From assembly GCA_965219505.1 (NCBI GenBank), contig OZ244775.1, positions 1,101,929 through 1,165,928 of the forward strand: a stretch of 64,000 bases of DNA, written 5' to 3'. Shown here piece by piece: positions 1 to 64,000 of this stretch (position 1 is the stretch's first letter; the number at the start of each line of letters is the position of its first letter). The DNA comes from Chloroflexota bacterium. GTDB taxonomy: Bacteria > Chloroflexota > UBA11872 > VXOZ01. The translations under genes and the position numbers were made by a program. The notes under the pieces are model-generated. The model was given only the letters and a program-made list of their open reading frames with translations. It did not search any database and was not told the DNA's origin.

Positions 1-182
1 TCTGCGGCAACCTCGTCAAGGTGTGCAGAACTCTCGAGCATTCCGACAACTGCTTCCACAGTACTTTGCTGTTTTCGTTTTGCCTTCTTCGTATTCCCCT
101 TTTGGTTCCGGCGCCGTTCTGCCCGGTTCATTCGTTCTCCTTTTCTCTGTGATCGTCTAGTCTCCTCGATGATAGGCGATGG

Positions 183-1490
183 CTAGGTAGGTGAAGCCAT
201 GAGCGCTGTTGGTTCCAGATCCCCCACCCGTATCTCACCTGTCATCAGCTTGTGCAAAAGCGCCTTGAATAGCTCCTCCAGCACGGCGCGCTTGCGGCGG
301 TGCAGGTCTATCTTGCGGTCGATGGTGTTGAGGATGGTGACGATTTCATCCTGTTGGTCATCGCCAGGAAACCAGACGGGAATTGTTGCTGAGAGGCTTG
401 CGTTATAGACAGAGTTAACCGACGATACATTTCTCTGTGAAGTGAAGAAACCACTTAGTCGCAAATGCGTTAACCACCGAAACAGATATCGATTGGAGAC
501 TAATCGATGGGTCCTGAACCTCAGGATAAAGGATGAGTACGTGCATTCATCATCCAACTCGAAAATGACTGTTTTCCCAACATGGCCAGAGCTTCCACTT
601 CTCCAATTGAAGAGCACATCCCCCCTAGAAAGGATCAACCTTTCGCGCTGTTCTTCTGGAACCTTGTAGTACCTACGCTTTTCTAGATTGATGCGGCCTT
701 CAAGGTCCAAGTTGATGTTGGTAAGTATTAGAGTGCCAATTGTGGGGTCTGTGGCATTGGCAACCGCAGCTTGCGCTCCATAGGTAATTTCAGCTAAATC
801 GCCAAGTTGTCTGACATCCCAACTCTCCGGCACTGGCCCAATCTCCGTCTCCTTCTGCGCCTCGCCTCCCAGCCCGCGAGTGAACAGCGTCTGCATCGCG
901 GCGCGTTTGAGAGTTTGCGTTGTCTCAATCGATTGTGTCTCAACAGCCATTAACTGTTGAATCATCTCTAGGGTGTCTGAGACTGTCGTTTGTTCTTCGG
1001 GATCAAACTTTGGGAACGGCAGATCAAGGAGTACAGCGGCGGGTATGCGCTGTCGCCCGGTCGCGCCTTCCATGCGCTCGGCGACATGATGGCGGACATC
1101 GGGATGCAGCAAGTAGAAGAACAACAACCGCCTGTCTTGCCCTTCCTTGCACGGTCGAAGCGGGATAACCTCGGTAGTGGCAATGCCGAAGGGTGTCGGT
1201 AGCCCGGTCGCGAGAGCTTGCTTGCCGTTTTCAAACGACGGCGTAATCTTGGCAATCAGAGCGTCGCCGCGCTCAAAGTAGGTTCCACTCCTGATTTCAC
1301 CCGGGGGCCTCATCATGTAGTCGGGTGTATATGCACCGCCTTGAGGGATGGCGTCCATAGGCACGAACGGGACCGCAGGCAACGAAGCCATATCAAGTCC
1401 ACGAGGCTTCTTCGTGACTTCGTAAGCGTCACCCAACCGCAGCCACCGGCGACCTTCGGCAAGTTCAGTATCAAGCAGAGTCATCAGCAA
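183..1490 (-). CDS. hsdS: Type I restriction-modification specificity subunit HsdS
   Basis: 435-aa ORF with two target-recognition halves separated by conserved helical spacer repeats typical of HsdS; start overlaps the hsdM stop by 20 nt (translational coupling). Confidence 0.8.
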
Positions 1491-3345
1491 CTCCAGCCAG
1501 GAGTTTATGCAGCGACGCCGAAAGCTGGTGGGCTTCCTCGTCGAGCGTGATAAGCTCCGCTAGCAGTTCACGAACGGAACCAACCTCTAATGAGCTTGCC
1601 TGCCCCACCCACCGGCTTGGGCTGAGGTTGTAGTCGGCCTCAGCCGCCTGATCGCGTGTAATGACGGCGACCTCGCCTTCTACCGGCTCACCTTTCACGA
1701 ACATCGCCGCCACCGGCTGGATGTCGTCCTGGGGAATAAAATTCTTGGGGCGTCCCTTACCAACGCGACGGCTTGCGTTGACCAGGACAATCTTGTCCTT
1801 GCGGGCCTCCGGCTTGCGCTTGGACAGCACGACGATGATGCCGGCGGCGCTGGTGTTGTAGAAGAGGTTGTCCGGCAGCAGGATCACGCCGTCGATCAGG
1901 TCCCGCTCCACGAACCACTTGCGGATGTTGCGCTCCCGGTCCTCGTGCCTGGCGCCGGAGCCGCGGGTCACCGCGCCGGTGTCCAGCACCACCGCAGCCC
2001 GCCCGCGCTCGTTCAGGCAGGCCAGGGTGTGCTGGAGCCAGGCCCAGTCGCCCTTGCCGGTGGTGACGCCGCCGGCGGTGCGGAAGCGGTCGAAGAGGTC
2101 GTTCTCAAAGATGTCCTGGCTTAAGCCCTGATTCCACATAGGATTGGCGACCACGATGTCGTGGCCCGTAATACGGCCCACGGTGTCCTTAAACTTGGGG
2201 TTGATCATGGTGTCGCCGCGCTCTATCTGGACCTCCATGTCGTGGATGATCGCGTTCATGCGAGCGACGGCGTAACTGTCGGCTTGCAGTTCCTGACCAA
2301 AGAGTTTGAGGGGAACGCGGCTGATGGGATCGGTCTCGCGGGCGACGAGCTGAAGCTTGATAAGTAGGCCCGCCGATCCGCAGGCGTAGTCGTGACACGT
2401 CTGCCCGGGCCGGGGACGCAGGATGTGGGCCATGAGGAAGCCGACCTCGGTGGGGGTGAAGAACTCGCCCGCGCTCTGACCGGAACCTTCGGCGAACTTG
2501 CGGAGCAGGTACTCATAGGCGCGGCCCAGGAAATCGGGCTGCACGTCGGCGAGGCCGAGCCGGTAGCGGGGGTCGGAAAAGGTCTCGACGACGGCGGCGA
2601 GCCGGGCCGGGTTGATGTCCCGCTCTCCGTTGCGCTCCGACGCAAAGTCCACGAGGTCTATGACGCCGGACAGAGTGGGGTTGTAGCGCACGACGGCGCG
2701 CACGGCACTAGTCAGGTGCTCACCAATGTCGCCGGGGCGGGTGCTACGGCCCTGGGCATCGAGCGGCCAGTCGTGTGCCTCGCGACCGCTGACCACGCTC
2801 CAGCGGGCCTCCGGCGGCAGGTAGAATCGGAGCAAGCCGTGGTCACTCTCCGCGATCTCCTGCGCGATTGTCCGGTCCCCAAATTCTTCGGCCAACCGGT
2901 CGATCTCGTCGTCGAACACGTCGGAGAGGCGTTTGAGGAAGAGGAGTGGCAGGAGGTAATCCTTGAACTTGGCCGCGTCCTTCTCACCGCGAATCGAGCA
3001 GGCGGCGTCCCAAAGCATCTGCTCCATTGGCTTGGTGGTGGGAACATTTGCTTTGCGCCGCTGGGATCTCCGCCGAGTCACCCTGGCGGCGGACTCCGCC
3101 CTATCCACGACTGTTTCAGTAGAATCGATGCCCGCCTCGACCGCAAGCGCGGCAATCGCCGTCCGAGCCGCCTTCTGGGGCATAGTCACGCCGCCCTCCC
3201 ACCGGTTCACCGTCGCGAACGACACGCCAAGCCGGTCGGCAAGTTGCTCCTGCGTCAGATCCAACCTGGCGCGAATGGCTTGCAAAGTTGGACTAACCGA
3301 TTGCCTATCTGTTATATTTGCCATGTTTGCATTATAATTGCTCAC
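1471..3345 (-). CDS. hsdM: Type I R-M N6-adenine DNA methyltransferase HsdM with N-terminal XRE-type HTH domain
   Basis: HsdM N-terminal domain ([38 protein letters not shown]); AdoMet motif [11 protein letters not shown]; motif IV variant VVANPMWNQ; preceded by a classic HTH ([23 protein letters not shown]). Confidence 0.85.
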
Positions 3346-3403
3346 CCATTTGGGGTCAAAACTACCCGATCAATCCTTATCGGGACGTTGCTAGAGAAGA
3401 AAC

Positions 3404-4238
3404 ATGGCGATTCCTGAATCCCAACTTAGTACGTGGTCCCACCACGGTGCCCAGGACTCGTCTAAACGCACCCATGAGGCTATCCGGCGGGCATTGGATG
3501 CATACCGGTGGCCTTCTGGAATGACCCGCGACTTCTACTTACAGGGGTCATACCGGAACGATACGAACATCCGGGGAGACAGCGACGTCGATGTCGTGCT
3601 AGAAATGACCTCGACGTTCAAATACGACACGAGCTCACTCTCCCAATACGAACAGGGGTTGGTTTCCGCATCTTTCCAGGCGGCCAGATACGATTGGAAC
3701 GACTTCCGACGCGAGGCGCTCAAGGCCCTAGAGGGCGAGTTCGGCAGTTGGATGGTGGGGCAGGGCAACAAGTCGATCAAACTGAAGTCGGACCCACCGA
3801 GACTGGCGGCCGATGTTGTTGTCTGCATGCAGCATCGGCAGTACATCAGCTATTCCTCATACATGGAAGGCATTACTTTCTGGGCTCTAGGTGACAGACG
3901 CTGGATAGTCAATTATCCGAAAGAGCACTACAAGAACGGTGAGGAGGTTCAAGAATGCCCGGAATCACTTGGAGTCCGCTGGCAGCATCAGCGCTGACCT
4001 TGCTCCGTCCTACTTCGTCGAGTGCCTTATCTACAATGCGCCAGACTCGGCTTTTCAGCCCGGCTTTCAGGAGACCTACTGCTCCATCGTCAACTGGGTG
4101 GTCGAATCTGCTCTCGACAGGCTCGTCTGCCAGAATGGCCAGCAGTGGCTTTTTGGTTCGTCTCCCGAGCAATGGTCGGTAGAGGATGCAAAGACCTTCG
4201 CGAATCAGCTGGTCTCTCTGTGGAACGACTGGAGGTGA
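3404..4238 (+). pseudogene. SMODS / cGAS-DncV-like nucleotidyltransferase (CD-NTase), split by a frameshift near 3935-3960
   Basis: ORF 3404-3997 has the NTase core QGSYRNDTNIRGDSDVDVV (GS...[DE]h[DE]h) and a downstream acidic residue (RLAADVVV) plus WIVNYPKEH. ORF 3939-4238 in another frame continues with SMODS C-terminal-like sequence (RNHLESAGSISADLAPSYFVECLIYNAPDS). The two halves together give ~280 aa. Confidence 0.6.
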
Positions 4239-4247
4239 CCAACTCGG

Positions 4248-4826
4248 ATGCACTCCTACGAAGTAAAAGGACAAGGAAGAGTTGCGGTAGCACTCGCTGT
4301 CGCCAGCATCTTGATGATCTGGCTCCTCCATGTCGGACTGGACTCTGTTGACTTCGAGCCTCAGTGGTGGTTGAGCGTACCTTCGTTCGCGGGCTGCTAT
4401 TCAGTACTCCATTGGTTGTTCGACCGCTATGTGTGGAAACTTGGGTGGCTGCGGAATCTCAAGCTAATCCAGCTACCCGATCTCAATGGAAAGTGGGTTG
4501 GTGAGGTCGGGTCTTCCTATAGCCGTGACTGTCGCGCCCACTCAGTGTCCGTAGTTATCTTGCAGAGATGGTCGAAAATACTGGTGAGGCTGGAGACTGA
4601 ACATTCTCGCTCCCGGAGCATTACGGCCAGTCTGAGAACCATTGATCTACTCAATCCTGAATTGTCCTACCAGTATGTAAACGAGCCCAAGTCCAATGCT
4701 CCAGGCACCATGGCCATGCACAGAGGAACAGCAGTTCTTGAATTCATTGGCTCTAACCTTGAAGGCGACTACTTTACTGGGCGAGGAAGGGGAGAGGTGG
4801 GGACAATCAAGCTCAGTAAGTCTTGA
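4248..4826 (+). CDS. 2-TM CBASS-type effector (Cap15/SLATT-like): two N-terminal TM helices plus ~120-aa C-terminal beta-rich domain
   Basis: 192 aa. TM1 RVAVALAVASILMIWLLHVGL, TM2 WWLSVPSFAGCYSVLHWLF. Starts 10 nt after the NTase fragment. The architecture matches known SMODS + 2TM effector pairs. Confidence 0.5.
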   Translation: MHSYEVKGQGRVAVALAVASILMIWLLHVGLDSVDFEPQWWLSVPSFAGCYSVLHWLFDRYVWKLGWLRNLKLIQLPDLNGKWVGEVGSSYSRDCRAHSVSVVILQRWSKILVRLETEHSRSRSITASLRTIDLLNPELSYQYVNEPKSNAPGTMAMHRGTAVLEFIGSNLEGDYFTGRGRGEVGTIKLSKS

Positions 4827-5367
4827 CACCACCGTTATGTGGTCGACGGTGGAAGGGACCCGCAGCCTGATGTGTCAGTGGCAGCCCCACTCTACACCCC
4901 TAGCTTGAACCTGAGCGCGATAGTTCTCGATTCTTTCAATGCTGGTGGGCAGTGTAAGACTGTATTGCGAACTTTTCGGTGGAAGATCCTCATATAAAGT
5001 AAGGGGGTCAACTCCCAAAGGCCTCCGTCTCTGATGAGCGGGGGTCTCGTTCAACGCCGTTGCAGGTGCCCCAGCCACTCCGCACCACTAGACTTGGGGC
5101 GCCTACAAGCCCCATTATCGGGGCTCCGCCTCGGCAATCGAACTGGGAATCCTGCCGAAGCCGAGGATGGAACCGGAACCGCGCATGGTCGATGAGAACG
5201 GCAAGGTGGTCCAGGAAGCGCTGGAACTAGCCTTTCAAACAGCTTCCTCGATTGTGCCGATTACCACTGGTTCCTCAAGTGTGCCGTCGTGGTCCTCGGT
5301 GACGGTAAAGTCGCCGTTGAGAAAGACAACGCCAACGACGCGGGCACCATCCACCACCACGTTGCCT

Positions 5368-5720
5368 CTATAAGGTACAGTTCGGACCCACCAAGGTCTT
5401 GCCGAAAAGACGAGCGTTGTCGTCTATAACGGTACTGCCAGCGAGAATGATGTCGCCGCCCACTACGGCATTACCGCAAACGCCTGCCACATCTCGCAGA
5501 AACGCATTGTCGGTCACGCGGCTGTTGTGCAGGGCATAAGCGCGCTCAGATATCCAGCAGTCGCCTTCCTGGTCGAGGTTGGCCTGTCTCTCAATGAGGC
5601 CAGCCTTGTTGCCCGCCGGCCTCCCCATGAGCCTTCCCGTAAGGCGACGATGCGGTACATGCGTTTGCCTTCAGAGTACAACCCGTCTTTGTCATAGACC
5701 ATGCGGTATATTTTCTTCAC
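5368..5720 (-). pseudogene. Degenerate, frameshifted paralog of the beta-helix repeat gene at 8243-8686
   Basis: ORFs 5514-5861 and 5368-5628 together recapitulate the 8243-8686 protein. KKIYRMVYDKDGLYSEGKRMYRIVALREGSWG matches KKYRMVYEKGAWHPEGKLLYRIYALREGDWG. ...ANLDQEGDCWISERAYALHNSRVTDNAFLRDVAGV... matches ...ANLDQEGECWLTDDAFAIQNSRVTGNAHLRDVAGA.... The copy is split by a frameshift. Confidence 0.7.
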
Positions 5721-6253
5721 GATTTGACACTCTCTTATAAAAGTCTTGCCTGCATGAAAGGTACCACCTTGCGAGACGCTGAAAGGTTTCACTTGTGAAA
5801 ATGCAATCTCCCTACGGTGAGCCGCAAGGAGCCACGCGAGGAAAACCACGGCGTGTCTCAATCAGAGACTCACGGATAGGATTTGGTTTAAACTGTCGGA
5901 GGAAACATGCTATCAATACGTTAACTGGAATTCCAGCAAAACCACGCTAAACCCGCACAAAACCAGCAAAGCATAGTGCACTATGCCCCAAAATGCACCC
6001 AAAACCACCACGCTTGCAATTCTAATCATTGGCAATAGACTGCATTAAAGTGTGGTATGCTATAGGTGCAATAGGTAAAAGAGATGTGAAGGAGAACTAC
6101 GAGTTCTCCTTCACGATAGCCACAGCCATATTGGCTGGCGTCGGTCTGCTTAGGAGGTTCGAGACCCGTATCTTTGCTCTTTCAGATCGGGTGTCGCGCA
6201 TAGAAGTCTTACTTGAAGGCTACTTCATGCATGATAGCAAGCAGGAGGATTAG

Positions 6254-7300
6254 CGATGAGCAAGAGTGCCCTATCGTTTGGGGAGATGGTCAAGGCATTT
6301 CTCGCTATCCGGCCAAAAGAGGTCGAGGATTCACCAGATCCCGATACGTCAGACGACTCCCTACCATCCGAGGCACAGCCTCAGCCAGACACTCCAGAGT
6401 GCTCAGACTGATAGTGTTAATGCGCTCGGCGAATTCGTTGACGTAGCGGTGCAGATGCTTGGCGCTCATGCTATGGTAGATGCCTTTATGCCCGCGTTTG
6501 AGCAGCGCCCAGAAGCTCTCGATACCGTTCGTGTGCGTATCGCCCTGCACGTACTCTTTCCGGCTATGCCGTACCCAGGCATGCCAATAGTCCTCCAGGC
6601 CCCGGTAAGCTTTCCAGTCATCGGAGTAAATCGTGGATTCTTTGGCGACGTTCGCATAGATGGCACCATGCAGCGTTTCCCGGCTGGCATCGGGAATTGG
6701 GAACGCTATTACTTTGCCAGTTCGCTCGCGCATGCCGAACACTGTCGTCTTGCCAGACCCGGGGCCTTGCCGGTACTTCTTGTTGGCATGCCGAATGCGG
6801 TCGGAACCACCAACGTAAGTTTCGTCAACTTCCACAACGCCAGCGAGGGGGTCGCCGCCAACGCCCATGAACTCTCTCAGACGATGCATCAAGAACCAGG
6901 CCGTCTTTTGGGTAGTACCAAGCATTTTGGCGAGCTGGATGCTGGAAACGCCCTTGCGGGCGGTGTAGAGGAAGTAGAGAGCGAACAGCCACTTGCGGAG
7001 AGGAAGCTTGCTGCTTTCCATGACGGTGCCGGTACGAACCGAAAAGTGCCTTCGACAGTCCCGGCAACGATAGGGCATAGGTTTGGTGCAATAGGAGATC
7101 GAGGCAGAACCACAATGCGGGCAGATCGGAGTATTGTCCCAGCGATATCGCTCAAAGTAGGCAATAGCAGCTTGCTCGTCGGGGATCATTTCCGTGAATT
7201 CGTAAAGGCTTAAGGATTTCATGGCAAACCTTCAATACTGACTTACCTTACATATAAAGTATTGCCGATCATATACGTTCGTGATTAGAGCCCCGTGGCG
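6254..7300. mobile_element. IS1595-family insertion sequence (ends approximate)
   Basis: Carries an intact IS1595/ISXO2-like transposase gene. AT-richer flanks. Precise terminal inverted repeats not resolved by eye. Confidence 0.6.
6305..7222 (-). CDS. IS1595-family transposase (N-terminal zinc ribbon + DDE domain)
   Basis: 305 aa. Zn-ribbon CPHCGS...CRDCRRHF, then a conserved ISXO2-like DDE core (VVEVDETYVGG ... YSDDWKAY ... NGIESFWALLKR). Confidence 0.85.
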   Translation of the reverse strand: MKSLSLYEFTEMIPDEQAAIAYFERYRWDNTPICPHCGSASISYCTKPMPYRCRDCRRHFSVRTGTVMESSKLPLRKWLFALYFLYTARKGVSSIQLAKMLGTTQKTAWFLMHRLREFMGVGGDPLAGVVEVDETYVGGSDRIRHANKKYRQGPGSGKTTVFGMRERTGKVIAFPIPDASRETLHGAIYANVAKESTIYSDDWKAYRGLEDYWHAWVRHSRKEYVQGDTHTNGIESFWALLKRGHKGIYHSMSAKHLHRYVNEFAERINTISLSTLECLAEAVPRMVGSRLTYRDLVNPRPLLAG

Positions 7301-7359
7301 CGCGGTTACGATTGTTCTATAATTAGAGTATAGGTTGGCCGCAACGAAAAAGCAAGGGA

Positions 7360-7821
7360 ATGGCAAAGAAAGCTCCGAGCAAGCACTTCCGCAAGGGCAT
7401 GACCCTCATAGAATTACTGGACATGTTCCCCGACGACCCGACCGCCGAGCAATGGTTCGTGAGCGTACGCTGGTCCGATGGCATCCAGTGCGCCTATTGC
7501 AACAGCAAGAACATCACCGTACGTGGCAGTCACCCGAATCAGCCCTACCGCTGCCGCGACTGCCGCAAATTCTTCTCGGTCAAGACCAATTCCATGATGC
7601 ATGCCAGCAACATTGGATACCGCAAGTGGGCACTGGCAATTTACCTAATGACCACAGGTCTCAAAGGCACATCAAGTATGAAACTGCACCGAGACATCGG
7701 CGTGACCCAAAAGACAGCTTGGCACATGGCTCACCGAATCCGAGAAACCTGGGCCCATTCGTATACTGGCGTGTCAGGAGCCAAGAGTGCTAAGGGTCAA
7801 TTCGTGTCCGGAACAGTTTGA
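7360..7821 (+). pseudogene. Truncated second IS1595-family transposase (N-terminal zinc-ribbon/HTH half only, no DDE domain)
   Basis: 153 aa homologous to the N-terminal half of the 6305-7222 protein (CAYCNSK...YRCRDCRKFFSVKTNSMMHASNIGYRKWALAIYLMTTGLKGTSSMKLHRDIGVTQKTAWHMAHRIRE). Ends before the catalytic domain. Divergent from the first copy. Confidence 0.7.
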
Positions 7822-8242
7822 TGTTTAGTCTGTGGAGACATCACACACTTCTGTGAGTATTGAGAGCTATCGTATCTGCTTTGGAGTAAAATGTGTCTGA
7901 CAAGCCCAAGCACAATCCCGACAAGAATCGGAAGCGAGGCCGGCCTGTCATCAAGACCATGCCGCCGAAGATTCCCGATACCCCTGAGAACGTCGCTCGG
8001 GCACTCCTCACTACTCCCCCTAAACCCCGCAAGGCGTCTTAGCCTCTTCGAAAGCCCCTCTGGTTACGATTGTACATAATCCATCTGTATTACAATCTCC
8101 GAACGGAGAAGGGTTGATACGGAGCGCCATGAAAGGCACTACCATGAGAATGTATGATAAAACCTGCTTGGATGTCGGGGACAAGATGAGCCAAAACATG
8201 AACTAGCTTCCTGAGCCCGACCCCAAGAAGGACGTTAAATTC

Positions 8243-8686
8243 GTGGCGAAGAAATACCGCATGGTTTACGAGAAGGGTGCCTGGCACCCCGAAGGCAAAC
8301 TATTGTACCGGATTTACGCTTTGCGTGAAGGCGACTGGGGGCCGGCAGGCACCAAGGGTGGTCTCGTAGAGAAAGCCGCCAACCTGGACCAGGAAGGCGA
8401 GTGCTGGTTGACCGATGATGCCTTCGCCATACAGAACAGCCGCGTAACCGGCAATGCGCATCTGCGTGATGTGGCCGGTGCGTACGATAATGCCAAAGTG
8501 GGCGGCAACTCCGCTTGCGCCGGCACTGCACGGATCATGGGTAACGCCAGTCTCCTGGGCTATACCATCGTGGGGCCGAACTGCACCATCAAAGGCGACG
8601 CGGTCGTAGAGAGTGCCATCATATTCGGGTTCGTTTACATCAACGGCCCATTCACGATCACCGAGGATATCCGTGGAACAATCTAA
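8243..8686 (+). CDS. Hypothetical beta-helix (hexapeptide-like repeat) protein
   Basis: 147 aa with repeated x-N-A-x-[LV] turns (GNAHLRD / DNAKVGG / GNASLLG / PNCTIKG). Intact copy of the gene degenerated at 5368-5720. Confidence 0.5.
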   Translation: MAKKYRMVYEKGAWHPEGKLLYRIYALREGDWGPAGTKGGLVEKAANLDQEGECWLTDDAFAIQNSRVTGNAHLRDVAGAYDNAKVGGNSACAGTARIMGNASLLGYTIVGPNCTIKGDAVVESAIIFGFVYINGPFTITEDIRGTI

Positions 8687-8724
8687 GACGGCCCCGTGCT
8701 ATTGGGTGAAGTCGACGAACCCAG

Positions 8725-9150
8725 CTAAAAGGCGAGTTCCGCCGCTTCCTGTATCAGCTTGCCGCTTTCGTCAACCATACGCGGTTCCGCTTCCACCCTG
8801 GGCAGCGGTAACACCCCAAGTTCGATTGCCACATCGTAGAACCCCCTGTCAGCCAGTCGCATGGCAAGTCGGCGTGTCTGCATGATGCGCTCTGTGCGAG
8901 CGGTTTGGCTTTCATCCTCGGGTTCAGGATAGAGACCCACCGCGATGGCGAGGATATCGTTGTTATTCTCCGTGACATGAAACAACGCCATGCCACGCGC
9001 ATTCAGCCTACGCCGATGTGCAGGTGTGTGCTTCGGGAAGATTTCGCCCACAATGAGGCTGCCGCTCTCATCGTAAATCTCACCCACCGGGGGCGCGCCG
9101 AAACGGCTGCCTCGCTCCAAGCCTTCTCTATTGGGTGTCCTGCTCGCCAT
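8725..9150 (-). CDS. Hypothetical protein (convergent with the 8243 gene)
   Basis: 141-aa ORF. Its C-terminal ~40 aa (AIELGVLPLPRVEAEPRMVDESGKLIQEAAELAF) has a degenerate paralog on the + strand at ~5100-5232 that is interrupted by a stop. Confidence 0.4.
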   Translation of the reverse strand: MASRTPNREGLERGSRFGAPPVGEIYDESGSLIVGEIFPKHTPAHRRRLNARGMALFHVTENNNDILAIAVGLYPEPEDESQTARTERIMQTRRLAMRLADRGFYDVAIELGVLPLPRVEAEPRMVDESGKLIQEAAELAF

Positions 9151-9658
9151 GGCTACTCCTATTCTGACCAGTGCTCAAAGAACGGGTACTCCCTCAGCAG
9201 GCTAACGCGTTGCCGGCGTGCCAGTTCACGTACCAGTTCGATTATTCTTCAACGAAACGATGCCTGCGAACCCATTAATACCGCCAATAATGCATTTTCT
9301 CCTCACAATGTCTTTGAGGTTTCCAACAACGCCTTGTTGGTGCGAATGCATTCATCTGATCCCGCTACCATAGCTCTCGCACTTGGAACTTCCGCCAGCT
9401 CAGCAAGACCCATTTTAGGCATCGTGCTCAAATTGAATGGCACCAGTCAAGAATATAACAGTCAGGAATTTGGTCTCGGTTCTCGGGGCCGGAGGTGCGC
9501 TAGTGAGCGACGCCAATGGCCGGTTTTCAGACCATCGCAACACTGCAGCAGAAGTGTCAGACTTTATGCAAAGAGACATCGCTCCAGAAACGCAAATTGA
9601 GTATCAAGCTACCAAAGCAGACCTCGGAATACCAAGACTTGGGTGGGCATAACCATAG

Positions 9659-10369
9659 TTAGCGCAATAGCATCGGTTCTATTTTCCGGTCAAAATGCAG
9701 AAGACTCGATTGTTCATGCCTTCGCGGGCACTCATTCGCCCCGGCTAGGATTGTATATAGTTCCCTGCGCTTAGTATCGCCGCGCAGGAAGTTCTGCTGC
9801 AGCTCCACGTACACCGCGTAAGGGCTGTCTTCGACAAGGTCGCCGTACCACGCCACGTACTCTTTCAGCAGCGTCATCGCCGCTTGGTGGCGGTCTGCCT
9901 CTATCAGTCTCGCAAGAGGCCCGTCACGGCCGCCGGTGAGCAGAATCAGACCTGCAGCATGCTTCGGCAGATGTGCCGGGTCCAGCCGCGGCTCCCTGCG
10001 GTCGACGGCGTTCGCCAGCGTGAACAGCCGCGAAAGGTTGGCATAGCCCTCCCGCGTCCTGGCCAGCAGAACAAGGCGCGAACCATCCAGCAGGGTGAGC
10101 TCGCCGCCGGTGATGGGCCGGACCTCCAGGCTGTTGGCGAGGCGTGCGAAGTCCAGCGCCCCGCAGAGGTTGGTGTCGGTCAGGGCAAGGGCAGGGTAAC
10201 CGAATGCCTTGGCCTGGGCGAGCAACTCGTGCGTGTGGGAGGCTCCCGTCCCGAAGGAGTAGAAGCTCTTAGCGTGCAGCTCAACGTATCCGGCGGACGG
10301 CGACTGCGTCGAAGACATGGGGCTGTCCCTATGCGGCCTGCTGGTACCAGCGTCCGCCTCTCCGGTCAT
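9659..10369 (-). pseudogene. dnaE2: Error-prone DNA polymerase DnaE2 (ImuC), N-terminal PHP-domain fragment only (236 of ~1000+ aa)
   Basis: YVELHAKSFYSFGTGASHTHELLAQAKAFGYPALALTDTNLCGALDF... is the canonical PHP N-terminus of DnaE2/PolIIIalpha. The ORF stops after 236 aa and no continuation exists in any frame. It lies immediately downstream of imuB. Confidence 0.75.
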
Positions 10370-11804
10370 GGAACAGGGTGAGCGGAATCCCGTCTGCCCG
10401 CCGTACCCGGTAGTAGGTACGCGTAAGCGGCGCAGCCAGCCACCAGAGATCGAAGCACCATTGGTCGTCGATGCAGGCTACCTGATGCCACCGGTTCTTC
10501 AAGCGTACGGCTACGGGCTGGTTATCCTCGCCTGCCCGCACTTCCGTTGCCGTGGGCGTCGCCAGGGGTCTCATGCTGTCCTTCACCGCCGGATCGATGG
10601 GTACCTGCAGCGCGCGCAACTCCGGCGCGGGATGCCAGGGCGCAATATCCACCACCCGGAACAGCGCGCGCTTGCCCTGCATACGGGCTTGGAGCTGTCT
10701 GTCCGCCTCTACTAAACGGTCGGTCCTATCCTTGCGGACGTCGCGGAGCAGCCCCATCTGCATAGCGGACTCGCCCGTCAGATTCGCCAGGGTGAGCGTC
10801 ACCTCCTCGACAGGCGCGGGAGGATAGTCGGATTCCAGACGGCTTCTGATGATGCGCGCGGCCCGCTCGCAACCAACGCCGTGCTTGAAGTGGACGATTC
10901 TTTCCCACGGCGACGAGCGGAAAAGGCTGCACTGTATGGTGGCCTGCTCGGCATACCGCCCCCGCATCTGCGGCCGCGCGTACGCGCTCTTCAGCAGACC
11001 GTCCAGTGTCACCAGGAAGAGTTCCAGGGAGGTAGAGACAAACGGCAGCGTGACGTGTGCGGCAACGGACTCCTCGTGTTTTAGCGGGACAAAGGCCTCG
11101 TCGTCTATACCGTGGCAGAGCTGCCAGGCCCGGGTGCCGTCAGCGCCGAACTGGTCGCTGAGTTGGTCTACGCGCATGGCCGCCACGTCGCCCAAGGTGC
11201 GCAAGCCGAAGCGTTGCAGGCGCGCCAGCACTGCGGGAGCGAGCGGCAGCAGCGTAACGGGATGCGGCGCTAAGAACGCAGCCGCATACTCAGGCACTCG
11301 CGTTACCTCACCTGCCCGGCTGGCTTGGGCTGCGACCAGAGCAGGAAACTTGGCGTCCGCTACGCCTACGCGCGGCGCGAGGTCTTGGGGCACGGCGTTC
11401 AGCAAGGCGGCGGCAAGCCGCTCTTCACCTCCGTAGAGGGCCTCCAGTCCGTCGAGGCGCACGTACGCGACACCCAGCGCCGCATGCTCCACCCGATCGC
11501 TGACCTCCTGGAGAGAAGTAAGCACCTGCCGGAATACCTGCCGGTACGCCGGTTCGTTGGCTTCGATGACGACGGTGTTGGCATTATGGGAGAGCGCCTC
11601 CTCCAGCGACATGCCCACCGCTACCCCGGTGGTGGCCGGAAAGACGTCAATGACCTGAGGGCTGCTCGCCGAGCGGTCGACTATCACGGCTGGCGCTTGC
11701 GCCAGCTTGGGCTGCCGCCGCAACTCGCACTTGGCCCGCAAGTGGGTAATGAGCACACAGGCAACTTTCATGATGCCGCACCTCTTGTCTCCATTCCTTG
11801 CCAT
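10329..11804 (-). CDS. imuB: ImuB (catalytically inactive Y-family polymerase-like mutasome subunit)
   Basis: Y-family/ImuB-like N-terminus (MKVACVLITHLRAK; likely true start near 11771). It lacks the DMDxFF catalytic acidic motif of DinB. It overlaps and precedes dnaE2. Confidence 0.7.
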   Translation of the reverse strand: MARNGDKRCGIMKVACVLITHLRAKCELRRQPKLAQAPAVIVDRSASSPQVIDVFPATTGVAVGMSLEEALSHNANTVVIEANEPAYRQVFRQVLTSLQEVSDRVEHAALGVAYVRLDGLEALYGGEERLAAALLNAVPQDLAPRVGVADAKFPALVAAQASRAGEVTRVPEYAAAFLAPHPVTLLPLAPAVLARLQRFGLRTLGDVAAMRVDQLSDQFGADGTRAWQLCHGIDDEAFVPLKHEESVAAHVTLPFVSTSLELFLVTLDGLLKSAYARPQMRGRYAEQATIQCSLFRSSPWERIVHFKHGVGCERAARIIRSRLESDYPPAPVEEVTLTLANLTGESAMQMGLLRDVRKDRTDRLVEADRQLQARMQGKRALFRVVDIAPWHPAPELRALQVPIDPAVKDSMRPLATPTATEVRAGEDNQPVAVRLKNRWHQVACIDDQWCFDLWWLAAPLTRTYYRVRRADGIPLTLFHDRRGGRWYQQAA

Positions 11805-11989
11805 TATAGAACTTCCTTTTTACGCAGAAACCGCAATGGAGGGATATAATGATTCACGATGGTATGTCGAAAGGGAGCCAGCACTGTGTGCCACAGCTAA
11901 AACGGTTAAATGCCTAGCTAAGAGGGCCGGCAAACCACCCGCAACCTACAATGGTTCAAGCTACGTCTACCAATTTCAACCCCGCTTCC

Positions 11990-12019
11990 TTGACACCGTG
12001 GCGCGTTGTTTGGTACATT
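11990..12019 (+). promoter_or_regulatory. Candidate sigma70-type promoter for the 23S-5S rRNA transcript
   Basis: TTGACA (11990-11995), 18-nt spacer, TACATT (12014-12019), ~80 nt upstream of the 23S 5' end. A GCCCTAgaaaTAGGGC hairpin follows at 12028-12043. Confidence 0.4.
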
Positions 12020-12100
12020 AGTGGATGCGCCCTAGAAATAGGGCGGTACATTAACAAGTGAATATGCGCAAGCAGAACTTCAATTTTGCCGATTAAAAGC

Positions 12101-15192
<3,092 letters not shown>

Positions 15193-15431
15193 GCTTCTAA
15201 TCGGCAAATTTGGAGTTCTGCAATCTGTGAATTATTCTCCAAGCGCGAGAATTCTATCACCTAGGTCGGGAAAGTCATGGCGGGTTTGTACGCCAGGCGT
15301 TCCCAATAAAGAACTGCGCATCGTTCACTATTGCACTTTGACATAACGCGTCGTCTCTTGATGTGCGCCTGCTACCCGTCGTTGGGCGGCCTCGCACGTA
15401 CGGCACGTTTCTAATATCCCAGTCAAGAATT

Positions 15432-15550
15432 CCTTGGGTGACAAGGCGAGGGGGGTACACCCGTTCCCATCCCGAACACGGTAGTTAAGCCCCTTAGCAC
15501 TGACGATACTGCACGGGCGACTGTGTGGGAAAATAGGCCGTTGCCCAAGG
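15432..15550 (+). rRNA. rrf: 5S ribosomal RNA
   Basis: CCTTGGGTGACAAGGCGAGGGGGGTACACCCGTTCCCATCCCGAACACGGTAGTTAAGCCCC...GGCCGTTGCCCAAGG with complementary ends; ~240-nt spacer after the 23S. Confidence 0.9.
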
Positions 15551-15562
15551 ATTTTTGAATCT
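15551..15562 (+). terminator. T-rich tract after the 5S terminal helix (putative rrn terminator)
   Basis: The 5S terminal stem is followed by ATTTTTGAATCTC. Confidence 0.35.
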
Positions 15563-15616
15563 CTGGATAGGTGGCATGGGCGCAACCCACATTCTCAAGT
15601 GAATACATGAACTCCA

Positions 15617-16108
15617 ATGACTATCCATGACGTTCGGTCTGCTCATGAATTGGATCTTCACGAACAAACCTGGCAGGAAGCCCTGCAAAACTTCATCGAA
15701 TTCTATAACGAATGGCTCCAAGGCGCCGGAGGCGGCGCAGCCGCAGCTATGGACGTCATCCACGGCTACGGTTCGGCCGGAACCGGCGGCGTGCTGCGGA
15801 AGCGGTTGCAAAGCTTCTTGGCAGAACAGGCGGGCCAGGGGCGCTTGGAATTCACCCCGGGCGAGCATGTAGACTCCAATCTCGGCCACACGGTGGTGCG
15901 GCCGATCGCACCGCTCCCGGTCATGCACGAGTTGCTCGCGGAAGAGGTGTTGGTCTACTGTGAGCGCCCCCGCTCCCTCAGTAAAATCTGCGGCAAGTTT
16001 CGCCGCCACGGCGAACCGGCCGTGAAAGCAGCTATTGACTCTCTGGTCAAACAGCGGCGCCTGCGTTCGAATGGTAAGGGCAACCGCAAAGCGTACGAAG
16101 CAATCTAG
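15617..16108 (+). CDS. Smr (small MutS-related) domain protein
   Basis: HELDLHEQTW...AMDVIHGYGSAGTGGVLRKRLQSFL matches the Smr LDLHG...IHGkG...Lr..v signature. Confidence 0.5.
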   Translation: MTIHDVRSAHELDLHEQTWQEALQNFIEFYNEWLQGAGGGAAAAMDVIHGYGSAGTGGVLRKRLQSFLAEQAGQGRLEFTPGEHVDSNLGHTVVRPIAPLPVMHELLAEEVLVYCERPRSLSKICGKFRRHGEPAVKAAIDSLVKQRRLRSNGKGNRKAYEAI

Positions 16109-16183
16109 TGTCTTGTCATCTCCAAGGAGAACTAACTGCACTGCTGACGTGGCGGCTGGGACAACGGGCAGATAGGATAAACG

Positions 16184-16398
16184 ATGAAGTACGCAGTAGT
16201 GATTGAAAAGACACCGCTAACTACGCGGCTTACCTGCCGGACCTACCGGGATGCGTGGCTACGGACGATACGTGGGAGGCAGTTGTGCAGCTCATGCAGG
16301 AGGCGATAGCTCTTCACCTCGAATGCATGCGGGAGGACGGCGTCCCAATTCCGGAGCCGCAAGCGTCTGCTGTGGTGGTGGGGTATAGGTGCAAGTGA
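16184..16398 (+). pseudogene. HicB-like antitoxin (UPF0150), split by a frameshift near 16213-16220
   Basis: MKYAVVIEKT (frame 1), then in the -1 frame NYAAYLPDLPGCVATDDTWEAVVQLMQEAIALHLECMREDGVPIPEP. Together they match the HicB family pattern MKYxVVIEK..GYxAxxPDLPGC..G.T.EEA......AI..HLE...EDGxPIPEP. No hicA is seen adjacent. Confidence 0.55.
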
Positions 16399-16547
16399 AA
16401 GAAGTGATGCATGTTGCACGTGAGTCTAGTTCATCTGCTTCTACGCTAGGCATGTCATTCGCGAAACACTTGCCTCCACGGAATTTGGCTTCAGCAGGTA
16501 ATCTCGGTGCCGCAATGCGCTTTTTCCGTCAAAGGACACTGGATTAG

Positions 16548-17354
16548 ATGTGGCAAGTACACGAAACTTCGCGTGGCGACCATTTAGTGCGCCGCGTGGT
16601 CTATCCGCTTAGGTATCAGCATGGTAGGCACCTGCTGCAGCAGGTGTTGGCGGTGGATGCGGCGCGGGTGGCGCGGACGGCAGGTGCTCGCAGGCCGCGT
16701 TCGTATCGTCGTGGCGATACCGAGCCTCCTGAGGATGGAGGAGCGAAGGGTCAAAGGGCGACTGGCGAGACGGGAGACAAAGTCCCGCCGGACGTGCGGC
16801 GCATGCTCTTTCTGGATACGGAGACGACCGGTTTGGGTGGGCCGGGGACGTACGTCTTTCTGGTGGGAATGGGGTACTTAGAGGATGATGCGTTTGTTGT
16901 AGAGCAGCACTTCATTCGTAGCCCGGATGAAGAAGCTGCCATGTTGCAGGTAGTTGCAGAGATACTGCCCAAGTGGCCGGTCATGACCACTTTCAACGGC
17001 GTTAGCTTCGATCTGCCGTTGCTGCGCGCACGCATGAAAGCCCACGACATCCAGGTCGACCTTCGGAAGATTCTGCATTGCGATTTGATTTACGGCGCGC
17101 GGCGCCTCTGGCAACGGCAGCTTCCCAATTGCCGCCTCCAGACGCTCGAAAGATATATCCTCGACGTAAAGCGACAGGGCGACGTGCCCTCAAGCAAAGT
17201 GCCGGGCCTCTATTTTGACTATCTGGAGTCCGGAGAGATCGCGTCCCTCGAGGCTGTGTTTCACCATAATTTGCTCGACATAATCTCCCTCGCCGGTCTC
17301 ATGATCGCCATGCACGAGCATGTGGCGGAATCCTCGCGGGAAGGTGGCGACTAG
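16548..17354 (+). CDS. Predicted RNase H-like DEDD exonuclease (COG3359/YprB-like); probable true start ~16803
   Basis: MLFLDTETTGL...VFLVGMG...MTTFNGVSFDLPLLRAR matches the COG3359 FLDTETTGL...NG..FD.P.L signature; the upstream 85 codons are probably a spurious extension. Confidence 0.55.
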   Translation: MWQVHETSRGDHLVRRVVYPLRYQHGRHLLQQVLAVDAARVARTAGARRPRSYRRGDTEPPEDGGAKGQRATGETGDKVPPDVRRMLFLDTETTGLGGPGTYVFLVGMGYLEDDAFVVEQHFIRSPDEEAAMLQVVAEILPKWPVMTTFNGVSFDLPLLRARMKAHDIQVDLRKILHCDLIYGARRLWQRQLPNCRLQTLERYILDVKRQGDVPSSKVPGLYFDYLESGEIASLEAVFHHNLLDIISLAGLMIAMHEHVAESSREGGD

Positions 17355-17449
17355 TGCGATTTTAATCGCGCTTCCGGACCCACTTGCGGCAGGTTATATG
17401 CATTGCCTCCAACTTCAGTGTTATGGGCAAGGCACTCCTCTCTGCAAAA

Positions 17450-18590
17450 ACGTGAAGACTTCAGTATCTGGATTCGCTAGACTCACAAACGAAGTGCAAC
17501 ACCATGCTAAGGTGTTGCCATGGGAAAACAGTACACGCATTTTACCATTGAAGAGCGGTGTGAACTGGCCCGACTTCACGCCGCGGGGCACTCGCACCGG
17601 GAAATCGCTGCAGCTCTGGATCGCGCGCCATCGACCATTGCGCGGGAGGTGAAACGAAATGGCACACAGCGTGATGGCTATCAAGCGCGGTATGCCCAGG
17701 AACAGGCGCTGGCGCGGCGGTGGGGCGGCGGCAAGCTGGAGCGGGATGCTGCGTTGCGCAAGACCGTGCTGGAATACTTGCAATACGGCTGGTCGCCGGA
17801 GCAGGTGGCGGGATACCTGGCGCGGGACGCCGGTGCGCCGGTCATCTCGCACGAGACCATCTACCGTTTCAGGGAACCGTAGGTTCAAATCATTTACGCG
17901 CAAATGGCACGCACCAAGAACGGGAACTGGCGGCATTACCTGCCGCGTGCCAAGTCCAAGCGCGGCTGGCGTGGGCGCAGAGGCGGCAGTCCGGCCTCCT
18001 TCATTGCCCAGCGCCGTCCACTGGCGGAACGGCCCAGGCGGCGGCAGACCGCCAAACCCCCGGCCACTGGGAGGCTGATCTGATGCTTTTTGGGAGAAGC
18101 GGCCACGCGGTGCTCACCCTGCATGAGCGCCACTCGCGCTTGCTCATCGCTGCGCGCCAACCCGGCAAGGCGGCAGAGCCTATTGCCAGCGCCATGTGCG
18201 ACCTGCTGGCGGGATTGCCGCAAGACTGGCGCCAGACCGTCACCTTTGACAATGGCACCGAGTTCGCGCGTCACTACCGCCTCCACGACTTGGGCATCCA
18301 GACCTTCTTCTGCGATACCCACGCGCCCTGGCAGAAAGGCGGCATCGAGAACGCTATTGGACGCATGCGGCGCGGGCTGCCGCGCAAGACCGACCTGGCG
18401 ATGGTCAGCGAAGAACGCTTTGCGCAACTGGTGCAGGCGTACAATCACACCCCGCGCAAGTGCCTCGGCTACCAAACGCCAGCAGAAATATTCATCAACC
18501 AACTGTTGCACTTGAAATGTGAATCCACCTTCCGGCTTTCGCCGGAATGACGGGCTGCGGAGTTGTCATCTTGGTGGAGGGATGTTCCCA
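17450..18590. mobile_element. Degenerate IS30-family element (ends approximate)
   Basis: Carries an IS30-type DDE transposase reading frame (HTH, then GHWEADLM, TFDNGTEF, QKGGIENAIG) that is disrupted twice. Confidence 0.7.
17520..18550 (+). pseudogene. IS30-family transposase with an in-frame TAG (17880-17882) and a -1 frameshift at a C5 homopolymer (18057-18061)
   Basis: Frame A reads ...ISHETIYRFREP*VQIIYAQMARTKNGNWRHYLPRAKSKRGWRG...RRQTAKPP. The reading then switches at CCCCC to ...PGHWEADLM...TFDNGTEF...QKGGIENAIGRMRR. A sixth C would restore KPPGHWEADLM. Confidence 0.75.
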
Positions 18591-18599
18591 TTCTCATTG

Positions 18600-18709
18600 G
18601 CGCTTCGACAGGCTCAGCGCGAACGGTAGTAGACAATAGCGCTTCGATAGGCTCAGCGTGAACGGCCGGAGCAGTAGAGGGGATTGCTTTAACAGGCTCA
18701 GGACAGACG
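18600..18709. repeat. Imperfect tandem repeats (~40-nt period, 2.5 copies) GCGCTTCGAYAGGCTCAGCGYGAACGG
   Basis: Copies at 18600-18626 and 18639-18665, partial third copy GCTTTAACAGGCTCAGGACAGACG at 18686-18709. Directly right of the IS30 remnant. Confidence 0.5.
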
Positions 18710-18981
18710 ATTTTGCAGGCCAGGCAAGAGTGCCTTTACACGCTTCGTTCGAATAGAGCGGCAATCGCGCCGCGAGTGGCGGCAAGGGTTACGGCGAGCA
18801 AGCGAACTGAGACTCTCCTTACGTTTGATAATTCAATTCATGCGCAGCTACTATTGCGCGTCCTGTGTGCTACACACTCAAAACTTGACGAATCAGAATT
18901 TGAACAGTACAGTAAGGAGCACTAGGGCTACTATTGTGGCTCCGGGTAGGTTATTGGTAAACATCTGTTTTCAAGGAGGCA

Positions 18982-20415
18982 GTGGCAATGCAGACTGAGC
19001 AGGAAGAAAGAGTACTTACTGGCGTGACGCGTCGGCGACTGCTGGCGAGTGCTGGCATTGGCGGGTTGGGTGTCACAGTCTTAGCGGCCTGTGGCACGGC
19101 CACGGGCACGGCGGCTACCGAGCCCGAGGCCAAAGAGGAGATGAAGGAGGAAAAGCAGGCGGAAGCGGCCCCCGTGACTGAGGAGGTTACGCTGCGTTAC
19201 TACTCCTGGTTCTCGGAACGAGACCAGGGGAACGTGGAAAGCGTGATGTTCGAGCCGTTTGCCGAGGCCAATCCGGGCGCTACCGTGGAGCTTCTGGTCG
19301 CTCCGGGTGGTCTGGTCTCGCAGGGCCTTGAACTTACAACGATGTTGGCCGGAGGTGTCTTGGCTGACGTTTTCATGACCCTTGCGCCGCCGTTGTACGT
19401 GCGCAACGGCCTCGTTACGCCGCTTGATGATCTTATCAAGCGCGATAACTACGACATGACGCAGTTTGCTAAGAACGGACGCACGACGTTTTCCTCATTC
19501 GAGGGCAATGTCTACGGCCTGACCACGTACCATCACGGCGAGGCGATCGCGCTGCTCTATAACCGCACGCTGTTTACCGATGCGGGTGTCGACGAACCGT
19601 CGGAGGACTGGGAAGACTCGTGGACGTGGGACGAATTCCGCGACACGATGCAGCAAATTACCAAGGAGTCCGGCGGCAAGTACACCCAGTACGGACTGGA
19701 CCGTGTGGGCATCAATTACTACCCCAATACCCCCATGCTCTGGGAGGGCGCCTGGATTTCGGATGACTTCCAGTCAATCACCTGCGATTCGCCGGAAGTG
19801 ATCGAAGCGTACGAGTCCTATATTGCGCTGCAACTGCAGGATAGGTCTTGGCCCTCGCGAGATCAGGCCAACGAGAATCTTGGCGAGCCGCAGCGTGGCT
19901 TCACCCACTTCACGCTCGGTCTGACCGGCGTGATCAAGATGGGGTCATGGCAGCTTGGCAGGTACCGCGACACAACCGATATCGACTGGGCGTTTACGCC
20001 TTTCCCAAGGGCCGCGGTCTCCGTGCCTGAGTTCAAGATTTGGGGTTATGGGGTTGGCACCCAGTCGAAGGCGCCCGATCTGGCCTGGGAGTTTGTCAAG
20101 TTCCACATTCCGGAGGACCGCTGGGCGTTGCTTACGAGTAACATCCCAGCACGGCTCGCGGGCGCGGAGAAGTTCCTGCGCGACCTGTATCAGGAACGGC
20201 CTGGCGTGCGTGTTGATGCCTTCGTCAACTCGCTCCCGCTCGGCGGCGACGGCGGTGATCCCGCGCTTGTCACCTCGGCGTGGCCGCGCATGATGGAGGA
20301 AGCGGTCAGACCGCTGTGGGGCGAGATGATTGCCGGTAAAGTGGCGCCGGCCGACGGCTTGAAGAACGTTAAGCCGATATTGGAGGGCATCTTGGCGGAA
20401 GAATCAGCGAAGTAA
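18982..20415 (+). CDS. Extracellular solute-binding lipoprotein of an ABC transporter (family 1, sugar-type); orphan, no permease or ATPase genes adjacent
   Basis: 477 aa. Tat-like RRRLL signal plus lipobox LAAC. Gly/Thr/Glu-rich linker, then an SBP family 1 fold pattern. RBS AGGAGG upstream. Confidence 0.75.
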   Translation: MAMQTEQEERVLTGVTRRRLLASAGIGGLGVTVLAACGTATGTAATEPEAKEEMKEEKQAEAAPVTEEVTLRYYSWFSERDQGNVESVMFEPFAEANPGATVELLVAPGGLVSQGLELTTMLAGGVLADVFMTLAPPLYVRNGLVTPLDDLIKRDNYDMTQFAKNGRTTFSSFEGNVYGLTTYHHGEAIALLYNRTLFTDAGVDEPSEDWEDSWTWDEFRDTMQQITKESGGKYTQYGLDRVGINYYPNTPMLWEGAWISDDFQSITCDSPEVIEAYESYIALQLQDRSWPSRDQANENLGEPQRGFTHFTLGLTGVIKMGSWQLGRYRDTTDIDWAFTPFPRAAVSVPEFKIWGYGVGTQSKAPDLAWEFVKFHIPEDRWALLTSNIPARLAGAEKFLRDLYQERPGVRVDAFVNSLPLGGDGGDPALVTSAWPRMMEEAVRPLWGEMIAGKVAPADGLKNVKPILEGILAEESAK

Positions 20416-20466
20416 GCACCGGCTTTCTCCAGCCGCCCACTGTCTCTGCAAGAGTACAAGAGAGAA

Positions 20467-20495
20467 GGAGCCGTCCTCATTGTGAGGACGGCTCC
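20467..20495. terminator. Bidirectional rho-independent terminator between convergent genes
   Basis: Perfect 13-bp stem GGAGCCGTCCTCA / TGAGGACGGCTCC with loop ttg, followed by TCTTGTTGTCC. It lies between the SBP (+) stop and the hydrolase (-) stop. Confidence 0.7.
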
Positions 20496-20569
20496 TCTTG
20501 TTGTCCTGGAGCTCGGGGCCAACGGCTACGGCAAGAGCTTCTTAAGTGTCGTCCTTCAGAGGACTGGCG

Positions 20570-21619
20570 TCACAGGTATTCCGCAAACCAAGCCAACGTC
20601 CGCTGCCAGGCGTCCTGGGCAGCTTCGGCACTATAGCGCGAACTCGTGTCATTGTGAAACGCGTGATTGGCGTTGGGGTAGATAATCTTCTCGAACGTCT
20701 TGTCACTCTCCTGCATCGCAGACTCGATTGCCGAGATGCCCGCGTTGATCCGCCGGTCTTGCTCGGCATAGATGGCAAGCACTGCCGCCTGTATCTTGGG
20801 GACGTCTTCCAGCGGTGGGTTTGGCCCGTAGAAGGGCACGGCTGCCTTTAGCTCCGGAATCTGCGTGGCGCAGCGCCAGGTTACGCCGCCGCCGAAGCAG
20901 AAACCCGTCATACCGATGCGGTCCGGCGCCACAAAAGCCTGGGACTGCAGAAAGTGCAGCCCGGCCTTGAAGTCATCCACGAACTGCTGCGGGGGAATGT
21001 TACTGAGCAGACCCGGGGCACTGGAGGCGCCGCCTGCAGCATCGGTGCCGCCTTGGCGCGACAGCATGTCGATGGCGAGCCCCACATACCCAGCCTTAGC
21101 AAAGCGGCGTGCCACGTCCCTGATGTGCTCATTCAGGCCGCGATTCTCGTGGCACACCAACACGGCAGGGTACGACACGTCTCCGCTTGGCCTTGCTAGA
21201 TAGCCCATCAGCGCCACGCCGTCTCCGGGCACTTCGACTTCGTTCGCGTCGATGCCAGGATCATCTGGTGACACGGTCATCCCCGGCGTGGATTCAGCGG
21301 CAGACTGCACCTCGGCAGTAGGCGAAGCCGGTTGAGCGGAGGATTCGCTGGCGGTCTCCTGCGAGGCTGCTTGCTCGTCTGGCGTTCCGCAAGCGGCCAA
21401 GATGGCATTGGCAATAGCAACGCTGCCCGTGATCGCGGCGATGCGCTGGAGAGCTTCCCGCCGATTGATCTCACCCTCTTGATAGTCTTCTATGTACTCC
21501 TCGAGAATGTAATCACGCAAGCTGGTATCCTGACCGGCGCCATTCTTCCCTGCATTTGCTAATTCACGTACGTTCATTGCCAACCTCCGGGCATGAGAAG
21601 ACCGTTTATTGCTAGACAC
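20570..21619 (-). CDS. Dienelactone hydrolase family protein with N-terminal membrane anchor/lipobox
   Basis: C-terminal DLH fold pattern (PAVLVCHENRGLNEHIRDVARRFAKAGYVGLAIDM ... GMTGFCFGGG ... HAFHND). N-terminal hydrophobic segment AAITGSVAIANAILAACG. Confidence 0.7.
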   Translation of the reverse strand: MSSNKRSSHARRLAMNVRELANAGKNGAGQDTSLRDYILEEYIEDYQEGEINRREALQRIAAITGSVAIANAILAACGTPDEQAASQETASESSAQPASPTAEVQSAAESTPGMTVSPDDPGIDANEVEVPGDGVALMGYLARPSGDVSYPAVLVCHENRGLNEHIRDVARRFAKAGYVGLAIDMLSRQGGTDAAGGASSAPGLLSNIPPQQFVDDFKAGLHFLQSQAFVAPDRIGMTGFCFGGGVTWRCATQIPELKAAVPFYGPNPPLEDVPKIQAAVLAIYAEQDRRINAGISAIESAMQESDKTFEKIIYPNANHAFHNDTSSRYSAEAAQDAWQRTLAWFAEYL

Positions 21620-21694
21620 CCTACCGCGTTTACCTAAGATTAGCCTGTGTGCATGAGCCTAACTTGACAGTCGTCGCTCGTGCACGCGGGCAGA

Positions 21695-22645
21695 CTAGCC
21701 CACGGGATCTGCACGATGACGCACGGCATCTGCCAAAGCACGATTCACAAGGTGGGTATAGATTTGGGTTGTGGAAAGACTGGAGTGGCCGAGAAGTTCC
21801 TGTATGACGCGTAAGTTCACGTCATTGCGCAGCAAATCGACGGCGAAGCCGTGTCGTAACGCGTGGGGCGCCAGGTGTCCCACACCGGATCTCCGTGCAT
21901 GTTGCGTGATGATCTTGCGCACCATGCGCGGTGAGAGCCTCTTTTCCTTATCTTGGGCGTCATCTTCCGCCGTCATGCCGGGACGGTAGCGGATGAAAAG
22001 CGGTGGAAACTGATCCTCGCGGGTCTCCAAGTACTCGCGTACAGCTAGTTGTGCTCCCTGCTGAAGAAAGACCGGCCGGTCTTTGTCACCTTTGCCTCTG
22101 ATGATGATTTGCAGGAGTTGATCTGTGCCCAATCGCTCCACTGGGAGGTCAGTGCGATCGAGTGCGCACAGTTCCGCCAAGCGCAGCCCCGTTGAGAAGA
22201 AGAGCATGACGAGCGCTCGATCTCGCCTACCCTGGGGGGAATCCTGCGGAATGGAACGGAAGAGGTGCACGATGTCTTCAGCGGTGGGGACGTTGCGCGG
22301 CGCGTGGCGTTGCAGCTTAGGGAGTTGTATCTTGTCGTAGACAAGTACGGCACGGTCCTCGTGCAAGCTGAAGTATCGAAGCATACTGCGCAGGCACGAG
22401 GCGTATTTTGCCAAGGTCGATGCACCTGTATGCGTGCGCTTCCAGGCCAGGAAAGCCGTGATTGTGGGCAACGTGAGATCTTCAACGCGCGTCACCGGAC
22501 GGTTCGTCTTGCTGCAGTACGCGACCAGATCGGAAAGCATCTGCTTGTATGTCCGAACCGTCTGCGGCGAACGGTTTAGGTACCCACAATAGTCAAGAAA
22601 CTGACTGCAATCTTGCCAGAGCGGTGACGACTCTTGTGGATTCAT
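21695..22645 (-). CDS. Tyrosine site-specific recombinase, XerC/XerD-like (phage integrase family)
   Basis: IIRGKGDKDRPVFL ... HALRHGFAVDLL ... LLGHSSLSTTQIYTHL (R-K-H-R-H-Y catalytic set). No IntI-specific insertion, so it is not an integron integrase. Confidence 0.85.
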   Translation of the reverse strand: MNPQESSPLWQDCSQFLDYCGYLNRSPQTVRTYKQMLSDLVAYCSKTNRPVTRVEDLTLPTITAFLAWKRTHTGASTLAKYASCLRSMLRYFSLHEDRAVLVYDKIQLPKLQRHAPRNVPTAEDIVHLFRSIPQDSPQGRRDRALVMLFFSTGLRLAELCALDRTDLPVERLGTDQLLQIIIRGKGDKDRPVFLQQGAQLAVREYLETREDQFPPLFIRYRPGMTAEDDAQDKEKRLSPRMVRKIITQHARRSGVGHLAPHALRHGFAVDLLRNDVNLRVIQELLGHSSLSTTQIYTHLVNRALADAVRHRADPVG

Positions 22646-22950
22646 GCCGTATTCCTAGGGGAGTCTCTTAGAGCAAAGCGCAGAGAATTTATCACGATCT
22701 TTGTACGCCACAGTGGAGCAGGATGGGAAAAAGATCACCCTTGAATTGCAGGACGGTGAGGCGACACGCGCAGCAGAACATCCAGCGATTCAACGGCTAA
22801 TTGGCTACAACCCCTCAGGAATACCGTGCCGGGCCGGTAGCGCTGACTGGAGAAAACTCGTCGGTACGAGCATCAAGACGTCTCGCATGCAAAAGGTTTT
22901 GCCACTCCCGGCCACCGATGCGTGATGGCCTGAAGGACAATATCCAAAGC

Positions 22951-22992
22951 TCATGCCGGCACGGAACAGCCGTGGTTCGCGCGTGCCGGCAT
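22951..22992. repeat. 12-bp perfect inverted repeat CATGCCGGCACG-N18-CGTGCCGGCATG
   Basis: Read directly. It sits 14 nt beyond the stop of the M16 peptidase gene (- strand) and ~300 nt upstream of the recombinase start. Candidate terminator or recombinase site. Confidence 0.4.
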
Positions 22993-23005
22993 GGACGCTT
23001 GAGAT

Positions 23006-26000
23006 CTATTCTCCTGCAGGGTGGAGCACGACCCGTATATAGCGGTCGAACGTAAGGTATCGTTCGGCTGCCGCGACAATCTGGTCAAGGGTTACCGTAT
23101 CTAAGTGGTCTTCATACGTGTTTACCAGGTCAAAGGACTCACCTAGCTGGACAATAGCGCCAATTTGGCTCAGCCAGAACGAATTCTCGCGTAGCCGCTC
23201 CTCTCTGGATGAGCGCAGAAGCTCTTTGGCGGTGTCGAGGTACTTCTGTTCACCCCCGTTGACCAACCACTCCATCTCCTCCAGGACTACCCCAAAGAGT
23301 TCTTCGACGCGGTCGGGATCGCTATAGAACAGCGCATAAACCTGGTACTCAGTGTCAGGGGAAGAGGAACTCGAGGCGTTGACGCCGATACTGTAGGTAC
23401 CTCCTTCTTCCTCTCGCACTGCTTCTCGCAAACGGATTTGGAGGATGTCACCCATTAGGGCCAGGGCCAGTGCTTCCCCGCGACTCCACTCAAAATCGCC
23501 GGCAAATACCAAGACCTGCGTGCTACGGGGCTCGATGCCGTGGCGGACTGTGTGTTCTACCAGACCTGACGGCGGATCGATCTCGGGATCGCGCCACTCC
23601 TCAATGCGCCCAGAGTTCGGCAAACTGGCGAGGTAAGTAGCAGTGAACGAACGGAGAGCGTCCCAATCGAACGCACCCACGATCACAAATGTCGAGTCGG
23701 CAATGTCCGCAAACCGGTCGCTGTATACGGCCAAGGCGCGCTCCATATTGATCTCTTCCACGAGTTCGAGGGTGAGCGGCCGTCGTCGGAAGTGCCCTTG
23801 GCTGAGGACATCGCGCACTTTGTCAAAGAACACTTCGTCCGGATCTGTGAGGCGCGTCTCGGCGACATCGCGCATCCTCGCCGTGTAGGTTTCAAAGTAA
23901 ACCGGGTCTATGCGCGGATCGGTGGCATACAGGGTGACCAACTGGAACAAGGTTTCAAGATCCTGGGGGGATGCCCTGCCGGAGAAGCCTTCGTACAGAG
24001 TGCCGATATACGGTGATACCGAGACCCGCTTGCCTGCGAGCAGCTTGTCCAAGGTCACTAGGTCATGCTCGCCCGCACCGCTCCCAGCAACCAGGGCGGC
24101 GGCGTGCACGGCAGAAATGTAGTCCTCATCCGACACCAGGGAGTTGCCTCCCGGGCTGAATGACCGGAACAGAATCTGATCGTTGTTGAAGTCGGTCTGC
24201 TTGGCGAAAACGGTAATGCCGTTGGAAAGCGTCCATCTCACGGCATCAATAGACTCGATCTGCTGCTCCTCTGTGATGGATCCGGCGGCTGGAATACTCT
24301 CCAAGAGGGTTTTGTCGCCGGCTTCATCTTCGTAGCCTGCCACTTCCAGCGTGTGCGCGGCTACAAGCTGCTGCGTTACGGCCGCTGCTAGCTCGTCCTT
24401 TGTACCCGGCCCAATGTCTTCGGGTCCGGTCACGAGCAGGACTGTGTTGCCAGGCTCGGTCCAAGAGTCCGCCATTGCGTCGACCTCATCCAGGGTGATC
24501 TGCGGTAAGAGGGCCTGGACTAACTCCCACTCCATCTCGACGCCAGGTGCGACCGTGCCGTTCAAGAAGTGCTCGATATACTCCTCGGCGAGCGATCTGG
24601 AATTCAGTTGGCCGCGCCTTTCGTAGTAGCTTTCCATGGAGCTGAGCAAATTGACTTTCTCACGGTCCAGTTCGGAAGTGGTAAAGCCATGCTGTCGTAC
24701 ACGTTGGAGTTCCTCAAGCATGCTGCTAAGCCCGACTTCGACACCGTCCTTTTCAATTGCGAGCGAGAAGACGAGAATATCCGCGGGATCCGCAAGTCCC
24801 CCGCGTCCCGCACTCGCCCCAAGGTACGGTGGGTTAGGCGTGCGGCTAAGCTCGAACAGCCGCCCATTGAACATCATGAAAGACAGGCGTTCCACCAGAA
24901 TCTCGCGATAGGCTGCCAGCGTTTCGCCGTAACCGGAAGGAATCGTGCGCACTAAGAACGCACTTGTGCCCGTAGCCTCGGGATCGGTAAACACAGTTAC
25001 CCGCGGCTCTGCGTGGCTCGGCACGTCATAGCGGGGCCGTTCCGTAGGAGGTTGTACTGCGGCGCGTTCCTGCATCGCCTCCCCTTCAGGAGGCGGCGCA
25101 AAGTGGCGGATAATCGCAGCTTCCATTGCGGCTACGTCGACGTCGCCCACTACGACCACGGCCATCAGGTTGGGTCGATACCAGCGCTCGTAGAATGCGC
25201 GCAGGTCTTCAGCTTGAGCAGTTTCAAGGACCTCAAGGAGACCGATAGGCAGGCGTTCGGTATAGCGCGAGGAGCCGAATACTAAGGGAACCCAATGGTT
25301 AAGGAAGCGATCGCCGTACCCGAGCCTTGCGCGCCACTCCTCAATAACCACCAGGCGTTCCTTATCCACTTCTTCCGGATCGAAGGAGATGCCATAGGTC
25401 CAATCACTAAGAATCTGGAACGCGGTTTCCAAGATTTCGGGATCATCGGTGGGTACCTCAAGCTCGTACGTTGTGGTGTCAAACCCGGTTGAAGCGTTGA
25501 GGTCCGGGCCGAATTGGGTGCCGATTGATTCAAGGTATTCGACGATTTGCTGCTTCTCAAAACGATCGGTGCCATTGAAAGCCATATGCTCGGCGAAGTG
25601 GGCCAGCCCGCGCTCCGATTCCTCCTCAAGCACCGAACCGGCGCGCACTACCATCATCAGTTGCACCCGGTTCTTGGGTTCTTCGTTGTGCCGTATGTAG
25701 TAGGTGAGACCGTTGCTCAGCGTACCTTGCGTTACAACAGGATCAAGCGGCAATACCGAATCAGGTGTAAGCTCCGCAACCGGTATGGGTGTCGGTGCAA
25801 CTGGCTCCGGAGGCGGTGTGGGTGCGGGGACTTCTGTGGCAACCGGCGGGGTAGTTGGCGCAGGTGGGGGCTCCGCTACTGGCTGTACGCTACAGGCGAC
25901 GAGCAGCACCGATAGGAGCACGATAAAGACACTGACTACTGTTGATTTCAAGATTCTGCTCATTGCCTCTCCCATTTGAGTTTCAGGCCGACGCCTTAAT

Positions 26001-26032
26001 TGTAGCATCTGCACAGAGACTGCGTAAATCAA
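23006..26032 (-). CDS. Tandem-domain M16 (pitrilysin/insulinase-like) zinc peptidase, secreted lipoprotein
   Basis: 1008 aa. Signal plus lipobox LLVACS. Inverted zinc motif HFAEHMAFNGT (HxxEH). Two M16 active/inactive domain pairs. Pro/Thr-rich linker after the signal. Confidence 0.85.
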   Translation of the reverse strand: MIYAVSVQMLQLRRRPETQMGEAMSRILKSTVVSVFIVLLSVLLVACSVQPVAEPPPAPTTPPVATEVPAPTPPPEPVAPTPIPVAELTPDSVLPLDPVVTQGTLSNGLTYYIRHNEEPKNRVQLMMVVRAGSVLEEESERGLAHFAEHMAFNGTDRFEKQQIVEYLESIGTQFGPDLNASTGFDTTTYELEVPTDDPEILETAFQILSDWTYGISFDPEEVDKERLVVIEEWRARLGYGDRFLNHWVPLVFGSSRYTERLPIGLLEVLETAQAEDLRAFYERWYRPNLMAVVVVGDVDVAAMEAAIIRHFAPPPEGEAMQERAAVQPPTERPRYDVPSHAEPRVTVFTDPEATGTSAFLVRTIPSGYGETLAAYREILVERLSFMMFNGRLFELSRTPNPPYLGASAGRGGLADPADILVFSLAIEKDGVEVGLSSMLEELQRVRQHGFTTSELDREKVNLLSSMESYYERRGQLNSRSLAEEYIEHFLNGTVAPGVEMEWELVQALLPQITLDEVDAMADSWTEPGNTVLLVTGPEDIGPGTKDELAAAVTQQLVAAHTLEVAGYEDEAGDKTLLESIPAAGSITEEQQIESIDAVRWTLSNGITVFAKQTDFNNDQILFRSFSPGGNSLVSDEDYISAVHAAALVAGSGAGEHDLVTLDKLLAGKRVSVSPYIGTLYEGFSGRASPQDLETLFQLVTLYATDPRIDPVYFETYTARMRDVAETRLTDPDEVFFDKVRDVLSQGHFRRRPLTLELVEEINMERALAVYSDRFADIADSTFVIVGAFDWDALRSFTATYLASLPNSGRIEEWRDPEIDPPSGLVEHTVRHGIEPRSTQVLVFAGDFEWSRGEALALALMGDILQIRLREAVREEEGGTYSIGVNASSSSSPDTEYQVYALFYSDPDRVEELFGVVLEEMEWLVNGGEQKYLDTAKELLRSSREERLRENSFWLSQIGAIVQLGESFDLVNTYEDHLDTVTLDQIVAAAERYLTFDRYIRVVLHPAGE

Positions 26033-26432
26033 CTTAAGACAATAGACAGGTAAGCCAAGAGAGGGAAAATCGATTTTCCAACTACGTGTTTATAGTCTGG
26101 TGCCTCTAAGAGTGGTAGTCCGGCAAGAGGGAGTATGAGACCCAGCACTCTTTGCCCAATCGTAGTAATAATATGCTGCTCAATCCAGAGCGGCATGCAT
26201 TTCAGCGAACCAGATCCTTAGGCTTCTTCGTGGAATTCATCACTCTCACTCATACTTTGATGCATTATTCGCCTGCAGTTACTTTGAGTCTAATTTGTCG
26301 TTGTCTTTCCGGCTTTCTTCTCCCTTTGACATCCCACATACGAGAGCAGCAATATTGTCGTGGTGTTTTGGTTGCACGCGTACGTGTCGCGATTACGTAG
26401 TCGACCCTTACACCCGCGCTGATCCTTAGCAA

Positions 26433-27335
26433 TTAGGGAGCGTGGTCTGCCCGAATCCAAGAAAGAGCACTTTCAGCAGCATCCAATGCGCGCCTTGCTT
26501 CACACGGCCCCAATTCCTTAGCCTCGTGAACCACCGCATTTCGCAAATTATATAGGTCATTCTTCCACCGACTATGTACTTCAGTACCAACGAAACATCT
26601 CCCCTTAGCTTTAGGAAGATGTTCCTTCAGTAAATTCATTAAACCTGCCTCCAATATCCTATTGATCATTTCTTGGGAGGACGCCGGTGAAGTTGCTACC
26701 CTTGTATGGGCCTTCTCTGATAAATAATAAGCTCTAAGTAAGTTGTCGATAGCTAATTCAAATGCCGTCTCCGCCTCCACAACTGCAATTCGAAAGTCTT
26801 CAAATAGCAATGAGCGTTTAGCATTCAGCATCAAAAGGTCCACAAGGGGAAGAGGCCTCTCGTACGCCAGGTCCGACTTAGCTTGGTCATCAATGTCGCC
26901 AATCCGAGCCAAAGTAAGTCCAAGTCCCATGTCCAGTTGGAAGGAGTGAATCTCCGTTAAACTTCCATCATCGGCCTCCGTATACACGCCGTGGGAAGTG
27001 TCTGTAGCTCCCAATTCATGCAATGGAATGTGTCCAATATGAAATTCCTTAGTCGAGACCCTATAGACATCCAGCAACCTATTGATGGCCTTATGCGCAA
27101 TTGTCCTCAAGTTCTCGCCGTCGACACTGGCAGTTTCATGTGGGAAGCGAACATATACTCTTGTAAATGACACACGACCGACCCTATCGTACATCAACTC
27201 TACATTGTTGCCGGAGCGCCAGCATCGTTCGAATGCTATCTCATAGTCCTTTCCTTCAAGACGAATTGGAAACCAACCCCCTTTCCCCCAGATCAAAGGG
27301 TACGGAATCTCGAATTTGACCACTGTATACGGCAT
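26433..27335 (-). CDS. Hypothetical protein with C-terminal HEPN-like Rx4H motif; candidate Abi/RNase-type defence protein on a low-GC islet
   Basis: 300 aa. C-terminal helical region contains LYNLRNAVVHEAKE (R-x4-H, with N after R as in many HEPN RNases). The gene and its flanks (26040-27370) are ~47% GC against ~60% locally. Confidence 0.4.
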   Translation of the reverse strand: MPYTVVKFEIPYPLIWGKGGWFPIRLEGKDYEIAFERCWRSGNNVELMYDRVGRVSFTRVYVRFPHETASVDGENLRTIAHKAINRLLDVYRVSTKEFHIGHIPLHELGATDTSHGVYTEADDGSLTEIHSFQLDMGLGLTLARIGDIDDQAKSDLAYERPLPLVDLLMLNAKRSLLFEDFRIAVVEAETAFELAIDNLLRAYYLSEKAHTRVATSPASSQEMINRILEAGLMNLLKEHLPKAKGRCFVGTEVHSRWKNDLYNLRNAVVHEAKELGPCEARRALDAAESALSWIRADHAP

Positions 27336-27398
27336 AGGAATCCATCTCCAATTGAATTCGTATATCCAGCAATGATTCTATTGAAAGAATACTTCCCC

Positions 27399-28502
27399 TT
27401 ATCTGACCCCCAAACGCAGGTTGCGGTCCTGCAGGGGCAGGTCCATGCGTTGGCCGCTTCGATAGGACTCGCGAATGGCGATGCCGATTTCCAGGGCTTC
27501 GCGGCCGAATTCCCCCGGGCAGGTTGTCTCCACGCCTGCTTCGATAGAACGGGCGACGCCTTCGATGGCGTCAACCATCGAGCTGCGCGAATGCCATGGA
27601 AATGGGAACTGCCGCTGGAACTCACCGTCCAACTCTTCTTCGCCGCGACCCCATAGCTCGAACCAGGCGTGGTGGTTGCGGGTCAGGACGCGGCCCCGTT
27701 CACAAAGAAACTCCATAGTCCAACTCCGCGAGGCCGCGTGGGAGTTCAAGAACCCCAGGACGCCATTTGCATAGCCGATCATGCCGGAGCCGCCCTGGTC
27801 TTCATTGGTTTGCGCCATGGTTTCGTCGTCCATGTGCCCGTGGACCCAGCGCGCCGGGGAGCCGGCAAACAATGAAAAGAGGCACAGCGTGTGGCTGTGG
27901 ATATTGGAGAGCGGCAGCGGGCTATGACACACCATCGAGCGCAACGCGCCAATCTCGCCGCTGTCGATGAGGGCTTTGGCATTGGTGTACGGCGCGTACC
28001 AATTGAGATGGGCGGCAATGGCGAGGATGGTACCGGTGCGACGGCAGGTTTCTATCATTGAGTCGGCCTCGGCCAAAGTACGGGACATGGGCTTGGTGGC
28101 GTAGATTGCCTTGACACCGGATTCCGCTAATGCTTCGACAACCTCAGCGCGCTCTGCGGGCCTGGTGGTGACGCACACGATATCGGGTCGCTCTTTGGCC
28201 ACCATCTCTCGCAGGTCGGCGTAAAGGGCTTGCACTCCCCACCGTTCGCCAAAATACGCGAGCCGCTTGGGATCGACGTCCACACCGGCCACGAGCTCCA
28301 CATTGCGCGCCTCGATGATTCCCGGAGCATGGGCCCACGGCCACGGATAGTGCGGCTTGCCAACGTGCTCGTCGTCGATGGTACTGCCCATGCGGCCACA
28401 CCCTACCACGGCAGCGCGGTAATTGCCCTTCGGCGCCGTAGCGGCCACAACCTCGTGCGCACGGGGGCCTTGCCACTCCGGTTCACTCGAGCGAATTCTC
28501 AT
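27399..28502 (-). CDS. Gfo/Idh/MocA family NAD(P)-dependent oxidoreductase
   Basis: Rossmann N-terminus AAVVGCGRMGSTIDDEH...PDIVCVTTRPAERAEVVEALAESGVKAIYATKP, then a Gfo/Idh/MocA C-terminal alpha/beta domain. Confidence 0.8.
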   Translation of the reverse strand: MRIRSSEPEWQGPRAHEVVAATAPKGNYRAAVVGCGRMGSTIDDEHVGKPHYPWPWAHAPGIIEARNVELVAGVDVDPKRLAYFGERWGVQALYADLREMVAKERPDIVCVTTRPAERAEVVEALAESGVKAIYATKPMSRTLAEADSMIETCRRTGTILAIAAHLNWYAPYTNAKALIDSGEIGALRSMVCHSPLPLSNIHSHTLCLFSLFAGSPARWVHGHMDDETMAQTNEDQGGSGMIGYANGVLGFLNSHAASRSWTMEFLCERGRVLTRNHHAWFELWGRGEEELDGEFQRQFPFPWHSRSSMVDAIEGVARSIEAGVETTCPGEFGREALEIGIAIRESYRSGQRMDLPLQDRNLRLGVR

Positions 28503-28814
28503 GATGTGACTCCAAGCTATGAATTAGGCTCGCAGAATCTCTTACCTATTCCCAATCTTGAGCAAAAGCACTAGTGCGGTTTTTTATCTAGCCCAGACCG
28601 GTCGACTTTTGGCGAAACCACTTGTCTTGCTACGTTTCCTGTTCGTCAGATCGATGCCAGCTCATGCGTGGCGGGCCGAGTTAGGGAAGATCGAAGTTCG
28701 GCAACAGTCTAGGTTGGAAGGCTGTCAATCATGGCTTATTCGGCGACCAAGCGCCGGGTCCAAATGGTTTGTGACAGGCCGAGCGTGGAAGATGCTGGAA
28801 GTACGACCTGGTGC

Positions 28815-29495
28815 CTATCGACGCCCTGTTCTTGCATAAGCCACGAATCCGCCCAATCCTACAAACAAAATTGCTGCGGCAAGCACCAGGGCAAAAACCC
28901 ACCCAACAACTATAGGGCTCTCCGAGTCCACAGGCGCTGGGCCTCTCGTGCCAGCTTGAGGAGACTGACCCTCTCCCAGGGCGTCAATGTCAGCTTGAGC
29001 TTCCGCAAGGAGCGCAGTTCGACTGCAAATGCTCGCCGTGTAGCTGTCGTCACCATAGTGGCTGTCGGACGCGTACACGACGTACTCCTCTCCTTCGACG
29101 AATGTGAACCCGCAACTCCCGCCCGTTGGTGGTGTGGTGATGTACATTACCTCATGTACGGTTCCCTTCCAAACGGTGCTGACATTCATGCCGATCGTCG
29201 AGCGGTCTTCAGGGGAGGCAGACTTTGCTTCTGGGTCATAGGAATGGACAACCGAAAAGACTCTCCCTGCAAATACCGCTACAGATTTGTCAAGTTCTTC
29301 TGTAGGAGTTCCAGGTATAACACACTTACACGCGTAAACGTGCCCAACGGTTATAAGAAACCAAAGGAACGCCAACACGAGCGCGAGACTCGCTACCGCT
29401 ATAATTGCAGTCGAGAACCCAACTCTTCTATGTTCTGCAGTCTTTATCGTCACAACGTACTCCTTTGCTACCGCCACTTGCTGGACAAACTGCAA
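28815..29495 (-). CDS. Hypothetical bitopic membrane protein with Cys-rich (CxC...SCGF) ectodomain, TIMP/NTR-like (weak)
   Basis: N-terminal TM (AIIAVASLALVLAFLWFLITV), then CKC immediately after the TM, and a C-terminal TM (IVVGWVFALVLAAAILFVGLGG). Confidence 0.35.
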   Translation of the reverse strand: MQFVQQVAVAKEYVVTIKTAEHRRVGFSTAIIAVASLALVLAFLWFLITVGHVYACKCVIPGTPTEELDKSVAVFAGRVFSVVHSYDPEAKSASPEDRSTIGMNVSTVWKGTVHEVMYITTPPTGGSCGFTFVEGEEYVVYASDSHYGDDSYTASICSRTALLAEAQADIDALGEGQSPQAGTRGPAPVDSESPIVVGWVFALVLAAAILFVGLGGFVAYARTGRR

Positions 29496-29557
29496 GAGAT
29501 TCAGTAGTAATTCTCACTATATTGTCCCGTATGCTGTAACGCAAGAGTGCCCATTTA

Positions 29558-30214
29558 TCAGTCGGGATCCGCTGATTCACCGGTGTAGAACGCGGTTGTG
29601 CGCATTGCCGCAGCACCTGCGACTTCGGGGTCCGTGCCGGCTGCGACGGCAGCGTGCGCCCAGCCCTGGCTGCTGCCCGTGATGAACGACTTGCCATCCG
29701 GTGAGGTGGCAAACGCCATCTCGTCCGGCTTTGGCTCATGCGGCCGCGCGACGTGGAAGGCGAGGCCAAGGAAACCCATCTCCCAACCGACGCCGACCGC
29801 GCCCGGCCCGTATGCGTCCCAGTGTGGCGATAGGAGCGTAGTGTGCGTGAGCGCGAGCCGTATGCCGGCAGTTCCATCATCCGAGAGACGTACCTCCACC
29901 CAACTGACGTCTCCAGCGAACTCCCATGTAAGCTCGTAGTGCGATAGTGCCTCACACGCCGTGATCACCCCGCCTGCATTGCCTTCCAACTGATAGCGCC
30001 CCCCGAGTGTAAGCTCGCCGCTGATGCCCGTGAACCAACGCGGAATGCGCTCAATATTCGTTACGGCGTCCCACAGGTTCTCAACCGCCGTTGGGTGGCT
30101 GCGGGAAAGTGTGACGGCGCTAGCGGGTCGTCCGTCGCGCTCCAGTAGCGAGACGGAGCGGTCCATGGCATTGAGATGGCTATCGGCATCAAAGTTCATG
30201 GCACTTTCTTCCAC
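29558..30214 (-). CDS. SRPBCC-superfamily protein (AHSA1/polyketide cyclase-like)
   Basis: Pattern ...TAVENLWDAVTNIERIPRWFTGISGELTLGGRYQLEGNAGG... is typical of the Aha1-like SRPBCC fold. Confidence 0.5.
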   Translation of the reverse strand: MEESAMNFDADSHLNAMDRSVSLLERDGRPASAVTLSRSHPTAVENLWDAVTNIERIPRWFTGISGELTLGGRYQLEGNAGGVITACEALSHYELTWEFAGDVSWVEVRLSDDGTAGIRLALTHTTLLSPHWDAYGPGAVGVGWEMGFLGLAFHVARPHEPKPDEMAFATSPDGKSFITGSSQGWAHAAVAAGTDPEVAGAAAMRTTAFYTGESADPD

Positions 30215-30354
30215 TGATCATCGTACCGCCGAACGTGCAGCATAGCGATGGGAGCGTTAGGATAATCACTGCAATTTGTATCGCGGTCAAAGTTTAAATT
30301 GCCTAAGGGTGATTGCACGATATTCCAGTCTAGAGTTTACCGGTCCTGAGTTGG

Positions 30355-31995
30355 CTAGTCGAAGCGCGACCTGCGGCCTTCCATGTTGGTGTGAATGTCC
30401 AGCAACACGGTGGCGCCGTCCGCGTTTAGTTGCCGCGCCTTCATGAGAGCGGGAGCTACTTCAGAGGGGTCCGTGACGGTTATGCCCACGGCACCCAGCC
30501 CCTCGGCTATCTTGGCATAGTCACCGGACATCTCGGTGAGGGCGAACCTTTCCCGCGCCGTTGGATACCCGCCCGGATAGGTAGCCATGTCGCCGTTATT
30601 CAAGACAACTGTCGTGATTGGGGCATTGGCCCGCACAGAGGTCTCGATGTCGAGGCCCGACATGCCGAAAGCACCGTCCCCCATAAAGTTAATGCAGAAT
30701 TTGTCAGGATTCGCGAGTTTGGCGCCAATCATCAACGGGATGCCGAAACCGAGGTGGGTAGTCTTGCCCCAGCCGATGTAGCTGTGGGGGACGGTTGCGG
30801 TGTAAAAGGGCAAAATCGAGTCCCGGGGAGCGCCGGCATCATGAGTAACGATGCTGTTTTCCCGGTCAAGGGTCCTGTCCATCTCAGCGATTACTCTGTA
30901 GGTGTTGATGGGCACCTCGTCGGATTCCAGCAGCGGCTTCCACTCATTGAGCCACGCCGCTTTGAGCTCACCTATAGCTCCAGAAACCTCATTCTGCCCC
31001 TTCCGTCCGGTCTCGCCAATCTGCCCCTTTACCTCGTCGATCATCAACTGCAGGGTGAGCTTCGCGTCCCCTGGAAGCCCAACGGCAACCGAGTAGTCCT
31101 TGTTGATGTCTTCAATGCCTTCGACGTTATGGATGATGGTCTTGCCTTCGGGAATGGGCTGTCCATAATGCGACCTGGTCAAACTTGAACCGACGGCAAA
31201 GAGAACGTCGGATTCATCCAGCCAGCGCCGGGCAGGCAATGTAGTTGTTGCACCGCCCGAGCCGAGAGATAGGGGATGGCGCTCGTCAAAGGAGGACTTT
31301 CCAGGCATAGTGCTAAAGACCGGAATCTGGGTAAGCTCTGCCAGCTCTTTCAGTTCTCCGGTTGCATCCGAAAACAGTACTCCCTTACCCGACCAAATCA
31401 CCGGCTTTGTGGAGTTCAAAAGCAGTTTGACAGCATCCTTGACATCGTTGATTGACGGACGTTGCGGGGACCTGCGGGGCGGTTGATAGTTCGCCGTCTC
31501 CTCCGGGACCTCCTGACCGTCCATATCAATGGGGACCTCGACTATCACCGGGCCGGGAGTTCCGTTACGAAGGGCATGAAACGCCCGGCGCATTGCGCTG
31601 GCAACCTGACTGGGTTGAGCAATGACTTCGCCGCGTTTGGAGACGCTCTGATAGGTGCGGACCGGCGAGAATTCCGGTCGCACGGCGTAGCGGTCCAGGG
31701 CTGGGCCCGCGGTAAGGTACAGGATGGGAATGCTATCGGCAAAAGCCTGAGCGATGCCGCCCATGGAGTTCTCACCGCCGGGTCCTCCCTGGGTGATGGC
31801 AACACCAAATCTCTTCCGGTTATTGACACGGCTGAATCCGTCGGCGGCCATGATGGCGCCGCGTTCCTGCCTGAACATGATCGTGCGGATGCCTTCACCG
31901 GCAACGGCCTCGATGAGCTCGTTGGAGGGAAAACATGAAACCCACTCCACACCTTCCAACTTTAGGATTCTAGCGATGGTCTCCAACACATTCAT
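30355..31995 (-). CDS. Thiamine-pyrophosphate-dependent enzyme (acetolactate synthase / sulfoacetaldehyde acetyltransferase-like)
   Basis: 546 aa with N-terminal Pyr domain, central domain and C-terminal PP domain (GDGAFGMSGLDIETSVRANAPITTVVLNNG is a TPP-binding GDG...NN motif). Confidence 0.8.
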   Translation of the reverse strand: MNVLETIARILKLEGVEWVSCFPSNELIEAVAGEGIRTIMFRQERGAIMAADGFSRVNNRKRFGVAITQGGPGGENSMGGIAQAFADSIPILYLTAGPALDRYAVRPEFSPVRTYQSVSKRGEVIAQPSQVASAMRRAFHALRNGTPGPVIVEVPIDMDGQEVPEETANYQPPRRSPQRPSINDVKDAVKLLLNSTKPVIWSGKGVLFSDATGELKELAELTQIPVFSTMPGKSSFDERHPLSLGSGGATTTLPARRWLDESDVLFAVGSSLTRSHYGQPIPEGKTIIHNVEGIEDINKDYSVAVGLPGDAKLTLQLMIDEVKGQIGETGRKGQNEVSGAIGELKAAWLNEWKPLLESDEVPINTYRVIAEMDRTLDRENSIVTHDAGAPRDSILPFYTATVPHSYIGWGKTTHLGFGIPLMIGAKLANPDKFCINFMGDGAFGMSGLDIETSVRANAPITTVVLNNGDMATYPGGYPTARERFALTEMSGDYAKIAEGLGAVGITVTDPSEVAPALMKARQLNADGATVLLDIHTNMEGRRSRFD

Positions 31996-32087
31996 GAATT
32001 TTCTCCTTCAGGGCCTAGAAGGCCTTTCTGTGGGGGCAAGTTCCAGACGGGCATTGCTAATCGGCTGTATACGGGGCCGGTCTACGG

Positions 32088-33098
32088 CTAAGTCTGCCAC
32101 TTCAGAAGGCCGGAGTTGCTTAGTACCGACGGATTAACACAGGACATTGGCCAGCGGCCGCCAAGCACCAGTGCGATCTCCATACCCACGCGACGTCTGC
32201 TCACTTCCAAGACCCTGGATGATGCAGAGGCCACGTGGGGCGTCAGTGTGACGTTTTCCATGGCGAACAGAGAATTAGTGGGATCAGGCGGCTCCTTTTC
32301 CAGCACGTCCAGCGCAGCGTGAGCTATCCAGCCTTCGTTCAGTGCCCGGACCATAGCGGCCTCATCCACGGTCGTGCCCCTGCCGGTGTTCACGAATACT
32401 GCATCGGGTTTCATCAGCTTGAACTGCTCTTCCCCAATCATCTTGGTCGTGCCGGCGGATCCGGGCAGATGGTTCGAGACGATATCCGACCGCTGCAAGA
32501 GCTCTTCCAAGCCGACCGGCTCCACCCCGTGCTGAATCATTGTGGTCTCCATGACAAAGGGATCATGGGCGAGAAGGCGGAGGCCGAACGGCTTCATCAA
32601 TGGCGCAACGGCCTTTGGGATATTTCCAAAGGAGATAAACCCAAGGGTTTGACCGTGCAATCGGGGCAACTGACGTAAAGGCGGATGTCCTTCCCACCAG
32701 CCCCCCTCCCGGACAATCTTGTCCATAAGCAGCAGTCGGCGGTGAGCGGCCAGGATGAGCGCCGCCGTGTGCTCAGCAACCTCCTGGATGTTGATATCGG
32801 GACAGTTGGTTACCGGGATGCCCTTGGCCGTAGCTGCCGAGACAGCGACGTGATTGGTGCCTACGCCGTCCAATGCGATGATTTTGCACTGCTTGAGTCC
32901 ATTAATCACCTTCTCCGAAAGCGACTGACCCCTCGCGACGATGGCGTCGGCGTCCCGCGCTCCATCCAGAAACTCATCGTCAGACTCTGTAGTAACTTCC
33001 ACAAATTCGGCATCGACGCCCTGCAAGGAATCCATCTCGAATGTGTAGTCGCCAGGGACTTTGGGACGCCCCCAGGCCGCGATCTTATACTGCGCCAC
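32088..33098 (-). CDS. D-isomer-specific 2-hydroxyacid dehydrogenase family, NAD-binding
   Basis: LGFISFGNIPKAVAPLMKPFGLRLLAHDP (GxGxxG-type Rossmann) and catalytic R/E/H spacing (GRGTTVDE...HVAS). Confidence 0.8.
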   Translation of the reverse strand: MAQYKIAAWGRPKVPGDYTFEMDSLQGVDAEFVEVTTESDDEFLDGARDADAIVARGQSLSEKVINGLKQCKIIALDGVGTNHVAVSAATAKGIPVTNCPDINIQEVAEHTAALILAAHRRLLLMDKIVREGGWWEGHPPLRQLPRLHGQTLGFISFGNIPKAVAPLMKPFGLRLLAHDPFVMETTMIQHGVEPVGLEELLQRSDIVSNHLPGSAGTTKMIGEEQFKLMKPDAVFVNTGRGTTVDEAAMVRALNEGWIAHAALDVLEKEPPDPTNSLFAMENVTLTPHVASASSRVLEVSRRRVGMEIALVLGGRWPMSCVNPSVLSNSGLLKWQT

Positions 33099-33199
33099 TT
33101 TGCCCTCCGGAGAATCGTCTTTTGATTGCTATCCTCGGCCTGTGACTTGGTGCTGGACTTAGCTTATGGCAAGGCTCCGAGCATGTCCAGAGAACCGCA

Positions 33200-34300
33200 A
33201 CCACTACCTAAGAACTCTCTGAACAAGTCCCTGGCATAGTATCATAGCAAGAAAGCAGCCTATGGTGAGGAGCTGGGTAATGGAGCAGCCGACGTTTGCC
33301 GACCTGGAGTACGCGCAGAAGAAGCGCAAGACGCGGCGGGAGAAGTTCTTGGAGCGGATGGACGCGCTGCTCCCGTGGGCGGAGTTGGAGGCGCGCATTG
33401 CGCCGTACTATCCCAAGGCGGGACGCGGACGGCGGCCGTATCCTTTGTCGGTAATGCTGCGGATCCACTGTGTGCAGGCTTTCTACAATCTGAGTGATCC
33501 TGGGATGGAGGACATGCTGTACGAGGTGGAACCGGTGCGGCGGTTCGTGGGGCTGCGGCTGTCAGAGGCGCTGCCGGACGAGACGACGATCCTGCACTTT
33601 CGGCATTTGCTGGAGAAGCATCGGTTGGGAGAGGGGTTGTTGGCGGAGATCAACGCGCATCTGGCGAGGCGGGGCTTGCGGCTGCGAGCGGGGACGGTAG
33701 TGGACGCGACCATCATCGCGGCGCCGACATCGACGAAGAACCGATCAGGATAGCGAGACCCGGAGATGCGGCAGGTGAAGAAGGGGAACCAGTATTACTT
33801 TGGGATGAAGCTGCACATCGGCGTCGACGCGCAGACGGGGCTCGTGCACAGCTTCACCACCACATCGGCCAACGTGCACGACGTAACGCAAGCGGCGGCG
33901 TTGCTGCACGGCGCAGAGCAGCAGGTGTGGGGAGACGCCGGGTACGTGGGGGTGCAGAAGCGGCCGGAGCATCAGGGACGCGCCGTGACCTGGAAGGTGG
34001 CGCTGAAGCCGGGGCAGCGACGGCAGTTGGCGTCAGAGAGCGCGGCGGCGCTGGCCGAGCAGCGCAAAGCGTCGGTCAGGGCCAAGGTAGAGCATCCGTT
34101 CCTGTGGGTGAAGCGGCGCTTTGGCTACGCCACGGTGCGCTATCGGGGCTTGCACAAGAACACGCAACGGCTGGCGTTGCTGCTGGGACTGACCAACCTG
34201 GTGACGGCCGCACGCCAGTTGGCAACATGACACGGGAGCAGTGCGCCCAAAACACGGCTGGGAGCGGAAACACTCCCCACAGCGCCAAAACATGGGCAAA
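33200..34300. mobile_element. IS5-family element (ends approximate)
   Basis: Encodes an IS5-type transposase; a low-complexity CA-rich tail follows at 34300-34380. Confidence 0.6.
33262..34230 (+). pseudogene. IS5-family DDE transposase interrupted by one in-frame TAG (33751-33753)
   Basis: ORFs 33262-33753 and 33766-34230 are in the same frame. ...[42 protein letters not shown]... follows the E. coli IS5 pattern ...[40 protein letters not shown]... The TAG occupies a codon position, apparently a Q (CAG) equivalent. Confidence 0.8.
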
Positions 34301-34561
34301 ACAACCCCACCTAAATGCCAAACACACACCCCAAACCACCTCGCAATCCCGCACACACCAATAACCCTAGCTCACGCCGAGTTGTTCAGACCTTTCCTAA
34401 CTCCATCCTTCTACGATGTACATTCGTTACTCTGGCAACGGATAGGTCCACTACCCGTCGGTCACAGGGTACCCTGGCGTAGAAGGCCAACGATGTGATG
34501 GTTGCGAATGCTTCCTCAACTAGACACTAAGGTCTGCAAAGCCTTCCCCTCCGCATGGCCA

Positions 34562-35201
34562 CTAAGTTCGCTGCCGATGCGGAGTCAGGGCGGCTGCCAG
34601 ACCGGCAAAGACCGAGCCGGTCAGTCCCAATGTCATGTCTCCCAGCGTGTCGACGTAGGCCGTATCAAGCGAGGAGAGGGGGGCGTAGGCCGTCTCAAGT
34701 TCCGAGGAGAAGCGAATGAATGCGAAGTATGCTGAGAGCTCCCACAGGATTGCGGTTACCGCGCCGAATCCCACAACGTACGCCAGGGTCTGCCAAGGGC
34801 GGACCTTGCTTCTCCACGCCAACGCGCCGACAGCTCCGGAGAGCAGCGCCCAGTTTACGAAGTGGTTCACGTCATCCCACCATACGATTGTGTCGTAGAA
34901 CTCCAGGGCATTGCCTGGCAGTGTCGATGAGGAAAGGCAGCGTGAGCAGGATGTCCGCGGCGTACGGGTACACTGTATCTCGCGCGCGAATTGCCCAAAT
35001 CACAGGGACCACAAAGGCGGCAATTGGATAGGTGGCCAGGCGCCAAATGAAAGCCTTGCCTTCGAATTGCTGCAGTCCTGAGAAGGCGCCGAACGCCAGG
35101 AGGCAGATCAATAGGGTCTTTATGGCTAAACTTACCCAGAAAGCCGTCGGTTGGCCTTGCAGGCCTGAGACTAGCCGGAATCCCATAGCTGGCATTTCCA
35201 A
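34562..35201 (-). pseudogene. Polytopic membrane protein split by a frameshift at ~34870
   Basis: Two abutting - strand ORFs (34872-35201 and 34562-34870) in different frames. Both are hydrophobic, TM-rich and Trp-rich, consistent with one gene. Confidence 0.4.
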
Positions 35202-35252
35202 TGTTTCAGTGAAGTTCGTACTACAAGCCTCCGGGTCTGAGGTGCGAGTGGG

Positions 35253-35325
35253 TGGAGATGAGGAGACTCGAACTCCTGCCCCCCTCCTTGCAAAGGAGGT
35301 GCTCTCCCAACTGAGCTATGTCCCC
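35253..35325 (-). tRNA. tRNA-Ala(TGC)-like second copy, probably a pseudo-tRNA
   Basis: 73 nt identical to the 44795-44870 tRNA-Ala over the D-arm, anticodon arm and T-arm. The 5' acceptor strand is GGGGACA against 3' CATCTCC, so the two basal pairs are mismatched (C6-A67, A7-C66). The genomic 3' end is CCC rather than CCA. Confidence 0.5.
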
Positions 35326-35603
35326 GTGCGGCGGCTAGAATAACAGGGCAATGGTTACTGAATGCCGGCGCTGCTTTTGGTGGTGGGCCACTGGGAAATT
35401 GGGTCGGCGATGCATGAAACAATGCAATACCAGAAAGGGAAGAATAGAAGGCGGGGTATACCGAACGAGTATATGTCATTGCTCCGCTCCGATAGGTAGT
35501 TCAAGGAACTATGGGTCACGGTGTGGGTGGTCGTTACCAAGGCCGCTATAGGGCACCGAGGAAGGGACCCTCTGTGAGTCGATGGCAAACATGACGGGAA
35601 AGT

Positions 35604-36715
35604 TTACGCCCAAACGTTGCGGGCGGTCTCGGCGACGATGCGGAGTTTTGCGTATTGCTGCTCGACCGAGAGAGGATTGCCGACGATGGATGAGCCGAAC
35701 CCGCACTGAGGACTGATGGCGAGTTGCTCGAGAGGGAAGTGGCGGGCAGCCTCGGCGATCCTAGACTCAAGCTCGGATGGGGTCTCCGCGCGAGGTGACT
35801 TGGTCGTGACCAGCCCAAGCGCCACTTGCTTGTCGTCCGGCACGCCGCGCAGAGGCTCGAACGAGCCTGAGCGTGGGTCGTCGTACTCCAGCATCAACCG
35901 CTGCGCGTTCACGCGCTCGAGAACCGGCCCAACAATCCGGTCGTAACTGCCTTCGACCAGCCAACGGCCGCCTTGGTTCCCACGTCAGAGGTGGAATGCG
36001 AACACTACTTCCGAGAAACCGTCCATCACGGCGTTATCCAGCTCGACGCCCTGGGCGATCCAGTCCTCCGCAGACCAACCCTGGGCCTCGTAGAAGGCCG
36101 CCCACACCGGATCCAGCACGAGTGGGTAGTGCGGAGCGTCGAGTTGGATGTAGGTCGCCCCAAGCCTTATCAGCTCTTCGATCTCCCCACGGACTATCCG
36201 CGCGACATCGGCCAAGAACGCATCCAGCGTGGGGTAGGCTGCGGCGGACTTCACCGGTGACCAGAAGTTGGCGAACAGGCTGGGGCTCGGCAGTGTCACC
36301 TTTGCTATGCGGGTGGTGCGGCCGCGCAGGTAGGTGAACTCCTCCGCCGACAGGTGGCGCTTCCGCTGGAGGGGACCGACGACACCCAGAGTCGCAGGAC
36401 GTTCCTTGCGCAAGTCTCCTACCCGTTCGCCGCCCTGCCAATCGCCCCAGAGGAACGCGTCGATATCGAACTCGCCAAAGCCTGCGACTGCCTCGGGCAT
36501 CTGACTCTGGAACGAGAGCCTGCGCATTTCGCCATCGGTGAGGATTTCAAGTCCGGCCTCCTCCTGGGCAGCTACGGCACTATCGACAGCGGCGTCCTCG
36601 GCGCGCTTGAATTCCGAGGGCAAGATTCGCCCGGCCGCAAATTGCTCGCGCGCGGCGAGTAGCTCCGGTGGTCTAATTAGGCTCCCAACGACATCGGCAT
36701 GAGGTAGATTCAGCA
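35604..36715 (-). pseudogene. Cobalamin-independent methionine synthase (MetE) C-terminal-domain-like protein with an in-frame TGA (35985-35987) at the conserved H-x-C zinc-ligand position
   Basis: ORFs 35985-36869 and 35604-35912 are in the same frame. Read-through gives ...VVFAFHL[TGA]RGNQGGRWLVEGSYDRIVGPVLERVNAQRLMLEYDDPRSGSFEP...SPQCGFGS. MetE-family proteins have H-x-C-x-G-N here. Likely true start is MLNLPHADVVGSLIRP (~36715). Confidence 0.55.
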
Positions 36716-37015
36716 TGGCGAATAGCCCCGCATATCTTGGCGGTTTGGGACAGACAAGCCGGGCCTGCCGAGTCGGTGGATTTCCAAGACGATCTGGGCA
36801 GCGACAACGCGGCGCTCCATCCAACTCTGGGGCTCGCCTGCGGCAAGACCAACAGCAGCAACCGGGCAAGCGCTGCCACGCGAGCGTGCAATGACTGACT
36901 CCATGCGGCTCATAGCAGCCAAGGGCTTGACTTCAAGGGTGTGACGGCAACTCCGGATGCAGAATCCTGCGTCTGCCGACATGTATGAACCCCGCCGAAC
37001 CATTATTGTATCAGG

Positions 37016-37453
37016 ATGGTGGACCAGAGGAAGGCCGATAGCAGGCAGGCATCCACCCGGCCACACACAGGCGCAGACGGCAAGGTGATCGCAAGTACCG
37101 TGTTCACGTATGAGGCAAAGAGGAGTGCATTCCATGCTCTGGACGCCTCCACCGGGGATGAGCTGTGGAGCCTCGGATCTGACTGGGGCCTGTCGTCGAT
37201 CATGGTGGTTGACGGAGTGGTGTACGCCCATTCCCTGTCTGGCTATCTCCACACGCTGGAGGCCCGAACCGGGGAGCCGATCTGGAGCCTCGACATCGGC
37301 TATCAGTGGCGGCGACGACCCTTCGCCGTTTCTGAGGGTGTGGTCTACGTGGGTTTACCGGCCAGCAACCTGGACCGAGGGCCAGGGCAGGCCATCCAGC
37401 GGCGTTTACGCCTTTGCCGCCCCTGGCCGCAAGTAATTGATGTCAGGGAATAG
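37016..37453 (+). CDS. PQQ-repeat beta-propeller fragment (~3 blades), probable gene remnant
   Basis: Repeats AFHALDASTGDELWS and YLHTLEARTGEPIWS plus VVYAHS / VVYVGL strands. Too short for a full propeller. Confidence 0.35.
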   Translation: MVDQRKADSRQASTRPHTGADGKVIASTVFTYEAKRSAFHALDASTGDELWSLGSDWGLSSIMVVDGVVYAHSLSGYLHTLEARTGEPIWSLDIGYQWRRRPFAVSEGVVYVGLPASNLDRGPGQAIQRRLRLCRPWPQVIDVRE

Positions 37454-37683
37454 GAAATGAAGACCGCAATGTGTAGATAGGGCCTTGAGTTCTTCGTCTT
37501 CCAATCAACACAAAGAGTACGGTTCTCAAGGGCAATAGATTTGGATGCAACTAGGGTCCAAGCTACTTGGAAGAGTTGTCCCCCAGGATATAGTCCGCTT
37601 AACGGTTGGCAGTGGCCGGCAGGAGTGTCAATTGCAAGGATAATCCGGCAGTGTTAGAATCGATGCTCGGAAGGTAGAGCCTT

Positions 37684-38130
37684 ATGAACGCGTCTCTCAA
37701 TGGGTTCCGCATCATGGTCGTGGTCGGCGTTCTCGTGAACGCCGCATTCTGGGGGCCTGCATTGATTGCGCCTCAGATGATCAATGATACTCTCGGATTC
37801 GACCCCGGTTACCACACCGTTTGGCTGCGGAACGTTGGGATGCTACTGCTGATTGTGTCCATCACCAATGTCGCCGCCGCGCTTGACCCATATCGCTACC
37901 GATTGTTCGCGTGGCTTGTGGTCGTAGGGCGACTCATCGCGGCGTCGTTCTTCCTGGAGATTTGGCTGTTCGATGCTCTCGAATCGTCCGATAGGCCCAA
38001 TGCGTTCAAGTGGTTCTTCCTAACCGACGTTTCGCTTGGCGCCATCAAGGGGATCTTGCTCTATGCTGGACTGAAGCTGCGCGATGCCGAGAGTAGCCCT
38101 GATATCTCACAGAAGAACCGGATGGTGTAG
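37684..38130 (+). CDS. Small polytopic membrane protein (4 predicted TM)
   Basis: 148 aa with four hydrophobic stretches; the stop abuts the start of the OYE gene. Confidence 0.45.
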   Translation: MNASLNGFRIMVVVGVLVNAAFWGPALIAPQMINDTLGFDPGYHTVWLRNVGMLLLIVSITNVAAALDPYRYRLFAWLVVVGRLIAASFFLEIWLFDALESSDRPNAFKWFFLTDVSLGAIKGILLYAGLKLRDAESSPDISQKNRMV

Positions 38131-38134
38131 CGAA

Positions 38135-39442
38135 ATGGACGTGATCTTCGAGCCGCTCGAATTCCGAAATCTTACAGTGAAGAACCGCATCTTCCGGTCG
38201 AACATCGCGGGACGTTTTGACAATTACGATGGCTCCGGCAACCAGGCTCGCATCAATTGGGAGCTGAAGTTTGCCAAGGGCGGCGTAGGCGCAATTATCT
38301 CTTCCTTTGTTCCGGTGACGATACAGGGGCGCATAGTACCCAACTACGCGACCATTCACCGCGATGAGCACATTGCGTTCTGGCGAGAACTCGGAGAGCG
38401 GGTTCACGAGCATGACTGCAAGTTCATCTTGCAGCTTAGTCACTCCGGGCGGCAACGTGACATCCGTGGTGTCGAGTATGGCAATGGCATCAGCTCCACG
38501 GGCAAGGCTGAGCCGCTGCACGGCTTCCAGTGTGAGAGCATGACGTTGCGGGACGTTCGCGAGACCGTGGACGCCTTCGCTCAGGGGGCGAGACGCGCGC
38601 GAGAAGCCGGCCTAGACGGAGTTGAGCTTCACGGAGCCAACGGATATCTAATTACGCAGTTCCTCAGCTCGGCGATAAACGACCGCAAGGATGACTACGG
38701 CGGCTCGTTGGAGAACCGCGCGAGGTTCGTGCGAGAGATCGTTCGAGCCATCCGGTCGGAGGTAGGGGCGGATTTCCATCTTCAAATGAAGATCAGCGCG
38801 ACGGACTACAACAACGATGTGTTTCCCTGGGAACACAGGGGGACCACCATCGGCGAGTCGGTTCAGGTCTGCAAGTGGCTGGAAGAGGACGGTGTGGACG
38901 CCATTCACGTATCGGCCGGCAGCATGTTTCCCCATCCCCGCAACCCTGCTGGGGATCTGCCTATGGGTGAACTGGCGCAGAATTACGGCGTGATGTTATC
39001 CAGCGGCGTACACACTCACCGCAATCACTGGATCTTCCGCAAGTGGCCCTTCCGCAATCTCTTCCACTGGCGTTGGACACGAGCGCATCAGGGACGGATT
39101 GAGGGGATTAATCTGCCGGACTCGGCAGCCATCAAGAATGCCGTCAACCTTCCGGTCATCTGCACCGGCGGGTTTCAGACGGCATCGGTCATCCGAGAAG
39201 CCATTATGAGCGGCCAGTGCGACGCAGTAAGCATCGCCCGCCCCCTGGTGGCCAACAATGATCTGGCCAAACTGTTCGCGGCCGGCCACGATCGTGCGCT
39301 GAGGCCATGCACCTACTGTAACAAATGCCTCGTGAACACGGCAAACAATCCGCTGGGGTGTTATGAGGAGGCTCGGTTCGACTCTCGGGAGGAGATGATC
39401 CGCGAGATCATGTCGGTGTTCGAGCCTCGTCCGTTCGAGTAG
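38135..39442 (+). CDS. Old-Yellow-Enzyme family FMN ene-reductase with C-terminal 4Fe-4S motif (2,4-dienoyl-CoA reductase N-terminal-like), lacking the FAD/NAD(P) reductase domains
   Basis: TIM-barrel OYE signatures (FLQLSHSGRQ, HGANGYLITQFLS, DYGGSLENR) and CTYCNKCLVNTANNPLGC (C-x2-C-x2-C-x11-C) at the C-terminus. Start taken at ATG 38135 (MDVIFEPLEF). Confidence 0.8.
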   Translation: MDVIFEPLEFRNLTVKNRIFRSNIAGRFDNYDGSGNQARINWELKFAKGGVGAIISSFVPVTIQGRIVPNYATIHRDEHIAFWRELGERVHEHDCKFILQLSHSGRQRDIRGVEYGNGISSTGKAEPLHGFQCESMTLRDVRETVDAFAQGARRAREAGLDGVELHGANGYLITQFLSSAINDRKDDYGGSLENRARFVREIVRAIRSEVGADFHLQMKISATDYNNDVFPWEHRGTTIGESVQVCKWLEEDGVDAIHVSAGSMFPHPRNPAGDLPMGELAQNYGVMLSSGVHTHRNHWIFRKWPFRNLFHWRWTRAHQGRIEGINLPDSAAIKNAVNLPVICTGGFQTASVIREAIMSGQCDAVSIARPLVANNDLAKLFAAGHDRALRPCTYCNKCLVNTANNPLGCYEEARFDSREEMIREIMSVFEPRPFE

Positions 39443-39498
39443 CCGCTGGCAGGTGCGGTGCGAGTGCAGCCTGAGATCGACATCTTGAGGGGGCAGCT

Positions 39499-40941
39499 AT
39501 GACGAGGGGCAAGAGGATAGCACTGGCGGCAGGCATAGCCGTGGTTCTCGTCGTGCTGGGGATTGGCATTCCCACACTGGTCTGGTTTCAAAGGAGTGTG
39601 CCTGAGGTGCATGATGACCCGAGTGCTCATTTCAAGTATGGCTCTATTGGCTCGGAGGGCAGGGACGGTATTCCCTACTGGGTCTGGCTGGTCTTGCCGG
39701 AAGTGTTTCCGGAGCATCTGCCCGACGGCCCGGGAGAGGGTTATAGCAGATTTGGCTTCATCTTCGAGGCTGAGTCGCCTATGGGCCGTCCAATCGGCAC
39801 ATCCTATCGGGAAGAGCCGATACCTATGGTCGGTCTCAACTGCGCCGTGTGCCATACGGGTACCATCCGCGAGTCAGCGGAAGCCGCAGAGGAGGTCGTC
39901 TTGGGAATGCCGGCCCACCAATTCGACCTGCAGCAGTATTTGAACTTCCTCTTCGCGGTTGCCAATGACAGCCGGTTCGACGCGGATACCCTCATCCCGG
40001 CCATCGAGAGGGTGCACCCCGCTTTCTCCTGGATCGACAGCTTGTTTTACAGGCACATAGTCATTCCACGCACTAGGGATGAAATATTGAAGGCAGCCGA
40101 CCAGTTTGCCTGGATGAATGCGTTCCCTGCCGCCGGTCCGGGACGAGTGGATACGTTCAACCCGTACAAATTCAATGTACTGGGGTTGGAGGAGGAGGAC
40201 CCTCATGTCGGCACCGCCGACCTGCCGTCGCTGTGGAATCAAGCGCCGCGGGAAGGAATGTGGCTGCACTGGGACGGCAACAACGACTCGGTGGAGGAGC
40301 GGAACAGAAGCGCGGCCATCGGCGCGGGCGCATCGCCGGAATCGCTGGACGCGCCCGCCATGGAGCGGATAGCGGAGTATATAGCTGCGCTTCAGCCTCC
40401 CGCCTTTCCCGACGATAGGATAGACCGTGCCAAGGCACGGGCAGGCGAGGAAGTTTACGAACAACGCTGTGCAGTCTGCCATTCTTTCGATGGCGCAAGG
40501 GTTGGGCAAGTGGTACCTATTGAGGAAATCGGCACCGATCCGGAACGCTTGGATTCCTTCACCCCTGAGCTTGCAGATGAGATGAACACGCTGGGAGAGG
40601 GCCATCCCTGGAAATTCTCGAATTTCCAGAAAACCAGTGGATACTCAAACATGCCTCTGGATGGCATTTGGCTTCGCGCTCCCTATCTTCATAACGGATC
40701 GGTTCCCACTCTACGAGACTTGCTTGCACCACCTGAACAGCGTCCGACCGTGTTCTACCGGGGGTACGCTGTCTATGACTATGAGAACCTCGGCTTTGTG
40801 TCGAGCGGCGCGGAGGCGGAGAAGGCAGGCTTCAGGTTCGACACCGCCGAGCGTGGGAATAGCAACCAGGGGCATCTCTACGGCACGGACCTGAACGCTA
40901 GTCAAATCGAAGCCCTGCTGGAGTATCTGAAGACGCAGTAA
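39499..40941 (+). CDS. Membrane-anchored di-haem cytochrome c, peroxidase-like (CCP/MauG or DHOR family)
   Basis: N-terminal TM. Two CxxCH motifs (CAVCHTG, CAVCHSF) ~210 aa apart. C-terminal WLRAPYLHNGSVPTLRDLL resembles the CCP-family APYxHxG...TL segment. Confidence 0.6.
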   Translation: MTRGKRIALAAGIAVVLVVLGIGIPTLVWFQRSVPEVHDDPSAHFKYGSIGSEGRDGIPYWVWLVLPEVFPEHLPDGPGEGYSRFGFIFEAESPMGRPIGTSYREEPIPMVGLNCAVCHTGTIRESAEAAEEVVLGMPAHQFDLQQYLNFLFAVANDSRFDADTLIPAIERVHPAFSWIDSLFYRHIVIPRTRDEILKAADQFAWMNAFPAAGPGRVDTFNPYKFNVLGLEEEDPHVGTADLPSLWNQAPREGMWLHWDGNNDSVEERNRSAAIGAGASPESLDAPAMERIAEYIAALQPPAFPDDRIDRAKARAGEEVYEQRCAVCHSFDGARVGQVVPIEEIGTDPERLDSFTPELADEMNTLGEGHPWKFSNFQKTSGYSNMPLDGIWLRAPYLHNGSVPTLRDLLAPPEQRPTVFYRGYAVYDYENLGFVSSGAEAEKAGFRFDTAERGNSNQGHLYGTDLNASQIEALLEYLKTQ

Positions 40942-40995
40942 AGTAACGGCAGCGCGTGGGATTTCGATAACAGGACAGAAGCCGGAGGCGCACAT

Positions 40996-42312
40996 TTGAA
41001 GCAGGCTATCAAAGGCTTTCCCTCGACCGGATTCGTTGACCTTCTGCGGCTACTAGGCCAATGTGCGGGAAGCTTCGCCAAAGGGCCTCGTTCCTTCAAC
41101 TTCGATTTGACTTTCCAAGACTGGCTTGGAAGACAGGCCCGCCGTACTCGAAGCGAGAACGTTGTCCTAAACCTATACTTCAAGAAATTCCTCGTAGTCA
41201 CGGGACGCGAGTTGTCGGCGCGCATTCTGGCTCAGCCTCCCTACGTCCACGGCTACGTGGAAGGAAGGACGAAAGCCCGGGCGATGTCGTTTCTCGCTCC
41301 GCGGGCTCTGACGATAACGCATGGTGAGCAGTGGCGGCGTCTTAGGCGGTTCAACGAAGCTGCGCTCCGAGTAAGCGGGGCAGATGCGCGAACGCAGTTC
41401 ATCGTGGACGGGGTGAACAAGGCATTTCAAGCGCCGGTGTCTGACATCGATGACATCAGGGATTGCATGGCCCAAACTATGCTCATGGTGGTCTTCGGGT
41501 CTGACAGTGCCCCTGCCCACCTGGTGGAGGATGTCCAGGTTCTGTTTGAGCACGTGCAGAATCCCGGTAGAAGAATACTGTTCGGGTGGAGACAGGCAAA
41601 ACGCCGGAGGCGGTTCTATGAGGCGCTCCGCCGACTCTGGAGAGAGAGCACGGAGTCGGGCGAGCCCAGCCTGCTCTCCACGGCTAGAGGCGCGTCTTAC
41701 AATGGCAGCTTTACCGAAGAGGAACTCATACAGCAGATCCCGCACTGGATGTTTACATTCACCGGCTCCGGTACCGACCTGCTGGCGCGAACCATTGGGA
41801 TAGTGGCGTCCAGAAACGAGGTCTATGACAGGGTTCATGCCGAAGCGACGGGGCGGAATTCAACGAGTCTTGCGTCGGCAGCCATGCGAATAGAGTACCT
41901 GGAGGCCTGTCTGCTGGAAGTCTGCCGTCTGTATCCCCCGGTGACGCGCACCTTTCACGCAGCCCCTCAAGGGGACACCTTCGACGGCTTCCGAATACCG
42001 GCAGGGTTGGAGATTCTGCACTGCTTCACGGCGAACCAACGGGATGTCTCCCGCGACCCAACGGCCAACGACTTCCGGCCCGAGAGATGGATGGAACCTG
42101 GAAGCAACGCAGAGGCCATGTATCCCAGCCTCTTTCTCGGAGGCGCGAGGAACTGCCCCGGCAAGGGTCTCATTCTTCTGGTGTGTAAGGCCGCCATACT
42201 GAATTTGATTCAGTACGGTCGAATACGCTCTGAATGTCCAGCCCTATCGCAAGACCCGCTACCACGCTCGTATCCAGAGAACGGCCTCAGGTACCACGTA
42301 CAACCCTATTGA
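40996..42312 (+). CDS. Cytochrome P450 monooxygenase
   Basis: ExxR motif EVCRLYPP and haem-thiolate loop FLGGARNCPGKGL. Standard-length Cys loop, so not CYP74-type. Confidence 0.85.
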   Translation: MKQAIKGFPSTGFVDLLRLLGQCAGSFAKGPRSFNFDLTFQDWLGRQARRTRSENVVLNLYFKKFLVVTGRELSARILAQPPYVHGYVEGRTKARAMSFLAPRALTITHGEQWRRLRRFNEAALRVSGADARTQFIVDGVNKAFQAPVSDIDDIRDCMAQTMLMVVFGSDSAPAHLVEDVQVLFEHVQNPGRRILFGWRQAKRRRRFYEALRRLWRESTESGEPSLLSTARGASYNGSFTEEELIQQIPHWMFTFTGSGTDLLARTIGIVASRNEVYDRVHAEATGRNSTSLASAAMRIEYLEACLLEVCRLYPPVTRTFHAAPQGDTFDGFRIPAGLEILHCFTANQRDVSRDPTANDFRPERWMEPGSNAEAMYPSLFLGGARNCPGKGLILLVCKAAILNLIQYGRIRSECPALSQDPLPRSYPENGLRYHVQPY

Positions 42313-42365
42313 GCCTCCGAATCTGTGCCCACGGGCGCATTGGTTCACCACATAGGAGGAGGACA

Positions 42366-44726
42366 ATGAGCAACTCGAATGAAGATGCGATGCGGTTGAT
42401 CGGGGAACGCAGGTTCCGCGACGCTCTCGGACTGCTGAGAGCGCATCTGGATGCAGACTCCAATGGCGAAACTCATGCACTCGCCGGGGCCGCGCACTAC
42501 GGCCTACAGGAGTACGCCGAGGCTGCCGAAAACTACGAGCGAGCGCTGCAGCTTGATCCGAATAGGCGGACGACGTGGCAGGACATGTTGATGCAGTCCC
42601 GCGCGAACGCGGTCGCTGAAGTGAATGTGCATGTCCCGGACATATCTTACTTCGATCGCGACACGCTGCTCGCTAGGCCGGTCGTACAGGATGGTTCTCT
42701 GCCCGCCACTCCGATGGATCCGCCGGGTCGCGGACTCTTCGGATGGGTTCGATGCATAGTGGGGAACGCGGGAGGAGCGATCGTTTCGTTAGCGATGAGC
42801 GGAGTGACTCAGGCCCTTGGTCGGTTGGCCGGATACCGCGACGAGGTGTGGACAAACTGGTACCATAGGCCATATTTCATCGGAATCCTCACCCTGGCAT
42901 ACATGCGCGAGCAACTCAACAGGAATAACCTCAAGAGCACCTATCCTCCGGGAGCCTTGATAGGCTTTCAGCCGGAGGGACAGTCTCCACCTCCGGGGGT
43001 GAGACACTTTCGCACCGCCGACGGAAGCTGGAACAACCTGGCCGACCCCAAAGAGGGCGCCGCAGGTACTCGCTTCCCCCGCAACGTGAACAACGACGTG
43101 ATTCGCCCGGAGACGGGTGATGGTCTGATGACGCCGAATCCGAGAGAGCTAAGCCGCATCTTCTTGGCAAGGGGAGAGCAGATGAAGGAAGTGCCATTCC
43201 TTAATCTGCTGGCCGCGTCATGGATCAACTTCCAAAACCATGATTGGGTGCATCACGGAGAGCCTCTCATAAATGAGGTGCATGAGATACCGCTGGCCGA
43301 AGACGATCCGGCTCGGAAGAAGCACTGGCAGACCAGGATGTTCGTCGGCAAGACCCAATCCGATCCTACCCGTATGTCCGACCGAGAACGTACCCCCATA
43401 ACGTTCATCAATGAGGTCACCCACTGGTGGGACGGCTCACAGATATATGGGAGCGATCAGGAGACGTTGGACAAACTCCGAACCGGAGTAGGCGGCAAGC
43501 TGAGGCTCGATGACGCCGGCAATCTGCCGCTCGACGACAAAGGGATCGAGCAGACCGGCTTCACAAGGAATTGGTGGATTGGTCTCGCCATGCTTCACAC
43601 TCTCTTCACCAGGGAGCACAACGCCATCTGCGACCGGCTGAAGGAAGCCTATCCCGATTGGGACGACGCGCGGCTGTTCAATGTGGCGCGCCTTATCAAT
43701 GCGGCCGTGATGGCCAAGATCCACACCGTCGAATGGACCCCGGCCATTCTTCCGAATCGCGGGCTCGACTCCGGTCTGAACGCCAACTGGTACGGCCTGT
43801 TCACCACCTACAGGGCGCCTGAGAACAGGAAGACGGTCGCGGACATCAACGTGCGGAACCCAGAGATGGGAGGTGTTGTAGGCAATCCGATCAACAAGCA
43901 CGGGCAGCCCTACGGCCTCACCGAGGAGTTTGTGGAAGTCTATCGCCTGCACTCGCTATTGCCCGAGACAATCCGAATCAGAAGCCTTGGCAATGACAGC
44001 GTGGCCGAGGACGTGCCGTTCGTCGAGACTCGCCAGGCAGGTTCCGGCCAGCTTACCTCGAAGTCTTCAATGGCCGATCTCTTCTACTCGTTCGGCGTCC
44101 AGCATCCGGGTCAGTTGGTGCTGAACAACTACCCCGATTTCATGCGAGAGCTCAGCGTTCCTGGCAACCCGCTCTTCGATATGGGTGCAGTGGACATTCT
44201 TAGGGCGCGCGAAAGGGGGGTGCCCAGATACAACGAGTTCAGGCGTCAGTTGGGACTCAACCCCATTCGCACATTCGACGACCTTACCGACGATGGAGAC
44301 AAGGTGCGGAAGCTCAAGGATGTGTATGGGGACCAACCGGATGATGTGGAGAAGCTCGACTTACTGATCGGCACTCTTGCTGAAGGGCATCGCCCCACTG
44401 GGTTCGGTTTCGGCGAAACGCTATTCCAGATATTCATTCTGAACGCGACTCGAAGACTTCAGGCGGACCGCTTCTACACCGACAGCTACAACGAACGGAC
44501 GTACACGAAGGAAGGCCTTGCATGGATCGATGGTTCCGATCTCAAGACCGTCATACTCCGCCACTTTCCTGAACTCTCTCAAACGGGACTGGGGAACATC
44601 AAGAACGCCTTTGAGCCATGGGATACCGGAGAGAGACTCGACCCGGAACGCCATCCGCTCCGCGAGTTCGACAGGGACCTGGGACCGGACCCATTGCTGG
44701 GTGATGCTTGGACGAGTCGACGCTAG
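42366..44726 (+). CDS. Haem dioxygenase/peroxidase of the animal peroxidase-cyclooxygenase superfamily (alpha-dioxygenase / COX-like fatty-acid oxygenase)
   Basis: Distal-His region LLAASWINFQNHDWVHH (cf. alpha-DOX AAWIQFMIHDWIDH). Proximal-His region HTLFTREHNAICDRLKEAYPDWDDARLFNVARLINAAVMAKIHTVEWT (cf. COX TIWLREHNRVCD). Start ATG at 42366 with GGAGGAGG RBS. N-terminal TPR-like segment. Confidence 0.8.
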   Translation: MSNSNEDAMRLIGERRFRDALGLLRAHLDADSNGETHALAGAAHYGLQEYAEAAENYERALQLDPNRRTTWQDMLMQSRANAVAEVNVHVPDISYFDRDTLLARPVVQDGSLPATPMDPPGRGLFGWVRCIVGNAGGAIVSLAMSGVTQALGRLAGYRDEVWTNWYHRPYFIGILTLAYMREQLNRNNLKSTYPPGALIGFQPEGQSPPPGVRHFRTADGSWNNLADPKEGAAGTRFPRNVNNDVIRPETGDGLMTPNPRELSRIFLARGEQMKEVPFLNLLAASWINFQNHDWVHHGEPLINEVHEIPLAEDDPARKKHWQTRMFVGKTQSDPTRMSDRERTPITFINEVTHWWDGSQIYGSDQETLDKLRTGVGGKLRLDDAGNLPLDDKGIEQTGFTRNWWIGLAMLHTLFTREHNAICDRLKEAYPDWDDARLFNVARLINAAVMAKIHTVEWTPAILPNRGLDSGLNANWYGLFTTYRAPENRKTVADINVRNPEMGGVVGNPINKHGQPYGLTEEFVEVYRLHSLLPETIRIRSLGNDSVAEDVPFVETRQAGSGQLTSKSSMADLFYSFGVQHPGQLVLNNYPDFMRELSVPGNPLFDMGAVDILRARERGVPRYNEFRRQLGLNPIRTFDDLTDDGDKVRKLKDVYGDQPDDVEKLDLLIGTLAEGHRPTGFGFGETLFQIFILNATRRLQADRFYTDSYNERTYTKEGLAWIDGSDLKTVILRHFPELSQTGLGNIKNAFEPWDTGERLDPERHPLREFDRDLGPDPLLGDAWTSRR

Positions 44727-44794
44727 ATAGAGGCGACTGACACTCACAGCACCAACTGGAACCTCAACTCGAAGGTTCTTGATTTCGTCAAGTC

Positions 44795-44870
44795 TGGTGG
44801 AGATGAGGAGACTCGAACTCCTGACCCCCTCCTTGCAAAGGAGGTGCTCTCCCAACTGAGCTACATCCCC
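44795..44870 (-). tRNA. tRNA-Ala(TGC), CCA encoded, G3:U70 present
   Basis: GGGGATGTAGCTCAGTTGGGAGAGCACCTCCTTTGCAAGGAGGGGGTCAGGAGTTCGAGTCTCCTCATCTCCACCA. Perfect cloverleaf, anticodon TGC. Confidence 0.9.
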
Positions 44871-45088
44871 GTGACTGGCAGCCGCGCAGAGCGCTAAAGG
44901 CGCATCGAAACCCCTCAACAAGCCCCAGCACGCCCCGGGCCGCGATGGAGGCATCGGTTCGTGTCTGCCGGAATTCTCAAATGCTTTGCAGGCGAAAGTT
45001 GAAAGGGTTGCGCAGTGAAAACTATCCCTACAATGCTCGTTCCGGCCTGTGCCGCATTTATAAAGAGGCTGCGGTTTCGCTGCCGTCG

Positions 45089-45166
45089 TGGTGGGCCACT
45101 GTGGATTTGAACCACAGACCTCGCCCTTATCAGGGGCGCGCTCTAACCAAGCTGAGCTAGTGGCCC
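45089..45166 (-). tRNA. tRNA-Ile(GAT), CCA encoded
   Basis: GGGCCACTAGCTCAGCTTGGTTAGAGCGCGCCCCTGATAAGGGCGAGGTCTGTGGTTCAAATCCACAGTGGCCCACCA. Anticodon GAT. Confidence 0.9.
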
Positions 45167-45676
45167 GCAGAATACGCTGTAAAGCCAGTCTCTTGTTTAT
45201 TGTACCACCCTTGGCTTGGCCTGCACGTCGCCAATTCAGTGGCAGGCAAATCGCATTTCTCACAGGGGGAATATAGCGCAGCAAACGCCGGTATGCAACT
45301 TTGCCAAGCGGCTGTATGGTGGACAAATCGACGCCATGAGTCCGGCCGTGTATCGGTGAGTCAGCTATCGAATTTCGCGCACAGAGTGGTCAGGCAAGTG
45401 GGACCAAGTCTGCGGGCAGGTGCAGATTGTCACTCGGCTGAGACATGACTAGACGCACATTCGGCACTTCGACCGGTAGGTTTGGAGGGAGGGTAAAGGA
45501 GTGGAGTGAGGTACAGAAAGATCCCTCAGTGGGGAGAGGGATCGTTGTTTTAGGGGATATAGAGCGATGGAAAAGGAGGCTGGCTTAGCAGGTGGAGGGT
45601 GATGAAGGGGGTGTTGGGAAGGAGAGAAAGGGGAAATAAGAAAAGGGATAGGTGGTAGGTGGGTAAAAGAACCCTA

Positions 45677-47207
<1,531 letters not shown>

Positions 47208-47647
47208 AAAGCGATAACAAAACATAATGTACCGCCTCATCCCGAAACGTCAGAGCCTAACTCTCCTACGATAAACACCTTTACCTTCATCACTCTTCAC
47301 CTGTTAAGGAGCCGCCTGCATAAAAACAGGCAAAGATCATAGTAGCATTCCCAGGCTTTTAATGTCAAGTTCCGTTCAACATCTTCTGTGCCACAGAAGA
47401 AGGCTGCTGCTCCCAAAGGGCAGGAATTAGCGCGGAGGCCCGTTCGCACTTCTAGCGTAATATGGTGATCGGCCGATGACCAACAAGGTATCCAAACGGT
47501 CGGTACGGCGTTCTCAACGCGGAAACCGAAAACATCCTACCTATGGATAGCAACCTACCAATGCGGTCTTTGAAGTTACGTACGAGCGGTTAAAGCGCGT
47601 GTTACAATGAGCGCGCATTGTGGGTAGCTAAAGAGGTAGGGAATTCT

Positions 47648-48583
47648 GTGAGGATTCTGGTCGCAGGTGGGGCGGGATTTGTCGGTTCGCATCTCTGTGA
47701 TTACTTGATCGCACAAGGACACTCTGTCACGGCCGTCGATAGCGGCATAACCGGTCGTGCCAAGAATGTTGCTCATCTTGCGGATAGCGACCGCTTCTCT
47801 CTGCTCGACCTCGACGTCACCGAGCCAATCGCATGGCAGGGGGAGGCCGTATTTCACCTGGCGAGCCCCGCCAGTCCTGAGGGCTACCTGCAGTACCCCC
47901 TTGCGACACTGCGTGTCAATTCTATAGGCACGGAGAATCTGCTTACTTTGGCGCGGGAGAATGGGGCCAAGTTTCTCTTTGCCTCCACATCGGAAGTCTA
48001 CGGCGATCCTCTCGTTCATCCGCAGCCCGAAACATACTGGGGAAATGTCAATCCGGTTGGACCCCGGGCATGCTATGACGAGGGGAAGCGCTTTGGCGAA
48101 GCCTTGACAATGGAATACGTGCGTCAGTACGCGGTAGATGCCCGTATTATTCGCATTTTCAACACCTATGGGCCGCGTAATGACCCACGCGATGGTCGGG
48201 TCGTGCCGAACTTCATTGCTCAGGCGCTGACAGGATCGCCGATTTCGATATATGGCGACGGCACTCAGACACGCTCATTCTGTTTCGTGGGCGATCTGGT
48301 GCGCGGCATTGCCGCGGCAATGTTCACTGCCAAGACTCAGGGAGAAGTGTTCAACCTTGGCAACCCAGATGAGCGCAGCATCCGTGAATTTGCCGACATG
48401 ATCGTACGCTTGACCGGCGCCAATGTGCCCATCGTGCATAAACCCTTGCCGGCGGATGATCCCAGGAGGCGGCGTCCCGACATTTCCAAGGCTCGGACGT
48501 GGTTGGGCTGGACTCCGGAAATCTCATTGGAGGAGGGCTTGGCAGAGACTATTGCCTACTTTCGTCAGGAACTCGCGACATAA
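47648..48583 (+). CDS. NAD-dependent epimerase/dehydratase, UDP-glucuronate decarboxylase (UDP-xylose synthase)-like
   Basis: VRILVAGGAGFVGSHLCDYL (GxxGxxG), catalytic S/Y/K pattern (ASTSEVYGDP ... YDEGKR). GTG start with RBS AAAGAGGTAGGG. Confidence 0.8.
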   Translation: MRILVAGGAGFVGSHLCDYLIAQGHSVTAVDSGITGRAKNVAHLADSDRFSLLDLDVTEPIAWQGEAVFHLASPASPEGYLQYPLATLRVNSIGTENLLTLARENGAKFLFASTSEVYGDPLVHPQPETYWGNVNPVGPRACYDEGKRFGEALTMEYVRQYAVDARIIRIFNTYGPRNDPRDGRVVPNFIAQALTGSPISIYGDGTQTRSFCFVGDLVRGIAAAMFTAKTQGEVFNLGNPDERSIREFADMIVRLTGANVPIVHKPLPADDPRRRRPDISKARTWLGWTPEISLEEGLAETIAYFRQELAT

Positions 48584-48798
48584 CCGTTGCAGTGAAGACG
48601 ATCATTCCTTGCCGACTCATCGGCACCTTCTGTCGGAGCCGCCACTCTCTGTAACATTCTCCACTGACGTTTGTTACGCGCACTGCTATCTACCAATCCT
48701 CTTCATTGGCAAGGCCGCCCCGCATGGGGCGCTTTGCATCTGCCGGCGATAAACACTATCCTTGTTGGGGGATAGACGCATCTAAAGGAGTGTAGCAG

Positions 48799-49560
48799 GT
48801 GAAATTCGTTCGTTATCAAGACGGTTCCCGCCCGGCGTGGGGAATTGTTGAGGGAGATACTGTTACGCCAGTGCTGGGTGATCCATTCACAGGTTGGTCC
48901 CGGAGCAATCGGTCCGTCGTTCCGTGGGACTTGCACGTCTTGCCACCGGCATCACCGACGAAAGTGATTTGTGTGGGTTTGAACTATAAGCTCCATGCCG
49001 AAGAGAGTGGGATGGAGATTCCTGCGGAACCGATGTTGTTCTTGAAACCGCCGACGGCCGTGATCGGCCATGAAGAAGGAGTGATCTATTCGCACCTCAC
49101 TGAGCGGCTGGACTATGAGTGTGAGCTAGCGATAGTAATTGGCAAGACGGCGCATCGCGTCTCGGTTGACGATGCACCGGGCGTTGTGGCCGGATACACC
49201 TGCGCCAATGACGTCAGCGCGCGCGATCTGCAACGCAGTGACGGGCAGTGGGCGCGCGCTAAAGGAATGGACACCTTTTGCCCATTGGGGCCGGTGCTCG
49301 TAAACGATATCAATCCGGTTGGGTTGCGTATCCAGACAAAACTCAACGGTGAGACCAAGCAAGACAGCAATACGGCCGACATGGTGTTCAAGCCGGACTT
49401 TATCATTCACTATGTGTCACAGGCATTCACGCTGCTGCCGGGCGACGTTATTATAACGGGTACGCCAAGCGGAATTGGGCCAATGGAGGTTGGCGACCGC
49501 GTGGAAGTTCTTATTGATAATATTGGCACGCTCGCTAATCCAATTGTGGCGCCGGAATAG
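48799..49560 (+). CDS. Fumarylacetoacetate hydrolase (FAH) family protein
   Basis: VICVGLNYKLHAEESGMEIPAEPMLFLKPPTAVIGHEE...YECELAIVIGK...GTPSGIG. FAH-family fold signature. Confidence 0.85.
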   Translation: MKFVRYQDGSRPAWGIVEGDTVTPVLGDPFTGWSRSNRSVVPWDLHVLPPASPTKVICVGLNYKLHAEESGMEIPAEPMLFLKPPTAVIGHEEGVIYSHLTERLDYECELAIVIGKTAHRVSVDDAPGVVAGYTCANDVSARDLQRSDGQWARAKGMDTFCPLGPVLVNDINPVGLRIQTKLNGETKQDSNTADMVFKPDFIIHYVSQAFTLLPGDVIITGTPSGIGPMEVGDRVEVLIDNIGTLANPIVAPE

Positions 49561-49823
49561 GCTTTTTCTAGCTCATCGGGCGACTGTAGAATCTCTCGAG
49601 CCGCGATTGCGGTCGAATCGGATGTTTCATTGCACTACGGCACTCCAAGAGTGCAGGAATGAGTCATCCGGTTCGGCTGCTGTGTTTAAGGTGAGATGCC
49701 AAGAGTTCTATTCTGCCGGTGCAAGACTTGCGGCATTTCGAGCAGAATCGTCGCGCTGACCTAGGAGTCTTGCACTGACTCGCCATCTTTCTCTTGATCG
49801 ACGTCAACGGCGCGTTGGCAAGC

Positions 49824-50522
49824 CTAGTCCACGATCACAGGAATTCGCTGGTTTATCGCTGCAAAAGCTGAAGTAACCACACAATTGTAGGCGATGAGTT
49901 CTACGCCGCAGCGAAGGGCGACCTGTAGGGCTTTGGAAAACTTGGGATCAGTGCGGTGGTTGGCGGCGACGCTGTGCGCATCGTCGCGCTGCACGACGAA
50001 GAAGACTACTGCTCGCGCGCCGGACTGACGGAGCTTCGTGAGCTCAGCGACGTGCCTGCATCCGCGTGCTGTAGGTGCATCGGGGAACAGACCAAGGCCG
50101 TCTTTCACAAGCGTGACAGACTTTACCTCCATCCAGCAGGCTTCGTTGGAATTCTCCAGAAAGAAATCAAGTCGGCTGCTGCCAACGCGGCATTCCCGTT
50201 TCCATGCGGGGTACTTGCTGAAATCTGATAGGCAGCCCTGAACTAGGGATTCCTGGACGAGATGATTCGGTAGCTGCGTATTCAGCGAGACGAGTGTACG
50301 GTCCTTCTCGACTAGCCACATTTGGAACTGTGTTTTTCGCTGGGTCCCGGCTTTCGGTTCCAGCCACACGCGAGCGCCAGGTTGCAGCAGTTCACGGAGC
50401 CGACCGGGATCGGGCAGATGCGCGGCTACGGGGTCACTTTGGCGTGGAAGTTGCACGAGGCACGTAAACCGATTTGGTCGCGAAACGAACCGTGCTTCTT
50501 GCAGAGGGGCAGGAAACTTCAA
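49824..50522 (-). CDS. sfsA: Sugar fermentation stimulation protein SfsA
   Basis: N-terminal OB fold FVSRPNRFTCLVQL and C-terminal nuclease-like domain CHVAELTKL...AVVFFVVQRDD. Confidence 0.8.
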   Translation of the reverse strand: MKFPAPLQEARFVSRPNRFTCLVQLPRQSDPVAAHLPDPGRLRELLQPGARVWLEPKAGTQRKTQFQMWLVEKDRTLVSLNTQLPNHLVQESLVQGCLSDFSKYPAWKRECRVGSSRLDFFLENSNEACWMEVKSVTLVKDGLGLFPDAPTARGCRHVAELTKLRQSGARAVVFFVVQRDDAHSVAANHRTDPKFSKALQVALRCGVELIAYNCVVTSAFAAINQRIPVIVD

Positions 50523-51427
50523 GTGGACTCGCTAACAAAGCTGCAGAGACGATCAGCCAGGTCGACGAACGCATCTACGTCTTCGAGACGTTGCCACCAG
50601 CGATCCGGCAGGTGAGAGAGCCCGTGCGAAGCCCCCGCCAGCGCACCGCAAACTGCACCCGTGGCTTGGCTTGCGCCGCCCAAGTTTATGGCTTCGACCA
50701 GCGCGGACTCGGCGGTCTCGGTGCGCAACAGGCATACAATGGCGGCTTCCAAAGCATCGAAGGCCATCGTTGATGGGTGAATGTACGAGGTTGCTTCCAA
50801 TTGCGATAGACGCTCCAGGACCGGTACAGGCACGTCGTAGTCTTCCATGTGGTCCACGATGAGCTTGAGGGAGTCCTTGATGGTGTTGCCAGCAATGAGC
50901 CCGGAGATTATGAGGTTGAGAGTGACGGCTGCCCAGCTCCACATGCGATCATAGTGCGTGAGCCGGGCGCTGCTGTACGTGGCGGCAATATTCTGCTCCG
51001 GATGCTGCGCATAGATCAGAGCCAATGGCGCGCAACGGCCTACTACGTGAATGCCTGTTGTCTTCCCGCCGGACTCCCAATACGTGAGTGATGAAGCGTG
51101 CTCCCACATCATCCCAGTGGCAACTTTGGCAAGCGCGCGGTTGGTTATGTCCTGGGACAGGACGCCCTGCGAACTGAACGACCATGCAACCAGACGTTGC
51201 AGGGCGTCTTCCGGATCGTACTCGCCGCACGCGACGAGACTCTCCGCAAGGCAGCGGGCTTGATTGCCAATCTCACCGGCACAGGCAGTAGCAGGCCCTC
51301 GTAGGTCGCGCAAGAGACCGAAGCGAGCACGAATCTCTCGCTGTGACATGCCCTCGGTGGTCGCGCCGAGACACTCTCCTATCGCAAGTCCAACGAGTGT
51401 ACCGCGAAAGCGGTCGAGTTGGTTCAT
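50519..51427 (-). CDS. ADP-ribosylglycohydrolase family protein (DraG-like)
   Basis: DRFRGTLVGLAIGECLGATTEG ... conserved Asp/Thr metal ligands; 4-nt overlap with sfsA. Confidence 0.8.
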   Translation of the reverse strand: MNQLDRFRGTLVGLAIGECLGATTEGMSQREIRARFGLLRDLRGPATACAGEIGNQARCLAESLVACGEYDPEDALQRLVAWSFSSQGVLSQDITNRALAKVATGMMWEHASSLTYWESGGKTTGIHVVGRCAPLALIYAQHPEQNIAATYSSARLTHYDRMWSWAAVTLNLIISGLIAGNTIKDSLKLIVDHMEDYDVPVPVLERLSQLEATSYIHPSTMAFDALEAAIVCLLRTETAESALVEAINLGGASQATGAVCGALAGASHGLSHLPDRWWQRLEDVDAFVDLADRLCSFVSEST

Positions 51428-51488
51428 TATTCCAGTGGTGCTTTGTTTGTCATGTCTCCTAAGGCTCTGTACAGGCTATGCAAGCCGT

Positions 51489-52226
51489 CTAATTGGGAGA
51501 AAAGTGCAAGGTAAACACAATTCCGCGCATGACTTCTTGACACAATTCACACAGAAACGGACTGTCGTCTTCTCTTGCCGTTGCAACCGTCATCAACTCA
51601 TCAATTGACTGTGCTTCGTACATGATACAAGGCACCGCGCACGTGCGTCCCGGTGTCTTGGCGTCTACAACTGATTCTTTTGACTGGTGCTGTTTCGTAA
51701 ATTGCAGGCCAATGGGAAGCCCGACGAGGTGACCAAAGTTGTGCATGACTAGACTTCTCAGACACTTGAGACGCAAGTCGCAGTCCGCAATCTGCGAAAG
51801 GTGGCGAACAGAGATCACCGTGACCAAGTCAGGCTCGGTGCATGCGAAGACTGAAGGAAAGTCACCATCCGTCTCAGTCATGTCGTTACGTAACTCTGTG
51901 TGCAGGAGAGCAAGGTCAAGGTGAGGGTCGACGTGCTGCCACGGTTCAAAGCGCACGATCTCTATGAAAGTCGCGGCGGAAACCTGTCCTGTGTGTTGGT
52001 CGAGGCTTGATTCCCAGTACCAACGAAATGAGTGGTATGCTTCCTTGCCCGCGGTACCCTTGAGTATCCAGTTGCCGTAAGGGCGCAGGACTATCGGCGC
52101 AAGGCCAATGTCCTGTTCATGGGCGACGCCTTGCAGATAGCGCAGAAAGTCGCGCATGGCGCCAATGGACTCTTTGGCTTCTGCTTCGCTGACACCATCG
52201 GACCAAAGGACGGTGATCGGTTTCAT
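51489..52226 (-). CDS. Hypothetical metal-binding protein with archaemetzincin-like motifs in which the catalytic Glu is replaced (HNFGH)
   Basis: SLVMHNFGHLVGL ... TCAVPCIMYE ... FLCELC resembles the archaemetzincin HExxHxxG...CxxxCxM...CxxC pattern, with E replaced by N and a ~20-aa insertion. Confidence 0.3.
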   Translation of the reverse strand: MKPITVLWSDGVSEAEAKESIGAMRDFLRYLQGVAHEQDIGLAPIVLRPYGNWILKGTAGKEAYHSFRWYWESSLDQHTGQVSAATFIEIVRFEPWQHVDPHLDLALLHTELRNDMTETDGDFPSVFACTEPDLVTVISVRHLSQIADCDLRLKCLRSLVMHNFGHLVGLPIGLQFTKQHQSKESVVDAKTPGRTCAVPCIMYEAQSIDELMTVATAREDDSPFLCELCQEVMRGIVFTLHFSPN

Positions 52227-53296
52227 GATCGCATGGCCTGTTCGAAAGATCGGATTGCTTGATGGCCGTCCAGCACGCCAAGTTCTAGGTTGAACTCTTG
52301 CACCTCGCCTGGATCCAAGTGGCGCAGCCTGCCCTCGCGCCGCTCGACAGCACGCCCGAGCGGCAGGCAGTTACCCGGTTCCAAGCCGACGACGTACTCA
52401 TCGCTGTTCATCATCTTCCACTCGGTAAAGCACGGGAGCTCACGGGGGTCGTAGCGAACGTACACGCCGATGCCGTCTCGCAGGCCGGGATTCACGATTG
52501 CAGCTTGCGCGTTACCCGCGGAGTTCGGTTGCATGGCATGGAAATAAACGCGCTCAGCATAGTCGGGGGATGGGTCCTCGAAACGATCGAACTGTTCACG
52601 CCCCACTTGGGCGGCTTCGTCGCGTGGTTCAACGTGTTCCGTAGGCAGGAGAAGCCGAGATTTGCGGTGTACTAACGGAAAACCGATGTTGACGTGATAG
52701 AGCAGCATAAACGGGCTAGGCTCTCGTCCTCTGTTCTCCACGCTATCGTGCACAAAGAAGCGCCGCTCGCCTAAGCGCGCAGTGATGCACCGCGTGAGCA
52801 CCAAAGTGTTGCCAAAAACCGTGCTCTCCGTTAGCCGCCCTTGCACGCGCATCACGTAGTCGTCGCCGTCCCAATCGTTATCTACGAGGACGTTACGGGC
52901 GGCGGTATAGGAAATTCGGCCATGGATGCCAAGATCTTCTTCGCGATCCAGGCCCGGCGCACCCAAGTAGGTGAGCCCGCACGTGGTGATGAGTCCACCA
53001 AAGAAACCGCGCAGCCACCCGAACCCAGGGGGTTCGAAATAGGCGCTGTGGACGTCGCCCGTGCGAGACCGCCATGCCAGCGGGATGCCGTTATACTCGG
53101 CGTGGGTAACATCCAGTCCGCGAGTTGGCGAGACCCATAGGTTCAAGCCCGATCCCGTGCGCATCTCGGCGGCAAGCATAGCGTCTTCCGGCCCCTCTTC
53201 CCAGCGAAGGCGCCGCGCACCGCCAAGCTGGTCCATGCTGCCGACGCGGGAGAGAAGCTCTTCACGTGTGTATGATGAATTCCATAGCGATGGCAT
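52223..53296 (-). CDS. DUF4432 / aldose-1-epimerase-like (galactose mutarotase fold) protein
   Basis: Start taken at MPSLWNSSYTREELLSRVGSMDQLGG. Mutarotase-like beta-sandwich pattern. 4-nt overlap with the upstream gene. Confidence 0.5.
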   Translation of the reverse strand: MPSLWNSSYTREELLSRVGSMDQLGGARRLRWEEGPEDAMLAAEMRTGSGLNLWVSPTRGLDVTHAEYNGIPLAWRSRTGDVHSAYFEPPGFGWLRGFFGGLITTCGLTYLGAPGLDREEDLGIHGRISYTAARNVLVDNDWDGDDYVMRVQGRLTESTVFGNTLVLTRCITARLGERRFFVHDSVENRGREPSPFMLLYHVNIGFPLVHRKSRLLLPTEHVEPRDEAAQVGREQFDRFEDPSPDYAERVYFHAMQPNSAGNAQAAIVNPGLRDGIGVYVRYDPRELPCFTEWKMMNSDEYVVGLEPGNCLPLGRAVERREGRLRHLDPGEVQEFNLELGVLDGHQAIRSFEQAMRS

Positions 53297-53301
53297 GCGC
53301 T

Positions 53302-53691
53302 CTAATTTGCCTCCACTGCACTGCGTATGAGCGTTATTTGGGGTGAAGACCTTGGGCTGCCGAAAACAGCTACCACGTCGATACGCCATTGCCCGTCGAT
53401 TTGTTCTGTGTCCAGCAGATAGTGCTGGGCCGCCGCGATGATGTGCGCAGCTTTGGCCGCAGTCACGGCCGCTTGGGGAGGCCCGAAACTGGTCGTACGC
53501 CGGGTCTTTACCTCAACAAACACGATGGCGTCGCCATCACGCGCAACAATGTCCAATTCCCCCGCAGGCGTGCGATAGTTGCGGGTGAGAATTGTGTAGC
53601 CCTGTACGGCTAGGTAGCGGGCCGCCTCTTCCTCTCCCCACCGTCCGATGGCCTGGCGCAGCTTGCTCGCTCTCATTGTTCGGCTTTCCAC
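53302..53691 (-). CDS. yraN: YraN-family (UPF0102) endonuclease
   Basis: GEEEAARYLAVQGYTILTRNYRTPAGELDIVARDGDAIVFVEVKTRRT. Confidence 0.85.
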   Translation of the reverse strand: MESRTMRASKLRQAIGRWGEEEAARYLAVQGYTILTRNYRTPAGELDIVARDGDAIVFVEVKTRRTTSFGPPQAAVTAAKAAHIIAAAQHYLLDTEQIDGQWRIDVVAVFGSPRSSPQITLIRSAVEAN

Positions 53692-54455
53692 TGCGGGGTC
53701 TGCCTTTCGGGAGCGGTTCCTGCCACCGCTGCAATGATTTCACGGTTGGGGTCATGAAGCTTGCGCGTTTCTTCTGCGTCCAGAGTGGAGTTTTGGGCCG
53801 CGTGTGTTGGGTGAAGAAGCTGGGATGCGGCGCGCATGACGGGGCGAAAGGAGGTTCGATGAATGGCGCAGGGGCCAACGTGGGACAATGCCAGTTGATG
53901 CCTGCGCGTGCCATATCCCTTGTGGTTGGCAAAGTCATAGCAGGGATAGACGTGATCGAAGCGGCGCATCAGCCGGTCGCGATGCACTTTGGCCAGAATT
54001 GAGGCCATGGCGACAGAGAGACAGCGCTGGTCGGCCTTGGGGTGGGATTCTACACGCACCGGTGGGTTGCGCAGCGTCACGGCGTCAGTGAGGAGGATAT
54101 CCGGAGCGCGCTGGAGCTTGGAAATGAGGTCTGCGTAGGCACGCCGGATGGCAAGACGTACGGCGGCGCCTAAGCCGGCACCCGCAATCTCGCGAGATGT
54201 CGCGGCACCTAAGCCCCATGCGGCGACGTGCGCCATGACACTGGGTGCGAGCGCCGTGCGCTGCTTCGGACTAAGAAGCTTGGAATCGTCAATGCCATGC
54301 AATTCGACTGGCAGCGATTGGTAAAGCTTTGGGGGAACGGCAACCATACCAGCCACAACGGGACCGGCCCAAGCGCCACGACCGACTTCATCCGTACCGG
54401 CAATCAACGTAGCACCGCGGTCCAACCAAGACCATTCTATTGCTAGGTTATTCAT
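53673..54455 (-). CDS. rnhB: Ribonuclease HII
   Basis: LIAGTDEVGRGAWAGPVVAGMVAV ... DDSKLLSPKQR ... start taken at MNNLAIEW. Confidence 0.85.
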   Translation of the reverse strand: MNNLAIEWSWLDRGATLIAGTDEVGRGAWAGPVVAGMVAVPPKLYQSLPVELHGIDDSKLLSPKQRTALAPSVMAHVAAWGLGAATSREIAGAGLGAAVRLAIRRAYADLISKLQRAPDILLTDAVTLRNPPVRVESHPKADQRCLSVAMASILAKVHRDRLMRRFDHVYPCYDFANHKGYGTRRHQLALSHVGPCAIHRTSFRPVMRAASQLLHPTHAAQNSTLDAEETRKLHDPNREIIAAVAGTAPERQTPQWKAEQ

Positions 54456-54532
54456 GCGAACGGATGTACGCATTACACAACAATGCCCGCTGGTATTCAC
54501 GCTAGCGGGCATTCCTTCCTGTAGGGTGTGTA

Positions 54533-54877
54533 CTATCTGCGTTCCTTGATACGTGCGGCTTTGCCGACACGATCACGGAGATAGTACAGCTTCGCACGTC
54601 GTACCCTTCCTCGGCGCACGACACTAACACTCTCGATGCGAGGAGAATGGAGCAAGAATGTCCGTTCTACGCCGATGCCGTGTGTGGTGCGACGTACAGT
54701 GAAACTCTCATTTATGCCTGAGGCGCGACGTGAGAGTACCATTCCTTCAAAGGCCTGAGTGCGCTCGCGACCGCTCTCTACAACCTTTACGTTTACGCGC
54801 ACCGTATCTCCGGGGGAAAACTCAGGCAGGTCGGATTTTAGCTGCGATTCTACAATTTCGTCTATAATTGTTGTCAT
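54533..54877 (-). CDS. rplS: 50S ribosomal protein L19
   Basis: Full-length match to L19 ([32 protein letters not shown]...). Confidence 0.95.
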
Positions 54878-54926
54878 CTTTGTTTCTCATAGCTTTTCCT
54901 ACATACACTCTTGCTACAGTAGCACA

Positions 54927-55685
54927 TTAGTCGGTGGATTCGCAATTTGCGGCCGATTCGCGATTTGCCTCCGAGGCTACGAGGCTCCTGTCTGCTTCGC
55001 TCAAATCGGCGCTCGCAAGCAGTTCGGGCCGACGCTCGCCCGTGCGCAAGAGCGACTGTTGACGGCGCCACTTCTCGATTACTTGGTGATTGCCTGAGAG
55101 CAAGACCTCAGGCACGTGCATCCCTTGATAAGAGGCGGGTCGCGTGTAGTGTGGATACTCCAAGAGTCCCGTGGCGTACGACTCCTCACGGACGGCGGCA
55201 AGCCCGCCGCCAAGCACGTCGGGCAGGTGCCGGGCGGTTGCGTCGAGCACCACGAGTGCGGGTAACTCGCCACCGCTTACAACGTAGTTTCCAATGGAGA
55301 TTTCGTCATCTGCCAGATGGGTCGCTACCCGCTCGTCCACACCCTCATAGCGCCCACAGAGCAAGATGAGGTGCCGAGGGGCCGCCAAGTCTGTGGCGAT
55401 TTGTTGGGTAAGAAGGCGACCGGAAGGGCTAAGCAGAATGACACGTGAATCCGACGTCTTGAGGTCCGCGACCGCACGGAAGAACGGTTCCGGCTTCATG
55501 ACCATGCCGGTGCCGCCGCCAAAAGTGTAATCGTCCGTGACCCTGTGCTTGCCCACGGCCCAGTTGCGTAGATTGTGTACGACAACGGTGAGGTGCCCGC
55601 CCTGCACGGCGCGGCTGAGCGTGCCATATTCGAGCGGCCCGCGAAAGTAGCCTGGGAAGAGGGTGAGGATGTCTACACGCTGCAT
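54927..55685 (-). CDS. trmD: tRNA (guanine37-N1)-methyltransferase
   Basis: MQRVDILTLFPGYF...DDYTFGGGTGMVMKPEP... SPOUT knot signature. Confidence 0.9.
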   Translation of the reverse strand: MQRVDILTLFPGYFRGPLEYGTLSRAVQGGHLTVVVHNLRNWAVGKHRVTDDYTFGGGTGMVMKPEPFFRAVADLKTSDSRVILLSPSGRLLTQQIATDLAAPRHLILLCGRYEGVDERVATHLADDEISIGNYVVSGGELPALVVLDATARHLPDVLGGGLAAVREESYATGLLEYPHYTRPASYQGMHVPEVLLSGNHQVIEKWRRQQSLLRTGERRPELLASADLSEADRSLVASEANRESAANCESTD

Positions 55686-55936
55686 GTGCCTTGTTAGCAG
55701 TCTTCTTGGGTTGCTGCTGGGTTTCACATTTGGGCCGGTAGCGTTGTGAGTAAACTCATGCAGCCGCCTTGCCCGTTTACTCTAGCGACCGGCCGAAAAG
55801 TGACCAGTTATCCTCTTATGCGAACCGACTGGTTCCCATGGTTCATTGTCACCCGGGAGGTAAGTATGGAGCAATGAGAGGGAAGGTTACTCTTGTCTAA
55901 TTTGGCGCAAGCCAGAAGGGCGCGTCCGGTCGAAAT

Positions 55937-56524
55937 TCAATCGGGCACTAAACCGGGTATGAGGTGAACGACTATGCGTTGCGTTTCCAAATCAATGGTG
56001 TGTACTACCTCGGCGATAGCGGGCAGAAGCATTTCTTCAGTCTGATCGCCGCGCACAATATAGACGTCGTTGCTGCCGGTAGTAATGATCTCAGCGACGG
56101 TGCCGAGATAGCAGTCATCAACGGTGTAGACTCCCAGTCCCTTTATCTGGTGGTGATGGAAGCTGCCGGCAGGGAGGGGCGGCATATCAGCTTCGGGGAG
56201 CGCGATGTACGAGCGGGCAAGCAAGCTAGCAGTGTCACGGAAGTCAATGCCAACGAGCTTCAGCAGCGCGCCTTTTGGTGTAAAGCGCACTCTCTCTACC
56301 TCATGCGGGGCATGCGTGTCCCCGATGTACAGACGCCTGAGATTCTGAAAGCGCTCGGGGAAGTCGGTAAGAATATCTACACGAATTTCGCCCCGCACAC
56401 CGTGGGGGGCCGTCACCCGCCCGATGATGATCCAGCCATCGTACGCGTCGCTCCGCTCTACCGCAGTTGCTACTTTAGCGGCGAACCGTCCATCATTCAG
56501 GTTAGATGATGTCAAGGGCGACAC
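55937..56524 (-). CDS. rimM: 16S rRNA processing protein RimM
   Basis: IIIGRVTAPHGVRGEIRVDILTDFPERF ... PRC-barrel C-terminus; conserved position between the KH gene and trmD. Confidence 0.85.
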   Translation of the reverse strand: MSPLTSSNLNDGRFAAKVATAVERSDAYDGWIIIGRVTAPHGVRGEIRVDILTDFPERFQNLRRLYIGDTHAPHEVERVRFTPKGALLKLVGIDFRDTASLLARSYIALPEADMPPLPAGSFHHHQIKGLGVYTVDDCYLGTVAEIITTGSNDVYIVRGDQTEEMLLPAIAEVVHTIDLETQRIVVHLIPGLVPD

Positions 56525-56837
56525 GTCGGCTCGATTCTCCAGCCGCCGCGCGCATTACCGTGCGTAACGCCTGCGCAATACGACCGTCTTTGCCAATAAC
56601 TCGTCCTTTGTCTTCCTCAGCGACGCGTAGTTCGTACACCACAGCCTGGGACCGTACGAGTTCTCGCACCTGAACGGCGTCGACGTTGCGGACCAAGCCG
56701 TAGGCGACGAACTCGATGAGGCCAGTCAAGGCCGGGACCGTGCCGCTGTCCCCGCGATAGTCGCGGCCACCGCCGCCCCACTGCCGCGGGCCCCGACGCC
56801 CACCGTCACGAGGTCTGCCGGACTGCCTTTGATACAT
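56502..56837 (-). CDS. KH-domain RNA-binding protein (YlqC/UPF0109-like) with RGG-rich N-terminus
   Basis: LIEFVAYGLVRNVDAVQVREL...ELRVAEEDKGRVIGKDGRIAQALRTVMRAAA. Start taken at ATG 56837, directly after the rpsP stop. Confidence 0.75.
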   Translation of the reverse strand: MYQRQSGRPRDGGRRGPRQWGGGGRDYRGDSGTVPALTGLIEFVAYGLVRNVDAVQVRELVRSQAVVYELRVAEEDKGRVIGKDGRIAQALRTVMRAAAGESSRRVALDII

Positions 56838-56839
56838 CC

Positions 56840-57082
56840 TCAAGTCTCCAATCCGGCAATCTTGAGCAGCTTCCGCACGCGGTCTGAGGGCTGTGCGCCT
56901 TGCTGCAACCACTTTTGCGCCCGCTCCGTATCGATCTCGACGGTAGAAGGCTCGGTCTGAGGGTTGTAATGCCCCAGCAATTCTACGTGACGCCCATTGC
57001 GCGCCACCCTGGCGTCAGCTACGACAACCCGATAATGGGGCTGCTTTTTCTTACCAATTCGAACAAGACGGATCCTAAGCAA
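56840..57082 (-). CDS. rpsP: 30S ribosomal protein S16
   Basis: MLRIRLVRIGKKKQPHYRVVVADARVARNGRHVELLGHYNP. Confidence 0.95.
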   Translation of the reverse strand: MLRIRLVRIGKKKQPHYRVVVADARVARNGRHVELLGHYNPQTEPSTVEIDTERAQKWLQQGAQPSDRVRKLLKIAGLET

Positions 57083-57264
57083 AGCGCTTTTCCTCCTTCA
57101 CCGAATGTTTTGTCACGTTGGTTCCTCAATTGCACGCCCTTGCATGCTCTAGTTGCCAATTCTGTTGGACCTGGCCATCAATCCTCAGATGCCCGCAGCT
57201 CTACCGCCCGCCACAATCTGTCTACGGACAGATAGCCATAGCCAAAGGCACGTGGGAATACTGT

Positions 57265-57693
57265 CTAGCTATCCTTATAATCTTCACGTGGCGGCGAAAA
57301 GATGTCCAGGACAACGGTAGGCTCGTCAGCAGTGGCGGCATGCGGCGTATTGCCGGGTATCACATACGTCTCTCCCGGCTTGAGTATCAACAACTCCTCG
57401 CCAATGGTCAGCTTCAGGGTGCCTTCCAGCACATACCCGGTCTGTTCATTTGGGTGATTGTGCAAGGGTACGTCGCCGCCGGGAGCAAAGATGATCTGGC
57501 AAATCATGGCCTTATCGCCATATGCCAGTGTCTTGCGGTGAACACCCGCAAACATTTCTACCGGATCTACATAGGCTGCATTTGCACGCATTGACTCGCT
57601 TGCTCCAGCAATCAACACATTCAGGACATACAAAACTTGCGCCCCATAATTGGCGGTCTGCTTAATCCTATCAAAAGCGCTTTCTAACGACAA
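57265..57693 (-). CDS. Cupin-domain protein
   Basis: [46 protein letters not shown] (two-His cupin motifs). Confidence 0.7.
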
Positions 57694-58431
57694 GTGACGT
57701 TGTCATTTCATAGGCTCAGTGCTACGATGAGAGTGTCTATTCGTCCGCTATTCAGCCTGTCCGACGCGAGGTCAGATTTGCTTGCCCAGCTAGGAAACCC
57801 GGCGGTATTTCTCGGTCTGCTCCTTGCGCTCGTGGTTGGTATCTCCGTGCATGAGTTTAGTCATGCTTGGATGGCTAACCGGCTTGGCGATCCTACTGCT
57901 AGTTCTCAGGGAAGGCTGACGCTGAATCCTCTCTCCCATCTAGACCTGATGGGAACCATTATGATCCTCCTTATCGGCTTTGGCTGGGGAAAGCCAGTGC
58001 CCTACAATCCGGCCAACCTACGCAACGGCCCTATTTCAGGAGGAGCCATGGTGGCTGCCGCAGGCCCGGCGGCCAACCTCGTTGTCGCGGCCGCGATTGG
58101 CTTCCTCATCCGGAACCTGATCTCCTCACTCGATGCCACTACTGGCAGCACCACAGTGGCAATAATAACGATGCTGGCCATCGTCGTGCAGATCAATGTC
58201 GCTCTGGCCGTATTCAACATTATCCCGATCCCGCCCTTAGATGGATACCGCATACTTCTGCGCTTCTTGCCACGGCACGTAGTACCTTCCATTTCGAGGT
58301 TTGAGCTGCAAGGTCCCTTTATCTTGCTCATTATCGTCCTCTTGGACCAATGGTTCCTGCGGATTGGGATTTTTCAAGCAATCCTCGGCCCTCCGGTCAC
58401 TTTCTTTATGCGCCTCTTCTTGGGTTCATGA
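57694..58431 (+). CDS. Site-2 protease family (M50) membrane zinc metalloprotease
   Basis: HExxH in a TM helix ([17 protein letters not shown]) and multiple TM segments; possible start at 57727. Confidence 0.75.
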
Positions 58432-58432
58432 T

Positions 58433-59221
58433 ATGGGGTCCCCATTACCCTCCGTTCGCCTGGCCATCTTTGAAGGGCCCCTGGACGTTTTGTTACGGCT
58501 CATCCAGGAACAGAAACTGGACATAACGGAACTGTCTCTCGTAATGGTTACGAAGCAGTTCCTCGAGTACGTGCACAGCATGAAGGATCAGGACGGGCCG
58601 CTGCTCGCGGCGTTCCTTCGCGTGGCAGCCCAACTCATGCTAGGAAAGTCCCAGGCCCTGTTACACGAGCCTCAGGACACACTGGAAGAGACAGAGGAGT
58701 CCCTAGAGGACCAATTGCGCGGTTATGAGCGGTTCAAGCGGTTGATGAAGACGGTTGCCGCCTGGCAGGAGGAGTGCGACGTCGCATACCAGCGCACTGC
58801 GGCTGCACCGCTGCCGCTGCCGCTACTGCAGTCAGAGCTTGTACATTATGCGACTGATGACCTCGTGAGTGCGCTTGCCGCAATGCTGGAGGAGAAGGAA
58901 GACGAGCTACCGGCTGTGGCGCGGCGTACGGTGCACATCGAGACGTACGTTAATCGTATCGGGACTCTCCTTGTGCTTCACGGCCAAACCGGATTCCGCG
59001 AGCTCATTGAACCCGCGGAGTCTTTGGAGGAAATCGTGGTGGCGTTCTTGGCTGTGCTGGAGTTTCTGCAATTGCGCAGGGCTACGGTACGACAGACCGA
59101 ACTCTACGCGGATATCCTTATCCTGCCGATAGACGCTGGGCAGGCAGATGGTCTTGTGGGGGGCCCGATCGCTCGGCCGACTCGCGACACTGCCGACGGT
59201 GTTCCCAATCTGGGAAGGTAA
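58433..59221 (+). CDS. scpA: Segregation and condensation protein A
   Basis: VRLAIFEGPLDVLLRLIQEQKLDITELSLVMVTKQFLEYV. ATG at 58433, directly after the M50 stop. Confidence 0.85.
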   Translation: MGSPLPSVRLAIFEGPLDVLLRLIQEQKLDITELSLVMVTKQFLEYVHSMKDQDGPLLAAFLRVAAQLMLGKSQALLHEPQDTLEETEESLEDQLRGYERFKRLMKTVAAWQEECDVAYQRTAAAPLPLPLLQSELVHYATDDLVSALAAMLEEKEDELPAVARRTVHIETYVNRIGTLLVLHGQTGFRELIEPAESLEEIVVAFLAVLEFLQLRRATVRQTELYADILILPIDAGQADGLVGGPIARPTRDTADGVPNLGR

Positions 59222-59225
59222 ACAT

Positions 59226-59792
59226 ATGCCGTTGCCACTTGCCGCTCTGCTTGAGGGGCTCTTGTTTGCCGCTGAGCGGCCGCTGACCGTCCAGGAGTTA
59301 GCGCGGATTGCGGGTGAACCTACGCGGACCGTGGCAGCGGCACTAAGAGAACTCAAGATTGCCTGGCATGACCGGGGGATTCTGTTGCAGGAGCAGAACG
59401 ACGCTTTCTTACTCGTCTCGCATCCAGACGTGGCGCCGTATATTCGCACGCTGCTCGGTATGCACCGTAGGGAGCGGCTCTCTCGCGCAGCCCTGGAAAC
59501 CCTCGCCGTGATTGCCTACTATCAGCCGGTAACGCGTGCAGAAATTGAACGTATTCGAGGGGTAAACTCGGACCACACGTTGGCTGCGTTGCTCCGTCGC
59601 GAGTTGGTAGTTGCGGGCGAGAGACGCCCTACACCGGGCAGACCGATTGAGTACAGTACTACGTTCGAGTTCCTAAAGTACTTCGGTCTTCCCAGCTTGG
59701 AGGACTTACCGGAACGGGAGCGATTCCTACTTGAACTGGCAGAGCCAAGCGATGGAGAGGCCGCTCCGGCGTCGCGGTCAATGGAGTCCTAG
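59226..59792 (+). CDS. scpB: Segregation and condensation protein B
   Basis: LEGLLFAAERPLTVQELARIAGEPTRTVAAALRELKIAWHDRGILLQE ... YYQPVTRAEIERIRGVNSDHTLAALLRRELV (two winged-helix repeats). Confidence 0.85.
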   Translation: MPLPLAALLEGLLFAAERPLTVQELARIAGEPTRTVAAALRELKIAWHDRGILLQEQNDAFLLVSHPDVAPYIRTLLGMHRRERLSRAALETLAVIAYYQPVTRAEIERIRGVNSDHTLAALLRRELVVAGERRPTPGRPIEYSTTFEFLKYFGLPSLEDLPERERFLLELAEPSDGEAAPASRSMES

Positions 59793-60193
59793 CGCTTCGT
59801 GTACTGAGGCGCCTTGCGTGCGCGTTTAAGACCGTACTTCTTGCGCTCCTTGACACGGGCGTCGCGCGTGAGCATCCCGGACTTGCGCAACGAGAGGCGA
59901 TACTGGTCATTCGCGTTGACTAGCGCTCGCGCCACTCCGTGTCGAATCGCTTCGGCCTGTCCGCTGATGCCGCCGCCGATCACTTTTACCGACACACGAA
60001 AGCTGGCGCCAACCAGGTCAAGTGGTTCCTGCACGACGTTTTGGTGCAAGATGCGCGGAAAATAGTCCTCGAACGGCCGGCCGTTTACTACGATACCGCG
60101 TTCGCCGCCATAGAGACGGATACGAGCCACGGCCTCCTTGCGCCGCCCCACTCCTACGTAGTACGGGGCGTTACCATCACTACTCATCGGCAT
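59789..60193 (-). CDS. rpsI: 30S ribosomal protein S9
   Basis: [17 protein letters not shown]...[10 protein letters not shown]. Confidence 0.95.
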
Positions 60194-60644
60194 TTGCTCC
60201 TGTCATGCTCACGAGAAATGGCTCAGGCTGTTGGGCATCGTGCGGATGGTCGGGCCCGCCATAGACTTTCAGCTTCCTAAACATAGCACGCCCCAAGCGG
60301 TTGTGGGGGAGCATTCCCCGCACAGCATGCTCAATGACTCGATGTGGGCGCCGCTCCAACTGGTCTTCCAAGAGGATCGCAGTGAGGCCGCCGGGATAAC
60401 CGGTATGACGGTAGTACGTCTTCTGCTCGCGTTTGCGGCCGGTGACAGCGACTTTGGCAGCGTTGACCACAATTACGTAGTCTCCGGTGTCAATATTTGG
60501 AGCGTACTGGGGCTTGTGCTTGCCCCGCAGCACGTGCGCAATGCGTGTCGCGAGTCTGCCGAGGGTTTTTCCCGTGGCATCAACCACATACCAACGATGC
60601 TCTATGTCATCGGGTCGTGTCACGGGGGTTACCGAGGTCTTCAT
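60180..60644 (-). CDS. rplM: 50S ribosomal protein L13
   Basis: [45 protein letters not shown]. Confidence 0.95.
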
Positions 60645-61399
60645 GTCTGTTGGTCCTCTTTTGTCCTCTTTGGGGCGAACGTATCCGGGTAAGTTACCCG
60701 GATCAAGAAAAGCCCTTTGGCGGGAGTTGTGGGCCCTGCCAGTGCCTTGTTTCCAGCGGCCAGTACTTGTTCCATGTGTTCAGTCGGCTTTCGCCCTTCT
60801 CCGATTTCCAACGCAGTCCCAACAATTCGCCGCATCATGTGGCGTATGAACGCATTTGCTTCCACCTTGATACGCACCGTATCTCCACTTCGGCGGCACG
60901 TAGCATACGTTACGTTTCGTACGGTGCTAGCGCCTGGTTCTTCTCCCCCGGCAAAGGCCCGAAAATCATGCGTTCCGACCAGACTTTGCATAGCCGCATG
61001 CATCGCTTCGGTGTCCAGCAGTCTACTTCGATGAAGGGCGAAGCGATGCCGGATTGGAGACCGGGTTGGATTGTTCAAGATGTCGTATCGGTAACACCTG
61101 CTTGTTGCGCTGTACCGGGCATGAAATCCCGGTTCTGCATGTTCCAACTCGGCCACGGCAATTGTATCCGGCAAGACCGCGTTCAGTGCTCGTTCAAGGG
61201 CAGCGGGCGGATTTTGCCAACCCGATAGAAAATGTATGACCTGCCCGGTGGCGTGTACGCCTGCATCCGTTCGACCTGCAGCCACCACACGAGTTGGCTG
61301 CTGCGTAATGCGCTCGATTGCCTTCTCCAGCTCCTCCTGTACAGTTGGCTTGCCAACCTGCACCTGAAACCCATTGTATGGTGTGCCGTCGTACGCCAC
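60641..61399 (-). CDS. truA: tRNA pseudouridine(38-40) synthase TruA
   Basis: [14 protein letters not shown]...[18 protein letters not shown]. Confidence 0.9.
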
Positions 61400-61543
61400 A
61401 CGGCAGCGGAACGTATCGGTGTCACTTGCCGCTAAACGAGCGCCTATTCTGTTTTCCTTCTTGCATGCCCTTTCGTTCGCCGCTTGCCTATTCTACATGA
61501 TAAGAGTGCGCATGGGGCTTACTTTGGCCCTAATTTAGGAATG

Positions 61544-61897
61544 TTACTCTACCAATTTAACCATCATTATAGGCGCGCCATCGCCCCGTCGCGTGCCAAG
61601 CCGCAAGGTACGCGTATACCCGCCCGACCTGTCAGCATAGCGTGGCCCAAGTTCATCAAAGAGATGATGCACAGCCTTTTGATGCGGGAGACGCGAGAGC
61701 GCTAGTCGCCGGGCATGCAAATCGCCACGCTTAGCGAGCGTGATCAGCCGCTCCACGCGCGAGCGCACCTCTTTGGCGCGTGCCGTCGTAGTGTGCACCT
61801 CGCCGTTCAGGACAAGCGTGCTGAGCAAGTTTCGGCAAAGTGCTTCCCGCTTGCCCTTATCCCGGTTTAGCCTTCGAACGTAAACTCTCTTTCTCAC
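61544..61897 (-). CDS. rplQ: 50S ribosomal protein L17
   Basis: MRKRVYVRRLNRDKGKREALCRNLLSTLVLNGEVHTTTARAKE. Confidence 0.95.
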   Translation of the reverse strand: MRKRVYVRRLNRDKGKREALCRNLLSTLVLNGEVHTTTARAKEVRSRVERLITLAKRGDLHARRLALSRLPHQKAVHHLFDELGPRYADRSGGYTRTLRLGTRRGDGAPIMMVKLVE

Positions 61898-62859
61898 ACG
61901 GGCACCTCCTCTACTTCCTCGGCACCGCCTGTACCATTAGATTCCGTTAGAAAGAGGTCACTCTGTGCCAGTCTTTCTTTGACCTCGGACAGAGTTTTTG
62001 CGCCCAGCCCCTGAATTTTCAAGAGGTTATCTTCATCCATAGCGAGCAGTTGCTCTACGGTACTTATGCCGCCACGCCGCAGCGCGTTGTAGGCGCGGTT
62101 CTGCAATTGCAGGGATTCAAGTGGCGTCGACGTAATCGGATCCGGGCGGGCGATCCCTACTTCGATTCGTTGCGCGAGGGGATGGAAGTCGCGGATAAGC
62201 GAGAAATAGTCGCATAGTATCTGCCCGCTCTGGCCCAGCGCCGTTTCCGGAGTGAGCGTGCCATCAGTCCACACGCGGAGGATGAGTGCGTCCAGGTCAG
62301 TCACCTGACCGACGCGGGCGTGTTCCACGCGGTACTCTACGCGCCGGATTGGCGTGAAGATTGCGTCTACGGGCACTATACCGATTGGCGTATCTTCCTG
62401 TGTGTCGGAAAGCGTAAAGCCGATACCCTGTTCTACCGTCAAACTCATTTCCAGTTCGGCACTATCAGAATCAAGTGTCGCAATCAGCTGATCAGGATTG
62501 ACAATACTGACCTCAGGCGGACACTGGATATCCGAGGCAGTTACAATGCCTTCGCGGTTGACGGATATGTTGAGCTCGATCGGATTATCGGCCGAGGATG
62601 TCAATCGAATGCGCTTGATGTTTAATATGATCTGTGTGACATCTTCAGTCACACCGGGAATATCAGCGAACTCGTGGAGGACCCCCGTAATTCGGATGGA
62701 CGAGATAGCAGCGCCGGGAAGCGATGAAAGGAGCACCCGTCGCATAGCATTGCCTAACGTGTGGCCATACCCACGTTTTAGCGGCTCAATGCGGAAATGG
62801 CCGTAATTCTCTTCACTTTCAATGATTCTGACTTCAGGTTGAACTTCCTGCAGTTCCAA
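61894..62859 (-). CDS. rpoA: DNA-directed RNA polymerase alpha subunit
   Basis: N-terminal dimerisation domain plus C-terminal CTD (SLESLQLQNRAYNALRRGGISTVEQLL). Confidence 0.95.
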   Translation of the reverse strand: MELQEVQPEVRIIESEENYGHFRIEPLKRGYGHTLGNAMRRVLLSSLPGAAISSIRITGVLHEFADIPGVTEDVTQIILNIKRIRLTSSADNPIELNISVNREGIVTASDIQCPPEVSIVNPDQLIATLDSDSAELEMSLTVEQGIGFTLSDTQEDTPIGIVPVDAIFTPIRRVEYRVEHARVGQVTDLDALILRVWTDGTLTPETALGQSGQILCDYFSLIRDFHPLAQRIEVGIARPDPITSTPLESLQLQNRAYNALRRGGISTVEQLLAMDEDNLLKIQGLGAKTLSEVKERLAQSDLFLTESNGTGGAEEVEEVPV

Positions 62860-62947
62860 TGGGAATTACCTCCCAATACACAGATATGCTCGTGACTTTG
62901 CGTCGTGCGGCCCAAAGTGCCGGCGCCACTAGAATGGTGCGGTCAAC

Positions 62948-63577
62948 CTACCGCCGAGAGTAATACTCAACGATCAATTGCTCGTTGAGGTCAGCGTCGA
63001 TCTCTTGGCGTGTCGGCAAGGAAAGCACTTTACCTTCTAGCTTTTCGCGGTCAAGGGAGAGCCAATTCGGCACTGCTACCGAATTCAGCCGTTCCGCGGC
63101 GATTTTGAAGTATTCGTTGTTACGGCTATTTGAATTGACGCCGATCACGTCCCCTTCCCCAATGAGAGCCGAAGGAATATCGCACTTGCGGCCATTGAGT
63201 GCAAAGTGACCGTGGCGCACAATCTGTCGCGCAGCAGCGCGTGACGAAGCGAAACCAAGACGATAGACTACATTGTCAAGCCGACTCTCGAGCAGTTGGA
63301 GGAGGGTAGACCCCGTCACACCAGGGCGTGACGTGGCAAGCTCGAAATACTTGCGAAACTGGCGCTCGAATATGCCATACATGCGCCGTGCTTTTTGCTT
63401 TTCCCGCAAGCGCACGCCGTAGTCTGACAGCCGGCGTCGCATTGCACCGTGCATACCCGGGGGATTCCTTCGTTTCTCAACCGGGCACTTTGGTGTGAAG
63501 CATTTGTCGCCTTTTAGGAACAGCTTTTGCCCTTCCCGGCGGCACAGCCGACACACGGGGCCAACATATCGTGCCAT
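62948..63577 (-). CDS. rpsD: 30S ribosomal protein S4
   Basis: [32 protein letters not shown] (zinc-ribbon N-terminus) plus S4 domain. Confidence 0.95.
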
Positions 63578-63604
63578 ATCCTCTCCTCAGAACTCCTGTA
63601 GTTA

Positions 63605-63994
63605 CTACACGCGCCTGCGCCGGGGCGGACGTGGGCCGTTGTGCGGAATGGGTGTTACGTCGGTAATGCTCATTACCTGCAATCCACCCGCTTGGAGCGA
63701 TCGGATCGCAGACTCCCGTCCAGACCCCGGTCCCCTTAGGGAGACTTCCACTTGCCCCATGCCAAAGTCGGCCGCCTTGCGCGCTACGGTTTCCGCCGCA
63801 ACCTGGGCGGCATACGGTGTGCCTTTGCGGGACCCTTTGAAGCCCGCCGATCCTGAGCTTGCCCAGCAAAGGGTGTTCCCGTTCATATCGGTGATTGTAA
63901 TGAGCGTGTTGTTGAACGTTGATTGAATGAACGCCTTGCCGCGTGCTACGGTGCGTCTTTCGCGCCTGCGTGGACGTGAGCGTGTTTCCGGCAT
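63605..63994 (-). CDS. rpsK: 30S ribosomal protein S11
   Basis: [46 protein letters not shown]. Confidence 0.95.
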
Positions 63995-64000
63995 TACCTA

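Follow-up and report, generated by a model that had tools for sequence, protein, structure and literature searches.

The locus examined here is very probably a type I CBASS operon composed of CdnE and Cap15, in which the sensor-synthase was lost recently. In the window, by which we mean the whole 64-kb stretch of DNA that was analyzed, the ORF table and the sequence place a cGAS/DncV-like nucleotidyltransferase, distributed over two reading frames, at positions 3404-4238, and a cap15 ORF downstream of it at 4248-4826. The ATG of cap15 at 4248 lies 9 nt past the cyclase stop codon (4236-4238). Both genes are on the plus strand and are divergent from hsdM and hsdS of a type I restriction-modification (R-M) operon on the minus strand. 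Our reading is built on the observed family membership of the two proteins, a deletion that bears a repeat signature, a cap15 gene that is intact, and synteny. Neither flank of the pair was found to carry Cap2/Cap3, HORMA/TRIP13 or any further signature accessory gene, and by its gene content the pair is a type I CBASS with a cyclase and an effector only. An earlier note on this DNA had already proposed a type I cyclase-effector pair of the CD-NTase and Cap15 type, and the PADLOC, Pfam and PDB matches described below bear this out.

The 5' part of the cyclase gene (codons 1-179, positions 3404-3940, plus strand) encodes a Pol-beta nucleotidyltransferase core, as indicated by PADLOC, NCBIfam and the alignment to RmCdnE, the CdnE of Rhodothermus marinus (PDB 6E0K/6E0L; PMC10442399). 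The 3' part (positions 3939-4238, plus strand, 99 aa) encodes the C-terminal helical domain and corresponds to residues 194-292 of intact relatives, but is out of frame. The core motifs reported in the earlier note for the ORF at 3404 (GS-x9-DSDVDVV, a downstream Asp, and WIVNYPKEH) are all present in the sequence, where they read G48-S49, nine residues, D59-S60-D61-V62-D63-V-V, followed by the third catalytic aspartate D137 (AADVVVC) and W167-IVNYPKEH with the lid asparagine N170. The GS, the [DE]x[DE] and the third Asp of the Pol-beta core align with those of RmCdnE. The PADLOC Cyclase profile PDLC00788 matched the 5' piece over profile positions 1-188 of 297 (E = 1.7e-66) and the 3' piece over positions 200-297 (E = 2e-32), and NCBIfam NF053871 (anti-phage nucleotidyltransferase) matched the two pieces at 1.2e-56 and 1.2e-24, respectively. 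Pfam SMODS on its own remained marginally below its threshold (25.8 vs 26.5 bits). The newer family CD_NTase_C was found on cyclase homologues.

A database search retrieved 4040 cyclase homologues at E ≤ 1e-10, and among the matches listed these were mostly 292 aa long, the best being 81% identical. The repaired window translation matched RmCdnE at E = 9.7e-81, with the 5' part aligned to RmCdnE residues 1-175 and a 14-residue gap at residues 176-189, and matched EmCdnE and EfCdnE at 2.6e-31 and 1e-28. When a profile made from 13 homologues was compared with the PDB, 6E0K/6E0L ranked first (1.5e-99), followed by 6E0M (EmCdnE), EfCdnE, LpCdnE and ClCdnE. The matches to PADLOC Cyclase and, for the effector, to the PADLOC 2TM profile and Pfam Cap15_CD_rec (see below) go far beyond chance expectation. 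Judged by these matches, the cyclase is a clade-E CD-NTase (CdnE) of normal size that is neither unusually short nor divergent. The earlier description of both proteins as short and divergent is not supported, given that intact relatives have 292 aa compared with 296 aa in RmCdnE and that the family profile matches at 1.5e-99. The same CD-NTase profile and RmCdnE matches rule out an MNT/HEPN-type or other minimal nucleotidyltransferase, and they decisively settle the question of whether a CD-NTase profile would match at all, both of which the earlier note had raised against its own proposal.

The effector gene (positions 4248-4826, plus strand) is intact and encodes a protein of 192 aa with two transmembrane helices (2TM) and a cyclic-dinucleotide-binding beta-barrel, as supported by Pfam, PDB, and AlphaFold/Foldseek. 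Pfam Cap15_CD_rec (PF18153) matched above its cut-off (4.7e-30, 104.9 bits), as did Cap15_TM (3.2e-7, 31.4 bits vs a cut-off of 28.2), and the PADLOC 2TM effector profile PDLC00703 matched at 5.4e-58. The Cap15 of Yersinia aleksiciae (PDB 7N34) was found at 5.3e-12. An AlphaFold model calculated from a 20-sequence alignment (pLDDT 78) shows helices at residues 9-33 and 40-65 and a C-terminal nine-strand beta domain at residues 81-191. In hydropathy, helix 1 is strong and the aromatic-rich helix 2 weaker. The best three Foldseek matches in the PDB were all Y. aleksiciae Cap15, with TM scores of 0.82-0.84 (7N34 at the top, 0.83) and rmsd values of 2.4-2.8. Both the predicted architecture of two N-terminal TM helices with a C-terminal beta domain and the structure prediction proposed as a check thus agree with the earlier note. 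In contrast, its view that the C-terminal domain has no nameable match has to be abandoned, as this is the Cap15 cyclic-dinucleotide receptor domain (PF18153, 104.9 bits; 7N34), and a novel effector domain is ruled out by Pfam Cap15_CD_rec, PDB 7N34 and Foldseek. The window protein matches 44 of 44 invariant columns in the 20-sequence family alignment, in which it is itself included. Its dN/dS is 0.10-0.17 against relatives, the same range as in intact pairs, and a 100%-identical protein exists in the database. From sequence and model alike, the effector is an ordinary Cap15. A single deviation was noticed among the nearly invariant columns, at residue 176, where Tyr is conservatively replaced by Phe.

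The cyclase gene carries a deletion. As assembled, the 5' ORF spans 3404-3997, encodes 197 aa and ends at a premature TGA (3995-3997). Protein and DNA alignments and megablast show that 44 nt, i.e., 14 codons plus 2 nt, are missing relative to every relative, and since 44 is not a multiple of three, the frame shifts and runs into this stop. The DNA alignment with two relatives (L001 and L002) contains one clean 44-column gap, and the megablast alignments to relatives all break at 3939-3941 and restart at 3929-3934. The junction (positions 3934-3941, plus strand) holds a single GAACGGTG, of which relatives have two copies 44 nt apart. Among the 11 relatives whose junction was compared, L003, L010 and L037 have both copies of this 8-nt direct repeat. 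Slippage or microhomology-mediated deletion leaves just this mark, a single copy here as opposed to two in relatives. The earlier note spoke of a frameshift that read data might repair, but 14 conserved residues are gone, and a single-base or programmed frameshift is ruled out by the DNA alignment and the junction comparison.

In the protein alignment, the 14 residues absent between KNG and VRMFKNA read AAKSTRTWDRYKRT in the relative P0001, and half of them are family-invariant (K182, T186, D188, R189, K191, R192 and T193). The 197-aa product lacks the C-terminal helical domain and hence is not the intact single chain of the family. The donor-phosphate Lys/Arg, the Ser-Tyr/Phe stacking pair and the lid are known from other family members (ClCdnE R197; LpCdnE K201, S220 and Y221; (R/Q)xW; PMC10442399), and the out-of-frame part holds the residues that serve for donor phosphates, base stacking and the C-terminal lid in ClCdnE, LpCdnE and EfCdnE. 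Taken together, the deletion, the frame shift and the lost residues mark the cyclase gene, as assembled, as a pseudogene of the CdnE family rather than a working member. We infer that the cyclase has become inactive and that the deletion arose in vivo. The 3' part shows no secondary stops or indels and has a dN/dS of 0.14-0.20 against relatives, and the whole gene has a dN/dS of 0.10-0.18 (Nei-Gojobori), the same range as intact pairs. The low dN/dS in both halves and the lack of secondary lesions suggest that the loss happened recently, or else, with lower probability, that it is an artefact of the assembly. When JGI metagenome contigs were scanned with the junction and with the 5' flank, neither gave a match, and the deletion allele was thus found on no independent contig.

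It is unlikely, in our estimation, that the operon is intact in the organism and that the 44-nt gap arose as an artefact of assembly or consensus calling, for example through collapse between the two GAACGGTG repeats, or represents a minority allele picked by the assembler. The absence of any other lesion in either cyclase half, a dN/dS as low as in intact relatives and a perfectly intact cap15 would all fit a functional but mis-assembled gene, and the gap is bounded exactly by short direct repeats, at which the polymerase or the alignment may slip in vitro as well. However, replication slippage in vivo yields exactly this signature. Errors of assembly mostly take the form of homopolymer or single-base indels, and a clean 44-nt loss from repeat to repeat is unlike them. 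The surroundings of the operon are decaying as well: homology to relatives is lost after the cap15 stop codon, beyond which lie an IS1595 transposase, a fragment of a transposase and a dnaE2 that is truncated, and independent truncations of the same genes occur in several relatives (cdn or cap15 in L059, L045, L011, L005 and L070). That the 197-aa and 99-aa ORFs form a split enzyme, or that programmed frameshifting restores one chain, is almost certainly wrong. Both pieces are open, and the second has a possible GTG start at the junction (3939), but no Shine-Dalgarno-like purine run precedes this codon, and the 14 residues with their seven family-invariant positions would be missing either way. 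None of the best homologues among the matches listed is split in this manner, as they are single chains of mostly 292 aa, and the removal of 44 nt from between repeats is the scar of a mutation and not a recoding signal.

An intact effector next to a broken cyclase might also be explained if Cap15 were kept as an orphan receptor, fired by the same nucleotide from a paralogous CdnE elsewhere in the genome. Related MAGs do carry two or three CdnE-Cap15 copies (L005, L006 and L008 in one, L007 and L013 in another, L019 and L021 in a third), and cap15 retains all family-invariant residues. We nevertheless regard such a role as highly improbable, since no second cyclase and no second cap15 was found within the 64-kb window and a recent deletion alone equally predicts an intact cap15.

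Recent loss of the synthase from a CdnE-Cap15 operon is therefore the reading that we favor, and the mechanism follows the established logic of such operons (PMC10686824, PMC10442399, PMC12657218). In intact relatives, the 292-aa CdnE would sense infection and synthesize a cyclic dinucleotide, predicted to be 3'3'-cUMP-AMP. The nucleotide would bind the beta-barrel of Cap15, leading to oligomerization via the two TM helices and to disruption of the inner membrane, and the infected cell would die ahead of phage release (abortive infection). Ligand-induced oligomerization and membrane disruption are known for YaCap15 and Ssc-Cap15 (PMC10686824, PMC12657218). In the window, slippage between two GAACGGTG repeats would have removed 44 nt of the cyclase gene and with them the 14 conserved residues (AAKSTRTWDRYKRT in relatives), and the frame shift would end the product at 197 aa. 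This cyclase gene would then give no signal, and the intact Cap15 would consequently stay silent unless another cyclase in the genome supplies its ligand.

The predicted product follows from the likeness to RmCdnE, with which the family is collinear over its full length and shares the GS...DxD...D core, the lid asparagine, and the donor-pocket cysteine and glutamate. In the alignment, RmCdnE C252 corresponds to the Cys of LVCQNG, E265 to the Glu of PEQW, and N166 to N170. In RmCdnE, N166 is the lid residue that reads the acceptor uracil, and with C252 and E265 the donor pocket stays open to accommodate a purine (PMC10442399). Because the lid asparagine and the open donor pocket are in the RmCdnE states, intact relatives are predicted to make 3'3'-cUMP-AMP. 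RmCdnE itself makes this nucleotide, whereas for the Dehalococcoidia family the product is only predicted, and the predictions of product and trigger are extrapolated from homologues of roughly 50% identity. The window copy differs from RmCdnE in lacking an equivalent of residues 176-189 and in having the remainder out of frame.

Type I (I-B) CBASS operons of CdnE and Cap15 have the same two-gene arrangement as found here, with a cyclase followed by a 2TM and beta-barrel Cap15, and likewise have no Cap2/Cap3 or HORMA/TRIP13 accessory genes. Our comparison set comprised Ssc-CdnE03/Cap15 of Staphylococcus schleiferi, whose trigger is phage cabRNA, EfCdnE of Enterococcus faecalis, ClCdnE of Cecembia lonarensis, LpCdnE of Legionella pneumophila, and the Cap15 of Y. 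aleksiciae. In contrast to these operons, the window cyclase is inactivated, its similarity to their cyclases is modest (E = 1e-21 to 1e-31), and its host is from a Dehalococcoidia lineage that is uncultured. Among curated models, those that score best for the two genes are NCBIfam NF053871, named 'DS2_2_antiphage', and PADLOC PDLC00788 and PDLC00703. Intact Dehalococcoidia relatives reach 304-310 bits with NF053871 compared with an equivalog cut-off of 350 bits, and the two window halves sum to ~279 bits. A literature search found no publication for the study behind the name "DS2_2".

A further relative of the effector is OptE of the Panoptes system, which, like Cap15, is an effector of the S-2TM-beta family (PMC12657218). 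The partner of OptE in OptS-OptE is an mCpol, whereas here it is a CD-NTase, and the two effectors respond in opposite ways, the absence of its nucleotide making OptE toxic and the presence of the ligand making Cap15 toxic. The combination of an intact effector with a dead synthase therefore fits the activation logic of Cap15 and not the inhibition logic of OptE, and we infer that this combination is tolerable only under the ligand-activated mode. The window thus offers a natural cyclase knock-out next to an intact Cap15 that is in line with a ligand-activated rather than a ligand-inhibited effector.

Both proteins belong to well-characterized families, and the pair is a recently decayed copy of a known system, not a new variant. 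The little-characterized variant considered in the earlier note can be set aside, as operons of CdnE and Cap15 have already been studied experimentally (PMC10686824, PMC10442399). The biological stake is accordingly small, the locus being one more, and broken, example of a CBASS type that has already been studied in vivo and is covered by crystal structures and curated HMMs. For annotation, it illustrates that what looks like a "frameshift" in a defence gene may be a deletion mediated by repeats, and the gene hence a true pseudogene. It also points to an abundant, unstudied Dehalococcoidia lineage of CdnE-Cap15, often found beside type I R-M systems and apparently common also to Nitrosopumilus-type archaea.

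The neighboring operon is represented in the window by hsdS and hsdM, both open. The specificity subunit hsdS (positions 183-1490, minus strand, 435 aa) matched Pfam Methylase_S at 3.3e-13 and PADLOC Specificity_I at 1.4e-64, and overlaps the end of hsdM by 20 nt. The methyltransferase hsdM (positions 1471-3324, minus strand, 617 aa) carries an N-terminal Xre-type HTH and matched Pfam N6_Mtase (5.9e-75), HsdM_N (3.9e-22) and HTH_3 (6.4e-9) as well as PADLOC MTase_I (1.4e-149). These profile matches on the minus strand are in agreement with the placement, given in the earlier note, of the pair divergently from a type I hsdMS in a small defence island. The reading frame of hsdM is open to a GTG at 3345. 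A database protein (P0241) that is 100% identical to the window HsdM has a length of 617 aa, which identifies ATG 3324 as the true start, and 79 nt therefore separate the divergent start codons. A consensus scan revealed a promoter-like site for hsdM (TTGACC-17 nt-TATAAT, positions 3331-3359, minus strand, 11 of 12 matches), the -10 hexamer of which ends 6 nt ahead of ATG 3324. This position suggests that the hsdM mRNA is leaderless or near-leaderless. The arrangement TTGAC, 17-18 nt, TATAMT, GCAAAC and ATG is kept in seven loci, with or without CBASS, and its occurrence in all three CBASS-free loci examined indicates that the promoter-like element belongs to the R-M unit. The idea that the block at 3308-3336 is a specially conserved shared operator is not supported, because invariant runs that are equally long or longer occur inside hsdM.

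The 80 related loci that we compared come from genomes that represent species, chiefly MAGs of Dehalococcoidia or Chloroflexota, with more distant copies in Nitrosopumilus/Thaumarchaeota, candidate-phyla-radiation bacteria, Planctomycetota and Acidobacteriota. Immediately 3' of the cyclase, cap15 was found in 74 of the 80 loci, while a type I hsdM adjoins the CBASS pair in 17. The same HTH-hsdM (82-86% aa identity) is divergently adjacent in seven genome loci and one metagenome contig, and ten further loci have another hsdM lineage (~30% identity) in the same position; the one of these ten that was checked (L012) contains a full hsdM-hsdS-hsdR operon. The three loci with the closest hsdM (L083-L085, 90-93% aa identity) have neither cdn nor cap15, although the HsdS of one of them (L084) is 89% identical to that of the window, and the closest cdn-cap15 copy (L011, 88-90% nt identity) has no hsdM. 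An obligate R-M/CBASS unit is ruled out by these CBASS-free and hsdM-free loci, and since the closest hsdM relatives are without CBASS, the CBASS pair is a facultative cassette in the defence island.

We consider it quite doubtful that the position of CdnE-Cap15 upstream of the hsdM promoter reflects a functional or regulatory coupling of restriction and CBASS beyond the clustering in a defence island. The settings in which the cassette is placed next to hsdM are two unrelated Dehalococcoidia HsdM lineages (83% and ~30% identical to the window HsdM), 17 of the 80 related loci, and Staphylococcus schleiferi, where a type I R-M system likewise borders the CdnE03-Cap15 operon (PMC10686824). If there is such coupling, the HTH domain fused to HsdM may control both divergent transcription units.

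The GC content drops from ~0.65 in hsdM to ~0.53 in the CBASS cassette. On the right side, the megablast alignments to relatives reach no further than the stop codon of cap15, and the flank beyond contains an inverted duplication (5133-5725 and 8238-8830) that encloses the IS1595 transposase and the transposase fragment, as well as a dnaE2 cut down to its PHP domain. The CBASS cassette and the R-M operon thus form a small defence island with a rearranged right-hand side. Only three distinct loci among the relatives have a 246-aa gene after cap15 (L001; L002, which is identical in place to L007; and L041, with a fragment), and neither this gene nor a remnant of it was found in the window. On the left side, the position of hsdR in relatives would put this gene past the window edge. 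There, hsdR comes after hsdS with one to four inserted genes in between, among them one for a Schlafen/AlbA_2-HATPase protein or for an AAA_21 ATPase.

A type I hsdM gene divergently adjoins the CdnE-Cap15 cassette, that is the CBASS cyclase gene followed by cap15, in 17 of the 80 related genome loci surveyed (within L003-L047 and L059), and these hsdM neighbours belong to two unrelated HsdM lineages. Some individual MAGs have the cassette in two or three copies (L005/L006/L008, L007/L013, and L019/L021). The same CdnE-Cap15 pair is also present in Thaumarchaeota/Nitrosopumilus MAGs (L032, L035, and L036; one of these assemblies is chromosome-level), with identities of 55-61% for the cyclase and 45-47% for Cap15, and this shared pair suggests that the CBASS lineage was transferred between bacteria and archaea.

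The operon has decayed independently in several relatives. The cyclase lacks residues 1-136 in L059, has its first 37 N-terminal residues replaced in L011, the closest copy, and carries a frameshift at residue 225 in L070, while in L045 it is truncated near residue 186 and cap15 is absent. In L005, it is cap15 that is cut, ending at residue 115.

HsdM carries an Xre-type HTH domain fused at its N-terminus. A promoter-like element (TTGAC, 17-18 nt, TATAMT) lies together with the hsdM ATG at 3324-3359 on the minus strand and is kept in all seven loci compared (the window, L001, L003, L009, and the closest hsdM loci without CBASS, L083-L085). Since this conserved element stops 6 nt upstream of the ATG, the hsdM transcript appears to be translated without a leader.

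Related type I R-M operons contain additional genes between hsdS and hsdR (L007, 3729-6919; L037, 1749-6739; L083-L085), encoding a Schlafen/AlbA_2 plus HATPase_c_4 protein, an AAA_21/SMC-like ATPase, or a 654-665-aa protein for which no family match was found. Directly behind cap15, three distinct loci have a 246-aa gene that likewise matches nothing: L001, L002 (identical in location to L007) and, with only a fragment of the gene, L041.

To the right of cap15, the window contains a large inverted duplication (5133-5725 and 8238-8830; arms of 103-189 nt, 71-75% complementary), in which a left-handed beta-helix (hexapeptide-repeat) protein is represented by paralogous fragments, together with an unknown ORF. 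Enclosed between the two parts of the duplication, an IS1595-family transposase gene runs on the minus strand (6305-7222), accompanied by a zinc-ribbon fragment of a transposase (7360-7821). Beyond this island, an ImuB-like Y-family polymerase gene (10329-11804, minus strand) is directly followed by a dnaE2-like gene of which only the N-terminal PHP domain is left (9659-10369, minus strand; 236 aa). It appears that the rearranged island, which lies to the left, has truncated this operon for error-prone polymerases.

The rRNA genes of the window are unlinked, with 23S-5S (12102-15549, plus strand) and 16S-tRNA-Ile-tRNA-Ala (44795-47207, minus strand) about 30 kb apart on opposite strands; an additional tRNA-Ala(TGC) lies at 35251-35325. 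Because the 23S match is longer than the model (3091 versus 2925 nt), this gene may contain insertions.

Follow-up and report, generated by a model that had tools for sequence, protein, structure and literature searches.

The locus analysed here lies in a 64-kb stretch of Chloroflexota DNA (the window) and carries a two-gene cassette whose first gene, imuB, is intact and whose second, dnaE2, is disrupted. The longest open reading frame (ORF) of imuB, 10329..11804(-), starts at 11804 and encodes 491 aa, and alignment with relatives places the likely start at ATG 11771, giving a 480-aa product (10329..11771 on the minus strand). By the same alignment the truncated dnaE2 ORF (9659..10369(-), 236 aa at its longest) probably starts at ATG 10318 and encodes 219 aa. 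An earlier note on this DNA had located both ORFs correctly, but the 41-nt overlap that it saw between imuB and the dnaE2 start gives way, once the starts are refined, to a 10-nt spacer. The order imuB then dnaE2 is the same in 12 relatives and in five metagenome contigs. ImuB belongs to the Y-family fold by its IMS domain (PF00817, 2.9e-14; PF21999, 7e-4), its best relatives of solved structure are DinB, Dpo4 and Dbh, and against all DinB/UmuC NCBIfam models it scores far under the cut-off. In the HMMER alignment, the catalytic residues D103 and E104 of E. coli DinB (4irc) stand opposite G and V (SLDE versus ALGV). Since the catalytic carboxylates are absent, the protein is catalytically dead, as had been proposed. 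The N-terminal DMD of DinB probably corresponds to VLI in the MKVACVLITH of ImuB, a match obtained by extending the alignment manually to a motif just before the aligned stretch. ImuB is 92% identical to the ImuB proteins of the relatives L002, L003 and L007, and its gene has a dN/dS of 0.12-0.16. Mutasome ImuB proteins end in an extension with a RecA-NT-like motif and an ImuB-C domain, which binds DnaE2/ImuA; the present protein has about 130 additional residues at its C terminus, which are conserved among relatives and match no Pfam family, even at E=10.

The native part of dnaE2 spans 9766..10318 on the minus strand and encodes most of a PHP domain (PF02811, 2.8e-25), corresponding to positions 4-189 of the error-prone polymerase model and, more broadly, to positions 4-190 of DnaE-type models of about 1050-1150 positions. 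It aligns to residues 8-196 of P0123, a full-length relative of 1084 aa, with 96% identity, and is 96.6% identical to the L002 and L019 proteins. Nucleotide homology to nine relatives halts at 9766 each time, which places the breakpoint between 9765 and 9766: after the shared AAGCGCA the window continues with GGGAACTATATAC, whereas eight relatives continue with ATAGCGAACTGG. The cut falls inside the PHP domain, ahead of the conserved ATNDVH segment. Beyond it the ORF reads on through 32 codons to a TAA stop (9659..9765, minus strand), and this tail, with a GC content of about 50%, bears no similarity to any DnaE2. The note rightly described dnaE2 as truncated to its PHP domain, most of which remains, but the native sequence stops at 9766 and the last 32 codons of the truncated gene are foreign. 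Past 9766 the GC content is about 50%, down from 65%, a step that arises because the cassette is GC-rich relative to its flanks (63-65% versus 55-58% in all relatives). This agrees with the lower GC described for 9150-9659; the same interval, said to be non-coding, holds two adjoining plus-strand reading frames that may be the remnant of a frameshifted gene. As predicted, dnaE2 does not continue in another frame: tblastn with three full-length or C-terminal queries found no continuation in any frame of the whole 64 kb, and a single DnaE2 polypeptide with PHP, palm/thumb/fingers, HhH and OB domains is not encoded in the window, where only model positions 4-189 are represented. Compared with relatives, the 5' piece has a dN/dS (0.06-0.14) matching that found among the intact genes (0.03-0.13), so that the break looks recent.

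Scored alone, the fragment does not discriminate between polymerase families: the DnaE1 model gives it 93.2 bits and the error-prone model 84.8. For L007 and P0123, which are full-length orthologues, the scores are 765 and 764 bits on the error-prone model versus 579 and 575 on DnaE1, and although these two and P0124 (see below; 642 versus 462 bits) all favour the error-prone model, they stay under its curated cut-off of 939. The assignment of the fragment to DnaE2 is therefore argued from orthology and linkage and not from its own scores. ImuB is followed by an intact dnaE2 ORF of 1050-1200 aa in all 12 related Chloroflexota genomes (GTDB representatives), with the full set of PHP, pol3_alpha, finger, HHH_6 and OB domains, and SRAP and GNAT genes lie downstream of it; neither of the latter is present in the window. 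No imuA or imuA' (RecA-like) gene occurs in the window, but the note's view of this as damage does not hold, since none of the 12 relatives has imuA within 10 kb of its intact cassette and the absence is typical of the lineage. Normally, then, the cassette of this lineage consists of imuB and dnaE2, without imuA, followed by SRAP and GNAT genes.

The remainder of dnaE2 has not disappeared. A protein-database search returned P0124, encoded by an uninterrupted 894-aa ORF on a contig of 3,520,232 bp, which aligns to residues 209-1084 of P0123, covers positions 194-1047 of the error-prone model and is 92% identical to the L007 DnaE2, the alignment spanning 100% of the C-terminal query. P0124, the only member of its cluster, has no PHP domain; it comprises the last PHP motif followed by palm, thumb, fingers, HhH and OB domains. 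Its start lies at most 12 residues from the break: the initial MPVIATNDVHY matches the native GTG codon of VPVVATNDVH, the native dnaE2 codons for the 36 nt ahead of this GTG being NSELARLAQDAG. A 3,520,232-bp contig is also the source of the window's exact 480-aa ImuB product, its 141-aa and 147-aa ORFs, an IS1595 transposase and the PHP fragment. The two halves of dnaE2 thus appear to reside on the same 3.52-Mb chromosome, as judged from identical size and source rather than from coordinates, with P0124 outside the 64-kb window. Because the halves are complementary and both kept, dnaE2 was bisected rather than lost, and because neither has decayed, the event was recent.

These data bear on the explanation given in the earlier note, that an IS-associated deletion probably destroyed the system; such a deletion would have taken away the 3' 80% of dnaE2 together with the downstream genes. 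The DNA joined to the break (1..9658) does resemble a defence or mobile island by its PADLOC, Pfam and PHROG matches and its repeats: it contains type I restriction-modification genes (hsdS/hsdM), a frameshifted CBASS cyclase with a 2TM effector, ORFs of unknown function, two IS1595-type transposase genes (6305-7222 and 7360-7821) and an inverted, diverged duplication (5133-5725 versus 8238-8830), so that both transposase genes and the duplication are found 0.9-3.5 kb downstream of the break, and the missing SRAP and GNAT genes would likewise fit a deletion. No gene of 1..9658 has a counterpart in the relatives' 21-kb cassette loci, the 141-aa ORF adjacent to the junction had no relatives in JGI metagenomes, and neither ORF of the duplicated module had a match in viral contigs. 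However, the truncation does not abut these features as had been stated, the duplication being 0.9 kb and the nearest IS1595 gene 1.9 kb away. Neither an IS end nor a repeat or inverted repeat of the junction flank occurs in the window, and a search of the flank for IS-like terminal repeats found none with 6 or fewer mismatches in 25 nt. An IS-mediated adjacent deletion is thus at odds with a nearest transposase 1.9 kb off, with a junction free of terminal repeats and with the retention of the distal sequence as P0124, an 894-aa 3' piece on an equal-sized contig that begins no more than 12 residues from the break. We regard such a deletion as highly improbable; the disruption is an ordinary and recent one and not an IS-driven deletion.

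It is conceivable that the interruption is reversible, the DNA between the halves being a discrete element or invertible segment whose excision or flipping, for instance in response to DNA damage, would restore dnaE2. Integrated elements interrupt mutL, comK and sigK in other bacteria, and inversions split genes in IS-rich symbiont genomes. The present case resembles these in the clean bisection of a coding sequence, in the apparent retention of both halves on the chromosome and in the defence- and IS-rich foreign DNA at the junction, and a reversible switch would fit two intact halves under unrelaxed selection next to DNA of mobile character. Unlike the mutL, comK and sigK elements, however, the window shows no attachment repeats or signs of excision, and the 9.7 kb on the island side of the break contain no recombinase gene. 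Moreover, none of the 12 relatives has an interrupted gene, the decayed island genes (the frameshifted cyclase and a truncated transposase) fit passive debris, and a recent event accounts for the intact halves equally well and more simply. We therefore see only a slim chance of reversibility, which matters nonetheless, since only then would the locus gain greater importance: error-prone synthesis would be switched on by DNA rearrangement and not solely by transcription.

A different concern is a mis-join at 9766 in this metagenome-assembled chromosome, which would display a normal dnaE2 as two halves at two places. An error of this kind would produce just such exactly complementary, undecayed halves. 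The 2.1-kb imuB-dnaE2 block lacks synteny with relatives on either side, and related long-read assemblies in the database contain many artefacts in dnaE2, frameshifts and a tandem duplication among them. In addition, the exact junction had no match in JGI metagenomes. However, such assembly errors normally occur in repeats, none of which lies at or near 9766 in the window, and the contig is chromosome-sized, as are the complete chromosomes of relatives. The lack of synteny is not unusual either, as the neighbourhood upstream of imuB differs among relatives anyway. An artefact is therefore unlikely, though to be taken seriously. The same non-syntenic DNA on both sides might suggest that the genome has an intact imuB-dnaE2 pair elsewhere and that the block studied here is an additional, partial copy. 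This is scarcely credible, because the 3,520,232-bp contig yields one PHP fragment and one ImuB (in 40 of the 89 members of the ImuB cluster), and the sole other dnaE2 product seen from it has no PHP part and starts at the break.

Could the two pieces nevertheless function, the PHP fragment and the 894-aa core both being made and reassembling with ImuB? Both ORFs are intact and the low dN/dS is kept, but the cut lies within the PHP domain before ATNDVH, the fragment bears an unrelated tail of 32 residues, none of the 12 relatives has this architecture, and where the database has split ORFs, they stem from frameshifts in genes that are contiguous. We accordingly attach very little credence to a two-piece enzyme. 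The database matches had themselves raised the possibility of a family of recurrently truncated or split genes, since the 120 best relatives found for the PHP fragment are short without exception (160-413 aa). This was ruled out: in five contexts the short ORFs reflect frameshifts or a tandem duplication, with the rest of dnaE2 following directly, most of these contexts are low-coverage (4x-14x) long-read metagenome contigs, and dnaE2 is uninterrupted in 12 of 12 GTDB-representative relatives.

The scenario that we consider probable is that a recent rearrangement bisected dnaE2 between 9766 and 9765, that its 3' part survives elsewhere and that the function of ImuB-DnaE2 has most likely been lost. 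The gene would have been cut after about 190 native codons, inside the PHP domain, either because defence-island DNA, at least 9.7 kb long, was inserted or through an inversion or translocation. The 5' piece would have stayed behind imuB, reading through 32 foreign codons to a stop, while the 3' piece of about 890 codons would persist uninterrupted elsewhere on the 3.52-Mb chromosome. Since the PHP fold would be severed and the catalytic core parted from imuB and the cassette promoter, damage-induced mutagenesis by ImuB-DnaE2 is most likely abolished, leaving an orphan ImuB and no translesion synthesis by the pair. For the split of the rRNA genes, an inversion at about 12.0-35.25 kb has been proposed, which would separate 23S-5S from 16S-tRNAIle-tRNAAla. 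A single inversion underlying both this split and the dnaE2 break was considered and rejected, because it is the region upstream of imuB, rather than the break in dnaE2, that is joined to the 23S rRNA gene. The bisection and the scattered rRNA operon of the window together suggest a structurally fluid chromosome. In annotation, the fragment is best described as half of a bisected dnaE2 rather than a deletion remnant, and the missing imuA as normal for the lineage. The genome would be one more symbiont-type Chloroflexota genome rich in IS and defence islands, in this case with an ImuB-DnaE2 pathway just lost by rearrangement.

The cassette resembles the ImuA-ImuB-DnaE2 (ImuC) mutasome, for example mycobacterial imuA'-imuB/dnaE2 (PMC10421592; PMC3919608), in that an inactive Y-family gene immediately precedes a second DnaE-type polymerase gene, the two-gene operon being complete in relatives. 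It differs in that neither the window nor any of the 12 relatives has imuA or imuA' within 10 kb and, in the window, in that the polymerase gene is cut in two and a canonical LexA-type box is absent. Operons of a Y-family gene and dnaE2 without ImuA have been described before (Timinskas and Venclovas, 2019; PMC6511836). The present cassettes share with these the coupling of an inactive Y-family homologue to dnaE2 and, in the relative L010, an immediately preceding gene that encodes a LexA DNA-binding domain. However, those variants often have a standalone ImuB-C gene, whereas here the Y-family protein carries its own C-terminal extension, and the relatives, unlike those variants, add SRAP and GNAT genes downstream.

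Upstream of imuB, a conserved block (11772..11891, minus strand) loses homology to relatives at 11870-11891, and the 23S rRNA gene lies beyond it (12102-15192(+)), where the note had placed it. In relatives, the ORFs upstream of imuB encode LRR/WD40, ABM, HEAT/PhyH, CN-hydrolase or LexA-DBD proteins. Some relatives have a Cheo-type GAAC-N4-GTTC site upstream of the cassette, which, by analogy with Dehalococcoides LexA, may be the LexA box of this lineage. The note had pointed to the region upstream of imuB for such a box, but no GAAC-N4-GTTC with up to one mismatch occurs in 11772-12101. What the window does have, by alignment with relatives, is a degenerate copy (11843-11855) of their GAAC-N4-GATC element, reading TGAATCATTATATC versus TGAACTTCTGATC in relatives. 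The site is conserved in close relatives as GAACTTCTGATC, the window version being GAATCATTATATC, and more distant relatives have a perfect GAACATATGTTC or GAACGTACGTTC.

The window cassette is most likely a recently bisected member of the known ImuA-less type of imuB-dnaE2 cassette. The earlier note's observation is borne out, and its interpretation holds in part: an imuB-dnaE2 cassette with a disrupted dnaE2 is present, but neither a deletion nor the missing imuA as a sign of damage stands up. The longest imuB reading frame (10329-11804, minus strand, 491 aa) carries a Y-family IMS domain (PF00817 at 2.9e-14) and scores 15-77 bits against DinB/UmuC models with cut-offs of 256-431 bits. Since the catalytic SLDE of E. 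coli DinB (4irc) aligns with ALGV in this protein, its product is an inactive ImuB-type Y-family homologue in the sense of earlier work (PMC6511836; PMC3919608). The 236-aa frame behind it (9659-10369, minus strand) is a PHP domain (PF02811 at 2.8e-25) covering positions 4-190 of DnaE-type models about 1050-1150 positions long. Comparison with relatives suggests that imuB begins at ATG 11771 (480 aa) and dnaE2 at ATG 10318, leaving a 10-nt spacer rather than the overlap that had been claimed.

Scanning representative genomes with ImuB yielded 12 loci from Chloroflexota, Dehalococcoidia and Anaerolineae (ImuB identity 48-92%), mostly on complete MAG chromosomes of 2.6-4.1 Mb, and an uninterrupted ORF of 1050-1200 codons follows imuB in all 12. 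In L007, a relative with an intact cassette, this ORF encodes PHP, pol3_alpha, finger, HHH_6 and OB domains and is followed by SRAP peptidase and GNAT genes. The best NCBIfam match of the full-length orthologues is the error-prone polymerase model, at 765 bits versus 579 for DnaE1, albeit under the curated cut-off. DnaE2 is known in Chloroflexi (PMC3919608). None of the relatives has an imuA-like gene upstream of the cassette, where the neighbours instead are LRR/WD40, ABM, HEAT/PhyH or CN-hydrolase genes or encode a LexA DNA-binding domain, and Y-family/DnaE2 operons without ImuA have been described (PMC6511836). Absence of imuA, which the note had listed for the cassette remnant, is the normal state of the lineage. 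An SRAP gene (PF02586, SOS-response-associated peptidase) lies beside the cassette in all annotated related loci, directly 3' of dnaE2 in L007 and the metagenome contigs L017-L020 and upstream of imuB in the metagenome contig L001; a GNAT acetyltransferase gene lies behind SRAP in L007, L019 and L020, and in the other close relatives the sizes of the ORFs at these positions downstream of dnaE2 agree with those of the two genes. Both genes are absent from the 64-kb window.

At the nucleotide level, the match of nine relatives to the window (79-90% identity) stops at base 9766 every time; its other edge falls at 11870-11891, 100-120 nt before imuB begins. The window has ...AAGCGCA|GGGAACTATATAC at the break in place of the relatives' ...AAGCGCA|ATAGCGAACTGG, and beyond it the ORF adds 32 unrelated codons before a TAA stop. 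No part of the remainder of dnaE2 occurs in any frame anywhere in the 64 kb, 8900-9659 included. The drop in GC content at the truncation is real, but it marks the edge of a GC-rich cassette (63-65%, flanks 55-58%) shared with all relatives. The segment 9150-9659, previously called non-coding, holds two adjoining plus-strand reading frames (9200-9652) that one frameshift would join and that end 110 nt before the break; no family match was found for them, and they may represent a decayed gene.

The rest of dnaE2 seems not to have been lost, contrary to what the deletion proposed earlier would require. The last 866 residues of L007 DnaE2, searched against a protein database, retrieved P0124, an 894-aa protein that is 92% identical to the query across 100% of its length and has pol3_alpha, finger, HHH_6 and OB domains without PHP. 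P0124 forms a cluster of its own, its NCBI and ENA source is a contig 3,520,232 bp long, and the window's PHP fragment (P0001), 480-aa ImuB, 141-aa and 147-aa ORFs and IS1595 transposase come from a contig of exactly this length and from the same sources; we infer that P0124 and the window fragment lie on one molecule. Against the 1084-aa full-length relative P0123, the window fragment corresponds to residues 8-196 and P0124 to residues 209-1084; on the error-prone polymerase model they occupy positions 4-189 and 194-1047. P0124 opens with MPVIATNDVHY, at what is the native GTG codon of VPVVATNDVH, and the 12 residues between the pieces fall upstream of this called start, where a protein database cannot show them. 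Thus dnaE2 appears to have been cut into complementary halves that are both kept on the chromosome, which contradicts an IS-associated deletion of its 3' part.

The note's statement that an IS cluster abuts the truncation is not borne out: 1.9 kb separate the junction from the closest transposase gene, nothing resembling an IS end was seen there, and the junction flank recurs in the window in neither direct nor inverted orientation. The DNA joined at the break (1-9765) has the look of a defence or mobile island. Among its genes are type I restriction-modification hsdS (183-1490) and hsdM with an N-terminal HTH-like extension (1471-3345), both on the minus strand, with no hsdR seen in the window. 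On the plus strand, a frameshift-split CBASS-like oligonucleotide cyclase (3404-3997, positions 1-188 of a 297-position model, continuing in another frame at 3939-4238) precedes an intact 2TM effector (4248-4826), forming a type I CBASS-like pair (3404-4826). An IS1595-type transposase gene, full-length at 6305-7222, and a truncated one, limited to the zinc-ribbon part, at 7360-7821 are bracketed by an inverted, diverged duplication (5133-5861 and 8238-9150, about 69-75% identity) of a small module comprising the 147-aa ORF (PHROG matches, weak hexapeptide-repeat similarity) and part of the 141-aa ORF. The island also carries ORFs with no assigned function, the one with PHROG matches among them. 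Insertion of at least 9.7 kb of island DNA could have cut dnaE2, and an inversion or translocation would be likewise compatible with the data. Less probably, the apparent break comes from an assembly mis-join.

The rRNA operon is scattered in the same window too, which suggests that this chromosome is often subject to large rearrangements. The 23S rRNA gene lies upstream of imuB, as noted earlier, on the opposite strand and together with 5S (12102-15549, plus), while 16S, tRNA-Ile and tRNA-Ala lie at 47207-44795 (minus) and a second, 96% identical tRNA-Ala at 35251-35325 (minus). An inversion of about 12.0-35.25 kb would restore 23S-5S to a place following this second tRNA-Ala. The two tRNA-Ala copies lie 9.5 kb apart, and the intervening DNA (35329-44794) resembles an insertion bounded by a tRNA duplication. 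Its genes are for an animal-type haem peroxidase with TPR repeats (42234-44726), a cytochrome P450, a RoxA-like dihaem cytochrome c and an old-yellow-enzyme-type flavin oxidoreductase. An IS5-family transposase (33262-34230, plus), divided between a DUF772 and a DDE_Tnp_1 ORF, shares 74-76% identity with an IS (1088-2032) located among the LRR genes that immediately precede imuB in L020.

Compared with relatives at dS 0.17-0.70, the window's 5' piece has a dN/dS of 0.06-0.14, indistinguishable from intact genes (0.03-0.13); imuB has 0.11-0.16, with 0.08-0.13 among intact relatives. The P0124 ORF has no interruption, and its similarity to relatives equals that of ImuB (about 92%). For these reasons the break is probably recent relative to species divergence. 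It falls inside the PHP domain, ahead of the conserved ATNDVH segment, and parts the catalytic portion from imuB and the cassette promoter; judged from the sequence, ImuB-DnaE2 function would be lost. The general interest of such a bisected cassette is low unless the interruption proves reversible, which we consider very improbable.

All of the top 120 database hits for the PHP fragment are short (160-413 aa), as if the split recurred. In five contexts, however, dnaE2 proved to be contiguous and disrupted by frameshifts or a tandem duplication, mostly on long-read contigs of low coverage (4x-14x), a situation unrelated to the window's break. In L001 (10001-13287), a tandemly repeated stretch of about 25 codons (LTGYLIGISHVDPLRWGLTLERFL twice) and a frameshift interrupt dnaE2, which may be an assembly error because coverage is 9x.

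The conserved block upstream of imuB contains GAACTTCTGATC in close relatives, and more distant ones have a perfect GAACATATGTTC or GAACGTACGTTC. The search for a LexA box upstream of imuB in the window yielded no Cheo-type site (GAAC-N4-GTTC) with at most one mismatch; the counterpart at 11843-11855 is a degenerate GAATCATTATATC, which may reflect regulatory decay. The 210 nt between the conserved block and 23S hold a promoter-like site (11990-12019, plus; TTGACA and TACATT 18 nt apart, with an extended TG), which precedes the 23S 5' end by about 80 nt.

Follow-up and report, generated by a model that had tools for sequence, protein, structure and literature searches.

Closest described systems

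Among abortive-infection and toxin effectors, HEPN ribonucleases fused to sensor regions form a major class. Precedents for single-protein HEPN abortive infection are ApeA (bioRxiv 10.64898/2026.01.26.701840) and HepS (PMC13043305). ApeA is an abortive-infection tRNA anticodon nuclease that is activated by a ligand between its N-terminal and HEPN domains (bioRxiv 10.64898/2026.01.26.701840). In Ec2ApeA, the substitution R502A abolishes defence, and W493 is next to two residues of the ligand pocket, R490 and Q494.

The protein described here is encoded in a 64,000-nt stretch of Chloroflexota DNA, which is referred to as the window. Like ApeA (Pfam HEPN_Apea PF18739; structures 9HXB, 9HXD, and 9HXI), it combines a C-terminal HEPN RNase domain and a noncatalytic N-terminal region in one polypeptide, with no antitoxin. 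However, ApeA proteins are about 583 to 593 aa long, mostly helical, and three-domained, with a HEPN domain split by large insertions, and they assemble into decamers or dodecamers, whereas the window protein is only 300 aa long, its HEPN domain is compact, and its N-terminal domain is built around a sheet. Membership in ApeA was ruled out by this size, by the N-terminal fold, and by the lack of any match to HEPN_Apea or the PADLOC ApeA model at an E value of ≤10. Nor was ApeA among the PADLOC matches of 81 divergent relatives.

The other described HEPN proteins differ in further ways. HepS (Gifsy-1, 9OIK) is a prophage-encoded protein of 218 aa that is triggered by siphovirus tail-tip proteins. 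In contrast, the family of the window protein has an additional N-terminal domain, is absent from the phage and viral collections searched, and has no detectable sequence similarity to HepS. Minimal HEPN/HepT toxins (2HSB, 1UFB, 1WOL, 5YEP, and 7AE2) are about 120 to 140 aa long and are encoded next to an MNT antitoxin, whereas the window protein adds an N-terminal region of 145 residues and lacks the tyrosine two residues after the histidine (H270-E-A). A HEPN-MNT (HepT) system was rejected because the protein has 300 aa and two domains and because no nucleotidyltransferase gene lies nearby, either in the window or at the nine further loci (L001 to L009) whose called genes carry precomputed Pfam hits. 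RnlA/LsoA (RNase LS) has an RnlB/Dmd-type antitoxin partner and a different, larger architecture, with an N-terminal TBP-like domain in some members. This assignment was also rejected, as neither the window protein nor its 81 relatives match HEPN_RnaseLS and there is no conserved small neighbor. The similarity of the N-terminal domain to TBP is in the grey zone, no stronger than its similarity to the substrate domains of FAD oxidases. Csm6/Csx1 proteins (CARF-HEPN) were excluded because the N-terminal fold is not the Rossmann-like CARF fold. The nearest architecture, compared by description only, is the MAE_18760 HEPN family with its beta-rich MAE_18760-NTD1 domain, an architecture that has been likened to Abi proteins (Anantharaman et al. 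2013). None of the 81 family members matches the Pfam model for MAE_28990/MAE_18760-type HEPN domains at an E value of ≤0.01.

The C-terminal HEPN domain and its predicted catalytic motif

The gene (positions 26433 to 27335, minus strand, stop codon at 26433 to 26435) appears in the open reading frame list as a 300-aa protein with an ATG start, and its N terminus, MPYTV, agrees with the homologues in the alignment. Residues 146 to 300 (26436 to 26900, minus strand) are all helical in the predicted structure, with a four-helix up-and-down core of two alpha-hairpins. The model and the alignments place the start of this domain near residues 146 to 150. A variable loop and two short helices, which differ in length between homologues, occupy residues 211 to 250 or thereabouts.

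The sequence LRNAVVHE (residues 264 to 271) contains the predicted catalytic Rx4H motif, R265-N-A-V-V-H270 (26526 to 26543, minus strand). An Rx4-6H string by itself is not significant; the protein has three (at residues 59, 92, and 265), and conservation is confined to the one at the C terminus. In the alignment of 81 divergent homologues, R265 and H270 are the sole invariant columns; R-x4-H is present in all 81, with N after R in most. The motif lies near the C terminus in 130 of 133 full-length homologues, and the other three carry C-terminal extensions. An earlier note made from the letters of the window had proposed a helical C-terminal region with this motif and had named a different fold or poor conservation of the motif as grounds for abandoning HEPN; both the predicted model and the 81 homologues bear its proposal out.

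Upstream, the helix-1 motif E-A-E-T-A-F-E (residues 187 to 193; 26757 to 26777, minus strand) is invariant in close homologues and includes E193, which is conserved in 91% of the 81 divergent homologues. HEPN domains are defined by Rx4-6H in which a polar N, D, or H follows the arginine, and a second feature is an upstream acidic residue, typically as E-x3-[KR] (PMC3710099). The polar residue after R265 matches this definition. E193 may correspond to the upstream acidic residue, but the E-x3-[KR] form is absent, as the residue four positions after E193 is D197 (E193-x3-D197). The model and the alignments thus support assignment of the C-terminal half to the HEPN fold, with RNase activity predicted.

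A profile of the HEPN domain alone had Ec2ApeA as its best match among PDB sequences. In this alignment, which is marginal (E value of 0.063), catalytic residues R502/H507 of Ec2ApeA are in register with R265/H270, with the pattern W..R-N-x3-H-x-G in common. W257 (26565 to 26567, minus strand), eight residues before R265 and 98% conserved in the 81 divergent homologues, would correspond to Ec2ApeA W493 in the same marginal alignment.

The N-terminal domain and linker

The N-terminal alpha+beta domain (residues 1 to 110; 27006 to 27335, minus strand), delimited from the predicted structure and alignments, is modeled as a five-stranded antiparallel sheet (residues 4 to 64) backed by a long helix (residues 70 to 95). 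P11, D50, G53, N85, Y91, and R92 are conserved throughout the family. Within the helix motif I-N-R-L-L-D-V-Y-R (residues 84 to 92; 27060 to 27086, minus strand), 25 close homologues show no variation at N85, R86, V90, Y91, or R92. Across the 81 divergent homologues, conservation of N85 and R92 is at least 93%, and both residues are retained in the homologues on haloarchaeal plasmids. The domain is followed by a variable linker (residues 111 to 145; 26901 to 27005, minus strand) that is predicted to be disordered, with a pLDDT below 50 at residues 113 to 138 and the highest column entropy of the alignments. Thus, the unassigned N-terminal domain of about 170 aa in the earlier note shrinks to about 110 aa plus a linker modeled at low confidence, while its lack of assignment stands; no profile library searched gave a match to the domain, and no close structure was found.

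In the alignments the N-terminal and catalytic domains are equally conserved, which argues against a fast-evolving sensor of phage proteins. The N-terminal domain may act in sensing, substrate binding, or oligomerization.

Family and distribution

The window protein itself had no match in Pfam or PADLOC at an E value of ≤10 and none in NCBIfam or PHROGs. A search of PDB sequences with the protein gave nothing usable, a profile of the full family gave noise-level matches only (including TT1696 at an E value of 1.9), and Foldseek found no PDB structure with an E value of <1e-3. The profile search for HEPN domains that had been suggested earlier thus gave no match for this protein; some distant members match six HEPN Pfam families. 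Among the 81 relatives there were 7 matches to HEPN_Apea, 5 to HEPN_Swt1, 4 to RiboL-PSP-HEPN, 3 to HEPN, 2 to Ymh, and 1 to AbiU2 (6.8e-9). Distant relatives also match the HEPN parts of the PADLOC Csx1/Csm6 models.

Homologues numbered 41 in a database of 5.8 billion proteins, with 176 cluster representatives at an E value of ≤1e-3. All are labeled "hypothetical," and the family has no name in the libraries searched. Scanning a genome collection recovered 10 loci among 185,579 species genomes, and no relatives were found in phage genome records or viral contigs. The family is small, with a fixed two-domain architecture and a patchy distribution. Its members come from uncultured Chloroflexota of marine type and from plasmids of haloarchaea.

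Proposed function

On the most likely reading, the 300-aa protein is an RNase that functions on its own, against phages or as a toxin; systems of this kind are familiar, but the form is new. We put a probability of roughly 0.55 on the gene product being a latent, metal-independent HEPN endoribonuclease that acts alone, without a cognate antitoxin gene. It is a candidate for a role in defence or as a toxin on the basis of its fold, motif, and neighborhood. In the proposed mechanism, which draws on analogy with HEPN enzymes of solved structure, two HEPN domains would pair so that R265, N266, and H270, aided by E193, make up a composite active site. The RNA cut by this site would most likely be mRNA or the anticodon loops of tRNAs, and 2',3'-cyclic phosphate ends would be left. 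The N-terminal domain, with D50, N85, Y91, and R92, may hold the nuclease inactive until a conserved trigger or substrate binds, and the activated nuclease would then stop translation, resulting in abortive infection or growth arrest.

An ApeA-style ligand switch is a plausible working model for this protein. A bolder and rather doubtful proposal is that the N-terminal sheet-plus-helix is an undescribed sensor, whose D50, N85, Y91, and R92, together with W257 of the HEPN domain, would line a binding pocket; a conserved small molecule or a fragment of nucleic acid held there would activate the RNase allosterically. The protein would then be a minimal, 300-residue counterpart of the ligand-gated ApeA that Chloroflexota and haloarchaeal plasmids have in common.

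Genomic context and alternative explanations

Clustering of the neighbors over 21 loci revealed no universal neighbor and no conserved partner gene, consistent with the single-gene system initially suggested. The position of the HEPN gene differs between genomes. Defence islands (Druantia, type III restriction-modification, or HKD-helicase) and mobile elements, the latter including two haloarchaeal plasmids, together account for about half of the independent contexts. For example, the L012 homologue adjoins DruE (5e-281), DruA (1e-133), and type III Mod/Res; a type III Mod, an NsnB-like ATPase, and serine recombinases are near the homologues in L002 and L006; and an HKD+Snf2 protein, an MmeI-type enzyme, ParE, and NACHT are near those in L008 and L009. 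The window copy and those at several other loci stand alone among housekeeping genes. This counts against the proposed function, as do the failure of the protein itself to match a HEPN or defence profile and the lack of relatives in the phage records and viral contigs searched.

One alternative to a nuclease acting alone is a toxin-antitoxin pair in which this protein is the toxin and the antitoxin, either a small protein or an RNA, escaped recognition. We consider this improbable. Independent contexts share no neighbor, there is no adjoining MNT, RnlB-like, or ParA-like gene, and a 110-aa open reading frame is restricted to one syntenic group. The spacers on both sides of the gene were compared with those of the syntenic locus in a related genome (L001). 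The low-GC noncoding spacer downstream (26033 to 26432, minus strand; GC 0.465) contains no conserved small open reading frame, tRNA, or Rfam match and can be aligned with L001 over its last ~140 nt only. A conserved promoter-like site, TTTACG-18-TACAAT at 26028 to 25999, lies in the segment made up of 25999 to 26032 and the distal end of this spacer and belongs to the gene for an M16 peptidase. The AT-rich spacer upstream (27336 to 27398, minus strand; 63 nt, GC 0.365), with GGAG 10 nt before the ATG, is not conserved with L001, and no sigma-70-like site was found in it. In tblastx comparisons of both spacers with L001 there was no common open reading frame, and no RNA could be aligned outside the peptidase promoter region. 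The HEPN gene has no promoter-like site immediately before it, and no terminator-like site was seen at the locus.

A nuclease that serves as an accessory or back-up to restriction-modification, held in check by a type III system or acting after its failure, like PrrC with EcoprrI, would make the window copy an orphan. In L002, L006, L012, L014, and L017 the homologue lies ~150 nt upstream, on the same strand, of a ~900-aa type III methyltransferase gene that is followed by the gene for a Res helicase-nuclease, and many HEPN families are embedded in restriction-modification operons (PMC3710099). However, these five loci represent only two related arrangements, and thus the link may reflect one mobile module. 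Most independent contexts (window/L001, L003, L004/5, L007/13, L008 to L011, L015, L016, and the plasmids) have no restriction-modification genes, and purifying selection acts on the window copy with no such neighbor beside it. We consider an accessory role unlikely.

The composition of the locus bears on both its origin and its function. The GC content and GC3 of the gene are both 0.472, compared with a GC of 0.575 and 0.621 and a GC3 of 0.65 and 0.73 in the neighboring genes. The surrounding islet (26040 to 27400; GC 0.465) deviates strongly from the window mean of 0.574 (standard deviation, 0.028; z = -3.9). It is the lowest-GC 1.36-kb patch of the window, whose minimum for this length, 0.463, begins at 26025. 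The earlier note's figure of ~47% for this low-GC islet was accurate, but the background is about 57% rather than ~60%. The note had also called the islet consistent with recent horizontal acquisition. The low GC is real, but "recent" is not supported, because L001 has a copy at the same site that is 71 to 73% identical (66% in the linker) and because low GC is a property of the family, the GC of the gene being lower than that of its flanks by 6 to 11 points at each of the nine other loci tested. A dN/dS of 0.17 between the window gene and the L001 copy indicates purifying selection. The flanking proteins are 92 to 93% identical between the two genomes, and the HEPN gene diverges several-fold faster than these flanks. 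Rfam and tRNA scans found no element in or beside the islet, and it has no flanking direct or inverted repeats beyond short ones at chance level that might mark a transposon or integration scar. Orthologues of the upstream oxidoreductase (57 to 77% identity) are encoded at 44 metagenomic loci, none of which has the HEPN gene or the M16 peptidase gene beside the orthologue; synteny has thus been lost, and these loci provide neither a clean empty-site comparison nor an empty site proving insertion.

Purifying selection, the placement between housekeeping genes, and possible cotranscription with the upstream oxidoreductase gene (63-nt gap, no promoter-like site) would also be expected if these Chloroflexota used the protein for housekeeping, to process or bind RNA, with no role in conflict and with the sheet as a nucleic-acid platform. 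This is very unlikely, given the very sparse distribution (41 close homologues and 10 loci among 185,579 species genomes), the lack of the gene beside all 44 oxidoreductase orthologues, its variable position with copies on plasmids and in defence islands, the atypical composition in every genome tested, and the faster divergence than that of the flanks. A noncatalytic HEPN module that binds a ligand or protein, as in MtlR or in HEPN domains of nucleotidyltransferases, and makes the protein a regulator is highly improbable, because such families have wholly or partly lost Rx4-6H (PMC3710099), whereas R and H are invariant here over 81 homologues.

Implications

In this family a catalytic motif of textbook form is combined with an N-terminal domain without close structural relatives. 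If the protein does not function in defence, it would be another hypothetical HEPN protein, and the gain would be that about 180 protein clusters can be annotated. Should it act in defence, then at 300 aa it would offer a small, tractable model for the coupling of sensor and effector, and it would widen the defence content of two groups in which few systems have been characterized, SAR202/Dehalococcoidia and Halobacteria.

Predicted catalytic motif and HEPN domain

The ORF list confirmed a 300-amino-acid gene at 26433-27335 on the minus strand, and its product begins MPYTV..., the same start as in aligned homologues. In direct searches the protein had no match in Pfam, PADLOC, NCBIfam, PHROGs, or PDB sequences. 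A 5.8-billion-cluster database yielded 41 homologues, all unnamed or "hypothetical" and some from Chloroflexota MAGs. An exhaustive HMMER search recovered 176 cluster representatives at E<=1e-3, most of which align over ~40-295, i.e., both domains together.

The earlier note had pointed to LRNAVVHE (residues 264-271; R265 to H270 encoded at nucleotides 26543-26526) as a HEPN-type Rx4H motif. A lone Rx4-6H string carries little weight; the protein contains three, so the motif had to be judged by its conservation and its place in the structure. R265 and H270 were among 27 invariant columns in 25 close homologues and were the only invariant columns in 81 divergent ones, followed by W257 (98%), D50, N85, and R92 (93% each), and P11 and E193 (91% each). 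All 81 divergent homologues have R-x4-H, most as R-N-x3-H. The motif lies near the C terminus in 130 of 133 full-length relatives; the other three carry C-terminal extensions.

An AlphaFold2 model built with the family alignment (pLDDT, 81.9; pTM, 0.78) comprises a five-stranded sheet (residues 4-64) with a long helix (70-95), a low-confidence linker (113-138), and an all-helical C-terminal half (150-295). Distant family members match six HEPN Pfam families (HEPN_Apea, 7; HEPN_Swt1, 5; RiboL-PSP-HEPN, 4; HEPN, 3; Ymh, 2; AbiU2, 1 at 6.8e-9), as well as PADLOC Csx1/Csm6 CARF+HEPN models. Against PDB sequences, the best match of the HEPN-half profile, marginal at E 0.063, was Ec2ApeA, an ApeA defense RNase. 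This alignment places W257...R265-N-x3-H270-x-G on W493...R502-N-x3-H507-x-G, and R502A is the published catalytic-dead mutant of ApeA. The HEPN reading thus held: neither a different fold nor a poorly conserved motif was found, and the C-terminal half almost certainly has the HEPN fold. Catalytically competent HEPN domains have been defined by Rx4-6H, a polar residue after the R, an upstream acidic residue, and a helix 2-3 insert (PMC3710099). The features of the window protein largely fit this definition, with E193 as the putative upstream acidic residue (D197 stands at +4, where K or R is typical), and the predicted domain is likely to be catalytically competent.

N-terminal domain

Across the family, the N-terminal domain equals the HEPN domain in conservation (mean column entropy, 1.39 versus 1.39 in close homologues and 2.75 versus 2.67 in distant ones); the variable part of the protein is the linker, residues 111-145. 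Between the window and L001, its syntenic counterpart in another genome, the N-terminal domain is better kept than the HEPN domain (78% versus 65% identity; dN/dS, 0.125 versus 0.227). The polar residues that it conserves best (D50, R51, N85, R86, Y91, and R92) persist in haloarchaeal plasmid homologues of 26-27% identity. This sequence pattern points to a ligand, substrate, or interface that is itself conserved and away from a fast-evolving phage-protein sensor.

Composition and age of the islet

The gene has a GC content and GC3 of 0.472, with GC of 0.465 in the downstream spacer (26033-26432) and 0.365 in the 63-nt upstream spacer. The flanking genes encode an M16 peptidase (GC, 0.575; GC3, 0.65) and a Gfo/Idh/MocA oxidoreductase (0.621; 0.73). 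The islet at 26040-27400 (GC, 0.465; window mean, 0.574; standard deviation, 0.028; z = -3.9) nearly coincides with the GC minimum for 1361-nt stretches across the whole 64 kb. The islet's low GC was therefore confirmed, against a background of ~57% rather than the ~60% first proposed. Neither flanking repeats nor a tRNA, an Rfam element, or a conserved small ORF turned up around it, and its sole non-coding block conserved with L001 was the M16 gene's promoter-like region.

The earlier suggestion of recent acquisition was unsupported as stated. L001, which shares 93% and 92% identity with the window in the flanking proteins, carries a 71-73% identical copy (GC, 0.48) at exactly the same site, and in 9/9 other loci tested the gene was 6-11 GC points under its flanks. 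Nucleotide identity to L001 was 0.61-0.84 over the gene, compared with 0.80-0.98 over its flanks and 0.41-0.55 over islet non-coding DNA; the dS of the gene was 1.1 (flanks, 0.40 and 0.74) and its dN/dS 0.17 (flanks, 0.07-0.10). By these comparisons, the islet either predates the split between the two genomes or has given way there to a diverged allele. No empty site was found among relatives, since the next-closest ones no longer share the gene order. Judged by the same figures, purifying selection maintains the gene, and it changes several-fold faster than its neighbors, a behavior that would be typical of accessory conflict genes.

Identity to L001 declines gradually inside the flanking-gene ends (0.74, 0.63-0.70; 27436-27535 and 25766-25959) and then drops sharply at the islet, as would fit either recombination breakpoints inside these two genes or a loosening of constraint on the signal-peptide region of the peptidase. 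A 316-amino-acid tyrosine recombinase with Phage_integrase/SAM_1 domains (~21700-22650, minus strand; counterpart at 10715-11665 of L001), probably Xer-like, lies ~4.7 kb downstream, on the far side of the M16 gene, which has native GC.

Elsewhere in the window, the rRNA genes are unlinked, with 23S and 5S at 12102-15549 (plus strand) and 16S ~30 kb away at 45678-47207 (minus strand), in a block (44795-47207) with tRNA-Ile and tRNA-Ala; a second, solitary tRNA-Ala(TGC) is at 35251-35325 (minus strand). GC dips locally to 0.48 at 29200-29599. A 226-amino-acid ORF at 28815-29495 (minus strand) has the sequence 'ACKCVIPGTPTEE' after a hydrophobic N-terminal segment, and its L001 orthologue had no Pfam match. 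The C-x-C start in the window ORF may resemble the N terminus of TIMP/NTR-type domains.

Genomic neighborhoods

The gene lies between the oxidoreductase and peptidase genes in both the window and L001. Over the 21 loci compared, the window plus 20 others bearing a homologue, no partner gene was conserved, as expected of the single-gene candidate that had been proposed; a toxin-antitoxin pair with an unrecognized partner is unlikely.

The protein might instead be an accessory nuclease linked to restriction-modification. At L012, L014, and L017 the homologue is directly upstream of type III Mod and Res genes. L012 (Dehalococcoidia MAG CAZZAN010000001.1, 829-15123), the one of these with annotated flanks, has it between Druantia-type DruE (5e-281)/DruA (1e-133) and type III Mod (2.5e-159)-PIN-Res, a compact defense island in which a PIN-domain gene separates Mod from Res. 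L002 and L006, where the homologue adjoins serine recombinases and a relaxase-like gene, share this HEPN-Mod-Res core; there, an NsnB-like ATPase (7e-51) takes the place of PIN between the type III methyltransferase (3.7e-154), directly downstream of the homologue, and the Res helicase. This reading is nevertheless improbable for a family whose members at L003, L004/5, and L007/13 stand alone among housekeeping genes. Such solitary loci would suit a housekeeping RNA enzyme, which is very unlikely, as a tally over independent contexts puts roughly half in defense islands or mobile DNA. The homologue adjoins an HKD+Snf2 protein (1.9e-54) at L008 to L011, with an MmeI-type enzyme and ParE also at L008 and a NACHT protein at L009; a replication-relaxation protein at L015; and a PLD nuclease-like protein at L016.

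A scan of 185,579 species genomes placed the close family at 10 loci, every one in Chloroflexota (SAR202, Dehalococcoidia, and Anaerolineae). Searches of phage genomes and viral contigs yielded no relatives. Full-length homologues annotated as hypothetical proteins lie on haloarchaeal plasmids of Halomicrobium salinisoli (NZ_CP084465.1; L021, 6983-7921), near ArdC-like/T4SS-coupling genes, and Halalkalicoccus jeotgali (NC_014302.1; L022, 4051-5076), near a P4-family primase gene. Thus, the family spans the bacteria-archaea boundary on mobile DNA.

Proposed mechanism and family

We regard the protein as most likely a latent, stand-alone HEPN endoribonuclease (probability, about 0.55), with a predicted mode of action like those of ApeA, HepS, and Abi-type HEPN proteins; a role in defense or abortive infection is somewhat favored. 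If it behaves like solved HEPN enzymes, two of its HEPN domains would pair, forming a composite site of R265, N266, and H270 with E193 that would cut RNA metal-free, leaving a 2',3'-cyclic phosphate (PMC3710099). A noncatalytic HEPN domain is highly improbable with both motif residues invariant. Because an antitoxin gene is absent, the N-terminal domain and linker of the proposed endoribonuclease would presumably gate its activity or recruit substrate, and activation would lead to translation arrest. [quoted passage not shown]

The protein is outside every named family that could be tested. Membership was rejected for ApeA on profile, size, and fold; for HepT-MNT and RnlA/LsoA on profile and the missing partner gene; and for Csm6/Csx1 on the N-terminal fold. 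The nearest architecture, likened by verbal description only, is the beta-rich, ~121-amino-acid "MAE_18760-NTD1" fused to HEPN in a 2013 survey (PMC3710099); none of 81 relatives matched the Pfam HEPN model corresponding to MAE_18760. This is an unnamed HEPN family with an uncharacterized, co-conserved N-terminal domain, a finding that would not surprise a specialist and that offers a compact, testable candidate.

What the first reader, a model, noticed from the sequence alone, without database searches (positions are those of the whole stretch)
35253..44870. Two tRNA-Ala(TGC) sequences in direct orientation bracket a 9.5-kb segment; the distal copy has a mismatched acceptor stem
The copy at 44795-44870 is a perfect tRNA-Ala with G3:U70 and CCA. 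The copy at 35253-35325 is identical across the D-arm, anticodon arm and T-arm. Its 5' end reads GGGGACA (against GGGGATG), so the two basal acceptor pairs are broken, and its genomic 3' tail is CCC. Similarity stops right at the tRNA borders. Direct tRNA repeats at both ends are the usual footprint of a tRNA-targeted genomic island (attL/attR) or of an rrn-spacer rearrangement. No integrase lies inside the segment, but a degenerate IS5 sits just outside at 33.2-34.3 kb. The enclosed segment holds the oxygenase cluster and several pseudogenes.
Basis: partly seen in the sequence, partly recalled or inferred. Interest (0 to 1): 0.5.

Follow-up and report, generated by a model that had tools for sequence, protein, structure and literature searches.

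The report
Two stacked insertions behind one tRNA-Ala gene
The two alanine-tRNA copies are real, but the far copy is an old decaying pseudo-tRNA found even in relatives that lack the oxygenase genes. The oxygenase genes are a separate 7.8-kb island that inserted right after the working tRNA, which is an ordinary kind of event with a few unusual details.

Summary
tRNA-Ala(UGC) lies at 44795-44870 (-). A 96%-identical copy, Ala', lies at 35250-35325 (-), with broken 6:67 and 7:66 pairs and a CCC tail.

The 9.5 kb is not one island. Relatives from a different species or genus (L081, L083, L084) have 16S-Ile-Ala followed directly by the sequence found in the window at 37016 and below. So the oxygenase island is 37017-44794 (7,778 bp). 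It sits exactly after the tRNA's CCA and ends in a 7-nt exact repeat of the tRNA 3' end (12 of 15 nt matching) at 37017-37031.

The island's tRNA-side end carries a ~50-nt motif. The same motif follows CCA of five tRNA species in other Chloroflexota (meta)genomes, next to different cargo. No recombinase was found.

Ala' lies 1.7 kb behind Ala in island-free relatives too, with a different lesion in each lineage (A14G; a stem deletion; loss of the 5' half; anticodon GUA). The real Ala is identical everywhere. Ala' is therefore a pseudo-tRNA that closes an older 1.7-kb cassette. That cassette (a MetE-II-like gene with an in-frame TGA) is 97% identical between genomes whose flanks are 75-90% identical.

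The 16S/23S separation is a trait of the whole class. This is a known kind of event and of low to moderate interest.

The parts
44795..44870 (-). Functional tRNA-Ala(UGC), the last gene of the 16S-tRNA-Ile-tRNA-Ala unit. Its 3' CCA end is the insertion point.
   Evidence: ARAGORN. Rfam 69.4 bits. The sequence is 100% identical in L081, L082, L083, L084 and L002. Full cloverleaf fold.
44745..44794 (-). Conserved ~50-nt terminal motif of the island: GACTTGACGAAATCAAGAACCTTCGAGTTGAGGTTCCAGTTGGTGCTGTG. It starts directly after CCA and contains CTTGA/TCAAG inverted repeats. It is inferred to be the element-derived att arm.
   Evidence: Absent from the empty sites in L081, L083 and L084. The same motif follows CCA of tRNA-Val (L001) and tRNA-Ile (L005), a bare GGCCCACCA (L004), and a second copy in L001. 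There are 14 unique instances in genomes and metagenomes, after Ala-UGC, Ala-GGC and Glu-CUC tRNAs or after bare CCCACCA. The window holds one copy.
37017..44794 (.). Oxygenase genomic island, 7,778 bp including the distal repeat, inserted exactly after the CCA of tRNA-Ala.
   Evidence: L081 9687-12325 aligns to window 37031-34396, directly abutting tRNA-Ala; the same holds for L083 and L084. Homologous clusters lie in other chromosomal contexts in L001, L003, L004, L005 and L007.
37017..37031 (-). Distal att-like repeat TCCTCTGGTCCACCA, against tRNA 3' end TCCTCATCTCCACCA (12 of 15 matching; TCCACCA exact). It is followed by the ancestral flank downstream of the tRNA.
   Evidence: After it, the window reads TCCTGATACAATAATGGTTCGG, matching L081/L083/L084 TCCCGACTCAATAATGGTTCGG, which in those genomes directly follows the tRNA.
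42234..44726 (+). Island cargo: animal-type haem peroxidase with an N-terminal TPR.
   Evidence: Pfam An_peroxidase, 1e-109. 92% amino-acid identity to L001, and 73-75% to MAGs of other phyla.
40996..42312 (+). Island cargo: cytochrome P450.
   Evidence: Pfam p450, 7e-22.
39499..40941 (+). Island cargo: RoxA-like dihaem cytochrome c protein.
   Evidence: Pfam RoxA-like_Cyt-c and Cytochrom_C.
38084..39442 (+). Island cargo: Old-Yellow-Enzyme-type FMN oxidoreductase.
   Evidence: Pfam Oxidored_FMN, 1e-63.
37684..38130 (+). Island cargo: small hydrophobic protein with no family match. It lies in a block (37697-38200) that is 96.6-96.8% identical to L001, L004 and L005.
37016..37453 (+). Truncated PQQ/BamB-like beta-propeller ORF at the distal end of the island. 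It suggests that this end has been eroded.
   Evidence: Pfam PQQ_2, 2.6e-8, 145 aa only. Homology to L001 starts at about 37115-37195.
37499..37696 (.). 198-bp window-specific insertion relative to L001 and L005, just upstream of the first intact island gene. It holds two sigma70-like matches on the + strand.
   Evidence: alignment gap. (no other copy). (promoter-like sites at 37567-37594 and 37632-37660; the count is not above chance).
35326..37016 (.). Older 1.7-kb cassette between tRNA-Ala and Ala'. It is present in all relatives examined and is much more similar between genomes than its flanks.
   Evidence: Identity is 96.6-97.2% to L081-L084 and 88% to L002. Flanks are 75-90% and 75-80% respectively. 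Its content comes from an Amidohydro_2-MetE-II locus like those in L113 and L115.
35604..36716 (-). MetE-II-like (cobalamin-independent methionine synthase II family) gene of 370 codons. It has one in-frame TGA at 35985-35987 where homologues have the Cys of FAFHLCRGN. This is probably selenocysteine, not a pseudogene.
36760..37001 (.). Fragment of an Amidohydro_2 gene; a remnant carried in with the cassette.
   Evidence: blastn to L113 8735-8972 and L115 9317-9478, inside called Amidohydro_2 genes.
35250..35325 (-). Ala', a pseudo-tRNA-Ala(UGC). It is full length, with C6.A67 and A7.C66 mismatches, U47G and a CCC tail. It forms the distal boundary of the older cassette.
   Evidence: The orthologues carry different lesions: L081 has A14G and a CTT tail (64.6 bits). 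L082 has A14G and a 1-nt deletion in the anticodon stem (50.8 bits, called Cys). L083 has lost the 5' half. L002 has U1, anticodon GUA and G67 (56.1 bits, called Tyr).
33212..34395 (+). IS5-family insertion sequence with two ORFs. It is present only in the window and is not part of either insertion at the tRNA.
   Evidence: Pfam DUF772 + DDE_Tnp_1. Absent from L081, L082 and L083, whose alignments jump from window 34396 to about 33211.
45089..45166 (-). tRNA-Ile(GAU), between the 16S gene and tRNA-Ala.
45678..47207 (-). 16S rRNA gene heading the 16S-Ile-Ala unit. No 23S follows it.
   Evidence: Rfam 1413 bits. Same arrangement in L081 and L083.
12102..15549 (+). Separate 23S-5S unit about 30 kb away on the other strand, with its own processing-stem complementarity. 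It is unlinked from the 16S.
   Evidence: The 23S flanks pair with each other (12072-12109 against 15183-15221), and nothing there resembles the sequence after Ala or Ala'.

Best explanation
The 9.5-kb interval is the product of two successive insertions behind the rrn-linked tRNA-Ala(UGC) gene of an uncultured Dehalococcoidia (Chloroflexota) bacterium.

(1) The older event. A 1.7-kb cassette lies between the working tRNA-Ala and a full-length second copy, Ala'. The cassette holds a MetE-II-like gene with an in-frame TGA and an amidohydrolase fragment. Two complete tRNA copies flanking an insert is what a Campbell-type single crossover would produce, if a circular DNA carrying a tRNA-Ala copy recombined with the chromosomal gene. 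This step is inferred. Only the copy next to tRNA-Ile stays under selection. Ala' decays independently in each lineage, so it is a pseudogene. The cassette still moves between lineages, probably by recombination anchored in the tRNA sequences. This step is also inferred.

(2) The younger event. A 7.8-kb island (37017-44794) inserted exactly after the CCA of tRNA-Ala and pushed the cassette and Ala' 7.8 kb away. Its cargo is an OYE reductase, a RoxA-like dihaem cytochrome, a P450 and an animal-type haem peroxidase. The crossover lay within TCCACCA, which is now repeated at the distal end. The tRNA-proximal end carries a ~50-nt arm with CTTGA/TCAAG inverted repeats. That arm marks a family of elements which insert after the CCACCA end of at least five tRNA species and pile up in tandem.

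The insertion was presumably made by a site-specific recombinase that is either encoded elsewhere or was lost from the eroded distal end. The island as it stands is a recombinase-less, at best cis-mobilizable, element.

Shown: the boundaries, the repeats, the empty sites, the recurrence of the motif, and the lineage-specific lesions of Ala'. Inferred: the recombinase, the direction of events (insertion rather than precise excision in the relatives), and the Campbell-type origin of Ala'.
For: Empty sites: L081, L083 and L084 have 16S-Ile-Ala directly followed by the sequence at window 37016 and below.

Junctions:
- empty site: ...CATCTCCACCA|TCCCGACTCAATAATGG
- window, proximal: ...CATCTCCACCA|GACTTGACGAAATCAAG
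- window, distal: ...CTCTGGTCCACCA|TCCTGATACAATAATGG

Mobility of the cluster:
- In L001 it sits behind rpoBC-tRNA-Val, flanked by a 55-nt direct repeat 8,273 bp apart.
- In L005 it sits behind tRNA-Ile.
- In L004 it sits behind a bare GGCCCACCA.
- In L003 a degenerate motif lies at its distal end.

Motif: 14 unique CCACCA+motif junctions follow Ala-UGC, Ala-GGC, Val-GAC, Ile-GAU and Glu-CUC tRNAs, or bare (A/G)GGCCCACCA. They lie next to unrelated cargo: Mrr, GmrSD, Type ISP R-M, AAA ATPases, and LRR and cadherin-like proteins.

Ala':
- It is present in L081, L082, L083 and L002, and its 40-nt 5' flank is identical in the window, L081 and L082.
- Each lineage has different lesions, while the true Ala differs at 0 of 76 positions in all six genomes.
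- The acceptor stem is lost in the fold of the window copy.

Cassette: identity is 96.6-97.2%, against 16S 95.8%, ITS 88-89%, and flanking regions 75-90%. MetE-II homologues elsewhere sit in unrelated contexts without a tRNA-Ala.

Precedent: tandem islands at the 3' end of ssrA in Dehalococcoides, some lacking an integration module (PMC3146451).
Against: - No integrase or recombinase was found in the island, in the neighbouring window ORFs that were scanned, or next to most motif junctions. The only one seen (L107) sits between two R-M specificity genes and is probably a shufflon recombinase.
- The exact repeat is only 7 nt.
- The island's G+C content does not differ from its surroundings.
- The direction of the event cannot be told from the data: the relatives could have lost the island by precise excision.
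- The Campbell-type origin of Ala' has no direct support, and no circular form or donor element carrying a tRNA-Ala was found.
- The D-arm and T-arm of Ala' are unchanged in four lineages. Pure neutral decay does not predict that. Gene conversion from Ala, or some residual function, is possible.
- In L002 the peroxidase lies next to Ala' without a recognisable motif.
Confidence: 0.75

Rival explanations
1. One reading: the whole 35.25-44.87 kb segment is one tRNA-targeted genomic island, and its attL and attR are the two full-length tRNA-Ala copies.
For: There are two direct tRNA-Ala copies with similarity ending at the tRNA borders. The enclosed oxygenase cluster is clearly mobile.
Against: - L081, L083 and L084 carry Ala and Ala' 1.7 kb apart with no oxygenase cluster between them.
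- L002 has the peroxidase on the other side of Ala'.
- The oxygenase island has its own distal repeat at 37017-37031, followed by the ancestral tRNA-Ala trailer.
Confidence: 0.03
2. rrn-spacer rearrangement: Ala' is the relic of the original 16S-Ile-Ala-23S spacer, or of a second rrn operon. It was left behind when the 23S-5S unit was split off and inverted.
For: The 16S-Ile-Ala unit lacks a 23S, and the 23S-5S unit lies about 30 kb away on the other strand. An inversion with one end next to Ala' would put the 23S behind it.
Against: - The same 16S-Ile-Ala-cassette-Ala' arrangement without a 23S occurs in relatives whose 16S is 95.8% identical.
- In L002 Ile-Ala is not even next to a 16S; hisS lies upstream.
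- Nothing upstream of the 23S resembles the sequence after Ala or Ala'.
- Unlinked rRNA genes are a class-wide trait of Dehalococcoidia.
- The DNA between Ala and Ala' derives from an amidohydrolase-MetE-II locus, not from a spacer.
Confidence: 0.07
3. Ala' is a second, functional tRNA-Ala gene (or a tRNA-like RNA with another role), not a pseudogene.
For: - It still scores 57 bits in the window and up to 64.6 bits in L081.
- G3:U70, the D-arm and the T-arm are intact in four lineages.
- In L002 the anticodon stem changed by a compensatory pair, C31>U with G39>A.
Against: - Every lineage has a different disabling lesion: two acceptor mismatches, A14G, a stem deletion, loss of the 5' half, and U1.C72 with anticodon GUA.
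- The 3' tails vary (CCC, CTT, CCA), whereas every tRNA gene examined in these loci except L002's tRNA-Ile encodes CCA.
- Between the window and L081, Ala' differs at 6 of 76 positions, while the cassette differs at about 3% and the true Ala at 0%.
Confidence: 0.08
4. No site-specific recombinase is involved. The oxygenase cluster spreads only by homologous recombination of flanking DNA between related genomes, and the short TCCACCA repeat is a microhomology by-product of illegitimate recombination.
For: No recombinase gene was found. The repeat is short. The cassette next door does seem to move by homology.
Against: - The same 50-nt arm abuts the last base of five different tRNA species and bare CCCACCA cores, with unrelated cargo and unrelated outer flanks.
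- Homologous exchange cannot place one sequence at the same nucleotide of different tRNAs.
- Repeated illegitimate events would not hit the same nucleotide 14 times.
Confidence: 0.07

Closest known systems
tRNA-gene-targeted genomic islands and integrative elements with crossover at the extreme 3' end of the tRNA. This corresponds to the 3'-end 'sublocation' in Williams' classification of tRNA/tmRNA integration sites, recalled from my own knowledge; the sublocation concept is also mentioned in PMC3146451.
   Same: - The insertion leaves the tRNA intact.
- A short direct repeat of the tRNA 3' end lies at the far boundary.
- The island is absent from the same site in relatives.
- The cargo is accessory metabolism.
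- Islands occur in tandem.
   Different: - No integrase gene lies in or beside the island.
- The exact repeat is only 7 nt.
- The same element arm is found behind at least five tRNA species, whereas known integrases are usually specific for one tRNA.
- The island's base composition is not atypical.
Dehalococcoides ssrA-specific genomic islands (ssrA-GIs; McMurdie et al. 2011, PMC3146451).
   Same: - Same bacterial class.
- Islands accumulate in tandem downstream of a small stable-RNA gene.
- Each island is bounded by a short direct repeat of that gene's 3' end, with extra conserved nucleotides beside the repeat.
- Some islands lack the integration module and are regarded as cis-mobilizable elements gathered by accretion.
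   Different: - The target here is the CCA end of tRNAs, not the T-loop of tmRNA.
- No DsiB/DsiA serine-recombinase module was found.
- The conserved flanking sequence is a different ~50-nt motif.
- The cargo is oxygenases, defence genes and eukaryote-like proteins rather than reductive dehalogenases.
Unlinked rRNA genes of Dehalococcoidia (Brewer et al., bioRxiv 10.1101/705046).
   Same: 16S (with tRNA-Ile and tRNA-Ala) and 23S-5S are separate transcription units, about 30 kb apart here. Relatives show the same arrangement.
   Different: That work does not describe insertions behind the orphaned spacer tRNAs. Here the free 3' end of the 16S-Ile-Ala unit has become an insertion hot spot: oxygenase island, TIR-gene insert, Cache-protein gene and MetE-II cassette.
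Pseudo-tRNA or partial tRNA duplicates left at island borders (attR-type remnants).
   Same: Ala' is a non-functional direct copy of the target tRNA at the far end of inserted DNA.
   Different: It is full length (76 nt plus 3 nt of 5' flank) rather than a 15-60-nt 3' fragment. It is retained across genomes whose 16S genes differ by about 4%.

Membership tests
tRNA-targeted genomic island (site-specific integrative element) | Inserted within or at the 3' end of a tRNA gene, leaving a complete tRNA. | tested here: met
   The island starts at the nucleotide after CCA of tRNA-Ala (44794). The tRNA is identical to that of island-free relatives.
tRNA-targeted genomic island (site-specific integrative element) | Direct repeat of the tRNA 3' end at the distal boundary. 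| tested here: met
   37017-37031 reads TCCTCTGGTCCACCA, against tRNA TCCTCATCTCCACCA. That is 7 nt exact and 12 of 15 overall, followed by the ancestral trailer.
tRNA-targeted genomic island (site-specific integrative element) | Empty site in related genomes. | tested here: met
   L081, L083 and L084 have the tRNA-Ala directly followed by the sequence homologous to window 37016 and below.
tRNA-targeted genomic island (site-specific integrative element) | Integrase or recombinase gene carried by the element. | tested here: not met
   No recombinase domain was found in the island ORFs. There was no tblastn match to the one integrase seen near a motif, in L107. Small and overlapping ORFs were not scanned exhaustively.
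tRNA-targeted genomic island (site-specific integrative element) | Atypical base composition relative to the host. | tested here: not met
   G+C is 57-59% inside and outside the island.
tRNA-targeted genomic island (site-specific integrative element) | Excision to a circular form with an attP junction. | not testable with these tools
   This needs the raw reads or PCR. Junctions of the expected attP form (GGCCCACCA+motif without a tRNA) exist in metagenomes, but they can equally be tandem-array junctions.
Functional tRNA-Ala gene (applied to Ala', 35250-35325) | Intact 7-bp acceptor stem and universal core nucleotides. | tested here: not met
   C6.A67 and A7.C66 mismatches, with the acceptor stem lost in the MFE fold. 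Orthologues carry A14G, a stem deletion, or loss of the 5' half.
Functional tRNA-Ala gene (applied to Ala', 35250-35325) | Sequence conservation among related genomes. | tested here: not met
   Different lesions occur in the window, L081, L082, L083 and L002. The true Ala is identical in all of them.
Functional tRNA-Ala gene (applied to Ala', 35250-35325) | G3:U70 AlaRS identity pair and UGC anticodon. | tested here: met
   Both are kept in the window copy. In L002 the anticodon reads GUA, and ARAGORN calls the L082 copy Cys(GCA) after a 1-nt deletion in the anticodon stem.
Canonical rrn operon spacer (16S-Ile-Ala-23S) | A 23S rRNA gene downstream of the spacer tRNA-Ala. | tested here: not met
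   The 23S is at 12102-15192 on the other strand. No 23S lies behind Ala or Ala' in L081-L083 or L002.
Dehalococcoides ssrA-GI family | Integration at ssrA and a DsiB/DsiA serine-recombinase integration module. | tested here: not met
   The target is a tRNA. No tmRNA was found in the window. No serine-recombinase domain was found in the scanned ORFs.
Dehalococcoides ssrA-GI family | Tandem accretion of islands separated by repeats of the target's 3' end. | tested here: met
   L001 has two CCACCA+motif junctions 8,273 bp apart. L003 has a degenerate one at the cluster's distal end. L098 has two CCCACCA cores about 70 nt apart.
Integron cassette array | IntI integrase, attI site, and structured attC sites with RYYYAAC/GTTRRRY ends. 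| not tested
   This was considered only as an analogy. No IntI was seen, the units are up to 8 kb, and the motif does not show the attC end consensus by eye.

The most novel reading that the evidence does not exclude
The CCACCA+50-nt junctions may mark a previously undescribed accretion system in Chloroflexota that are probably sponge-associated. Its properties would be as follows:
- A trans-acting, still unidentified recombinase recognises the generic acceptor end of tRNAs (…CCACCA) rather than one particular tRNA.
- It stacks recombinase-less cassettes behind many tRNA genes. Each cassette is closed by a tRNA-end mimic (GGCCCACCA) and opened by the CTTGA/TCAAG arm.
- The cassettes carry oxygenase clusters, restriction and defence genes, and eukaryote-like proteins.

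Functionally this would resemble an integron whose attI is any tRNA 3' end. In the same spirit, the full-length Ala' would serve as a homology handle that lets the MetE-II cassette be swapped between genera.
Probability: 0.15. Interest if true: 0.65.

Novelty: new member of a known kind. Interest (0 to 1): 0.3.

Why it matters
It corrects the anatomy of the locus. The oxygenase cluster (OYE, RoxA-like cytochrome, P450, haem peroxidase) is a discrete 7.8-kb mobile unit with nucleotide-exact borders. That helps anyone tracing how this cluster spreads among the uncultured bacteria that carry it; homologues at 73-92% amino-acid identity occur in several phyla.

It shows that the orphaned end of a split rRNA operon (16S-Ile-Ala) has become a landing pad for foreign DNA.

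It provides a searchable ~50-nt signature for finding variable islands behind tRNA genes in these Chloroflexota.

It warns annotators that the second tRNA-Ala is a pseudogene, and that ARAGORN calls its orthologues Tyr or Cys. It also warns that the neighbouring 'truncated' MetE-II gene probably reads through a selenocysteine codon.

None of this changes general understanding. tRNA-anchored islands and unlinked rRNA genes are both well known.

Tried and rejected
- **Motif near Ala'.** I looked for the 50-nt motif next to the window's Ala' and in L002. There is no convincing copy, so the older cassette cannot be assigned to the same element family.
- **Recombinase near motif junctions.** I scanned ORFs flanking motif junctions in L004, L085, L087, L098, L102, L103, L104, L107 and L109. 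Only L107 has a Phage_integrase. It sits between two TaqI_C specificity genes, so it is probably an R-M shufflon recombinase, and it has no homologue in the window or the other loci.
- **Viral contigs.** A motif scan gave 0 hits.
- **Conserved sequence preceding GGCCCACCA in L004.** It shows no known RNA family in Rfam at E<=1, so it is not a tmRNA or tRNA remnant that Rfam can recognise. The similar sequences in L098 and L104 were not scanned.
- **More Ala' orthologues through MetE-II homologues.** P0043, P0051, P0015, P0009, P0004 and P0019 all sit in unrelated contexts without a tRNA-Ala. This was still useful, because it shows the cassette is captured DNA.
- **The 198-bp insert (37499-37696) as a MITE.** No other copy exists.
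- **23S upstream region against sequence after Ala or Ala'.** No similarity.
- **SECIS-like hairpin after the TGA.** The simple fold is not better than shuffles (z = 0.02), so the selenocysteine reading rests on the Cys/TGA correspondence only.
- **Literature search for accession prefix MKWU.** It returned only irrelevant papers. The sponge origin of the relatives is therefore my inference from record names such as Candidatus Poriferisodalis and from LRR/cadherin-type cargo. It is not a verified fact.

Full report
**1. The observation**

ARAGORN finds three tRNA genes, all on the minus strand:
- tRNA-Ile(GAT) at 45089-45166
- tRNA-Ala(TGC) at 44795-44870
- a second tRNA-Ala(TGC) at 35251-35325

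Rfam scores them at 65.6, 69.4 and 57.3 bits. It also places a 16S rRNA gene at 45678-47207 (-) and a 23S-5S pair at 12102-15549 (+).

The two Ala sequences form the only long direct repeat in the window: 78 nt, 96% identical, 9,545 bp apart.

On the tRNA strand the distal copy (Ala') differs from the proximal one at U6>C, G7>A and U47>G. It ends ACCC instead of ACCA. Three nucleotides (CAC) upstream are shared, and nothing downstream is shared. The changes create C6.A67 and A7.C66 mismatches. The minimum-free-energy fold of Ala' loses the acceptor stem, whereas the proximal copy forms a full cloverleaf.

**2. Gene content and organism**

Between the two copies, from the Ala' side to the tRNA-Ala side, lie:
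- a MetE-II-like gene on the minus strand
- a truncated PQQ/BamB-like ORF
- a small hydrophobic ORF
- an Old-Yellow-Enzyme FMN reductase
- a RoxA-like dihaem cytochrome c
- a P450
- an animal-type haem peroxidase with a TPR domain

. Two ORFs of an IS5-family transposase lie just outside.

A scan of species-representative genomes with the peroxidase gave best matches of 92%, 87%, 82% and lower amino-acid identity in Dehalococcoidia/Chloroflexota MAGs. Matches of 73-75% occurred in MAGs of other phyla, including Candidatus Poriferisodalis and Latescibacterota. The window therefore comes from an uncultured Dehalococcoidia bacterium. A sponge-associated origin is my guess from these record names and from the LRR and cadherin-like cargo seen later. 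It is not verified.

**3. The oxygenase cluster is mobile and ends at tRNA 3' ends**

DNA and translated comparisons show the cluster (window about 37.1-44.8 kb) in quite different chromosomal surroundings:
- In L001 it lies behind rpoB-rpoC-tRNA-Val(GAC).
- In L005, extended by a Tle1-like gene, it lies behind tRNA-Ile(GAU).
- In L004 it lies behind a bare GGCCCACCA.
- In L002 only the peroxidase (with a Tle1-like gene after it) aligns to the window cluster, and it lies on the other side of an Ala'-like sequence.

In the window, L001, L004 and L005, about 50 nt directly after the CCA are conserved: GACTTGAYRAAATCAAGAACYTTYGAGTTGAGRTTCCAGTTGGYGCTGT. The tRNA in front of it differs. L001 has a second copy of CCACCA plus this motif 8,273 bp away, at the other end of the cluster. 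L003 has a degenerate copy in the same position.

**4. Empty sites give nucleotide-exact borders**

Homologues of the MetE-II-like protein led to contigs from relatives. The 16S genes of L081 and L083 are 95.7-95.9% identical to the window's.

In L081, L083 and L084 the order is 16S (beyond the contig end in L084), tRNA-Ile, tRNA-Ala, and then immediately the sequence that lies in the window at 37016 and below. For example, L081 9687-12325 aligns to window 37031-34396.

The junctions read, in tRNA orientation:
- empty site: …CATCTCCACCA|TCCCGACTCAATAATGGTTCGG
- window, proximal: …CATCTCCACCA|GACTTGACGAAATCAAG…
- window, distal: …GGCCTTCCTCTGGTCCACCA|TCCTGATACAATAATGGTTCGG

So the oxygenase island is 37017-44794 (7,778 bp). 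It is inserted exactly after the CCA. It is bounded distally by TCCTCTGGTCCACCA, which matches the tRNA end at 12 of 15 positions and has TCCACCA exact. The 50-nt motif is absent from the empty sites, so it came in with the island.

This is the standard signature of site-specific integration at the extreme 3' end of a tRNA gene. The data cannot decide the direction of the event. The relatives could equally have lost the island by precise excision, but that would imply the same mechanism.

**5. The motif marks a family of elements**

A metagenome scan for CCA-NN-CTTGAYRAAATCAAGAAC gave 25 loci. Those where CCACCA precedes the motif and the motif extends beyond the pattern are taken as genuine. 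Together with the genome loci they give 14 unique junctions:
- The motif follows tRNA-Ala(UGC) in L102 and L105, tRNA-Ala(GGC) in L096/L107, and tRNA-Glu(CUC) in L103.
- It also follows bare (A/G)GGCCCACCA cores with no tRNA, in L085/86, L087/100, L092/109, L098 and L104.
- Including the genome loci, five tRNA species are used.
- The motif contains CTTGA/TCAAG inverted repeats, and similarity ends about 50 nt from the CCA.

Genes beside these junctions are unrelated to each other. They include Mrr and GmrSD nucleases, Type ISP and other R-M genes, AAA/AbiEii-like ATPases, and LRR and cadherin-like proteins.

The tRNA-less junctions have the form expected of attP, or of junctions between islands stacked in tandem. 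That matches the two-junction arrangement in L001.

No recombinase was found in the window island or next to the junctions. The one exception is a Phage_integrase in L107, which sits between two R-M specificity genes and has no homologue in the other loci.

The closest described precedent is in the same class. Dehalococcoides accumulates tandem islands behind ssrA, bounded by 20-bp repeats. Some of those islands lack the integration module and are interpreted as cis-mobilizable elements (PMC3146451).

**6. What Ala' is**

Ala' is not the border of the oxygenase island. It is present 1.7 kb behind tRNA-Ala in island-free L081. It is also present in L082 and L083, and in the more distant L002, where flanking genes are 75-80% identical to the window's. 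The window, L081 and L082 share an identical 40-nt 5' flank.

The true tRNA-Ala is identical in all six genomes. Ala' carries a different defect in each lineage:

| Genome | Defects in Ala' | Rfam / ARAGORN |
|---|---|---|
| window | C6, A7, G47, CCC tail | 57.3 bits |
| L081 | A14G, CTT tail | 64.6 bits |
| L082 | A14G, 1-nt deletion in the anticodon stem | 50.8 bits, called tRNA-Cys |
| L083 | 5' half lost, plus indels | not called |
| L002 | U1, G67, anticodon loop rewritten to GUA with a compensatory stem change | 56.1 bits, called tRNA-Tyr |

Between the window and L081, Ala' differs at 6 of 76 positions, while the surrounding cassette differs at about 3%. This is the pattern of a pseudogene. 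The untouched D-arm and T-arm suggest occasional gene conversion from the working copy. A residual role cannot be excluded.

**7. The older cassette**

The 1,691 nt between tRNA-Ala's ancestral trailer and Ala' (35326-37016) hold two things.
- One is the MetE-II-like gene (35604-36716, -).
- The other is a fragment (36760-37001) of an Amidohydro_2 gene that neighbours MetE-II homologues in other genomes, L113 and L115. Those homologues sit in unrelated contexts with no tRNA-Ala. The cassette is therefore captured DNA.

The cassette is more similar between genomes than anything around it:

| Comparison | Cassette | Other regions |
|---|---|---|
| window vs L081-L084 | 96.6-97.2% | 16S 95.8%; spacer 88-89%; region after Ala' 75-81%; neighbouring genes 78-90% |
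| window vs L002 | 88% | flanks 75-80% |

So the unit bounded by the two tRNA copies has been exchanged between lineages more recently than its surroundings.

Two complete tRNA copies with no flanking homology are what a single crossover between a circular DNA carrying a tRNA-Ala copy and the chromosomal gene would leave. Later exchange could be anchored in the invariant tRNA sequences. Both of these steps are inference.

Other genomes show further insertions at the same points. L082 has a TIR-domain gene directly after tRNA-Ala and 1.5 kb directly after Ala'. L002 has a Cache-domain gene before tRNA-Ala. The site is an insertion hot spot.

**8. The rRNA context**

The 16S-Ile-Ala unit has no 23S behind it in the window, L081 or L083. 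In L002 the Ile-Ala pair is not even next to a 16S.

The 23S flanks pair with each other as a processing stem, and they resemble nothing after Ala or Ala'.

Unlinked rRNA genes are reported as a conserved trait of the class Dehalococcoidia (bioRxiv 10.1101/705046). A recent spacer rearrangement is therefore not the explanation.

**9. Verdict**

- The locus is a stack of two insertions behind tRNA-Ala, plus a later IS5 insertion (33212-34395) beyond Ala'.
- This is a new member of a well-known kind. Its less usual traits are the absence of a recombinase, a 7-nt core at the very CCA end, one conserved arm used behind five tRNA species, and a full-length pseudo-tRNA retained as the far border of an exchangeable cassette.
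- Interest is low to moderate.

Noticed in passing
window 35604-36716 (-), TGA at 35985-35987: The MetE-II-like gene is one continuous 370-codon frame with a single in-frame TGA. The TGA sits where full-length homologues (P0004, P0015) have the Cys of FAFHLCRGN, which I take, from my own knowledge of MetE, to be the H-x-C zinc-ligand motif. Many homologue clusters are called as 243-aa 'truncated' proteins, probably for the same reason. This is probably a selenocysteine codon, not a pseudogene. A simple fold shows no significant SECIS hairpin (z = 0.02).
   Followed up: partly
L002 13672-13747 (-); L082 2887-2961 (+): ARAGORN calls the orthologues of Ala' tRNA-Tyr(GTA) and tRNA-Cys(GCA). In L002 the anticodon loop changed from UGC to GUA while the stem kept pairing through a compensatory C31>U / G39>A change, and G3:U70 is retained. 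If this RNA were expressed, it would be an alanine-accepting tRNA that reads Tyr codons.
   Followed up: partly
window 37697-38200: This 504-bp block (small hydrophobic ORF plus the start of the OYE gene) is 96.6-96.8% identical to L001, L004 and L005, whereas the rest of the island is 80-86% identical. It may be a recombination tract or an unusually constrained stretch.
   Followed up: no
window 37499-37696: A 198-bp insertion relative to L001 and L005 lies directly upstream of the first intact island gene. No other copy exists in the window or the fetched loci. It contains two sigma70-like promoter matches, one with an extended -10, and could provide the cluster's promoter. The match count is not above chance.
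   Followed up: partly
window 33212-34395: An IS5-family element (DUF772 and DDE_Tnp_1 in two ORFs) is a window-specific insertion, absent from L081, L082 and L083. The two-ORF layout could be a frameshift arrangement rather than decay.
   Followed up: partly
one search hit list (L008, L009, L011, L043): The haem peroxidase has 73-75% amino-acid identity to genes in MAGs of other phyla: Candidatus Poriferisodalis and other Acidimicrobiia, and Latescibacterota. That is nearly as close as some Dehalococcoidia copies. It suggests cross-phylum transfer among bacteria that may share a habitat.
   Followed up: no
L082 212-1367 and 2962-4515: A different insertion carrying a TIR-domain gene sits exactly after the CCA of tRNA-Ala. 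Another 1.5-kb insertion sits exactly after Ala', and it starts with a motif-like TCTTGACGG…AGAACC. Both tRNA copies therefore act as landing sites.
   Followed up: partly
L004 12567-12640, L098 1262-1330, L104 1144-1210: About 45 nt preceding the GGCCCACCA core (…CCGAAAGTTCGCAATACAGTACAC…) are conserved between three unrelated loci. This may be the other arm of the att site. Rfam finds no match in the L004 stretch; L098 and L104 were not scanned.
   Followed up: partly
window 5133-5725 and 8238-8830: Three adjoining inverted-repeat pairs (103-189 nt, 71-75% complementary) flank a 2.5-3.4-kb stretch. This may be a pair of diverged inverted gene copies.
   Followed up: no
window 34396-35250: The region after Ala' holds two adjacent minus-strand ORFs (34562-34870 and 34872-35201) with no Pfam match. 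The aligned region in L082 (about 4796-5333) overlaps a gene called DUF2238. It may be a frameshifted membrane-protein gene. It is the most diverged part of the locus, at 75-81% identity to relatives.
   Followed up: no
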